Part shown: positions 1 through 44,978 of the stretch, piece after piece
Layout: every line of letters begins with the position of its first letter
Numbering within the stretch: position 1 is the first letter of the stretch
Assembly: GCA_002633005.1 (NCBI GenBank)
Contig: NMRA01001109.1
Coordinates: 1 to 44,978 of the forward strand
Direction: 5' to 3'
Length of the DNA: 44,978 bases
Origin: Phoronis australis
Taxonomy: Eukaryota; Animalia; Phoronida
Translations under genes and position numbers: made by a program
Notes under the pieces: model-generated
Databases searched by the model: none
Told to the model about the DNA's origin: nothing
Seen by the model: the letters and a program-made list of their open reading frames with translations, nothing else

Positions 1-155
1 ATTAGACGACCGGTCGACGGCTAGTCGTCGACCAATTTCCGACCGGGCGGCCAAAAATTCGTGATGTGTGCTGTATGAGATTGTTATTGTGCCAATTGAA
101 AGTTTAAAAATTATCTCACAGTCAACTTCTCGTCATGTACAATTGTGTAGTCTAC

Positions 156-400
156 ATATGCACACCCAAGGGGGCTCGGGGGGGATCAAACGAGCCCCCC
201 ATTTGACGAAGTGGGCAGCAAGGTAAGCCTCAGAGAAACAAAAACTCCGAAAAGTAGAAAGAGAGACAAAAGTCCATTAAAAAAGCAGGAACAACCAAAA
301 TTTGGCGAATGCATAATTCATAACTCTGAACGTACCCCTTGAACCTCAGTAAAAGGCTCACATTCTCAAAAATTCGAGTCTCCATTTTTAGCCTGAGTGT
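156..400. mobile_element. Fragment of a non-autonomous DNA-transposon/MITE family, also at ~6856-7124 and ~19449-19666; boundaries approximate
   Basis: Shared block aacgagccccccatttg(a/g)cgaa(g/t)tgggc, in opposite orientation in the other two copies, and CATGCGCGxACCCAG-like ends. Confidence 0.6.
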
Positions 401-723
401 TTGCATGGTCCGTTTTAAGGAACTTTTAAAACAAATCGATTGGTAGGGTATTATTACCTTAAAGCGGCCTTTGGAAGTAAAAAAAACTTAATTTTGGTTT
501 AGATAACTTTCCGCTATAAAATAGGTCTCTGCTTGGTATTCAGTTGAGAAATGATTTCTAGACAGTTCGATTATTATTGCGATTGAGACAATGTTCGACA
601 CATAACATGACACGTCATGACAAGCCAATGTATCCAGCCTGGTCTCAACCAATCACGTATTGTGAGTTCATCCCTAGTCCAAAAATAGTTTCTAATCTGA
701 AAACGGGACAAGAATTAAGACCA

Positions 724-963
724 GGCGTGCGTTCCGTAGATCTAGTTTCTTGCGAGGAAACCAAGAACTCGCAAGACTTCGCGAGATATCGTCGTGTGTT
801 GCAAGCGAAGCACGTGATTACACTATCTTCCTAAGCTAGGTTCTTCTGATTAAAAACTCTGCACTGGTCTGTGCTTTGTTCATAATACATGACGATATCT
901 CACGAAATTTGCGTGATCTTGCGTTTTTGCCAGATTCTCGCTTCCGTCTACGGAGCGCACGCC
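724..963. mobile_element. MITE with imperfect ~80-bp inverted arms
   Basis: ggcgtgcgttccgtaga ... tctacggagcgcacgcc termini and inner cgagatatcgtc / gacgatatctcacg. Related tctacggaac motifs recur at 3950-4355. Confidence 0.6.
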
Positions 964-1254
964 AGTTTTATAGCAGTAATTGTTCGAAATCAAAAGTTTA
1001 TGGAAGGTGGGCTCATCACCACTTGAAATAGAAGTAAAGACCTTCTTACTGGCTAGCTGGCTGCGACGGGAAGAGTATCTGCATGCATTTGATATTGTTG
1101 CTCAGACGACTTATAAGACTTGCTCTAATTTAATACCCTTAACATCGATTGAGGTTTTAGATTTTCCAAATTTAAATGCTGCACTCCTAAATTTGGATAT
1201 TATAAGAAAAACGTAAACAGTTGAGTAGTAACAGAAAACATTGGATAGAACTTC

Positions 1255-1373
1255 CAGATACGACTGACAGATACGACTGTCAGATACGACTGACAGATAC
1301 GACTGACAGATACGACTGACAGATACGACTGACAGTACTAATAGATACGACTGACAGGTATGACTTACAGATA
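1255..1373. repeat. 13-bp minisatellite (cagatacgactga)n
   Basis: About 8 tandem copies with one interruption. Confidence 0.9.
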
Positions 1374-2214
1374 GGGAATTGCAGACGATAATTGTGGAAA
1401 GTATATTAAAATACGTCCATGATGGGTAGTAAGATGCACAGTACCGTTTACTGCCATTTTAAATAGAAGCAAGAAATGAATCTGATATCAAACCTGTCCA
1501 ACTGTTTGTTTATCAGGGTACTCGACATATAGCATCATTATACATAAACTGATGTGGCTACAAACTGCACTTCTGCAAAAATGTCATTTCTGATTTAGAC
1601 CAATTACTGTTACAGCACTGTCTCAACTATTTCCCTCGGGACGAATTGGCAGTTGGCTACTGATTGAGACTATGCTCGGCACACAAATGACCCGCACTCA
1701 AACTTCTGAGGGCATTAGAACTTGAGAAGTTGTCGTCACAACTTACAAGGAATCCCTGAGACTTCGAGGCGGATCCGTACTGTTGAGTTACATTGCAATG
1801 GCAGTCACTTTCCTGAAATACCACAGTGCCCTCTCTGATTCCGCGGTATTTACCCACAATGCTGCGTATCACAACCGTTCACTCCTGTCATGTCAATCAA
1901 ATTAGTTTGCTATTTGTCATTCTGATGCGATTTTTACTGGAACGAGTTGCAATGAAGACATAACAAACTTTGTAAAGATGAGTGAGGCGCGATAACTTAT
2001 TCCTCACTTGTCCGACTCGACTTCCAAGCGTAGCCTATCATTGGTGCATTTCGAAAACTATTGAAACGATCATACAATGCGCTTTCTGCATCCCTAAATG
2101 AAGAGCGATGCCATTGAGATGTTGGCGAACTGATCCCCAACTCTAATCTGACTAAAAAACAAGCTGACCTCATCTCTACAACTGTGAGTGTTTTAACTCA
2201 AAAACTGTTTAATC

Positions 2215-2316
2215 GCTAGACGGGTGGGTTAATAGTTAGGCGGGTGGGTTAATAGCTAGACGGATGGGTTAATAGCTAGACGGGTGGGTTAATAGCTAGA
2301 CGGGTGGGTTAATAGC
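2215..2316. repeat. 20-bp minisatellite (gctagacgggtgggttaata)x5
   Basis: Direct tandem copies. Confidence 0.9.
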
Positions 2317-4653
2317 ATCGTTGAGCATTTCTGGTTATTAATTCAAAATGCGGAGACAACATGGTGAGATATGCAATAAGAAGCAGTTTAGAGCGACATC
2401 TATCAATGTGAACGAATACTTAGAAGGACGGTCAAGTAAATGTAAATTGGTAGCATATTAGTCAGATTATATGAATAGAGCATACTATGCACCTCTGTTC
2501 CAGTTTAATCGTCGGTTTTTCGTGTACCGTTTATTTATTACCGGGGCACGATGTCCTGCGGATGAGTTAGCAGATATGATGCTGCTCACAGGAGTCAGAC
2601 ATCGCACCAAACAATTTATTCAAGTAATAAGGCCACTGACCCATAACACAAAGCATAACATGATTATAAGCAATTATGTACATATGCACGCATATTTTGT
2701 ATTTTGATAATGGATTCGCCTCTTTCTTCGGATTTTAATAAAAACATACACAGATTTCTTAACTCTTCTAAAATGTCTTCAATTTCGTTATATTAAAAAA
2801 ATGTACCGTCGACTATATTTCGGACAGGAAGAGTTTACTTAGTATTTTTTGGCGAAGATCGTTATATAAAAGACACACTAGTAAAAAATTAATTTCATTT
2901 TCAGCAACTTGTCCTGAATTCATACAGTATGAATAACACACCGGTTAAATCGGCCAGATAGTGTGCTGTTGTTTGGGATGGTGTTCTGACGTCAATGTCG
3001 CGCCGTCTGGTCAAAACGCCACCCATTGGCCAGAAGAACGATAAAGTCACAAGCCATGGACCCAACGTCGCTAATTTTTTATAATTTTTTTTCCAGTATT
3101 AGACTCAAACTTTATTTGTTTTCTCAACTTTACGTCTCAAAATTTTCATGCTTCTATCATGATGGCTTTCATACATATGTGAATATTTTGAAAATATTGT
3201 TTTCGAGAATAGTACCCCGGTATATAAAGCATAGTATCTGAAAGCTATTTATGAATCCAATTACCCATTATTGCCCTTTTTTTAGGTTCCTACATAACAT
3301 CAAAGCAGCATTTCTACCTGTGTAGCTGGATAAAAAAAACTCGAATTATTTCTTATATAAAATAGGTACCTTTAAGTTTCTTGAATGCCTTGTGCATTGT
3401 GGGTAGTGAGATACTACGTGTTACGACATGAGGGATTGTTATCAGGGCCCGGGCTCTAATCGTTTTACTCGAAATGGAACAAGAAATTATGTTCGGCATT
3501 TTCTACTCTACTTTTGTGTGAACTCAAGATAAGTGTATATCATTCTATGCTCGAGTACATAATTACTTACGTGTATAATTTTTAGTCCTAGTTTGTACTT
3601 CATAAATTTAACACTAAGGCGAAAAGTTCGAGTTTGAACTCGAAATTTCGAGTTTTTACTCGTCGAGTTTATAGCACGAATATAATAAGGGTCATCAAGT
3701 GCAAACTTGGACTAGAAACTGATATGCGTAAAGTATAATGTATTCGAGTGATAGTCTGATAACCACTCATCTTGAGTACGCGCAATAGTAGCAGAGAAAT
3801 TGCCAAAAATAATTTCGAGTCCGTTCCGAGTACAAAGACTAGATTCCGTACTGTTTTCCATAGACACGAAGGTATCGCGAGTGTGGCCAGTGCGGTCACG
3901 TGCTTCGCTTGCAATGCAGAGCGGGATTTTGCGTTGTCGAGAGGTTCTCTCGTCTACGGAACTCAGCCGTGGGTTTGCTTTCTGTAGACTCAAGACACTT
4001 GTGCTGCACCTGTGGCAAGAAATCTTCACTTATGGAACGGAAAGAATTCCAAGCAGAAATTTAACATTCCAATGACACCAGCCATTCACTTCAGTGGCGA
4101 CTACTTTGCCAGGGTGCGCTCTTGAGTATTGAAACACTCGCCGTTCAGTCTCGTGAGTTTCTGCGGTCTTGCGGGACTTTGCTCTTTCGGGAGATTCTTG
4201 CATCTACGGAACCTATGCCAACAAAGTCTTGCGGGTACCAAATGAGACACTGCAGGTGTTGCGTCACGCATGTCTTCGCGAAATGTCAAGAGCGAAGCTC
4301 TTTATCACACTAGCTAATCCCTTCTCGAGATACTTGCGTCTGGTATACGGAACTTAGTCCAGGCAATACGTGAGTCCTCGGTTTCGTCTCTCATCTTGAA
4401 TAATTAATTAGTGATAACCATAGTTAGCGTACAAGGACAACAGGATAGTTTCTAGGGACACAGTGCTCAACTTGTCATTTACATCACCTTCCGCCGCTGT
4501 AAAACTGATCTCGAGTTGATCCTTCCTGAGATAAGGAACGATATCTGGACTATGTGAGTCTTGACAGCTCGGCCAACTTAGTCCTTGACACCATGCTCGG
4601 CGTAAAACATGATGCTATCGTGGGCCGGCGTTCGCCGGGTTAAAGTGTCGCGA

Positions 4654-5465
4654 CGACCAAGACTTCGCTGTGTTTTACGACCGTGATCACTCCAATGAGA
4701 AACTGGCCTGTGAGTCACGTGACCTGAAGCAGTTGTATACCAGTAATTTACGCCAGTATTATTTGTTCGTAATTTCACGTCCGTAATCTTACGCTAATAT
4801 TTTTCGCTTAAAATTTTACGTTCATAGTTTTCATAATTTTACATTTGTAATTTTACGCTCGTACTTTGCGCATGTTATGAAGTGTACAGAATATAAAATC
4901 TCAGGTGCAAAGTATATAAGGATTGAAAAATATCGAAGACTAACTGATTTTTTCTTGCTGCCCTAGCCATCTCAGGCATTTGAAAGCGTTCTGTTTTAGT
5001 ACATTGGATTGCCTAAATGTATATCTAGCAGGTTGGCTTACAACGCTATTATTTTATTTGTTGTAATTATCATGTTTTCTTTTTCAATATGTAGGCAATT
5101 TTCTAACAGTGTGAGCAGACGACATATGACGTTGCAAAAAACATACTGAGTTCAAAACGATTTACGCGTGGTAATGTAGCAGGAGTCTAAATGTTGGTGG
5201 TAAATCACTCACTCTTTATTCAAGAGATTTGAATAACAAACCATTTGCACCACAAAAACAATATAAACTGTGTATTAGTTTAATGGCTGGTGGTCTCGTG
5301 GACTGGTACTATTTGCTAAAATTACGAGCATAAATTACGAGCGAAAATACGATCGTCAAACTTCTTCAGAGCTCACGTGACGTACAAACAAACTTCTGAT
5401 TGGATAGATGAGGATAATTACAGGGGAACGATTTCGGTTGTGAAAAACGAGCGAAGTCTCGGTAG
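4654..5465. mobile_element. Foldback/MITE-like element with long degenerate inverted arms
   Basis: accaagacttcgc / gcgaagtctcggt, ccaatgagaa / ttctgattgg, tcacgtga...ctgaag / cttcag...tcacgtga, and mirrored taatttacg-type subrepeats. Confidence 0.6.
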
Positions 5466-6855
5466 TAATCACGATTTATGTGGAAGGTTTGTAGCTAACT
5501 GCCTTACAAAGGTCTCACGCCTGTTAACAAGTTGTTACGTAAAATTATTAGTTGCTTTATTCATTCTACCTCAATTCGTCTGCGCAAAATTACGGTTTAA
5601 GGTCATGTACATTGTATGACCCTAGTGTGCCACTGCACAGGCTATAGGAGACGCCGGTCTGTTGGCACTCATCATTGGTCATAGAAAAGACGTCAAGTAC
5701 ATGTAATTAGCAATGAAAGCTGGCCCTTCCAACAAGTTTTCCTTCTTTTGATTCCATGTTGATGTCCACTAAATAACGTCAACCGACGTTTATAATCTCA
5801 CTATCCGCATACGGGGCTATCCGCATACCGGTAATTTATAAGAAAATAGGATCCAAAAGTCCGCCCATCGGTGAGTATGTCCACGGGTATTATTTGCATG
5901 TTTTGAAAGCCTGGTGGATTGCTCTGAAATACGTAATGTAATATGTTTTGATGTGAAATTCTGTTTATTTTGGGATCGCGACTTCAGTGACTATCATTTA
6001 ACGAGATTGGGTGACTTTGTTGGTAACTAACCGCCTTAGTTCATTATGAGGGTTCAGTTTTAATGACACAGCTTCCAAAAATACGCCCTGGCGTATATTC
6101 GGTTTCATTTGACGTTTTTGAGAAGTCGTTTTCCAGTATCCGCCCTTGAGTCTAAATTTCGGAAATTCACGGTGCACAAATGACGCTGGTGCGAATTCGC
6201 ACGGTAAATGCACAGCACTAGAGCGACACCTATCAGGCAGTCAACACACTTTGCAAACAAGAAAGATATTACTGAGTCTGGAACTTGACTGCATTTTCAC
6301 GAAGCTGAGTGCGCGCTGGAGGCTGCAACGGGGCTGGTAAGATCCCCAAAAAAGTAAAAATTTGGCTTATTTCGGATCATCACTTCTCTTATTGTAACAG
6401 ATCGTATTCAACACTGTAACTTTCAGAAATTGTGCTTTATGAAACAGGCTATCAGAAATAGTTTTTTTAAATGTTCCACTTTGCGCGAGTGGCTATTAAA
6501 TGCTAGTACTTTATGATTTTCATGAAAAACATCAAAAGTTGCATGGAACAAAAACGAAATAATAATTTAGAAAACTACAACAGCACTGATCATTTATATC
6601 AAAAGAAATTTATTCATATTATTCACACCATTGTATTGCTATCAATATATTTTTTACTTCATTGGCAGAGTTAGTTTACTTAGTGCTTATTTGTACAGGG
6701 ACGCAATCGGTATTGTGGCAAGAAAAACGCATTATGGAGTTTATTGTTGTGCGGAATTATTGTGTTGGTGGTGTTGGCTTTACCGGGAGACCGTTTAATG
6801 AAAGTTTTGAATGAGACCAAAATCCGGCAAACTTAAGACCAATCTGTCTTCGAGC

Positions 6856-7124
6856 CATGCGCGAACCCAGCCTAAAATAGAGGGGGGCTCATATTTTTCG
6901 ATATATTGCAGACCTTTTACTGAAAGAAACCAACGAGGACTAAAAAACAACGGGGGCACTAGGCTCAGGTCCATGAACCGTGCATCCGCGCCTTCCCGTG
7001 GATTTTGTGGACTTTTGTCTCGTTTACTCGGACTTTTTGTTTCATTGAGGCGGACCCTTTTGCCCAATTCGCCAAATGGGGGGAGGCTCGTTCACCGATT
7101 TTTTTAGAGCTGCGCCGCCCATGT
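6856..7124. mobile_element. MITE, same family as 156-400 and 19449-19666
   Basis: Begins catgcgcgaacccag...gggggctc and contains gcccaattcgccaaatggggggaggctcgttc. Confidence 0.6.
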
Positions 7125-10100
7125 TTTCGAGTTGTTCACCAGACTGTATAGAGGCTAGATGAAGAGTAGAGTGGCTTACGGTAGTCAGTGCTGTAGTGGG
7201 GCGTAGGCGCACGTGCAACCAACCACCCGCTGGCATTTGAAAATAGCGCCTACGCACCGTAAGTTACGTTCAGTGCTCAAGGTGATGCGGTGGGCTTTGG
7301 GCGCCTACTTACCTCTAATTTTACCACTGCAGTACTGACAGTAGTGAAGAATCGATCGCGCGCCCATAGGGGACTGTGCTAGCTGGTTGTCAGGTGAACA
7401 TGGTTACTAACATAAACATCCCTTTGTGTACGGCTATAATGGACTCGTCCATATTGCAGCTACAGAATGAACTCGACACCAAGGTCAAAGACGCCGGCGA
7501 GACTCTCCCTGATTAGAGTTCCAATATCCACCGATTCTGTGACCTTTGGTTTGCAGTTTGGTTGTTCTGTGAACAATCTGAGGTGACGTTTGAGCCAGAT
7601 TCAGGTGAGAAGCGCATTTCTTCTTTTCATGTTGAACTGTCATTGTCAACAAGTGACGTTGTTAGGAATGTGTATGGGCACTCCGGCTACAGGCGCTGAC
7701 CGAAATATCGTCTGCCAGCGCGGGCACCACATTTTTGAAATAGTTTGGACTGGTGTGGGGGTGGATTCACTGCCATTCGATTAACCTTCAGACTGCTGCA
7801 GTGATGAAAGTGGGCTCTGTGGACTTACATGATAGACATGATCTATGACTACAGGGATTATCTTTATGAAAAATGTAGGCCTACTAGGGCCCGTTTGTGG
7901 GTGGAAATTCAAAGCGCCTGGAGTACACGCAGAATATGGGCTGCTACAACCAAGCTATCGCATCGAATCGCGGCGGTTCTTTGCCACGGAATCTATGTTT
8001 CGCGTACAACTTCAAACTTAGCTTGTGGAGCGGGCTAATTTAAAATTTATGCACGGTAACTGAACTTCAGGCTGTTGCTACGACTTTTGTGTGGAGTGCA
8101 AATATGTATGCTTTTTATGTAATGTAACCTTTTGTCGTATTTTCCGCAGACGACATGAATGCAGGCATATATTTTATAGACTAACAATTCTAAAAGCATT
8201 GTTGGTCCTGTTCTAATGTTTGTGTAATGGAACAGGTTTTGTGGTATTTGAACGGTTCGAATTCATGCGCCAGTGTTGGCTTTAGGAGACAAATAAATTT
8301 TCCTCGTCTAATAATCCCACTTGCACTGGCACCCTCTCCGCTAATATTCGACCTTCACACAGTGAATAGTAATCAATGATTACGTGTTTTATGACTTGTT
8401 TTTGGAGAGTCATGCAGTGCTCTGAACAAATCGATGATCAGCCTCTGTGTGGTGACATGTACTGTGTTCAAGCTATTTGCTCCTAAAATATATAAATTTT
8501 TATTGCAACACAACTTTAAAACAATTGACAGTAATTGAACAGAGAATTGAGCCTTGAAAAGGAATCATGATTATATCCAGGCTCAGTTATAGCGATAAAT
8601 TATTTAAGTAAAATATAACAATGAGCAATAACACAAGATAACTTTCGTAAGTAATTGTATAATAAGGACCAATAACACAAGGAAAATAACAAAAACGAAA
8701 GGAAATCATACGGAATTAAATTTTTAACTTAACAAACTTCTGAAGTAGTTCCCGTGTTAAATTAAGATTTTGGCGAATTTTGGTTTTCTGGTTTCGCCAA
8801 ACTCGTGGTCGCCCAATACAGATAAATGGCCTTTGTGTCCTAGTTGTTGACCCTTAATGTCGATTATTCTGTGGAACAGCTTGGTAGGACTGTTCAGTAA
8901 CGCCAGGACCTCGCCGTAAAATCTAGCTAAAATCTATTTTGAAGTACACGACAATATCTCGCGTAATCTCGCAAAATCTTACTTTTAGGGAGGTCCTAGG
9001 TAATGGTACTGAACTCTCCCGTGCTGCATTCTGCTTTGGAGCTGTGCAACTAGTAAGGGAAGCTGCGTTCCGTTCACGTTGGAACCTCGCGAAAAAAACA
9101 AGACCACGCAATGATCGGAACTTTATTAGCATATACCTTGCAAAATTGGGGCCACTTATGAATAACTGGTCCATGAAGTTGTACGACTTTAGGTGGGGGA
9201 AGTTGTGATTGCCCCTGCCCCTGGCTGTCGAATGTAATCTGTAAGTCGCACACTGCAGGTTTGAACCACCGTAATGTAATATACAGTATAAGGGTGTCAC
9301 ACTGCATGTTTGAACTAACATTTTCTCGTTTTCACTTTCATGCGATCAACTACGAAACTAAGAAAAAGATAGAGGTTGGCCACGTATGCCAGCACTAGTT
9401 ATAAAGTTTTTGAACAAACAATAGGTCATCGTTGGCGAATTGGACGGTTAGTCGTCATGACCAGGAGTGTAAATCAATGGCTCATCTCATTTTGGGGACA
9501 AGATCAGCTCTGGGGGCTTCAGTCAAAGGTGAACAGATGTATAATATTGGCTGTCAAATCCCCCGTTCTCCACCTCTGGTCGGCACTGCACGTCAATCGA
9601 CCACACATCGCACATGCTAATTTCTGTATTCTGCCGGTTGCATGAATCGCCATTTTCAGAAGCTGCCTTGTTTAGAATTACACTCAAATTATTTGTTGCA
9701 GACATACCATGATTCCTATTAATCGAAATTTGCCTTCCTGTCTATAAAAACTTCATCAGCCTCACATACATGTGGAGTCACGCATACCCCTAGCACTGCA
9801 AGGTATCGTTTTCAGTATCAAGAGATCAGATTTTCGATCGCCCTAACTTCATTTCATTTAAAACTAAGTCATATGCTTTTCAAAGACAAAGCGCTTAAGA
9901 TGTTGTGGGGCTGTGTGGATTCGCGGCGGGGTTTCCTGTACTTGCGGGACCAGATGGATAGTTCGGTCCCCTGTCTCTCTCGTTTGTTCTTCGGGGTGTT
10001 TGCAAGTCCCCAAAACTGTATTGGAAACTGTGCCCAGTTTTCATGCCGTTGCCAAGGGTAACTGAGCTGGTGTACTATTGCACGTAATAAAGTGATCCTA

Positions 10101-13100
10101 TAGCTTCCTTGACAAATGCATTTTGAATTAAGTATAAATCCTCCAATATAGTACATTGTTTACTCTGGATTAATAAAACTACGGCTTATTTATTGGAACC
10201 GTCGGTATTCAATTCTGAATGTGCAGTTCGTAGTAGACAACCACCGGGAACCTAATTTATTCTTTTTGAAAACATTTACCATTTTGCTGTCGTGAATCTT
10301 CTTAAATCTACATTTCGCCCTCCGTAGTTGACTAAAAACGAAAATCGAGTGAGGATTTTTATTCTCATAATATTCCTTGACGTGGTGGAATTTTGTTTCC
10401 GTCACCAAAATGAACAGGGGAAATCATGCGCGACTCAAAACGAAAAGCCTTGTTTCAGACTTTATTGGGGTTGGCGAATTAGAAAATGTCGCGTGCATGT
10501 ATTGCGTGTGACTTGGAGTTGGTAAAGAAAATGGAATCCTGTTACGGAGAGACTATTCTGACACCAAATTTTACGGGCTACTGTAATTACATTTTCACTT
10601 TTAGCTAGCCAAACGGGCCGATATGTAGCCTTGGGGCAAAGCTGTATAAATGTATGTCCTTTAATGTCGGTCTTCATACAGGTACATGGAGCAAGCTGAC
10701 TAGTCGTAATGCAGCTTTTGAGGACGAATATGTCATTTTATGTGGACTTAAAACTTGTAAATTTGGGCTCTGTTTACAGAGAAAATTGTTGCTTCGTGGT
10801 CAGGGTTTCTGCAGCGTCTCCGTGATCGCAAATAGCGACACCTAACGTCCGGAAGGCATGGATGAAAATTCCATGGTAACGGTTATTCAACTGTTGCGCT
10901 ACACCGGAAGTTATCGTACCGCATTACAGTATAGACTATACATAACGAGTATCTATGGTTACAGCCAATCAGGGGACAGAAGTGATCTTGTAATAACACA
11001 TTTTATTACATGTTTTGTTACAAAAGTGGCCTCTGTCAATAGATGTTCTACATGGTCGTCACTCGCTTGATATATCCCCTTTGTTGATGGGAACAGTTCT
11101 GATCCTATGAACGTAGAGTGTCTGTACTACGTCTGCTAACAACTCCCTGACATAATTGACAAAGAAAGGCCAGATTTGCAACTTTTACGTTCACACCTAG
11201 CTGTGTGTAACAGCAACAGGCTAATTAAATTGTACTTGATGTCAAGCGGTATGAGAGAGCAATAAACAATCTTCCTGTTGACCTTCTGTTTTCATTATTA
11301 TGCAGTTACTAAATGTATTGAGATTATAAAGTGACTGCCACGAAAACTTGGAGGCGGTGTTTGGTGATGACTCTCCGTCAATAGATCATAACTTAATTGT
11401 GTTTAAATCTCTTGCTCATACTATTCTGTTTGATTAGTACTAAGGCGGCTACAATGAACTTGACTTCCAACCTAAAAATATGTTTGATATAGACCACTTA
11501 CATTTTGATATTCGTGAGATTGTTCTTTGGTCAACAAGGCTCGAGAGAACCCATTGTCGACTGCTCGATTGATTGAGACGAGTACAAGTTGGCTTGTCAC
11601 GGCGTGTCTGATTCCAACGCGGAATAACAACGCTCAGTCACACTGACATAGAAATTCTTGCATACTCAGAAGTTGAGGTCAGTTTTATAGCGATAACTGG
11701 TCTCTGAAGATCACTTCGTGGACGAAAACCGAGTTTAAATACCCAATAAAAAATTGCGATGGTCCGCTGACTATACATACGGGACATCTCTGCGTCGTTA
11801 AGAAGTGGTGATGTGACACTATATAAATGCAGTCAAGGGCAACAACACGGTGAAATTGATACATTCTTTATATCGAACGATAAATTTTTGGTACCGAAAA
11901 TGGCACAAAATAACAATTACTCCACCAAAAACCTTCTTATTCGCCACTGTGTTCGTGAATGCAAATGTCTTTTCAAACTCGTTTTGTTTTGTGTTCGTGA
12001 GTTCAGCGACCCCGGATTAGCTCCATTAGTGTTGCTGAACCGCCCAGTGCGTGCATTGTGAAAAGCAGGTCTATACACGCACACAGTTTTGGAAACGTTC
12101 GGTTTTCTAAAGGGAATAATGCCATTGGCGCAGACTGTTCGTATCGTCGTTACAATCTTTACTAACATTAAGCACGCTATGTTTTTACGGACGTAGTACC
12201 GTTGATGAAGCAGTCAGTAGGTAATCTTAATCACTAAGTAGACTAAAACTGAACTAGTTACATTTTTGGTAACTTCTCTTAGTTCGCAAATTTTGTTTAC
12301 GTCTACTCTTCACGCAGCCTCGTATTATTTAGATTTCTTGAAGCTTTATTTTGCCCTGTTCAGCGGGTTAAAACAAAAATCGAATTGTCTTTTACTCTTA
12401 AAGTCGCTCTAATAATGTCCCTTCTATGGCAAGATTTTTTCCATCACTGACACGAACATATAAACGATCAGCGACTCAAGAACGCGATTCAGTGGTTATT
12501 GGGGTTTGTCCAAGTTCGAAAATGGCGCATGTACACATGGCCTGTGACTAACGGAAATAGAATTGTATCACGGTGAGGAATGTGAGATCGATGATATTTG
12601 ACTAAAAGGCAGAATTCGAGTTTCGCTTTCAGACAGCTAAGCGGACAACATGCAGCTTTTAGCAATTGTCATCAATTTAGATGTCATCACTGGTCTTGTG
12701 AAAAATGTTTCTTTTTGAGAAAATATATGTGGGTTTGGTTGGCTGGGGAGGGTGGTTATACGAATTTCTTGTGGTCTCGTCCTGCATTGTGAGACGGAAA
12801 TGTCAAACTATTAACATAACACTACACGTGCAGAATGTTGAGTGATATGTGCGGGATGTGAAATGTTGACCAAACCACCAAGGGTAATAAACACTCCGCC
12901 CCTTTCCAAAAATTTTTTTTTCATTTTTCACCTGAGTGAAGAGTAGTGGTAAATGTTGTTTCGTTAATGTTCATTGTTTACGAGGCAGTAAATTATCGTT
13001 CGTTAACACAAATCGGAAAGAAACTACAATATGAAACTTGCTGCATTAATTTAAAAATTGCGTTCATTTCAGTACTCAACGACATCATTACTGGGCGAAG

Positions 13101-15930
13101 TCAATATATTATTACTACCCTAACTTAATTACAGTGCTTATAATGAACCGTATTTGTTTTTCACCTGCTACATTTCTCAACGATCACGAATTGTATTTCC
13201 TTACATCGCAATTCTTTTCTTACCGACGTCTTTCTATTCTCACGAACCGCAATGCGTTTACGAAAATTGTTTTCGCTCAAACATTCATGATACAAATCAG
13301 TTGTCATGAAGAAAGGCGGAGTGATTGACATGTAAGAAAGCGACGTCTAGTGACTGCATGTCACGTGAACATGACAGACTACATCCAGCAGTTCCCACTA
13401 CCGGATTCTAGAAATGAAGACATTTCCCGACGAAATTCTCTGCGGAAGAGGTCACTTTGATGATAACAGAAACACGGGGAATGATGCTGTCGGATAAAGT
13501 TTACAAAAGTTGGAAGCTCCTCACAAATAGGTTCGTGTGCATGAGTAAAGAAGACAACCCATTGCAATTTTTGCTTGTATGTGTGTCTGGTGACGGATGA
13601 TCAGAGTAACAGACTGTAAATTGTTCGTCGCATAGTTTATGACGTCCCTAATGCTTATCTAGGAAAGAAGCACGTTTTGCACAAAGGTCCGGTGAATAGT
13701 GAAACTGTAGAGATCGTCGACGTTTGAAATACACGCGAGATGGAGTATTGAACAAATTACTCATTACGTCCATTGATACCTTGGAAAATGTCGCTTTGTT
13801 TTTTCTGTTCTTTGACATATATAAAGACTGATGTCGTGTGCTGTGTATGTATGTATTTACGTATGTATGCAAAACTGAAAGGTTTAAAAATACACTTTCT
13901 GATGTACAGTGCACTCGTGAAAGTCTTTTCGTAGCACTATATTTGAAACTGCCATTTGATTCTAATCCTCCATTTGTGATGCATGGTGTTTCGAAATTAG
14001 CCAATTTTTCCCATTTTTTCTATGGTATAGTCATTTATAGCCTGGGAAGTCTTTCTCTTGTTGCATCTTAGCGCTTCGCAAGGAGATCCGACAGTTAAGA
14101 ATTGTGTTGTTGCGCGGCCCTGTTGCTGTGACTTGTGCGTCAAACGTAGGATTCACAGCGTTACTGATATATTGTTTTCTGCCCGACACTCGGTTTTACG
14201 GGCTAAAATGCAACCTGGGTGTTATTTTTGGCTACGGTTGACTTCTTAGCTTTGATCATGTTGTGTTATTGTGATTTATTGCAAATCACTAATTCCTAAC
14301 TAAGGCTTCCAGTTAAAGTAAATTGGAATCGAGGCGGCGATCTCATCAGCTGTTTCGTTGTTAGGCGCCATAAAAGTGGCCGTCGTGGTCGGTGCGTATA
14401 GTGCTGATCGAAGTCGGCGTGAAAATGTCATGGGCTAATCTCCATAGTTTATTTGACAAAAGAGACGAAGAGCAGATGAGCACATTGGAAAAGCAACCTC
14501 TCTATAGAATAAGCATTTCGAATCGGAAGCGAGCGCTGGACTCCCATGAAAGTTGAGTTGAACATTTCCATAATTATCTTTTTTCAAAATACCTTTTTAA
14601 GAATAAATTTTGATTTTTATTGTGGAGTAAAACTACGAAAAGATATTTGTTTACTGAAACAAAAGTTGTTTACTACAGTTTGCCACTACTCTTATTACCC
14701 AAGTCACGAGCGCAGCAAATGACGTATTGACACTTCAAGAAAGTGACAGCCAATGAGAGGATTTTTGAGCCGACATTGTGTGATTTTTGTTAGACAATCA
14801 TTATGTAAGAAGGTTATTATAATTTAGCCTTTAGGTTAAGAAATTGCCTGGGGAAATTTGACAGCGAAGCTAGGACTTGCCACGCTGTACAGTAGACCAT
14901 CTTATGACGATTGTGGAAACGATGTGGCTTTGGCCAAATGCTAACTTATAGGGAGACACTGCTTTCCAACACGTGATGAAACTATGGGTCGAATAATGGA
15001 GTTCATTGATCGATTCAGCATAGCGATTCAACCTTGATAACGCCTAGTTATAATGCTTTATAGTGTTTTCTGGCCTTAACATTCTACGTACAAAACTCAA
15101 TTTATTTCAATTGAAAGTTTGCGATTTCGGATTGATATAATCAGCGTTGCATGGGTCTTTAAAAACTTCATTAAACGAATTCAACGGCTGAAATTCTCTT
15201 AGTTACAACTTATTCTTATTTAGTTCTCTTTAAACAGCGTTTTTGTTAAAACATGGCATCTAATGTTAATGTCCAACTATTTCTGGTGTTGACAATTGAC
15301 GGCCATGTTGGATGACACCGAATTTTACTATTCAACTCGGCAAATGTATGCAAGACTGCTTCTACGAAACATAGGAAGTCTTGCGTTTGATGAGCGGCAT
15401 TATGTTTTAAATTTGTAAAACAAAAGAAATAGAATATTTAGCTTGTCTAGTTGCTAAACGTCAATTTGTACTTGTGTTTAGTGCGCGTTGTTATGACTAA
15501 TGTTGAACGGACGCGTTCCTAACGCGTGTGCGCTGGTAAGATAACAACTATCTCCCGAATGAAATGTACGAGTCTGTTTATTTAATACCTACTTAAAACA
15601 ATTGCTAGTTATCAGCCAGTCAACAATCCAATAGGCCATGTCCTTTTGATATCCCATGAAATGTGACCAATTCGCGAACGAGACATGAAGATGACGCAAT
15701 ATTGCAATGTTAATATCGGCGCCGCACTCGAGAGTAGCGCACTGCTCAATCTTGTAGGCTTGTTTGTTAACGTAAAAGGTCCTCCAGCCAGTGAGCACTG
15801 ACCAAGGCTGCGTTTCGTTGACCTAAGACACTTGCGATAAAAACCATTGTGATCGCGTGCTTCGCATGTCATGCTTGTCAGTATCACTCAGACTCGTTAT
15901 CTTGCGTCTTGTGTCTACAACACAGCCCCG

Positions 15931-16330
15931 GTAAGTACTTGAGACCCTTATCCCACGAACGCCCCCATGATCACCTGATAAAGTACTTCAGTTCTGATCA
16001 CAATCTGTTCATACGTTAAAAAGAGGAAAACTTATTCATTAAGATCACCTGAAAAGAATCGAGACCCCCATTCCCTAAGTTTCCTTCTTAACCTGTTTGG
16101 ATGTATCGCGGACTTTTAGCTGCAGAACAAACGCTGTTACAACTCGTCTGTCGCATTTAACGAAAAATCGCGTTTTTTGCTTCGTAGTCAGCTGTCGACT
16201 CGGTTGCGTCATGGATTGTCAGATGCGAAATCGCAGCCATAAACACTCCGCCGGGTCTGTCATAGTTAGGCGGACAGGAGACGCTGGCTAAGCAATTCAA
16301 GTTTTTATCATAAGAATCTTTTACTTTCAG
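15931..16330 (+). other. Probable 5'UTR intron of the desaturase gene
   Basis: Donor CG|GTAAGT at 15931 and pyrimidine-rich acceptor TCTTTTACTTTCAG ending at 16330, 3 nt before the ATG. Pairing the two is an inference. Confidence 0.55.
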
Positions 16331-16333
16331 GTC

Positions 16334-17674
16334 ATGGGACGTGGAATAACGGTCACTCAGACTAACAACCACATATCAGTGGAGAAGCAAGTCGCCGGCA
16401 AGCGGCAGGCCGTTCTTCGTTGTCCAGTCGACCTCAACCAGAACGGAGTTCGCCAACAAGACGAGGTGAACCGGCAGTCACCGCGGAAACTCATCGGAAT
16501 CAATGGTCTCTGGTATGACGTCACTGGTTTTGTGAAGCGGCATCCTGGCGGGCCCATTCTGGAACAGTTTATTGGAAAGGACGCGACCGAGGTTTACAAT
16601 GAATTTCATGGTGGCGATGTTTTAAAACATCGTAAGCCTGTAGGCAAATACAAACGAATGCCCGACCCTGCTGCCGTTGCGTTTGCTAGACTGCACAAAT
16701 ATTTCGTTGATAATGGATACTTTAGGACTAGTTGGTGTTGGTACCTTACTAAGGTCACTTTCACGTTCTCGTTGCTGGCGATGTGTTTTTATCTTGTCAC
16801 TCGTCAAGAGAACCTGTATCACTACCTTGGTGCCGTCTTCCTGGCTGCATTTTGGCAGCAGTGCGGTTTCTTGATGCACGACAGTATGCATACGCAAATT
16901 TCCCATGTGCCATACATTGACAAGTGGCTGGGAACGTTCTTCGGTACTGTTTGTTTCGGCGTGAACGCTCATTGGTGGAGAGCAGAGCATATAATCCACC
17001 ACGCTCTAACAAACACCGTCGACTACGTCACAGGTTTCTGCGATCCCCAGTCCAAAGAAGTGGTATGGGCGCAGAATGAGAAACTGTTTCCTTTCTTTGA
17101 ACATTGGCTGCAGTATTACGCCATCAAGATACAGCACATAACATTCGTGCCTTTTACCGTATGTCTTGGACGCATAGGTATAGCCATCGACAGCTTCATG
17201 TCAGAGACATGTGCGCGCGAGTGGGTCGCGTGCGCTCTTCACTACGCTTGGGTCTACTACATCCTCTCGTTGCTTCCAACATGGCGCACGGCGGCCATCT
17301 TTTACTATATGGCAGCTGTTCTGCAAGGTGTTCTACACGTGCAGTTGCTCATAAATCATTACAGTAAGCCTTTCTATGAACGAGAACAAGTTTGTCGTGA
17401 TATCAACTGGTACCGTATGCAGATTGAATGCAATATCAACATTCGCAACCCCTGGTGGTTTGACTGGTTTCATGGCGGTCTTAACTTCCACATTGAACAT
17501 CACCTATTTCCGCTCATGCCGCGGCACAACTTCCGGCGTGCCAGCAAGCACGTGAAACGCACATGTGCCGAACTGGGAATTGTGTACGCCGAAAGTGGCT
17601 GGTTCGAAACCGTACAGAACACGATAAAAAATTTGAAGCGATCTTCCAAACACTTCCGCCTCGATCCTAGGTGA
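16334..17674 (+). CDS. Cytochrome b5-fused front-end / sphingolipid delta-8-like desaturase, 446 aa, single coding exon
   Basis: N-terminal cyt b5 domain (WYDVTGFVKRHPGG...GKDAT...FH), His boxes HDSMH, HIIHH and HIEHH, hydrophobic TM stretches, and the C-terminal WFHGGLNFHIEHHLFPLMPRHNF typical of this family. AATAAA at 18051-18056. Confidence 0.95.
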   Translation: MGRGITVTQTNNHISVEKQVAGKRQAVLRCPVDLNQNGVRQQDEVNRQSPRKLIGINGLWYDVTGFVKRHPGGPILEQFIGKDATEVYNEFHGGDVLKHRKPVGKYKRMPDPAAVAFARLHKYFVDNGYFRTSWCWYLTKVTFTFSLLAMCFYLVTRQENLYHYLGAVFLAAFWQQCGFLMHDSMHTQISHVPYIDKWLGTFFGTVCFGVNAHWWRAEHIIHHALTNTVDYVTGFCDPQSKEVVWAQNEKLFPFFEHWLQYYAIKIQHITFVPFTVCLGRIGIAIDSFMSETCAREWVACALHYAWVYYILSLLPTWRTAAIFYYMAAVLQGVLHVQLLINHYSKPFYEREQVCRDINWYRMQIECNINIRNPWWFDWFHGGLNFHIEHHLFPLMPRHNFRRASKHVKRTCAELGIVYAESGWFETVQNTIKNLKRSSKHFRLDPR

Positions 17675-19236
17675 AGAGCTTGCACATTCCAGGCTTACGC
17701 CCAGCTTAAAGCCTACCTTCATCGCTAACACACGTGGATTTGGTTGCTACGGTTTGTTTTGAGCATCAGTCTGAGCGCATCATGAATTACCTAATGTAAT
17801 GAAAATCTAGGCTTAATGACTTCATTTGTCACGTCACCGCTATAATCCTTAGTTATATGATGTTCAGACTACAATTACTTTCGGCTTTTCGTACTTTCTT
17901 CTGTATGTTCGCGGTGACGTAAAGTAGTGCGAAAACGTCACTTATAATTTCACAAGTTACGTTTGATACAAGCAAATTCATGTTAATCCGGTTGAGGAAG
18001 GTTTTAAGCTCGCACCATAACTTTGGTTCTAGCTTTTAAAACTTCAGAGAAATAAAGTTAAACGCTTTTACAAACCCAAAACTAGTTCAAACAAGTTATT
18101 AAAAGCATTTTTATGCTACTTGCTTCAAAGTTTGCAAGTAAATTTGTTATTTCGCTCTTGAGCTTCTTAAAAGTCGATCTCACCATTGCATCAGGCGGTG
18201 GTTCGGTCTTCCATCGAATGATGGCGCTTGGTTTTGTGTTCAATTTGTGTACTCTCGCTGGTTCCCCGCTTGCCGCTAGGTGGTAGCCAGCACGCAGGTA
18301 TCGCTTAATTTCCTCGGGAATTTTTTTACGCCGGTGTTTCTGATTGGCGGGCCGAATTCTCAACAGGCATCGCTTTACGCAAACAAACTGGCATGACTGA
18401 TGGAACAAGTGTAAATGTGGTCTGTTGTACAGACAAGTCGATGCTTGAAATTCATGAAATTCATGTTCAAGAAATGTGCATCCCAGAAAAATTTGGTTAC
18501 TCCTTTTCGGAGTGCATCTTTCTACTGTCGCTGACTTTTGTTTACGTTGCTATCCTGTATACACTGTTAAATCGGCCAGATGACGGCGTGTTTATTGTAC
18601 ATGTATGTGCTTCAAGCTCGCGGCTATTAAACATTAGGCCTACGGCAGGAACGAAATAGTTGCTGCTACGCCACTTGCATGACAAGGCTAAAAATCGTTC
18701 AAAATCCGCCGTTCTCTCACATTGTTGTAAGGCTAGCCAATGACTGCCCTGGTTACCTCAACCATTGATAAAGTGCGTGCTGGCTACCAAAGGGCACGCG
18801 AGTGTGTGTACTGAACACATAATAGATGTTGCATTTTGGAGATTGTCGTTTTACGACATCTTTCTTTGTCGGTGAATTTTTTATTCGTTGATGTTTCTTA
18901 TGACTTTATTTATTTTATTGTTGATTTATGCTGATTTTCAATTAAACCTATTTTTGTAATATTATTGATAGTTATGTCTAATGTCACAAGTTTTCGCTTG
19001 TGTCCGAAAACTTTACCTGCAAAAGGAGTGGTGTCTTTGTGAAATCCGCGCCTTGCTGGGGAGCCACGACATTGCGACTCGCGCCTGGCCTCTCAACCCG
19101 GCTAAAATACAGAACCATTAGATGCTGGTCTCATGATTGTGTGACGTTTTCAGTGTCCGACCTTTTCACCACTCATCACGTGATGTGCCTCTTTAGTGTT
19201 AGTTGACATGGGCAGGTCCTTTAAAGAAATATTTCT

Positions 19237-19372
19237 TCGTTGCAAACCTTATACGCGAAGTGTGTGTTAAGTTAAACAACGTCACTAAATTATGTCGCAA
19301 AATATCGTTGCAAACCTTATACGCGAAGTGTGTGTTAAGTTAAACAACGTCACTAAATTATGTCGCAAAATA
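19237..19372. repeat. 68-bp perfect tandem duplication
   Basis: tcgttgcaaacc...gtcgcaaaata twice. Confidence 0.9.
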
Positions 19373-19448
19373 CTGCGTTCTTCGACGGAAAACGATTCCC
19401 AACACGGCCAACAGTTCGAGGCATTAGAAAAAGCGTGACGTGATGTCA

Positions 19449-19666
19449 CATGCGCGCACCCAGTCTTCAAAATGGGGGCTCGAATTCCTGAAGTTATGGA
19501 CCTTTGCTAACAAAAGAGCGGGCGGACCAAACAAAAACGGGGGGACCATTGTTAATTGCGCGTTTGCGCTTATTTACTGGACTTTTGTCCCATTTCCTCG
19601 GACATTTTATCTCTCAAGGGAAGACCTATTGGCCCACTTCGCCAAATGGGGGGCTCGTTCGAGCCC
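19449..19666. mobile_element. MITE, same family, truncated by N-gap
   Basis: catgcgcgcacccag...ggcccacttcgccaaatggggggctcgttcgagccc. Confidence 0.6.
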
Positions 19667-22600
19667 NNNNNNNNNNNNNNNNNNNNNNNNNNNNNNNNNN
19701 NNNNNNNNNNNNNNNNNNNNNNNNNNNNNNNNNNNNNNNNNNNNNNNNNNNNNNNNNNNNNNNNNNNNNNNNNNNNNNNNNNNNNNNNNNNNNNNNNNNN
19801 NNNNNNNNNNNNNNNNNNNNNNNNNNNNNNNNNNNNNNNNNNNNNNNNNNNNNNNNNNNNNNNNNNNNNNNNNNNNNNNNNNNNNNNNNNNNNNNNNNNN
19901 NNNNNNNNNNNNNNNNNNNNNNNNNNNNNNNNNNNNNNNNNNNNNNNNNNNNNNNNNNNNNNNNNNNNNNNNNNNNNNGGTGTAGGGGGCGAAATTGAGT
20001 TGGAAAGAATCACAGAGCGCACTCGCTTCAATCTATTAGATGCTCACATGCGGGACTAGCTATAATCAGTGTATTCTGGCTTGCCAAAGCCTATGTTGGG
20101 AAACTTTCTAATACACTGTACCTTATCGTTAAGCGTTGCTCGCTGTGTTAATGTGTGACATGATAATTCCTAATCATGTCAAATCGGTTTAACACCAACA
20201 TTTCAAATTGGCCAATAAGCTGTAAACAACGACTTAATCTTGTCCGAAAAGGGTTCACATGACTAGCTAACACTGAGTTCCACACGTCGTACGTGACGGT
20301 GACCACGTTTGATGCTCAGCTAAGCACATAGCACGTGTACAAATGAAACGGAGGAATTTGGATTGGATTACGAAATGGGATTAACGAATGTTCGGTATTG
20401 CAGCTTGTTTACCGTTTTGCTTACGTACAGAGCAGTCGCAGATTTTTCAGGTACAATAATTAAATTATATGTCATTAATACTCATGCATATTGGCTTGTT
20501 TTCTTTCATTATAGGTGCGAATTCAGTCCTGTTTACTTTTCTGTTAACGAAAACAAGCAGTGCTGTAAAACACTCTATCTAATAATGAGATCTACCTAAC
20601 TGTGGCTCAATTAGGACTACCCGACCATGAGTTGTGCAGCAATTGCAATTAAAATGTACTGTACGGTAAAATATTTTCCAAAACCGATGTCATGAGTTAC
20701 TTCAACCCGTCCCTGAAAACTGCATTTTGTCAACAGTCGAGAGTGAAAAAACGGGGAACCTGGTTTAAAAATGCGGGACTCTTCTGAGACTACTCGTAAT
20801 AGGATACCAAACCCGGTTTTGACCAATACTAAAAACGACTTTCCCATCCAGTTCTCTGAAACTATTAAACTCATGTTCTTCAACCCTCGACAACCCTCAA
20901 AAGTTTGGAGCAAAATTTGAAAATTGATCCCTTCAGATAGCGTGACGTACGCCGCTTTTAGTAAACTACAAGGCATACGTGCGAAAAGAGCGACCCACCC
21001 GAAAGTCCACAGTGTCGGTTCTGGGGTGACAGGGGGTATGAGTTTTTAGTTGATCCCTATCTTTAACTTGAAAGAATGGCGCCCATGATCAAGGGCCGCG
21101 CACCATAGGGGGCTGAGGGGAGATAGCCCCACTTTTTTCAGTGGTGCGTTACGCCGCACATGGTCTAGAGACGATGCATCACAGGTGCTGAGGGGGGTTT
21201 AGCCCCCCATTTTTTTCAGTGCTGCGCCGCCCGTGATGATGCATTAGCAGGTGACAGAACGAGGATTGGTTGAAATCGTCAAAACAAGGTGAGTCACAGT
21301 GTCGACCGCAACACCCGACAAGGCCCCCTAGTGAGCAGTGCTGCGTTTTTTTAGTTCAGTCGAACGCGTGTAAAATCACCACAATACTGGCAATAAACCA
21401 ACGTCGCCGTAGGTCAAAAAGCGGGACTTTTAATCGGGTGTGACGCGATGCCTTAAAAAAGCGGGACAGTTCCGCCACGTTACGTACCCGCGCAGTTGAA
21501 TGAGTAGCCCTATTGAGTCCGGGTCGGCCAGTCGGGATACAGCCATGTGGTTATCTGTTTGGCAGTGGCAAACCAAGGTTTACCTAGTACAACTGTCTTA
21601 TTGTTAGCAAGCCAGCTAGCTGTATGAAGACTATAATATTTAGTATACAGCTTTGTACCAAGGCTCGGTACTTTCATTTGATAAGCTCACGTAATCCAGC
21701 AATTATGTAGTACAGCGCGCCTGACGCTAACTGATATTTAAAAATACTATTTGAAAATGATGTTCAATAAATGTCGCGGATGTGTTTTGTATGAAATTCT
21801 TTCACAAAAAACTTCGAATGGAGAAAAACGGTTGACTTTCGGAGAAATTAGACTTAATTACTTTCTCCTGTTGATTCCTGTGACTGTAAGCTCTGACCAG
21901 CTTAACTACAGTATTGTGTACCAACACAAAAGGCTTGCTTGACAAGTTTAATCGAGCGTCATTCTAGATTAGATCATGATAATGGAAATTTCTTGATTGT
22001 TACACTGTAATAAAAAACGGAGTACTTTGGCAAGAAGGGAACTGCCCCACAACGCCCACGGGCTGCCACAAGCGGGTATTTTTTTCGAAATAGCTGGGTT
22101 TGCGTATCCACAGAGTCCTGGGTTAAGTTTTGTAGTGCCCAATAATTTGCATTTGCGGCGAAAATCTTCAGTCCCACCATTCAACGTTCCAACCTCGCCG
22201 ACCAATCACTTTACAGGCCGCCATATTGTTATAGGCTAGGCCGGTAAGCTCCCTGTATCACTTCTTGGAAACTACAGCGGTAACTATGATAACGCATGAT
22301 TGATCATAAAACTAAGCCGAGAAATTTCACAACGAAGGCTGGGCCTCCCAAAAGGGGTACAGAATGGTCCCCTCATATCAAATTCTCTTTTACTTTTAAT
22401 TCCACCGTACCACGTTGATGCCCTCTCTGTAACAGCAACACATTTATTAGCTCTTCCCCCAGCTGCGATGGTGTTATGTCGTAGTGAGCAGCACTCTGTC
22501 TGATCGATTCAGGTGTCTTTGTACCTCGGCTTAGAGGACACAGAATAACAACAACAAACAGACGGCGTTTTCGTATCCTCTACAGTCTAAATGCAAAAGT

Positions 22601-22832
22601 AACAGCAACCAATGAGATAAATATAGCTCATTGACGGCAATTAACTATCATGCTAATCAACTCATGTGATTTTCCAAATAGAGAAGTCGTGTATTCATGT
22701 ATTTTCGACTTGTTCGAAGTCGAGTGCGCACTGGACTTTAACATAAGGTTCTAAGCCTAGTTGGAAACAATCGCGTTCTTTTGCGAGAATTTGCTTTTTG
22801 ACACGGAGTCTGCACACAAGTCTGCGGAACGG

Positions 22833-22902
22833 CGCTACCCAGGTATGAAGCGCCAAACGGTTCCTTTAAGAACCCGCTTTGGCGCTTCATACCTGGGTAG
22901 CG
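22833..22902. repeat. 70-nt hairpin with perfect 25-bp arms
   Basis: cgctacccaggtatgaagcgccaaa ... tttggcgcttcatacctgggtagcg. Confidence 0.95.
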
Positions 22903-23828
22903 TTTAAAAACGAGTACCTTTCTTCGTGTTGAAATGTGCTTAATCTACGCGTAGTTTTGCTTTATCAACGCACTGAATTAGTTCGTAAACGATCACCGCT
23001 CTACTCTTCAACGCGCACATTTGCCGCGACGGAAGATTTTCTACACTGATGGGTGCAAGGCAACGTTTGAAGAATGTTGCAGATTCTTATACTTGATCGC
23101 GTTGATTAAGCACATTTCAGCGCGCAGAAATGTATTCATTTAAAAACCCTTTGGCGTTTCATACCCTTGGGCGAGTGCTTTTACGGACTCGCTGTTCGTT
23201 ATGCTTGAGATCCGGCCTCCCTGTCACTTCCGATCATCTGGGCACTCACTGGATATCTGTCCCGTACATTATTAGTCAACTTACACACAGGTTGACACTG
23301 AGCTCTTTCTAGTTCCGATGTGATTTTTGGAGCGTTTCATTAACCGCCAGTAGACATATCACAACATTAGTAAATAACCAGAACTGAAAATTTCCGCCAA
23401 TTGATAAATGCAATACTTAGGTATTAAATTGTGCCAATTTTGGGCAGGCAATGCTGACCCAATTTGTCACAATTCAGCAGTTTCACAGCTAGATAGTTTG
23501 GGCCGTTCCGTCAACTAAGGCCTGCACAGCGTGCAGTGCTTGAATCTCAATGTCCTTTTAAGTCATTTTGAAAGACAAAAATTAAATCAGTGCACCCAGT
23601 AATTCGTCCATTGAGTTGATTCATTTTCTGGCATTGACGCCAGTATAGCTTCAGTAAACCAGTATGAAACTGCCATAATGGTAAGCTTTGTTTTCTCCTG
23701 AAAATAGACCCACGGGAGCATTTTTGTGGGAGCGCAGTTCCGGACAGATTCTTGGTTGCAACAGCGAAGGCCTATAGGCCTACTTTTTTCACTTTATTGT
23801 CTTTGTCAACTGCGTTAATCTGCTACAG

Positions 23829-24077
23829 TGAACACTTGCTTCGAGAAAGACATCGATTTTGGAGCGAGAAGGCGTTACACCTATTTTGGCGGTTGCCGTA
23901 AGACGTGGGATGACGCCAACAAGTTCTGCAAGGCGCTGGGACAAGGAGGTCAACTGGCAGAACTACGAGTCAGGGAAAGTATTGACAAGGTACAGCAGAT
24001 CGCTGGCACAGCACGGAATGCATGGATCGGACTAAGGGCAGTGTCTTCTTATAATAAGGAATGGAAATGGATAAATG
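23829..24077 (+). CDS. Lectin exon: CTLD1 N-half
   Basis: ctacag|TG; KTWDDANKFC...LAEL...AWIGL...WKWING; G|gtgcgt. Confidence 0.85.
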
Positions 24078-27000
24078 GTGCGTGTTTTACTACGTCATCT
24101 TCAGCTATAGGGCTCTTCACCAAGCTACATGCATATACTTAGTGGTAGACTCGTCGCTATGTCAGACTAATAGCTCATATAAATTTAAAAAACTAAGCTT
24201 CTTGAAGAGCCCGAGTTCAATTGCAAAATATTTTTCACCTTTTACCAGTTCTCTGTAAGCAAGTGTTAATTTTGTGTTGTGAATCTCTTTTCTGTGCCGA
24301 CAGGTGATACGTTCAATCATTATGATATCGACATCTTGCCAAGGAGAGAACGCTACGCTTCTGCTAGGAAGCGCCTGTGTCTAGCAGTATCTGCCGGAGA
24401 TCCTTATCGACTGAGCGCCAAACTTTGTTACGGAAAACAACGTGTGGCTTGCCAGGTACCAGGTGAGAACTGACCAGTAACAAGGAATGTTCGAAATGTC
24501 AGGAAATGTTTTAGTGCGTATGAGTTCGTTCTTCAGACTGATTTCACATAAAGTGGTTATAACAAGAGAGTTTGAGATGAAATACTTAGCTGCAAACTAA
24601 ATTTGAAAATAGGAAAGTGAAAGGCACTCTCTTTCTGATTTGTAAATTGTTTTAAAACACGTCACAAGCAGACCAGAATTGTTAAGTCATCCGGAGCTAG
24701 ACTGAGCTTGAAAAAATAACAGAAATAACATTCACATTTAATGACAATAAGATATTCTCGTTTGACATGATATGATGTCAAACGACAGTATGACGTCGTT
24801 CTCTCACGTTCGCGTATGGCGACGTCATTATAAGCGAAATTGTCGTTCTCATGTAGTGACAACCCAAAGTAGGCCTAGTTGCGTGAACTGGGCAAAGGAG
24901 AGGAAAGAGTGCATTGTGAAGTTCGATAACAAGTATGAAAGTTGGTACGACGCTCAGTCATTCTGCTCTGGTCTTGGCGGCCACCTACCTGTGACGAATT
25001 ACGACAGAGGTAGAGAGGATTTGAAGAATCTTGCCTGGAGTCTACGTTATTCCAAGTTTGTGGCAAATTACTGGATAGGAGCAAGAAACAACGTCTGGTT
25101 ATGGGCAAGCGGTATGTAGTTTGAAAGGATTTGTAAACCACATTTTGGATTTCACAAAACCAGTTAAAGCGATACTGTGCCCGCTTTCCCAGGAACAAGA
25201 TCTTACGTAACTTCGGCTACGACAGAAATTCAACTTTGCCAAAAAAAATCACCCCGGTGGACACATGGCTCAACCGTGTGGAAAATTAGTGCTGGACAAT
25301 AGTATGATCCAAAGAAAGCAAGATTTGCCACTAAAACACCACAAACGCCTGACCCAAGTCAGTCGCAATATCTCAAGTGACCCGAGTTCACTCTAAGCGC
25401 AATCTTGCTGTACTAAGGTACTGTGTGCTACCAAAGATGTCAACTAAGTTGTGATATAGATCACAAGCCAATATGTTCTTACTCATGTGAAAACTGATGA
25501 CGTAGGCATGCAAAGAAATAACAGTTCAGATGCTCGTGCTCACAATGCACCGTCGGCAAGTCAACGCTCGGGTGCCTACGAACCCGCACCGTGACAAATC
25601 AACCGAGTTGGCTCTCGGGCAATAATGAACCGCCATTTCTTTTACGTCTTGAAATCGCCCCTAGTTTGACTTAATGATATTTTGTAACCAATTTCATAAC
25701 GGTCAAGCTTGGTTTTTATGATAGAAGACGCCAGGAGCAGCTTTTAACAGTCAGAACATTTTCGTCCTGTACACGTACTTTCGAACTAAAGTACACCGCC
25801 TAGTGGAAAAGAAGCAAATCAATTCTAGAATTGTCTGAACTTTGCAGAACTCGTGATGCCTTACTATAGTAATTTTATAACGTAGATTTTTACGTGATAC
25901 GAAATAAGATATCCTATTTCTGTGACTAGGTGAAACTGTGTTGAACTACTATTGGAATGATAAAGAACCCTCCTCAGCTGACGAGAATTGCGTGGAACTA
26001 CTTGGAAACGGTCATTGGAATGATGAGCGGTGTGGCAATAAAAAGACATTTCTTTGCCAACAAGGTAAAATCATCTCACGTCCAATCTTGAGACAGTTTA
26101 GTATATATCTCACGAAGTCAGGTAACACCATATATACAGGGTGTCCCACATATAAACATGTCAAGGAACCACATATACAGGGTGACCCACATATAAACAT
26201 GTCAAGGAACCACATACACAGGGTGTCCCACAACATATTAGTGTATCAGGGTGACGCTTAAAAAGGAACTAGTAGTTTTTCTTGTCCCAGGAATCCCAGT
26301 CTGGAGTAAATAAAACATAAAGCCGACGGTATTGTAAGCAACACAAACTTTCGAATCTTTGCTACATAGGCCTACTCACTAGTAGTACACTGAGGTTCAG
26401 GCCAAATTATAGTACAGGAGTTATCGACAAAGTTATGACCCAATGTTTTGCGTTATCGAGGAAATTGTGTTGATTTGAACAAAAGGTTGCGCTAGTTGAA
26501 TCAGAGGTGTTCGTGTGATGGATTTAGCAGTTTATAGAGAAGGCTGGACAGCCGTTTCTCATCGTCGAACATTTTTCTAAATTTTGTGCCTTGTAAAAAG
26601 TGGGCTTTCATGGAGTACAAAGCCATTGGGGCCCAGTAGATTTTCTGATATTCGTACTTCAAAGTATAGTTGTTGATTTTGGGACACACGTACTAGGCGT
26701 TAACATTTTTCAGGTGTTCAATGTATTGTTGATTTTGGTACACACGTACTAGGCGTTGACATCTTTCAGATATTCAAAGTATATTTGTTGTCTTTGGTAC
26801 ACACGTACTAAGCGTTATCATCTTTCAAATATTCTAAGTATATTTGTTGACTTTGGGTACACACGCACTACGCGTTAACATCTTTCAGATATTCAAACAA
26901 CAGTTTCAACAACAACACAGGGAATGACGTCAAAAGCATCCCCACAAACAACGGCACCCATGACAGCACCAACTACAGAAACAACACCGGTGGAGGCTGT

Positions 27001-28442
27001 AACGACGGGCACCACCAGGAAACGGACATTTCGCGAGACTACGCCCATCTTTATGACCACGACTGCTCCGCTGCTCAAGCTTTTGTCCCCAACAACAGCG
27101 CCGCCTGTGGGTTCATCGGAATCTGCTCATGGGCCAAGTGCAACGTTTGTCTCCACTACGTCGGCAGGTTCGACTGCAGGGAGCGGAACACAATCGGACG
27201 AGATCGAAGAACACTTAGCAGGCGAACGAAAGAACAGGAAAACAAATAGCCATAATATGGGCAAGTAGCCGGGCGCGATAAATAACCTGACATTACTTTG
27301 CCAAATTGCTTGACAACAACGTGATACTTTTTGAAAAACGAATAGTGATAACAGCCGAGCCGATTACGTAATCGTCATTGGTTAATGCAACTGAAAATGG
27401 CAAGTTATTGGGATCAAGATTGTTTAATTCTGACGTGGACATGTAGAATGCAAAGTTTTATTGAACATTACAGGAATGTACGTTGGAATTGGAATAGCTT
27501 GTACAGCCATCCTGTCTGCCATACTGGTAATGTTGGTGTTTATGTGTCGCAGCAAAAGGCGGTAAGTTAACCGAAGTTATGTCTCATCATGTTTTCAACA
27601 GTAGGCTACTTCGACAAACTCTGTAGCATGACTCAGATTCGCGCTCAAATGGGATCGAGACGTTGGGGGCCTGACGCTGAGTTATCCAGTTAAAGAAGGC
27701 TGGTTTTAAAATATCTAAAACTTTACTGGTGTGTCAGGCCTTGTGATCTTTGGTGTTAGGATTGGAATCGACCCTTCATTCTAACCCCGGGTACTTGCAG
27801 TAACATTCTAACCCCCGGTACTTGTTGTAACATTCTAACTCCTGGTACTTGCTGTAACACTCTAACCCCGGGTACTTGTTGTAACATTCTAACCCCGGGT
27901 ACTTGCTGTAACATTCTAACCCGGGGTACTTGTTGTAACATTCTAACTCCTGGTACTTGCTGTAACACTCTAATCCCAGGTACTTGCTGTAACATTAGAA
28001 ATCCAGGTACTTTTTCTAAAAACTGGACACCTTCACCTGACATAATTTGTGTTTCTTCTGTAGGCCAGAAGGAAAAAAATATACCACAGAACAAAAAGCC
28101 AAGGAATGGACTGTTAGTCACGAAAATAAGGTGACATGTCAGAGAGATGGCACCTACATGACGTCAAGCTATATTGGCGCCCAAGAGGCGGATGAATACA
28201 ATTACATCAGTCAGGGAAGTGACACCTTTATGAGGTCAAGCTATATTGGTGCCCCAGAGGCACATGAATACAATTATATCAGTCAGGAAGACAGCCAAAC
28301 ATTTCACATGCGCATGCTCAATAGTAGAGTTGGTGTAAATGGTAGAGCTTCTGACCGTTTGGGCACTGCAACAAGTTGTCATGGTGATTGTGTAGAATAC
28401 CATACACAATTTGTAGAAAATGAATTTTACTGCCCTAAATAA
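23829..28442 (+). CDS. Type I membrane C-type lectin receptor (2 CTLDs + Thr/Ser-rich stalk + TM + Tyr-rich tail); 5' exon(s) not identified
   Basis: Phase-compatible exons 23829-24077, 24304-24462, 24857-25111, 25930-26064, 26889-27260, 27474-27561, 28064-28442. WIGL/WIGA motifs, CTLD cysteines, EPS...ENC...WND in CTLD2. AATAAA at 28489-28494. Confidence 0.85.
24304..24462 (+). CDS. Lectin exon: CTLD1 C-half
   Basis: acag|GT; ...RLCLAV...AKLCYGKQRVACQVP; G|gtgaga. Confidence 0.8.
24857..25111 (+). CDS. Lectin exon: CTLD2 N-half
   Basis: tgtag|TG; SWYDAQSFCSGLGGHL...YWIGA...WLWASG; G|gtatgt. Confidence 0.85.
25930..26064 (+). CDS. Lectin exon: CTLD2 C-half
   Basis: ctag|GT; WNDKEPSSADENCVELLGNGHWNDERCGNKKTFLCQ; G|gtaaaa. 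Confidence 0.9.
26127..26234. repeat. 41-bp tandem repeat containing mariner-like TIR motif TACAGGGTGTCCCA
   Basis: Copies at 26135, 26176 and 26217. Confidence 0.8.
26657..26897. repeat. ~59-bp tandem repeat x4 that includes the lectin stalk-exon acceptor
   Basis: tttggtacacacgtactaggcgttaacatctttcag units. Confidence 0.9.
26889..27260 (+). CDS. Lectin exon: Thr/Ser/Pro-rich mucin-like stalk
   Basis: tttcag|AT; IQTTVSTTTQGMTSKASPQTTAP...; ends at GC donor G|gcaagt. Confidence 0.8.
27474..27561 (+). CDS. Lectin exon: transmembrane helix
   Basis: ttacag|GA; GMYVGIGIACTAILSAILVMLVFMCRSKRR (hydrophobic helix plus basic stop-transfer residues); CG|gtaagt. Confidence 0.85.
27777..28012. repeat. 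27-bp minisatellite (~8.5 copies) in the last lectin intron
   Basis: cattctaaccccgggtacttgttgtaa units. Confidence 0.95.
28064..28442 (+). CDS. Lectin last exon: cytoplasmic tail
   Basis: ttctgtag|G; phase matches the TM exon; duplicated SSYIGAxEAxEYNYISQ motif; TAA stop followed by AATAAA. Confidence 0.8.
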
Positions 28443-29089
28443 GATAACTCATTTGTCGCTGACTACATGTGTATCAGAAAGAATGACGAATAAAGAGAAT
28501 GGGATGTCACGGTGTGAGTAGAAATGACCAGTGTATTCTTAAACAAACATGTCTGATTACGAGTGCAAGACAAAGCAGACCATCAAGACATAAAACGAAA
28601 GACTGAGAGTTTATGTGCGTAATAATGCCCAGCATTCGCATAATTCTGTGATATGAGTATTATGGAGTCACACACTGACATTCGCATAATTCTATATAAT
28701 TATAGTCAACTGATACCATTCCTAGGACTGTGATTATTTTGTTTTTTGCACAACTTGAACATATTGAAGACATCCCTACTCCTACAGCCCCTAGTTCCTT
28801 GAGAGAGGTGAAATGACATTCTGACATATTTACAAGAAGCCAAGCCAAGAATTTAGATATTTGTAGAAAAATGAAACACGCTTATGAGATCTGACAACAC
28901 ACAGAAACACAGTACTTAGTCTTCAAAACTAGTCATGGTATAATTTACTAAAAAACTTTGCAGGTATGTTGGACTTCTTCTGTACTTTCTTCACAACATC
29001 GTCAAAACTCAACAAACTTCAACAAAATCCATGAACATGATATACTTCAGTCACGGGTCTTTATTTTTATGAATCACTGTGACATACAT

Positions 29090-29216
29090 TTACGACTCTT
29101 GGTCTAGATACTCTCGTAATAACTGTTCCACCTTCTTCCTGTTACTCAGTTTATTAGCCTTTCCCTGATATTTCCCTTTCTTGCCAGCTCCTTTCCCCTC
29201 CAGAAGCTCAGCCACT
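29090..29216 (-). CDS. AARSD1: AARSD1 last coding exon
   Basis: VAELLEGKGAGKKGKYQGKANKLSNRKKVEQLLREYLDQES*; minus-strand AATAAA at 29060-29065. Confidence 0.93.
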
Positions 29217-32200
29217 CTGCAAGAATATCAAACAAAAGAACACCTCATCATTTCACGTTTACTCATATTTTATGACCTTTAGTGGAAGACGCATGAAGGA
29301 GAGTACTTCTCAGCCAATTTAATAACAAAATATTCCTAATTATTTATGAAATTCAACTTAATTTTTATCTGAGTAGCTGAGTTCCTAAAGGAAGTATGAG
29401 TTGATGTGGCACAATCCTCATAATCAATGACAGTTGTTCCACCAATGAATGTCTTCCATTAAGATACGAAGGTCAAGCTGATCCTGTGCTTTGTCACCAA
29501 GGTTACTTCAGAGGTGTTAAAGTACCATCATGACAAATAATTCCACCCTCCGCAAAGTCGTAATTAGCAAAGTTGCATATAAAAGTACTGGATTGGTTAG
29601 GAGAGTCATGTGATCAGATAAACGGTAATAACTAACAACCACATCATATCGGTGGAGTTACCCAAGACAACATGCCTGACAAAGGACACCTAAAATGTGC
29701 ATTAGTTGTACTTTTATGCTACAACTGGTCTGACTTACAGAGAACAACACAACACCCATACCTGCTGCCAACTTTATCGATCACTTCTTGGTTTGAGGCA
29801 AGAATAAAGTTCCCTGCACCATTTTCTTCTCCCACCGACAAGAAGAGTATCACATTCTGGAAATGAACAACACCTAAACAATGAGTTATCATACCACACA
29901 ATTCAGATTGGTTGAATGTACATGTACTTAATGCAAGTCAGTAGACTGTCTCACTACTCAGGACATTATCTCAAGATGAACAGTAAATACTTAAATGGAC
30001 ATGGGCGAAAACACTGTATATTTGACTAGATCCAGTCCCAAGAGGGATTTGAACCCATTGCCTCAGCCATGGCGTAGATTCAGTAAAATGCTTTGTAGGC
30101 AGTGGTAAAAGTTGCTGTGGCAGGTAGCTCAGAATTGAAGTGTTTCTAACTAGTGAGGCCATCTGATTCAATTTTACATGAAATGATGGTTTTTAATGAA
30201 ATCACAAGAACACAGTGAATTCTCGTGTTTTATCCCTCTCGCCAAAGTGAATAACTTTCCTACATAACAATAATCTCCAAAGTGTATTTTTCTCTCAAGC
30301 TGGTTGTCACAATTAAGCCACTCTGGCAGACTCATCAGTCCTCCTACCAAATTTAAAGTGTGCATTGCAGACAAAAATAAAAACATGTATTGCCAAAAAA
30401 AGCAAAGTTAGTTCTAGTCTGTACTCAGAAGATAAAAGTTGCTGCTCACGTTATGTTCAGCCAAGGTCTCCAACAAACCCACGATTAAAGTTTTCAGAAG
30501 ATAAGCGATATCAAGCGTTAGGAATATCTAATAACGGTTATCCCTAGTTCAAAAATTAGGTTTGATGACAAATGCTCATTCATTTCAATGTCTCACACTA
30601 TGGGGATGCCTAAAAACATTGTATTGGTGGCCAATTGCAAACATTTATTAATGAATTGCCTTTTTTATACAAAACTAAGTGTTCAATATTAGAGAAATAT
30701 GTTGAAGCCAAAATCACCAATGTCCCAATGTTAAAAGCCCAAAAAGTTTAATTTGGCTTGAAATTTGATCTCCAAAATATTAGGGACTGCACAAACTGGA
30801 AATTTTAACTATTATTCAAATTAATTAAAAAATCTTCAAATAAATGTAAAAAAATCTTCAAATAAATGTAAAACAAATTTGATCAGTTTGAAACCTCTAA
30901 GTGTACTTACAGGGTCATTAACTTCATTAACAATAATATTCATAAACTCATTATCTCCCTCCTTCCTGTGCAGACATAACAGGCGGCTAACTCCATTAGA
31001 CTTAAACTTTTGTGCTTCAAACACAGCGACATCACGAAGCAGTTGTGAGCATGCCTGAAAGAGAAATGAAAGCACATAGTAACTTTAGTGACCTTGAAAG
31101 GCATTATGGGAAACACATTCTCAGCTGAAGGTGCATACATTTCAAATCTGAATGAATTTTTAGAATGGGCAAACTTAGTGGGCTCAGAGTTCATAATAGA
31201 CACCATGATAATGCCGCCCCTTTAGGCCCATGGGCCTGTATCCGAAATTATGCCTTTTTAGCCAAGTGGTTAGCAAACTTTCACAGTTCTGCACAGACGC
31301 CTATGTTTCTCATATTAGCGCAGTTTCGCACAGACACCCACGGGCCTAATGACAAGGCAATATGGTAATTGCGTCCATCAATGCACAGTGTGCTGTGCCT
31401 AGAGTTCATAGTACATATCTCTGTCAATCAAACACACAAACTGAGTGTGCTGTCCAAGCTTGTGCAATATTATCCAAGCTTGTACAATATTGAACGTTAC
31501 TGACCAAGATTGAGCAATATTGACCAAGCTTGTGCAATATTGTCCACACTTGAGCAGTATTGTCAGAGTTTGTGTAATATTGATCAAGCTTGTGCAATAT
31601 TGTCCAAGCTTGCACAATGCTGTCTGAGCTTAAGCAATATTGTCTAAGCCTAAATGGGATTGCTATCTTCTTAGCTTGATCAATATTGGGATAATTAAGC
31701 ATTTTCCGTTTACTGTCATACCTTTCGACTGACTTGGAACGACTTTTGCATTTTCTCCACCAACATAGGGTGATCTTCAGGCTGATTTCTGAAATGTGAA
31801 CAAAAGTCATACAGATGTTGAATTCAACATGCAGGTAAAAACAGGGTGAGCTCTATAAGCACACTAGTCAGATCTTGTTGGCTTTACTGGCCTAAAAGAA
31901 ACAAAGTGAACATCAGAACTAAATGTATGTATGATTCCTTCTTTATATATGATTCGACTCTTCACAACAGTAATAGACTACATAGAGATGTGGCTCAACA
32001 CTATAACATTTTCAAAAACTTCTCGCTTCACTTTATTGTGATTCAGCATCATAGAAGTTTCCAGATAATACTACTCAGAAAAAATGAAAAGCAAATATGT
32101 TACAACTCATTTCCTAAATAAAGATGTTCCGGTCCCTTGACACACTATTTGAAGAAGAAGAACTGAGACTGTGCTAACATACTTGAGCAAAAAAGTGAGC

Positions 32201-35200
32201 GCCCCCTCCTGGTCACAATACTATGAGGCTGTGATAACATACTTGAGTACAGCAGTGAGCGCCCCCTCCTGGTCACAACACTATGAAACTGTAATAACAT
32301 ACTTGAGTAGAGCAGTGAGCACCCTCTTTTGGTCACAACACTATGAAACTGTGATAACATACCGTAAACTTGTGGGTTAACCCACGCCCATCCCCGACTT
32401 GGTCAATTTTCGGTTTAAGCACCCAATGCGTGGGTAATCGCCCATCCCCTACTTTGTGTTAATTTCCACGCAAGCGTCCACCTCTCGGTTAATCGCTCAT
32501 CCCCAATTTACCGCTTACAGAACTTGCGCTTAACCCTTATCCTGCTGAGCCTCTATTCAGACTACTTTCCCTGTGTGCTGAGCTAAGTAGGTCACCACTA
32601 CTGCTTTACACTAAGCTGTTCTGGAGGTCACCTAGACAAATGACCTAACAACTTTCAATTGGAAATTTGAAGGGGAAATATTAAATTAACAGAAAAGAAG
32701 TCAATACGAAACTTGTGCAGAATTTAATGGAGAATTTCACCATATATAAGTCTTTATCATAGCCTTGGTGAAAGTAAACTGATCCACTGTCATCCTCTCC
32801 CGTATGGCTCCAGCCATATAATGAAACTATGTGTCTACACTTACATAAACCTGCCAATATCTCCCAAACTAGTAATCACAGCCATATGGTTTAAATTGGA
32901 GAACAGTAGAGGAAGTTGTGAAGTATGGAATGCTCATGGTCACATATCTAAACAACATTCCAGGGCTCTTACAATTTCTGAATGAAAATCACAAGTGTCC
33001 TGGGGTGAGTGCACTCTCCTAGCGCAGCCCAGCTGTAACTTATTATAGTCGATTGAGTACACCCAACGCTTTTTAATAGGATAATTGGCATGTCGGCTGA
33101 CCTCGCCTAGCGCAGGATAAGGGTTAAACTCATGCTTTTGTTCACAGCTTTGCATACGATTTTCTCGAACAGTATGTTTTTCAGCCGGCGTTTGTGGAAT
33201 AACTCAAGCGCACAACCACCTTTTTTAAACTTATCAACTGATCTTTTGTTAAATTAATATAGGTCTACTCCGTAGATTTTTATAGAAGTGAAGCTAGTCT
33301 ACTACGAGATTACCCGTACGACGTCCTGGACGTCAACGGCGTAGGTTGTCTAGGTTACAAGTCTTTGAATTATCTAGTCTAAATTTTTTCGTATCAGACA
33401 TTATTTCTGGGATTTTTTCGAGTTCAGTAAATCAAATTTTTTGAGTGTTTGGCGAGAACAGGTGAAACTTCGAAGCATCACCATGTATTTTTAGACGGAG
33501 CACTTGATTTTTTACCCATATTTGAATTGACCAATTAATCTATCCCCCCTCCCATTGTAATTAAACACATAGATCACGTGATTTTGATACATTTATTTCC
33601 TGGGTCAACACAGATTTGAATTGAATAATTATTCACAAATCCCTCTCATTGTAATTGCAAACGGTTTGTGTCGGTCAGGAACAAATAGTTCGTGTTTTTA
33701 AACCAGCGACAGATAAACTAAACAGTGAATCGAAAGTTTATCGGGTTTAATACGCAGATGACATTAACAACAACCAGACGGGACCGGAGGGGTTCCAAAT
33801 AAAAACAGTCATACAAACAACACTAACAGTACAATGGCGCTGGAAACGACATGTAGTCCCATTCACTGATCTGAAACAGTGCTTGCTGATACTGTAAGTG
33901 CCATTTGAGTTTCATAAAGCTCCGTGGAGTGACATTTTGCAGCACACTAACATATTTGAAAACATTGGACTTTTTAACAACGTTCTCGCAAAATCGAAAT
34001 CCTGTTTCTGTTTGAGCCGTGAGAAATTTTGTGGTTGTCTGGTCCTGCTGTTTGACCAAACTTACAAGTTACGCGCTCGAATGAACAACCCGTGAGCTTG
34101 CCCAGTTTGGCTAAAACTTGGACGTAAGTGGCCACTACTTGGGTAATTGCCCACATCCAACTTTTTGCCAATTTTTCGGCTTAAGCGCCCACTGCTTGAG
34201 TAATCGCCCACCCCCTGTCTCAGGGTTTCCCAATTTAAGGGCCAAGGGGTTAACCCGCGAGTTTGAGTAAAGCAGTGAGTGCAATCTCTTGGTCACAATG
34301 CTATGAGACAGTAATAACATACTTGAGTAGAGCAGTGAGCGCCTTCTCCCGGTCACAACACTGCTGTAGGTAGTCCAAGACACGGTTACCAACCAGGAAC
34401 ACTAGATTACATTTGTTCTTCTTTCCTTTCTCGACACTCAGCAGCTTGACAGCCTGGAGTGTAATGGAGGAACACAAACAGTTAGAGGAGAACAATAAAC
34501 TAGATCTGTACACTCAGCAGCTTGACAGCCTGGAGTGTAATGGAGGAACACAAACAGTTAGAGGAGAACAATAAACTAGATCTGTACACTCAGCAGCTTG
34601 ACAGCCTGGAGTGTAATGGAGGAACACAAACAGTTAGAACAATGAACTAGATCTGCATCTAGCTCATTGGTCAGAAACAACAACAAAGAACATCCCACTT
34701 GAGAGCTATATATATTACGAGGCACATCATTGAAACATGAACACTGTTGTCCATGTTTGCACAGGATCTCAATTATCTTTCGTAAAACTGCAGCAGTTTC
34801 AAATCTATTTACATTTAGAATCAGGCAAATATGGGAGTATTGCTGCATGGGTCCGACATTCCTACAGCCTAGTTAACAAGTATTCCAGGTCAAAGTGTAA
34901 TTTTGTAACATTTTCATTCGTTAATACAAGTTCTACGTATGTTGCGTGTTGCAGTGCTGACACAAGAAATTGTAGAGCAGAGACAGAAAGTCATTTGCTA
35001 GTAGTGAAACACTCCATGTCCACCAGATGGCACTAGTGCATTAGAGGTTCTACCTTTACTATCTGAATAATTTCAAAAATCTGTTGACCAAGTCAGGGTA
35101 ACACATGATTTCCCGACAGCATGTATTTACAGGGGAGACAATCATTACCACTGGTGCCACTGAATTTCAGAAAGGTATAACCTGTGTTCACCTGTAGATG

Positions 35201-36471
35201 ACTTAGACTGGAAACGTGTGTTCCACAACACATGTTATCCTCCATCCCGTCTATAGTAACAATGCGTATTGATCCGTCTACATCATCGGGAAGGCCACGC
35301 GTCCGAGCCTAGAGGCAAGCAGTTCATATTGAATCTGACAGTCAATACAACATTACTGTAGTTTTCAAAATGAACTGGTCAGACTTTGGTAGCACCTGAT
35401 CAAACTCTGTCAAATTTTGGAATTTTATGCCACGGGAATTTAGCAAGGACACAAAATGTCTGTCTGCTTACATTCTCGTCGAACTTAAAATGGATATCAA
35501 TTTGTGATAATTGCACCAAGCTAACAGTGTTCAGTTCGAAAGGTAAATTTTGACAAAACTGTGTGAGAACTGAAACGGACGCTTGTTGACGGAAAGTAGC
35601 CTTTAGCCACACTAAGTGTTGTCAAAACAAAGTTCAAAATTGTCCGACCACTTTATTTTGAACACTGCTGTAGGACCATTGCAACACTAGTGCCACCTAC
35701 AGGTTTATCTGCTCACAACATCTCTACCTGTAGATGACTTGTATTTGATACATGCGTTCCACAGCAGAGGTCATCTTCAATACCATCAATAGTCACAATG
35801 CGAACCGATCCCTCAAGATCATCAGGGAGACCACGTGTCCTTGCCTAGAGGCAAGCAGACGACATTTTGAAGCTAAGTAAAAACACTGACCAATGACCAT
35901 AACAACTGTGAACACACTAACCGTCACTACTATGAACAAACTGACCATAACTACAATGAACAAACTGACCATAACTACAATGAACAAACTGACCATAACT
36001 ACAATGAACAAACTGACCATAACTACTGTGAACACACTGGCCATAACTACTGTAAACTTTTTGACAATTTAAGACACAATATGGCTGCCTAGTGAAAGTT
36101 TTATTTTTCAGCAGCATCAAATTAAATATTTATCAAATTAAATATTTAACCCTTTTCCTGTTTTGTATCATCAAACAAAGTGCTAAAAAACTGTGGGCAT
36201 ACAAACCTTTGAAATATGAAAAAATGGCATTTTGCTAATTTTTTGTCTAACATTGGTGAAATTTTACCGTCAATTACTCTAAGCTGAATTTTGTGCCAAA
36301 TCATTTCATAATATTCCTTACAACCATTGGATTCTACTCCCGTTACCAATTTAAGCCATGGGCAAAGAGTACATGCAGCATTTTTGACTTTGGAATTTTA
36401 GGTTTGGTCATTCCCAGTTAAGTCTAAAGCAATATCTTGAGACGCTCGTGGTTTCAGCATTCTTGTTGATA

Positions 36472-36507
<36 letters not shown>

Positions 36508-39500
36508 ACACACACACAGACATACAGACAATCCTATCATAGTAAGGACTATTACGAGACTGATTTTATGAGTGAGAGTAAAAGCCATAAACAGGGTGAA
36601 ACTTTAAACATAAATATTCTCGGATTTTTGTCCAACTTTAAGTGTTCAGTATAACACCTTAAGTACTTTAAGTGTTCAGTATAACACCTAAAGTACTTTA
36701 AGTGTTCAGTATAACACCTAAAGTACTTTAAGTGTTCAGTGTAACACCTAAAGTAGTATTCCGTTCATTCACTGGCAACAGTGTGACACTTCTTTAGACT
36801 AATAAATATGCAACTAGCTGCCGACATCACTCCCAGACACAGGTTAGGACAATCCTATAGGTTGGCACACAACATATTACGGACGACCAACTTTAATGTC
36901 TCTCACAAGGTCAACTTCAACAACTAGCTAACAGTTGCTCAATGCTTTAGTATTCAATACATCAAGAAGTCTTAAGTTTAATAAATACACAATAGACTGA
37001 TTCACTAGTGCAATTAGCTGCAAACTTAGTTTTAATTTGGTGACTTCAGTAAGACCTCAATATTAGAGCATGAAGCTTTTTCTTTTCTCAACACTGGCAG
37101 TCTCAAGTATCTGGACACATCAACAACAACATTCAACGATGTTCATCTAAGTTTGACAAAGTTCTGGCACAGTGATGAATACTACAACTAAAGGAGTTTT
37201 CCAGGAAATTTCTGGTTCAAGATGAATAGAGATAAATCCAACTGATTTTGAAAATTAACAAATTCTGCAACTCTTCTGGCAGAACGGGAAAGTGTATTTA
37301 GATGAGGAGTAACGGGGGAGGGGGAGGGGAGTTAATTTACCTCACTCAAGCGGGGGTCATTTTTATCGTCATACAGCGTTACCGTGACCCCGATGCCAGC
37401 TCTAATTTTGTCATTGGTAGTGTCCTCAATGTACCGCATCTCCTCCAGTGTCAGGGTGGGGGCATCCAACTCTATGAATGATGTCTTTTCACCAAGCCAC
37501 CTGCAATGGAAAATAACTTTAGTGACGAGCCTACCTATGTCTGCCAAAAAGTACAACAGTACTCTCAATCAATTGAAAGTTTTCTAAGAAGACTAGAAGT
37601 ATCCTTTCATATTGTTTCTATAGCATAAATCCCAGTATTCTCTAGAACTGAAGAAAATTGAAATCCATAATATTTGATAGTTTCTGTCAATGCTGCTGTT
37701 TGCTATACCGCAATGTGTCACTGAGTTCTCTAAGTTTACTTGTACACTTGTTGAATTCAAAGACCACCATACAGCAGATACACAAACTGTATGGGTTTCA
37801 CAAACACAGAGAAACTTGGGACTGGAGTTGCAACCTTCCTGCTTGAGAAGAAAAGTGACACACCTATACAATACCAAGTAAGACAGACCTTTCCATAACA
37901 ACACCCCTGAAACTGGACTCAACCATTGTCACCAATAACAACGACTGCTCGCCAAATGAGGGCATGATCATAGTACAACAACAGCAATACTAGATTTGAA
38001 AACTTGTAACTATGAAGAGTTTGTATGTTACCGTATTCGCTGTAATAACCGCCCATGCCCCTATAAGCGCCCCCCCACTTAGCTAAAATAAGTGCCCAGT
38101 CCACGAACATGTATGAGCGAAAAATGCCTTACCTACAGTCCTAAAATTCTACAGTAACGTCTTCAATTTATCGATAATATCCGACAGTCCTGAAAAAATC
38201 ATTGTGCGCAGAATTTGTAGACCACGATCCTCGCCGCTGTCGGTATTTAGCCGTGACTATACACTTCAAACTTTCGCCATGCCTCAAAACGAACACAAAA
38301 GTTTTGCTGATCTTGCGAGGACCAATGGTCTGCCAGTGGCCTTTCAGAACAGACGTAGTGTACTTGTCTACGGGACTGCTTTGTAGATATTTCCCGGTTT
38401 CAACAGGAATCCAAATTTCTTTGTACACGTGAAAACCGCGAATCGAAGACTACTAAACAGCTTGGCCAGTGTTAAAAGCATGTGGCCAGGAAGCGCGCGC
38501 TACATACATGAACCTGTCATCAAAGACATTACTCAGGAACTATCCATTCATGAAACGAGTAGCATAGCGTCGGCAAGAAATGAATATTGGCACTAATTTC
38601 CAACAGTTTCTAATACTATAAACAAGAGCAACGCGGAGGATTGTAATACGCAAAAAAACAAGACTGCCACTAGGAGGCGCCACAAAAGTCGAAGTCGTCA
38701 GAAAATCATCATCAACCGTCCTCTTTATAGTAAGAACATACATGCCAATTTTCGCAATCATGCTTACAACGGTTTGGTTGAAAGAGGGGCGAATGCTAAA
38801 AAACAGACTCGAAAACAGTAAAAATGGCCACTAGGTGAATCCATCCGAAAACGGGAGGATACCGTCGTCTCACTAATATGTGCCTATATACCAAATTTTG
38901 TGAAAATATGTCGAGGACCTTTGAAGACACAGAGGTAAACGTAAAAAACTAAAATTGCCACTAGGGGGCACATCGGTAGTCAGATCCGTCCAAAAGTTCG
39001 CTCATGCCGTACCATCCATGAAAGGAACATAATATGTGCAAAATTTCATGAACATACGTCAATCGTTTTGGAGATAGAGCAGCGGATGCCGCACGCCGGA
39101 CGGACAGAGATGACGGCATGATGCGTCCACATATAAATATGTGGGTGCATAAAAATGTTTGCGTTACTTTTAAGATGAATTGTTTGATTAACCATAATTG
39201 GTGTTTTTAAGCCAAATATCCGATAAAATGACCATTGACAGTGAATGCTTACACACCCTTACATCGAAAAATAACTGTCAGATAGTAACGTACGCATCCA
39301 GCCACAGGGCGACTAATATGGGCCTTACCAAAACAAATGTCGAACATTTTTAGCACATGAGAGATGAGACCGGCAAGTGCTGAATGAAACACGCTCTGGT
39401 TTAGGCCTACTGCTTGTGCAAATTTCTTTAGGTACAATGCACATCTAGCTAGCTCGTTAGATTGCGTGGCTTTGGCCAAAAGACGGTATTTGCTCTGGCA

Positions 39501-42500
39501 AATGAATTCTGGTGACACACACGCGCTCGCTTACTCACAAATGCAGACGAACTTCAAAACAAACGTCACGTGACAACAACATGTGAGTTCGTCCAGACAT
39601 TTTTCTCATGTTGACGATCATACATGTAGATGGCATGATTTGTACTTAAACCTGTCATTAATCCCGACCCCACGGGAACTTAAAAATCTTAGGGACGCTA
39701 CTTGGAAAACTTAAGGAGGATTTCAGGTAATTTGTTTGAGTCGAAACTGTATTTTATTCAAGCATTGAAGTCGCCATATCGACGATTGCTAGGCAGTCAT
39801 TCGGCGAGTTTTCGCCGTGGGATTTCAGCACAAAACGATCGTAATCTATTAGCAGCAAAGTTTGATAGCAATGCACCACGGTTTTGTAAAAGTCTCATTG
39901 ATTACAGATACGTCACAGGGCTTAAACATGATGAATCTTAGCTTCCGATTTCACTCGTTTTGGAGACCGGGTTTCAACGGCCTTGGGTTATAGTAAGCGC
40001 CCCCCCTGAAACGAACTTTTCTAAGCGCCCTAGGCGGTTATTACGGTGAATACGATAAGTTTTGGAAGGAATGTATTGAATTAGTGCCAAAAGTACAAAG
40101 AGGAACCCCCAACTGCCATTTCGGTGGTCCATGTCTCCAGTTCAGTGGTGCATGTCTCCAGTTCAGTGGTGCATGCATCCAGTTCAGTGGTGCATGCCTC
40201 CAGTTCAGAGGTGCATGCTTCCAGTTCAGTGGTGCATGCCTCCAGTTCAGTGGTGCATGCCTCCAGTTCAGTGGACAATGTTTCCAGTTAAGTAGTGCAT
40301 ACCTCCAGTTCAGTGGTCCATGCCTCCAGTTCAGTGGTCCATGTTTCCAGTTAAGTAGTGCATACCTCCAGTTCAGTGGTCCATTCCTCCAGTTCAGTGT
40401 TCCATACCTCCAGTTCAGTGTTCCATACCTCCAGTTCAGTGGACCAAATATCACTAAATGTTAAAACAATTTTGTGCTCAAACACCTACCATGACGTTGT
40501 ATCATATCCATATTTTTCATTGATGACAGCAGTGATCAGATGCTGACCTGAAAATAGTCATACATTACAATCAGTACTTGGTACCAAGTTTTTATTCCAA
40601 AAAGTTAAACAAAAGGGAAAATGTTACATTTTTGGAGGCCATTATTGTCAATTTGACCTACTTTACAAAAGATTTTTAAACCTTTTTAATTGATTTCTAT
40701 ATAAAATAAAATCAATGCAAAAGTCAACCTCAAACCTGCAGGACATGTATGACAATTGAAAGTAAGTGGAGTTCCTTGCTTTCCATTTCTTATCAGGCCA
40801 AGACAACTACAGATTTCCAGTCCCAGTCCCACTAAATAACAATTTGCATCAGTAATGACAGACAGGTAATCCATTCAATATCATAGTGACTCAGGCCTTC
40901 AGAGGCACTTGCTTGCTCACAGCCATACACTTACAATTAAAAGAATTGTTAAAGAATTGTTAATATTACTTTTAGTAACTTCCGGTAAAATGGCGCCAGC
41001 ACAAAACGTGCGTTTTGCTAGTTTGTAAATTTTCAAAGTTATCTTCACCTTGCAGCCTAGAGGCAAGCAGACGACATTTTGAAGCTAAGTAAAAACACTG
41101 ACCAATGACCATAACAACTGTGAACACACTGACCATAACTACTATGAACACACTGACCATAACTACTATGAACAAACTGACCATGACTACTATGAACAAA
41201 CTGACCATAACTGATGTGAACTCTTGACAATTTAAGACACAATGTAGACCGGCAGCCCAGAGCACTTAGCATAGATGAACGAGGTACCATTGGGTTTTCA
41301 GTGCAGCACGATTGTTGGTTTTAAATCAGTTTAAGCAGATACCTTGAAAATCTAACTGTCTCAAAAATGGTAAACCGTGGTTGAGATTTTTGAGGGTTTC
41401 TGCCAGGGACAATCCAGAGTGTATTTTGTCTGCCGGTCATAGGGTATTTAGTGACCTGTGACATGTATTGAATCTCATGTAATTGTTTTTGGGGTATCTC
41501 GAATGTACATGTATGTGCTAGCTCATTTTAGGGGGGTCCTTTTTTGGTTTCTGCCGGACCCATTCCAGAGTGCAATTTGTCTGTCGTCTGTCATGGGTCA
41601 TTTGGTGTTCAGTGCGGTACTATTGTTCGTTTAAAATCAGTTTTGGCCGGTACCTCGAAAANNNNNNNNNNNNNNNNNNNNNNNNNNNNNNNNNNNNNNN
41701 NNNNNNNNNNNNNNNNNNNNNNNNNNNNNNNNNNNNNNNNNNNNNNNNNNNNNNNNNNNNNNNNNNNNNNNNNNNNNNNNNNNNNNNNNNNNNNNNNNNN
41801 NNNNNNNNNNNNNNNNNNNNNNNNNNNNNNNNNNNNNNNNNNNNNNNNNNNNNNNNNNNNNNNNNNNNNNNNNNNNNNNNNNNNNNNNNNNNNNNNNNNN
41901 NNNNNNNNNNNNNNNNNNNNNNNNNNNNNNNNNNNNNNNNNNNNNNNNNNNNNNNNNNNNNNNNNNNNNNNNNNNNNNNNNNNNNNNNNNNNNNNNNNNN
42001 NNNNNNNNNNNNNNNNNNNNNNNNNNNNNNNNNNNNNNNNNNNNNNNNNNNNNNNNNNNNNNNNNNNNNNNNNNNNNNNNNNNNNNNNNNNNNNNNNNNN
42101 NNNNNNNNNNNNNNNNNNNNNNNCCAGTTCAGAGGTGCATGCTTCCAGTTCAGTGGTGCATGCCTCCAGTTCAGTGGTGCATGCCTCCAGTTCAGTGGTG
42201 CATGTTTCGAATTAAGTAGTGCATACCTCCAGTTCAGTGGTCCATACCTCCAGTTCAGTGGTCCATACCTCCAGTTCAGTGGACCAAATATCACTAAATG
42301 TTAAAACAATTTTGTGTTCAAACACCTACCATGACGTTGTATCATATCCATATTTTTCATTGATGACAGCAGTGATCAGATGCTGACCTGAAAATAGTCA
42401 TACATTACAATCAGTACTTGGTACCAAGTTTTTATTCTAAAAAGTTAAATAAAAGGGGAAATGTTACATTTTTGGAGGCCATTTTTGTCAATTTGACCTA

Positions 42501-44958
42501 CTTTACAAAAGATTTTTAAAACCTTTTCAATTGATTTCTATATAAAATAAAATCAATGAAAAAGTCAACCTCAAACCTGCAGGACATGTATGACAATTGA
42601 AAGTAAGTGGAGTTCCTTGCTTTCCAGTTCTTATCAGGCCAAGACAACTACAGATTTCCAGTCCGAGTCCCACTAAATAACAATTTGCATCAGTAATGAC
42701 AGACAGGTAATCCAATCAATACCACAGTGACTCAGGCCTTCAGAGGCACTTGCTTCCTCACAGCCATACACTTACAATTAAAAGAATTGTTAATATTACT
42801 TTTAGTAATCCTCAAATATCAATATCTATCTCTGCTTAGAACTCTTTTGGGATAGAAGTAAGATTTCTCATTCTCAGGTTTGCAGTCCTTCTTGAAATCA
42901 ACCATAATTTAGGTTAAAATGTTTTTCAGTAAATCTTATTAAAACTTTTGGAAGTACATCTGATATAAACTTGTTGCAAAATACATCATAAAACATATGT
43001 TTGTATGTACTCTCAACAGATGGCACTTTATATGCATGTCAACGGATGGTAGTTTGTATGCATGTCAACAGATGCACAGTGAACAGATGGCATTACCTGA
43101 GTGTTGTTGCATGTGATCAAATCTTCTCAACCAATCCAGCTTGATGTCAACATCAGTGTCTGCATCTAATGGGCTCGGCACAAAGTGGCGGACATCTTGA
43201 CCACACTTCTCCACTCTCAGAACATCTATTCCATTTATCTGATATTCAAAACATAGAAAATTGAGAAAATGACAATCAAAGTACTGAACTGCCATGGACG
43301 GGATATCTTAACTAAGAAGAGATACAGACATCATGGGATTGGGACATAACTTACTGCCTTGTCAATAGATGGTGCTCACACTTTTATTTCCCAGTAGGTG
43401 TCAGGGGTAACCTTTTTGCAAAACTCAATTTCTCACTTGAGACACAACATCATCAAGACATTGTCCATTGAAACTTGACAGTGAGTGGAGAGCTGGTTTG
43501 AAAGTCATTGAGTGCAAGAATACCTTCACATGTTTAACACACTTATTCTGTACCATCAACACATCTGCTCTTTCTAAATGTCAACTGTAGTATTCCTATT
43601 ACTTAGTCTTCCTTGAAAGGGTTGTTATCTCGCCTGTGTTGGACTAGCAAGAGCCAGGAATGAACACTTGAGGAACACAAGAACACTGAATCTGTTCACA
43701 CAAACAGAGGCTCATCATGTTTTGTTTTGTTGTTCTGTTTGATTGACATGACCCCTCAGTTCAGAACAGTGATGGTGTGATTTGTTTACTGTATAGTGTG
43801 GAACTTTCTAGAAGACTCTAGCATGACAGTGATTAATGCAGTCTAGAATATTCTAGAGACTAGGACATGTTTTTAGAATGATTGGGTAGATTCCAGAAAG
43901 GTCTAGAAAGTGCTTTAATTAGTGAAAAGTTCTAGAACATTGCATTAGTCTATAAATACACAAGCACGGGTTTGTATTAGTCAGTAAAGCAGTTAACAGT
44001 TAAACAGTTGAGAGAATTACAGCTGATTTGTAGTTAAGAGAAATCAGCAGTTACAGCAAGAGTCAATAACGTTTTGTTTGAGTAGGCTTGTGAACATTCA
44101 ATCGAGGTTAATAAAGTAATTAACTCGAACAAGTCTTTAGTCTTTCGTCACACTGAAAGCTATCAGCACCGGTTAGTAACCACACACGGGGAAAAGTGTG
44201 AAAATACCGCAAGAACGGTAAGTCGTAGCAAGAACGGTAAGTCGTAGCAAGAACGGTAAGTCGTAGCAAGAACGGTAAGTCGTAGCAAGAAACAGGACTT
44301 CACAATGATGATTGTAATTGAAAAGACCTCTCCACATACCAAATTTCAAACATATCCATCAAGGGACCCCGAAGATACGGCGCTAAAACTCAGTTATTTG
44401 GAGACCAGTTCGCAGAAAAACTCTATTCACTTGAGAATGGCAAGAACTACAGAACACCAAAAGAGACATTTGAATGATATATCCACCGAAAGAAAAATCA
44501 GAAAGATAAAATCCCACCAGAAAAAGCTGAGCTATGGTTGCGAGTTCGCAAACAAAAAAGAAGAAAATGGCTGTCACAGTCATTTTATAAGAATTTCATA
44601 CAAAAAACAAAAGGCTTCGAGCCATTCACGAAAGACATGTTGACAGTAAACTTGGCATTGACATCATAAGAACTGCGAACTGTAGCACTAGAACAAAAAA
44701 CAAACAAAAACAAAACAAATCAAACAAATTTTATGACAATGCAACATACTTCAAGAAATTTTATTTCATCAAGTCACAAGAGTGAAATTGTTAATTCAAA
44801 CACACAATTACCTTTCCCCTGTCATCAGGTTGCCCACCCCCCTCCGGGAATAGAATGGTATCTTCCAAGATGACATTAAACCCATTCAGTGTGGCCTTCT
44901 TACCATTGGAAACTTGTTTAATGGATGCTGGTTCACAGGAGACGACCTTTGACCTGAA
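29090..44958 (-). CDS. AARSD1: Alanyl-tRNA editing protein AARSD1 (AlaXp); first exon lies beyond the window end
   Basis: Exons 44812-44958, 43097-43238, 42330-42387 (identical copy 40490-40547), 37341-37500, 35728-35844 or 35192-35308, 34323-34453, 31722-31788, 30911-31054, 29762-29856 and 29090-29216 splice in frame via GT-AG. Recognisable motifs: LEDTILFPEGGGQPDDRG, RRFDHMQQHSGQHLITA, CCGTHV, HRKEGDNEFMNII, LEGKGAGKKG. Confidence 0.95.
29762..29856 (-). CDS. AARSD1: AARSD1 exon 10
   Basis: NVILFLSVGEENGAGNFILASNQEVIDKVGS-R; |gtatgg. Confidence 0.9.
30030..30165 (-). mobile_element. Possible tRNA-derived SINE remnant
   Basis: Minus-strand B box GGGTTCAAATCCC with a weak A-box-like tggcctcactagttaga about 100 nt upstream; no cloverleaf. 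Confidence 0.3.
30911..31054 (-). CDS. AARSD1: AARSD1 exon 9
   Basis: ACSQLLRDVAVFEAQKFKSNGVSRLLCLHRKEGDNEFMNIIVNEVNDP; |gtaagt. Confidence 0.93.
31450..31650. repeat. 20-bp minisatellite (tgtccaagcttgtgcaatat)n
   Basis: About 10 degenerate copies. Confidence 0.85.
31722..31788 (-). CDS. AARSD1: AARSD1 exon 8
   Basis: NQPEDHPMLVEKMQKSFQVSRK; tttcag| ... |gtatga; phase fits both neighbours. Confidence 0.85.
32165..32361. repeat. 57-bp tandem repeat copied from the AARSD1 exon 7 3' end and donor
   Basis: taacatacttgagtagagcagtgagcgcc...ggtcacaacact units; one more copy at 34262-34322 abuts exon 7. Confidence 0.9.
32362..34264. mobile_element. Tc1/mariner-superfamily (pogo/Tc2-like) non-autonomous element in AARSD1 intron 7
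   Basis: TA|CCGTAAACTTGTGGGTTAACCC ... GGGTTAACCCGCGAGTTT (right tip deleted); subterminal taatcgccca repeats at both ends. Confidence 0.65.
34323..34453 (-). CDS. AARSD1: AARSD1 exon 7
   Basis: AVKLLSVEKGKKNKCNLVFLVGNRVLDYLQQCCDREKALTALL-K; |gtatgt. Confidence 0.93.
34435..34660. repeat. 76-bp tandem triplication spanning the AARSD1 exon 7 acceptor
   Basis: cactcagcagcttgacagcctggagtgtaatgg... at 34435, 34511 and 34587. Confidence 0.95.
35024..35699 (-). promoter_or_regulatory. Putative docking site (35024-35039) and selector sequences (35149-35160, 35684-35699) for exon 6a/6b choice
   Basis: In the pre-mRNA, GCACUAGUGCCAUCUG pairs with UAGGUGGCACUAGUGU (16 bp including G-U) or with GUGGCACCAGUG (11/12). 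Each selector lies about 30 nt after its exon's donor. Confidence 0.6.
35192..35308 (-). CDS. AARSD1: AARSD1 exon 6b (alternative editing-site exon)
   Basis: ARTRGLPDDVDGSIRIVTIDGMEDNMCCGTHVSSLSHLQ; 117 nt, phase 0/0; ctctag| ... |gtgaac. Confidence 0.9.
35728..35844 (-). CDS. AARSD1: AARSD1 exon 6a (alternative editing-site exon)
   Basis: ARTRGLPDDLEGSVRIVTIDGIEDDLCCGTHVSNTSHLQ; 117 nt, phase 0/0; ctctag| ... |gtagag. Confidence 0.85.
35885..36057. repeat. 24-bp minisatellite (ctgaccataactacaatgaacaaa)n; second array at ~41097-41222
   Basis: Direct tandem copies. Confidence 0.9.
36635..36755. repeat. 30-bp minisatellite x4
   Basis: ctttaagtgttcagtataacacctaaagta units. Confidence 0.9.
37341..37500 (-). 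CDS. AARSD1: AARSD1 exon 5
   Basis: WLGEKTSFIELDAPTLTLEEMRYIEDTTNDKIRAGIGVTVTLYDDKNDPRLSE; ttgcag| ... |gtaaat. Confidence 0.93.
38187..38449 (-). pseudogene. Degenerate HIRAN-like coding fragment within the TIR element
   Basis: SSIRGFHVYKEIWIP...DKY...PRKIS...LRHG...CIVT, then a frameshift to GLQI...MIFSG. Matches from memory the RGxHVYKxxW...PRxIS...CxVT...GLEIP pattern; no search was run. Confidence 0.55.
38620..39155 (+). mobile_element. HINE/DINE-1-like (Helentron-associated) non-autonomous element nested in the TIR element
   Basis: Starts aacaagag; two caaattt(t/c)(g/a)tgaa core repeats; GGAC microsatellite; terminal stem-loop atgcgtccacatat-aa-atatgtgggtgcat followed by AAAAA. Confidence 0.6.
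40124..40443. repeat. 21-bp minisatellite (ctccagttcagtggtgcatgc)n; also 42124-42283
   Basis: About 15 tandem copies. Confidence 0.95.
40490..40547 (-). CDS. AARSD1: AARSD1 exon 4 (copy B, identical)
   Basis: Same 58 nt and splice sites as 42330-42387, inside a duplicated segment on the other side of the N-gap. Confidence 0.7.
42330..42387 (-). CDS. AARSD1: AARSD1 exon 4 (copy A)
   Basis: GQHLITAVINEKYGYDTTSW, 58 nt; ttttcag| ... |gtaggt. Confidence 0.85.
43097..43238 (-). CDS. AARSD1: AARSD1 exon 3
   Basis: INGIDVLRVEK...LDWLRRFDHMQQHS-G; |gtaatg. Confidence 0.95.
43776..44152 (+). mobile_element. Solo-LTR-like element with heat-shock elements
   Basis: TGTGA...TCACA termini, clustered TTCTAGAA-type motifs, TATAAATA at 43951, AATAAA at 44110; no convincing TSD, boundaries uncertain. 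Confidence 0.55.
44209..44290. repeat. 19-bp minisatellite (gcaagaacggtaagtcgta)x4+
   Basis: Direct tandem copies. Confidence 0.9.
44812..44958 (-). CDS. AARSD1: AARSD1 exon 2
   Basis: FRSKVVSCEPASIKQVSNGKKATLNGFNVILEDTILFPEGGGQPDDRGK; ttacag| ... |gtaatt. Confidence 0.95.
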
Positions 44959-44978
44959 CTGTAAACAATAAAATTGAA

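Follow-up and report, generated by a model that had tools for sequence, protein, structure and literature searches.

Two alternatively used editing-site exons in a phoronid AARSD1 gene and a predicted RNA-pairing switch that may govern their choice

Introduction

What stops the upstream member of a pair of alternative exons from joining the downstream one? The docker-selector model explains just one of the two intron choices (PMC6071210). A compact two-exon test of the question, spanning less than 1 kb, is found in the phoronid Phoronis australis (assembly GCA_002633005.1, contig NMRA01001109.1), of which we analyzed positions 1 to 44,978 of the forward strand; this whole stretch of 44,978 nt is called the window below. 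The gene concerned is AARSD1, whose product, AlaX, is a trans-editing enzyme. According to one report, AlaX trans-editors guard against serine misincorporation and can also hydrolyze correctly charged Ser-tRNA(Ser) (PMC11260482), so that their activity must be balanced. Here, the exon carrying the CxxxH motif, one half of the zinc active site, occurs in two natural versions (6a and 6b), a ready-made experiment on the specificity residues beside the zinc cysteine, and a predicted hairpin masking the donor of the first version offers a concrete, mutable answer to the question that the docking/selector model raises. The original prediction knew of no description of such AARSD1 isoforms, and we likewise found no report of them in the literature.

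Results

Named AARSD1 proteins mapped in order onto exons 2-11 of the gene by tblastn (numbering as in the original prediction, exon 1 lying outside the window), with 52-55% identity over ~395 residues to named fish, mollusc, and sea-spider AARSD1. The translation contains editing and C-Ala domains, the latter with the Gly-rich motif GKGAGK, and no aminoacylation domain; its zinc motifs are HMQQH in exon 3 and CCGTH in both 6a and 6b. Between exon 2 and the stop, a frame of 395 codons stays open with either 6a alone or 6b alone, the introns are GT-AG throughout, and junctions 4-5 and 7-8 were also seen in RNA reads. The full-length tblastn match, the domains, and the zinc motifs confirm the earlier assignment of the gene to AARSD1/AlaXp. 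Its features are as follows.

29090..44958, minus strand: AARSD1, exons 2-11 (tblastn with named AARSD1 proteins and RNA junctions)
44958-44812, minus strand: exon 2
43238-43097, minus strand: exon 3, carrying HMQQH
42387-42330, minus strand: exon 4, with an identical second copy at 40546-40489
37341..37500, minus strand: exon 5, constitutive, upstream of the 6a/6b pair (tblastn, boundaries, RNA junctions)
35728..35844, minus strand: exon 6a, upstream copy, with the D-L-C-C form of the CxxxH motif (sequence, Pfam, RNA junctions)
35845..35858, minus strand: acceptor of 6a (last 14 intron nt), identical to that of 6b (35309-35322)
35192..35308, minus strand: exon 6b, downstream copy, with the N-M-C-C form, as in vertebrates (sequence, Pfam, RNA junctions)
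34323..34453, minus strand: exon 7, constitutive, downstream of the 6a/6b pair (tblastn, boundaries, RNA junctions)
31788-31722, minus strand: exon 8
31054-30911, minus strand: exon 9
29856-29762, minus strand: exon 10
29216-29090, minus strand: exon 11

Beside an N gap, the same gene holds two pairs of duplicated blocks, namely, 40284-40978 versus 42124-42808 (93%) and 35843-36000 versus 41055-41212 (96%).

Exons 6a and 6b were predicted as two 117-nt, phase 0/0 exons preceded by AG and followed by GT, and they are found as such on the minus strand, the plus-strand translations of this region containing stops. The hand counts made at that stage were reproduced exactly, as were the translations: 31 of 39 residues are identical (8 differ), 17 of the 31 codons for identical residues differ synonymously, and there are zero indels or stops. 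At the nucleotide level, 88/117 positions are identical. By the Nei-Gojobori method, 19.5 differences fall on 28.2 synonymous sites against 9.5 on 88.8 nonsynonymous sites (Fisher p 5.6e-9), giving a dN of ~0.115 and a dS of ~1.9, the latter a rough value since it is near saturation. As originally proposed, these rates indicate an old tandem duplication with both copies under purifying selection. The Pfam tRNA_SAD profile matches both exons (33.5 and 24.7 bits; cut-off, 24), and all four clear read variants inside them are synonymous; a variant at 35842, probably due to misplaced 6b reads, was excluded from this count. For the 39-residue exon, a tree (70 rows, 8 discarded for duplication or shortness) gave no resolved branching and is silent on 6a/6b sisterhood.

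Exon use was read from raw reads placed on the window, from three RNA-seq runs (X2, X3, and X4) that are samples of one study and of which 18-19% each was read; a further run, X1, consisting of contigs, covered neither exon 6. Junctions were listed at three or more reads per run. Reads joining 5-6a numbered 8/7/7 in X2/X3/X4 (total, 22), those joining 6a-7 9/2/8 (19), those joining 5-6b 7/7/5 (19), and those joining 6b-7 15/3/8 (26), with overhangs reaching 53 to 74 nt and counts unchanged at 88% and 95% likeness. These four junctions were the ones listed; neither 6a-6b nor 5-7 reached three reads in any of the three runs. Up to two 6a-6b reads per run would go unlisted, which bounds double inclusion at ~24% in the worst case. 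The junction reads of 6a total 41 and those of 6b 45, a 6a share of 48% (95% interval, 37-59%), and the ratio is homogeneous among the runs (p 0.72). Exons 6a and 6b are thus mutually exclusive, at about 50:50, in RNA, with low-level double inclusion compatible with the data. The suggestion that they are mutually exclusive exons has therefore stood, each being joined to 5 and 7 by 19 to 26 reads per junction, and the junction count proposed to check it gave, in the three runs, use of both copies and no sign of constant co-inclusion.

Since double inclusion stays in frame and the introns are all GT-AG, an active block on 6a-6b joining is needed. Nonsense-mediated decay was ruled out as the cause of exclusivity (117 nt keeps the frame with both exons or neither), as was U12 splice-site incompatibility (all sites are GT-AG). 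A passive intron-size block is countered by the 6a-6b intron itself, 419 nt long with branch-like motifs 36 to 74 nt from its 3' end.

Behind the two exons lie elements arranged as in docking/selector systems.

35684..35699, minus strand: candidate selector a (core +32 to +43 = 35696-35685), an inverted repeat of the dock forming a 16-bp duplex with it (-27.6 kcal/mol)
35149..35160, minus strand: candidate selector b, at offset +32 to +43 from the end of 6b, matching the core of selector a in 11/12 positions
35024..35039, minus strand: candidate docking site in the 6b-7 intron, complementary to the selectors; its plus strand perfectly matches a CTCF-like consensus

The same 12-nt motif thus recurs behind 6a and 6b, at precisely +32 to +43 in each case. 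The same-offset match of 11/12 stands against a background of 6/29 and 2/12 in the flanks and was reached in 7 of 100,000 shuffles. With one mismatch at most, the 12-mer has three matches in the 45 kb, where 0.27 are expected: selector a, selector b, and, in inverted orientation, the dock; this triple was found in 0/100 shuffles, a post hoc figure since the pattern was picked by eye. The only reverse complement of the motif in the window is the dock downstream of 6b. One selector per exon, both complementary to one dock, points to a selector/docking layout.

The two selectors are unequal partners. The duplex of selector a with the downstream intron (-39.3 kcal/mol) was matched in 0/300 shuffles, and its computed probability of pairing with the dock swings with the window ends (0.01, 0.66, and 0.85). 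The selector b:dock duplex is predicted at -19.8 kcal/mol, with a probability of 0.00 to 0.01 in unconstrained folds; this pairing showed no significance against shuffles (66/300), and an equally good partner for selector b lies in intron 5 (-21.9 kcal/mol). At each end of the dock helix, a read variant (35024 and 35039) replaces a G-U pair with selector a by an A-U pair; the two leave the selector a energy unchanged and weaken selector b from -19.8 to -17.4 kcal/mol. These two within-species, one-sided, pair-keeping transitions are weak evidence for the pairing.

The pairing computation also places a hairpin (H1) over the 6a donor.

35726..35738, minus strand: predicted 5' arm of H1, the last 11 nt of 6a plus the donor GT
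35692..35704, minus strand: predicted 3' arm of H1, spanning +24 to +36 of the intron and sharing nucleotides with selector a (z -3.6; 1/200 shuffles)

With 13 contiguous pairs (-21.5 kcal/mol), this 3' arm is the top partner of the donor region within 2.9 kb of pre-mRNA, and H1 has a predicted probability of 0.98 in transcripts ending before the dock. The longest donor-to-intron helix is 13 bp at 6a versus 4 to 7 bp at nine other donors (6/20,000 shuffles), and locally, opening the donor costs 13.4 kcal/mol at 6a versus 2.3 to 6.5 kcal/mol at those nine. Across six folding windows, the H1 and selector a:dock states are separated by 0.5 to 4.6 kcal/mol in ensemble energy, sometimes in favor of one and sometimes of the other. 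Docking of selector a is predicted to leave the 6a donor in a second hairpin, within exon 6a, where opening it still costs 6.7 or 10.5 kcal/mol, according to the window used, so that its release by docking would be at best partial. The last four codons are identical in 6a and 6b, an identity that H1 does not require and that is given no weight as evidence. The 14-nt acceptor shared by the two exons would pair with the 6a donor region at -14.4 kcal/mol, barely better than the next sites.

Discussion

The either/or splicing of 6a and 6b, at about 50:50, is in our judgment likely to be enforced by a switch between competing RNA pairings predicted from these computations. H1, formed during transcription, would bury the 6a donor, so that 6a could not join 6b; with H1 in place, the default route would be 5-6b-7. 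Once transcribed, the dock could capture selector a through 16 bp, breaking H1 and looping out 6b to give 5-6a-7, and selector b would compete with selector a for the dock. The predicted energies of the H1 and docked states lie near each other, which accords with the even split. In terms of the docker-selector model, H1 would supply the missing second intron choice. The products would be two trans-editing AlaX isoforms differing at eight residues.

Do these isoforms differ in function? The clearest candidate is exon position 25, two residues before the zinc cysteine, where 6a has Asp and 6b has Asn. The NMCC form had been given as that of vertebrate AARSD1, and rightly so: all 118 vertebrate sequences have Asn here (116 NMCC and 2 NTCC) and none has Asp. 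In 139 diverse ungapped homologues, the residue is Asn in 119 and Asp in 11, with Leu at the next position in 43, and position 25 is nearly invariant in an alignment of 29 proteins; the DLCC of 6a therefore lies within natural AARSD1 variation, its Asp rare but natural. The original prediction likened this DLCC to AlaRS and ThrRS editing motifs, a likeness that concerns the bacterial enzymes. The residue two before the Cys is acidic in both of these; it matters in ThrRS and has little effect in Escherichia coli AlaRS. Two archaeal AlaRS alignments have Gln where 6a has Asp. A literature search on the role of this residue returned nothing usable. In an AlphaFold model of a fish homologue, exon positions 23-26 lie on the strand that runs into the CxxxH loop. 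The AlaRS/ThrRS editing dichotomy, Tyr versus a small aliphatic residue 9 to 11 positions before the Cys (PMC12003907), is not recreated by the pair: exon positions 16-18 are Ile, Val, and Thr in both, so that 6a and 6b are the same at the hydrophobic-shell position where that work sets Tyr against Val, Ile, Leu, or Thr. The published Zn/ROS switch residue, matched by counting, is Val in both exons.

Taken together, the residues give weak support to functional divergence. Both isoforms are likely, by homology to human AlaX (PMC11260482), to be active Ser-tRNA deacylases, and any difference in activity is probably modest; that it would be measurable is a possibility we lean against. We put slightly better than even chances on the isoforms being equivalent, exclusivity being a by-product of copying one stem-loop arm, an origin proposed in PMC6071210, and both exons being kept only because each provides some half of the enzyme. 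Even for equivalent copies, one would expect purifying selection on both, because each supplies about half of the mRNA. Residues C27, G29, T30, and H31 of the zinc motif and V17 are common to 6a and 6b; seven of the eight 6a-specific residues and seven of the eight 6b-specific ones occur elsewhere among the homologues, in 3-86% of them (the 6b exception being D11, 0/139), and all eight 6a-specific residues do occur (in 9 to 111 of 139); and the 6a/6b ratio is even, with no difference among the three runs. What equivalence leaves awkward is position 25, Asn in all the vertebrates and in 119/139 diverse homologues and nearly invariant across the 29 proteins, yet Asp in 6a, a charge change two residues before a Cys that human AlaX requires (C209A is defective; PMC11260482). 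This account concerns purpose and is compatible with selector/dock splicing as the mechanism. At the other extreme, we consider it improbable that the lineage tunes proofreading by splicing: a riboswitch-like element, in which a selector masks its own 5' splice site, would choose the editing exon, and Asp or Asn beside the zinc Cys would yield AlaX enzymes and mixed dimers differing in substrate range, Zn inhibition, or oxidation sensitivity.

As to mechanism, exclusivity might instead stem from too small an effective spacing of the 6a donor and the 6b branch point, or from repressor proteins, rather than from selector/dock pairing. Steric hindrance is known for two-exon clusters (PMC6071210), and the 6a-6b intron contains an inserted palindromic element that folds back on itself.

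35354..35672, no strand: element of ~318 nt whose terminal inverted repeats (31 nt, 81%) have decayed

The element appears, by inference, to be MITE-like; reads from other loci match it at one end only (loose ends at 35354 and 35388). Its terminal stem is predicted with probabilities of mostly 0.7 to 0.96, and without it the intron shrinks to ~101 nt. Even so, the donor and the nearest branch-like motif would still be ~65 nt apart (101 less 36-37), which exceeds the minimum donor-branch distance of roughly 50 nt. Folding of the whole 6a-6b intron does not surpass that of shuffled sequences (z -1.4), and the same-offset motif and the 13-bp donor hairpin are left unexplained, making this account unlikely.

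Less probable still, and by a good way, is that the dock and selector a are complementary solely as oppositely oriented CTCF-type DNA sites, acting via polymerase pausing or not at all. A CTCF-like consensus is matched with 0 mismatches by the dock and 1 by selector a, and its matches are enriched in the window (7 versus 0.23 expected); CTCF-mediated pausing that affects exon inclusion is mentioned in PMC7797038. Selector b, however, keeps the 12-mer at the same offset yet is absent from the seven CTCF-like matches, the remaining five sites lack the 12-mer, and the donor-masking hairpin is unexplained. That the second exon 6 is a dead copy or an artefact of assembly or of haplotypes, as the duplicated blocks beside an N gap (93% and 96%) might suggest, is refuted by junction reads splicing 6a and 6b each to 5 and 7 in all three RNA samples and is at odds with their identity of only 75%, with synonymous sites near saturation.

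The proposed switch recalls several known systems. The layout behind 6a and 6b agrees with the published one-arm duplication model (PMC6071210), and tandem homologous exons with a selector behind each and one downstream dock are found, as here, in Drosophila 14-3-3zeta, Mhc, MRP1, and Dscam exons 4 and 9 (PMC6071210, PMC4691838); in AARSD1, by contrast, the upstream selector overlaps the predicted hairpin that masks the donor of its own exon, and the pairing of selector b is without folding support. Human ATE1, also an enzyme acting on aminoacyl-tRNA, has two homologous mutually exclusive exons, 7a and 7b, in which competing pairings hide a splice site and disruption leads to double inclusion (PMC7797038). 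There, one shared element hides one of two 3' splice sites, as shown by compensatory mutation (PMC7797038), whereas the predicted AARSD1 mask lies on a 5' splice site.

Among editing enzymes, the AlaRS and ThrRS editing domains, AlaX-M, and AlaX-S (PDB 3KEW, 2E1B, 2ZZE, 3WQY, and 1NYQ) share by sequence the HxxxH/CxGxH fold family seen here. With eukaryotic AlaX/AARSD1, for example human AlaX (PMC11260482), the gene shares a collinear order of exons over the entire protein after exon 1, HxxxH, CxxxH, and GKGAGK; the difference is that the CxxxH exon is present here in two copies, spliced either/or. Not one of the 292 homologues retrieved has two CxxxH motifs of this kind. A homologue search with exon 5 alone gave no matches, a full-length profile search was dominated by fish, with no close invertebrate relative having annotated isoforms, and cluster look-ups of 20 proteins yielded no annotated isoforms of this kind in close invertebrate relatives. 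A metagenome scan returned five loci, none a close relative: L003 and L004 were rejected as AARSD1, having a short motif match only and frames unlike the gene, and L001 and L002 are single-copy, intron-poor, distant AARSD1 homologues.

Structure and expression of the AARSD1 exon pair

AARSD1 almost certainly holds a real, expressed, and mutually exclusive pair of active-site exons, the upstream and downstream copies (6a and 6b) of the exon carrying the CxxxH half of the zinc editing site. The original prediction of two 117-nt exons was borne out on the minus strand, with the translations first proposed:

Exon 6a, 35844-35728, minus strand: 117 nt, phase 0/0, AG before, GT after
Exon 6b, 35308-35192, minus strand: 117 nt, phase 0/0, AG before, GT after

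The earlier counts of 31/39 identical residues and 17 synonymous codon differences were both reproduced, and the dN/dS calculation proposed with them yielded 19.5 synonymous differences in 28.2 sites (dS ~1.9, nearly saturated) against 9.5 replacement differences in 88.8 sites (dN ~0.115, unsaturated; Fisher p 5.6e-9). The structure is intron-rich and the GC content 40%, which, together with the distance from vertebrate sequences, suggests an invertebrate animal. Named AARSD1 proteins match exons 2 to 11 in order (44958-29090). With either copy, the reading frame runs uninterrupted through 395 codons to the stop, and the product shows 52-55% identity to AARSD1 of fish, mollusc, and sea spider. 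Including neither copy or both likewise leaves the frame open, so that decay cannot hide double-inclusion transcripts.

To count junctions, 18-19% of each of three raw RNA-seq runs (X2, X3, and X4; same species label, one study) was mapped on 34250-37560, joints being listed from 3 reads with 2 starts per run. The resulting table had four rows only, joining both copies to the neighboring exons 5 and 7 as mutually exclusive use implies, with longest overhangs of 53-74 nt; their counts were unchanged when mapping was repeated at 95% likeness.

Reads per splice joint in runs X2, X3, and X4
5-6a: 8, 7, 7
5-6b: 7, 7, 5
6a-7: 9, 2, 8
6b-7: 15, 3, 8
4-5 (95% likeness): 8, 13, 23
7-8 (95% likeness): 15, 14, 23

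Neither a 6a-6b nor a 5-7 joint attained this listing threshold in X2, X3, or X4, as judged from the first mapping only, the 95%-likeness table having omitted 17 weaker rows. As many as 2 reads in each run may go unlisted, which bounds double inclusion at 24% in the worst case. Of the 86 junction reads, 41 involve exon 6a (48%, interval 37-59%), a share that does not differ between the runs (p 0.72). Clear read variants are synonymous in 4/4 cases within exons 6a and 6b versus 2/4 within exons 5 and 7, a fifth exon-6 variant (35842) being excluded from the count as probably due to mis-mapped reads. At position 35723 (+5 of the 6a donor), all six X2 reads running from exon 6a into the intron bear a differing base; this is an allele, possibly linked to retention.

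Consequences for the protein

Eight exon positions (10, 11, 14, 22, 25, 26, 34, and 35) distinguish the isoforms, which share the zinc ligands C27 and H31. As originally noted, vertebrate AARSD1 has N two residues before the cysteine (position 25; 118/118 proteins). Among 139 ungapped diverse homologues (of 164, 25 being left out for gaps), 119 have N and 11 have D at position 25, and 85 have M and 43 have L at position 26; 6b therefore follows the common pattern, and 6a bears a natural variant that is less frequent. Solved relatives have N (3KEW) or Q (2ZZE and 3WQY) at position 25, and the Pfam tRNA_SAD model scores 6a (33.5 bits) above 6b (24.7 bits). The closest 6a homologue, protein P0001 (82%), shares L10, E11, and D25 with 6a and M26 and L35 with 6b; from its sequence, it could represent a relative's 6a-type exon.

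Human AlaX depends on its cysteine (C209A), and excess Zn inhibits it (PMC11260482). The single-residue Zn/ROS switch reported in PMC12003907 is located 9-11 positions N-terminal to the cysteine. Since 6a and 6b are identical in that stretch, nothing apart from the N/D change points to a functional difference, possible though one is, and we consider a measurable enzymatic difference between the isoforms somewhat doubtful. Purifying selection on both copies is no proof of such a difference, since each supplies half of the mRNA and the human enzyme dimerizes, according to a section heading of PMC11260482.

A candidate RNA switch behind mutual exclusion

All splice sites are GT-AG, and the 6a-6b intron spans 419 nt. 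Exclusivity through RNA structure is suggested by three features of the sequence. The 6a and 6b donors are each followed, at +32 to +43, by a 12-nt motif (candidate selectors a and b; 11/12 identical) between flanks matching at 6/29 (+3 to +31) and 2/12 (+44 to +55) positions (7/100,000 shuffles, this and the shuffle values below being post hoc because the features were picked out by looking). With at most one mismatch, it occurs three times in 45 kb, as both selectors and one inverted copy:

Candidate dock, 35027-35038: inverted motif copy, downstream of 6b

The predicted selector a:dock duplex has 16 bp (-27.6 kcal/mol), and that of selector b 14 bp with one mismatch and one bulge (-19.8 kcal/mol). 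Furthermore, the last 11 nt of 6a and the donor GT are predicted to pair with intron +24 to +36 (13 contiguous bases), a 3' arm overlapping selector a. This hairpin has a probability of 0.98 in every simulated transcript ending before the dock (z -3.6 against shuffles), and opening the 6a donor would cost 13.4 kcal/mol versus 2.3-6.5 at the nine other donors of the gene. The corresponding 6b region lacks such a hairpin (z 0.09).

We favor, with moderate confidence, an RNA-structure switch with a donor-masking selector as the most likely mechanism. The 6a donor would be masked by the hairpin as soon as it is transcribed, blocking 6a-6b joining and favoring 5-6b-7; the dock, transcribed later, could displace the hairpin via selector a, and their pairing would loop out 6b and allow 5-6a-7. 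The hairpin and docked states lie 0.5-4.6 kcal/mol apart, in either direction, across six windows, which is compatible with the even 6a/6b split. Two read variants at the dock-helix ends keep the selector a pairing and weaken that of selector b. Against the switch, no unconstrained fold populates selector b:dock, a pairing that also does not differ significantly from shuffles, the 6a donor is predicted to re-pair within exon 6a once selector a is docked (opening cost 6.7-10.5 kcal/mol), and state probabilities vary strongly with window ends.

The complementarity might alternatively reflect CTCF-like sites, as the dock and selector a fit a CTCF-like consensus, matches to which are enriched in the window. 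Exclusivity might also stem from the make-up of the 6a-6b intron, which consists of ~101 nt plus a 318-nt palindromic element.

The proposed donor-masking switch has relatives in known systems. Insects are established to have tandemly duplicated, mutually exclusive exons that work with docking sites downstream (PMC6071210 and PMC4691838), and one origin proposed for such exons is the copying of a single stem-loop arm (PMC6071210). In human ATE1, competing pairings hide 3' splice sites (PMC7797038), whereas the mask predicted in AARSD1 lies on the 6a donor. No report of mutually exclusive AARSD1 exons was found in a search covering mostly accessible main texts of subscription-free papers; the event could already stand in genome-wide MXE catalogues or in the species' database annotation. 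One paper, otherwise unrelated to this exon pair, lists a splicing event in human AARSD1 that depends on the exon junction complex.

Other features of the locus

An assembly artefact as the source of the pair is excluded, despite true 93-96%-identical duplicated blocks near an N gap (41662-42123). Two copies of exon 4 with the same sequence stand in blocks of 93% identity (40284-40978 and 42124-42808). Between these blocks, a copy of the region around the 6a acceptor (41055-41212, 96% identical to 35843-36000) has no exon behind it. The arrangement reflects a partial tandem duplication or else a haplotype left uncollapsed. The joint rows shown include no use of this extra acceptor, and 4-5 joints were seen.

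At 34429-34656, a 76-nt unit (the branch region and acceptor of exon 7 together with the first 20 bases of the exon) stands in three tandem copies, of which the last acceptor alone was seen in joints. Relative to two of the copies, reads from the intron have a 5-nt gap, suggesting that the sequenced animals carry fewer. The segment 38620-39160 is a high-copy repeat with >100-fold read depth, hundreds of loose ends, and two CTCF-like motifs. The intronic segment 32530-33130, transcribed on both strands and with an 81-nt skip (32828-32910) recurring in 3/3 runs, is probably a repeat expressed from other loci.

On the plus strand, an apparently intronless 460-codon ORF (16292-17674), whose exact sequence was absent from the protein collection searched, resembles, judged by eye, a front-end fatty-acid desaturase, with the HPGG motif of cytochrome b5 and histidine boxes. 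A multi-exon gene (~23800-27570, plus strand) converges on the AARSD1 3' end and appears, also by eye, to encode C-type-lectin-like pieces, a Thr-rich stalk, and a hydrophobic segment.

What the first reader, a model, noticed from the sequence alone, without database searches (positions are those of the whole stretch)
35024..35699. Competing docking-site/selector RNA pairings positioned to choose between exons 6a and 6b
Seen, in pre-mRNA sense: element D (35039-35024, GCACUAGUGCCAUCUG) lies downstream of both exons. S1 (35699-35684, UAGGUGGCACUAGUGU), 28 nt after the 6a donor, forms 16 contiguous pairs with D including three G-U. S2 (35160-35149, GUGGCACCAGUG), 31 nt after the 6b donor, pairs 11/12 with the same bases of D. 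The surrounding intron copies are otherwise barely alignable. S1:D would loop out 6b, whereas S2:D leaves 6b available. The 419-nt intron between the exons is too long for steric exclusion, and double inclusion would stay in frame, so an active mechanism is needed. Known: a downstream docking site with competing selectors governs mutually exclusive splicing in insect 14-3-3 zeta and Dscam exon 4 clusters. Caveat: D and S1 also resemble convergent CTCF motifs (CCACCAGATGGCACTA, CCTGTAGGTGGCACTA), an alternative DNA-level explanation.
Basis: partly seen in the sequence, partly recalled or inferred. Interest (0 to 1): 0.85.

Follow-up and report, generated by a model that had tools for sequence, protein, structure and literature searches.

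The report
Splice-site-hiding hairpin between twin exons
An invertebrate tRNA-proofreading gene (AARSD1) splices in one or the other of two twin exons about equally often, and a short intron element is predicted to make the choice by either folding over the first exon's splice site or pairing with a distant site that would loop out the second exon.

Summary
The elements are real as described. RNA reads show both 117-nt AARSD1 exons in use: exon 5 joins 6a in 23 reads and 6b in 22, and no 6a-6b joint is listed. S1:D (16 bp) beats shuffles (2 of 300), though equally strong helices occur elsewhere in the window. S2:D is weak: at most 0.001 in 12 long folds, and 7-9 kcal/mol uphill. S1 plus five upstream bases forms a 13-bp hairpin over the 6a donor (0 of 3000 shuffles; none of 30 orthologous donors comes close). 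Best model (0.5): the hairpin hides the 6a donor, so 6b is used, unless D captures S1, loosens that donor and loops out 6b. This is a donor-side mirror of human ATE1 joined to a downstream docking site. Two linked alleles in D keep the pairing (P about 0.19, weak). The CTCF likeness is real but partly follows from complementarity to the exon end. No close relative was available, so conservation is untested. The scan noted a similar donor-burying hairpin once in another genome (unchecked).

The parts
37341..37500 (-). AARSD1 exon 5 (constitutive, upstream)
   Evidence: tblastn of homologues; loose read ends at both 6a and 6b acceptors match its 3' end
35728..35844 (-). Exon 6a, 117 nt, carries the CxxxH zinc-ligand motif (Pfam PF07973 tRNA_SAD)
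   Evidence: spliced reads; its 2 SNPs are synonymous
35726..35738 (-). 6a exon end plus donor GU: 5' arm of the 13-bp donor hairpin
35692..35704 (-). M, anti-donor arm (5 bases upstream of S1 plus the first 8 of S1); can pair 13 bp with the 6a or the 6b exon end
   Evidence: no variant listed in covered runs
35684..35699 (-). S1, 16 nt complementary to D; its last 8 nt lie outside the donor hairpin and would be a toehold for D
   Evidence: toehold role inferred
35354..35672 (.). TA-flanked insertion with 31-nt terminal inverted repeats (MITE-like); intron is 102 nt without it
   Evidence: inverted repeat I5; similar 33-35 nt ends with other flanks in contigs and reads
35320..35377 (-). Predicted hairpin over the 6b branch-point region
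   Evidence: P 0.91-0.98; z -2.4 sense, -3.8 antisense
35192..35308 (-). Exon 6b, 117 nt, 31 of 39 residues identical to 6a
   Evidence: spliced reads; its 3 SNPs are synonymous
35149..35160 (-). S2, paralogue of S1 (11 of 12 identical); an 8-nt insertion separates it from its anti-donor half
35024..35039 (-). D, downstream partner of S1; alleles at both terminal positions turn G-U into A-U
35020..35033 (+). Exact match to a recalled CTCF consensus, overlapping D
35690..35703 (-). One-mismatch CTCF consensus match overlapping M/S1; the mismatched base is the one that pairs with the A of the donor CAG
34323..34453 (-). AARSD1 exon 7 (constitutive, downstream)
   Evidence: loose read ends at both donors match its start

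Best explanation
Exons 6a and 6b are tandem copies of the catalytic exon of AARSD1 that are spliced in one at a time, and the 21-nt intron element after 6a (M/S1) likely acts as a switch: it is predicted either to fold back over the 6a donor, which would give 6b, or to be captured by D, which would loosen the 6a donor and loop out 6b. Shown: both exons are used, each joined to exons 5 and 7, and the complementarities exist. Computed: the donor hairpin dominates (P 0.98) until D is transcribed; the hairpin, S1:D and M:6b-donor states then lie within about 3 kcal/mol of each other; opening the 6a donor costs 13.5 kcal/mol in the hairpin and about 9 once S1 is held by D or by the 6b end. Inferred: D invades through the 8 free bases at the 3' end of S1 and displaces 8 of the 13 hairpin pairs; the race between this and commitment of exon 5 to 6b sets the roughly even ratio; S2 is a minor decoy for D, not an equal selector. 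Inferred origin: duplication of the exon together with one arm of an older S:D intron hairpin.
For: Junction reads in three RNA runs: 5-6a 8, 8, 7; 5-6b 10, 7, 5; 6a-7 8, not listed, 8; 6b-7 13, 3, 6; no 6a-6b joint listed in 7 runs laid. All 5 exonic SNPs are synonymous. Donor hairpin, 13 bp, -19.7: 0 of 3000 intron shuffles, 5 of 3000 with S1 held fixed; best of 30 distinct orthologous exon-6 donors -11.5; the 6b donor's own best -3.5. It is stronger on the transcribed strand (z -3.61 against -1.54). All 5 non-Watson-Crick positions in the hairpin and S1:D are G-U on the transcribed strand. The three states cost 0.1-3.0 kcal/mol at 20 and 37 C. Donor opening falls from 13.4-13.6 to 8.9-9.3 kcal/mol. 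Both variants in D keep pairing, and none is listed in M/S1 or S2. Precedent for splice-site masking by a central element: ATE1 (PMC7797038).
Against: No cross-species conservation or covariation could be tested: 0 of 80 metagenome loci and 0 of 346 proteins show a second exon-6 copy, and all are distant. The allele evidence is weak: P about 0.19 that two D variants keep pairing, P about 0.42 for no variant in 33 nt, the two variants are linked, and the helix energy is unchanged. P(S1:D) swings from 0.001 to 0.95 with the window folded. The mean unpaired probability of the 6a donor did not rise when S1:D formed (0.13-0.30 against 0.36), and that donor stays harder to open than the 6b donor. 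M:6b pairing is not independent evidence: 22 of 30 orthologous exon ends could also form 12-13 of its 13 pairs. Helices as strong as S1:D occur at about 7 other places in the window. The extension of S1:D is marginal (183 of 3000). Read counts are low, joints under 3 reads are not listed, and skipping of both exons was not measured.
Confidence: 0.5

Rival explanations
1. The inverted repeats are neutral relics (a decayed transposon end pair or a short template-switch foldback). Exclusivity comes from something else: weak donors, protein repressors, or crowding, since the insertion's terminal repeats could fold away 317 nt and leave an effective intron of about 100 nt.
For: The genome is rich in inverted repeats: 16 of 134 tile-strands hold stronger helices. 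S1 and D lie in a longer, decayed inverted repeat of about 29-33 nt. A MITE-like element sits in the same intron. The 6b branch hairpin is stronger on the untranscribed strand.
Against: The donor hairpin is centred on the splice site, beats all nulls and favours the transcribed strand. The terminal repeats pair with P at most 0.03 in folds that include the exons, though 0.8-0.9 in the intron alone. A donor-to-branch distance near 70 nt is probably above the steric limit (recalled as about 50-60 nt).
Confidence: 0.23
2. One reading: D is a classical downstream docking site, and S1 and S2 are two competing selectors, S1:D giving 6a and S2:D giving 6b.
For: The layout matches insect downstream docking sites (PMC4691838 passages; PMC6071210). 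S1 and S2 keep 11 of 12 identity although four-fold sites of the exons match at only 6 of 17; simulated chance 15 of 2000 at 41% background identity and 126 of 2000 at 52%. S2:D closes the isolated local fold, and S2 is near D, which could favour it kinetically.
Against: S2:D is 11 kcal/mol weaker than S1:D, at most 0.001 in 12 long folds and 7-9 kcal/mol uphill, yet 6b is used as often as 6a. The model gives no reason why 6a is silent when S2:D forms; the donor hairpin does.
Confidence: 0.15
3. D and S1 are two convergent CTCF sites acting on DNA (insulation or polymerase pausing after each exon), and their RNA complementarity is a by-product of opposite orientation.
For: D is an exact and S1 a one-mismatch match to a recalled consensus; the window holds 7 such matches against 0.23 expected. 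The allele at 35024 still fits the consensus. CTCF orthologues are reported in molluscs and annelids, and a CTCF motif was the commonest in open chromatin of one annelid (PMC10658182 passages).
Against: The reverse complement of the exon end differs from the first 12 consensus positions at only 2, so any anti-donor element looks like CTCF. S1's single mismatch is the base needed to pair with the donor. S1:D runs 6 bp past the consensus. S2 keeps the D-pairing half and has lost the CTCF half. The sites are only about 660 nt apart.
Confidence: 0.12

Closest known systems
Human ATE1 exons 7a/7b, R1-R3-R4 competing pairings (PMC7797038)
   Same: Two tandem mutually exclusive exons; one element in the intron between them is complementary to the equivalent splice-site region of both and can hinder only one at a time; a further long-range pairing reaches the downstream intron.
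   Different: ATE1 hinders the 3' splice sites; here the 5' splice sites. In ATE1 the long-range R2:R5 pair is a separate module 30 kb long; here the same 21-nt element also makes the long-range pair, over 660 nt. ATE1 is conserved and proven by mutation; this case is neither.
Downstream docking site and selectors of insect 14-3-3 zeta, Dscam1 exon 4 and 9, Mhc and MRP1 (as described in PMC6071210 and PMC4691838; the primary 2011 paper was not seen)
   Same: One site downstream of the cluster is complementary to a paralogous element after each exon; pairing with the first loops out the second exon.
   Different: The second selector is predicted to be largely ineffective, and the first doubles as a donor-masking arm, so docking would release a repression as well as bring sites together.
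Dscam1 exon 6 balancer pairings (PMC8791459)
   Same: A pairing that masks a splice site competes with docking-site pairing to even out exon choice.
   Different: Balancers mask an acceptor and act over kilobases in a 48-exon cluster; here a local hairpin masks a donor in a two-exon cluster.
Stem-loop arm duplication model for MXE origin (PMC6071210)
   Same: The exon and one hairpin arm appear duplicated together (S1 and S2 paralogous, D single).
   Different: After duplication the distal copy kept, and the proximal copy lost, complementarity to the donor; the part of the paper read (part 1 of 5) does not describe this.

Membership tests
Downstream docking-site/selector MXE cluster | Tandem homologous exons used one at a time | tested here: met
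   5-6a 23 reads, 5-6b 22 reads, no 6a-6b joint listed (threshold 3 reads). Skipping of both not measured.
Downstream docking-site/selector MXE cluster | One downstream site complementary to an element after each exon | tested here: met
   S1:D 16 of 16, S2:D 11 of 12
Downstream docking-site/selector MXE cluster | Each selector can win the docking site | tested here: inconclusive
   S2:D at most 0.001 in 12 long folds and 7-9 kcal/mol uphill, but present in the isolated local fold
Downstream docking-site/selector MXE cluster | Conservation with compensatory changes across species | not testable with these tools
   No close relative found; within-species alleles keep pairing, P about 0.19
Downstream docking-site/selector MXE cluster | Disruptive and compensatory mutations change and restore exon choice | not testable with these tools
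   needs minigenes or editing
ATE1-type central element masking either splice site | Element between the exons complementary to the same splice site of both | tested here: met
   13 bp with each donor end; the second pairing follows largely from protein conservation (22 of 30 orthologues)
ATE1-type central element masking either splice site | Masked sites are the 3' splice sites | tested here: not met
   The strong helices cover the donors; acceptor helices are 8-12 bp and not dominant in the folds
CTCF binding site | Match to the core consensus | tested here: met
   D exact, S1 one mismatch, S2 none at two mismatches; consensus recalled
CTCF binding site | Occupancy by CTCF | not testable with these tools
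   needs ChIP or footprinting
MITE (35354-35672) | Terminal inverted repeats, TA at both ends, dispersed related ends | tested here: met
   31-nt arms, 81% complementary; TA at both ends; related ends with different flanks in contigs of X1, X2, X4 and reads of X5, X6. No empty allele seen; superfamily not tested.
AARSD1 / AlaX-L | HxxxH and CxxxH editing motifs, tRNA_SAD domain, orthologous exon series | tested here: met
   role of the CxxxH cysteine from PMC11260482 passages

The most novel reading that the evidence does not exclude
One 21-nt intron hub has three mutually exclusive partners (the 6a donor, the 6b donor and D) and switches by toehold strand displacement during transcription. 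The same bases double as convergent CTCF sites, so a CTCF-induced pause at D would set how long the 6a donor stays hidden: a single element read as DNA by CTCF and as RNA by the spliceosome, choosing between two versions of a tRNA-proofreading active site.
Probability: 0.1. Interest if true: 0.85.

Novelty: new variant of a known kind. Interest (0 to 1): 0.55.

Why it matters
Docking models explain how the downstream exon is looped out but usually need an unnamed repressor to keep the other exon silent (PMC6071210 introduction). Here the selector itself is predicted to be that repressor, by hiding the donor until docking. The whole unit fits in about 850 nt, and each helix can be broken separately, so it is a compact test of the idea outside insects and vertebrates. 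It also gives two versions of the catalytic exon of AlaX, an enzyme reported to edit several serine-charged tRNAs (PMC11260482 passages). My searches listed no title or abstract start describing duplicated AARSD1 exons.

Tried and rejected
No whole genome was held. Look-alike stretches in other scanned genomes: none. Rfam on 34600-36000 at E up to 1: 0 matches. Metagenome scan: the best 80 of 108 confirmed loci were kept; none has a second exon-6 copy within the flanks held or intron similarity to D, S1 or S2; 2 of 80 have a CTCF-like match downstream, both in coding sequence. For the donor null I kept 30 of the 80 loci, dropping those without a GT/GC intron, with under 100 nt of flank, or near-duplicate. 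Protein searches: none of 346 proteins has two CGTH motifs; the closest named ones are from Lingula and Owenia, so the host is probably a lophotrochozoan (weak). An allele effect on the 6a:6b ratio from contig depths (X4 381 against 69) was rejected, because the 6b contig includes the retained intron and contig depth is flat; X6 carries the D alleles and is near 1:1. Unspliced reads at the 6a donor (6 in X5) are too few to show slow splicing. Pairings of the acceptors with 35716-35707 and 35471-35442 (8-12 bp) were treated as chance level. The steric model via the insertion's terminal repeats was not favoured in folds with the exons. Literature searches for a donor-masking MXE switch gave 0 papers, 4 reviews or catalogues that I saw only as listings, and nothing relevant for CTCF with inverted repeats or for RNA pairing in molluscs, annelids or amphioxus.
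Full report
Setting. The minus strand of 29 kb-45 kb encodes AARSD1 (AlaX), by tblastn of homologues and named database hits. The exon that carries the CxxxH editing motif is duplicated: 6a (35844-35728) and 6b (35308-35192) are 117 nt each, 88 of 117 bases and 31 of 39 residues identical, and both score as Pfam tRNA_SAD. The closest named proteins are from Lingula and Owenia, so the host is probably a lophotrochozoan; this is weak, and no close relative was found.

Observation. S1:D is 16 pairs with 3 G-U at -26.3 kcal/mol and S2:D is 11 of 12 at -15.4. S1:D is the best helix in 35900-34700, and 2 of 300 dinucleotide shuffles match its energy; 45 of 300 match its length. Among 134 overlapping tile-strands of the window, 16 hold a stronger helix, at about 7 other places. 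So the helix is more than shuffled chance but not rare in this repeat-rich genome; its position is what matters.

Splicing is real. About 18-19% of each of three raw RNA runs was read (X5, X6, X7). Loose read ends match exon 5 and exon 7 as read. Counts: 5-6a 8, 8, 7; 5-6b 10, 7, 5; 6a-7 8, not listed, 8; 6b-7 13, 3, 6. No 6a-6b joint was listed in any of the 7 runs laid; the tool lists joints from 3 reads, so up to 2 per run could be hidden. Contigs of X3 and X4, labelled DNA by guess, are spliced too. The stretches laid did not include exons 5 and 7, so skipping of both is unmeasured. All 5 exonic variants are synonymous.

S1 with five upstream bases (M, 35704-35692) pairs 13 bp with the last 11 bases of 6a plus the donor GU (35738-35726), -19.7 kcal/mol. 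This was reached by 0 of 3000 shuffles of the intron and by 5 of 3000 with S1 held in place. The best value among 30 distinct orthologous exon-6 donors was -11.5, and the 6b donor's own best local helix is -3.5. The hairpin region folds better on the transcribed strand (z -3.61) than on the other (z -1.54). It has P 0.98 in every fold that stops before D. M can pair equally with the 6b exon end, but 22 of 30 orthologous exon ends could form 12-13 of those pairs, so that adds no independent evidence.

Energetics. With D present, forcing the hairpin costs 0.1-2.7 kcal/mol, S1:D 0.4-1.7 and M:6b 1.1-3.0, whereas hairpin plus S2:D costs 7.0-9.0 (two windows, 20 and 37 C). P(S2:D) was at most 0.001 in 12 folds, and P(S1:D) ranged from 0.001 to 0.95 with window and allele, so only near-degeneracy, not a ratio, can be claimed. 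S2:D does close the isolated 146-nt fold, at an ordinary z of -0.69. Opening the 6a donor costs 13.4-13.6 kcal/mol in the hairpin and 8.9-9.3 when S1 is held by D or by the 6b end; the 6b donor costs 3.7-7.2. Against the model, the mean unpaired probability of the 6a donor did not rise when S1:D formed: the donor finds shorter partners and is loosened, not freed.

Alleles. Across 34660-35191 and 35309-35727, 25 intronic substitutions were listed. Two fall in D, at 35024 and 35039, together on one contig in X2 and X4 and in reads of X6 and X7. Both turn a terminal G-U pair of S1:D into A-U. The chance that two D variants keep pairing is about 0.19, and the chance of none in M/S1 and S2 is about 0.42; X6 does not cover M/S1. 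The helix energy is unchanged, and P(S1:D) rises modestly (0.27-0.29 to 0.47-0.48). This is consistent with the model but weak.

CTCF. D matches a recalled consensus exactly and S1 with one mismatch; the window has 7 matches against 0.23 expected, so such motifs are a feature of this genome. However, the reverse complement of the exon end is itself 2 mismatches from the first 12 consensus positions, so an anti-donor element and its complement look like CTCF sites by construction. S1's one mismatch is the base that pairs with the donor, and S2 kept the D-pairing half while losing the motif. Binding is untested, and a dual role is not excluded.

The middle intron. 35354-35672 has 31-nt terminal inverted repeats and TA at both ends, and related ends with other flanks occur in several contigs and reads: a MITE-like insertion into a 102-nt intron. 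Six of the 7 variants in this intron lie inside it. Its ends pair in the intron-only fold but not in folds with the exons, where the right end forms a hairpin over the 6b branch region instead; that hairpin is stronger on the untranscribed strand.

Mechanism. Shown: exon use and the complementarities. Computed: hairpin first, then near-equal alternatives. Inferred: while only 6a has been transcribed its donor is hidden; if exon 5 commits to 6b first, 6b is used; if D invades through the 8 free 3' bases of S1, the 6a donor loosens and 6b is looped out. I put this at 0.5, neutral relics at 0.23, the classical S1/S2 docking model at 0.15 and CTCF alone at 0.12.

Comparison. It would work like ATE1, where R3 between the exons competes for R1 and R4 and hinders one of two 3' splice sites (PMC7797038: abstract, section 14 and passages), but on the donor side. 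It is laid out like insect downstream docking sites (PMC4691838 passages; PMC6071210 part 1 of 5), and it shares the masking-versus-docking logic of Dscam1 balancers (PMC8791459 passages). PMC11260482 and PMC10658182 were read as passages. No supplements were read; catalogues of duplicated exons in such files could list AARSD1. Membership in the docking family is unproven, because conservation and mutational rescue could not be tested and the second selector looks weak. Searches for AARSD1 exon duplication and for a donor-masking MXE switch listed nothing that describes this case; the library lacks most subscription papers.

Verdict. A real, expressed, apparently lineage-specific pair of mutually exclusive catalytic exons, with an unusually strong donor-masking hairpin coupled to a downstream partner. 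New variant of a known kind; interest 0.55.

Noticed in passing
window 41212-40284 (minus strand): A 158-nt copy (95.6%) of the 6a acceptor region 36000-35843 is joined to a 696-nt copy (93%) of 42808-42124 that carries a second exon 4, next to an N gap. Either a partial tandem duplication of the gene or two haplotypes assembled in series.
   Followed up: partly
window 34429-34656: The exon 7 acceptor and first bases lie in a 76-nt repeat with three copies, giving three candidate acceptors; all listed reads use the last copy. The other two would shift the frame.
   Followed up: partly
window 35320-35377: Hairpin over the 6b branch region, formed partly by the insertion's right end; stronger on the untranscribed strand.
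   Followed up: partly
window 35723: Variant at donor position +5 of 6a in 6 of 6 unspliced X5 reads; it lies in the hairpin loop.
   Followed up: no
window 35845-35858 and 35309-35322: The last 14 intron bases before 6a and 6b are identical, although four-fold sites in the exons match at only 6 of 17.
   Followed up: partly
window 38667-38971, 32199-32272, 43391-43404: Five more CTCF-consensus matches, all inside this gene, two of them in 60-nt repeats that resemble the end of exon 7.
   Followed up: no
exons 6a and 6b, residue 10: Both copies replace the histidine found at this position in 245 of 285 homologues where the motif was found (Leu in 6a, Val in 6b).
   Followed up: no
window 16334-17674 (+) and 23819-25116 (+): An intronless cytochrome b5 plus fatty-acid desaturase reading frame, and C-type lectin domain exons.
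   Followed up: partly
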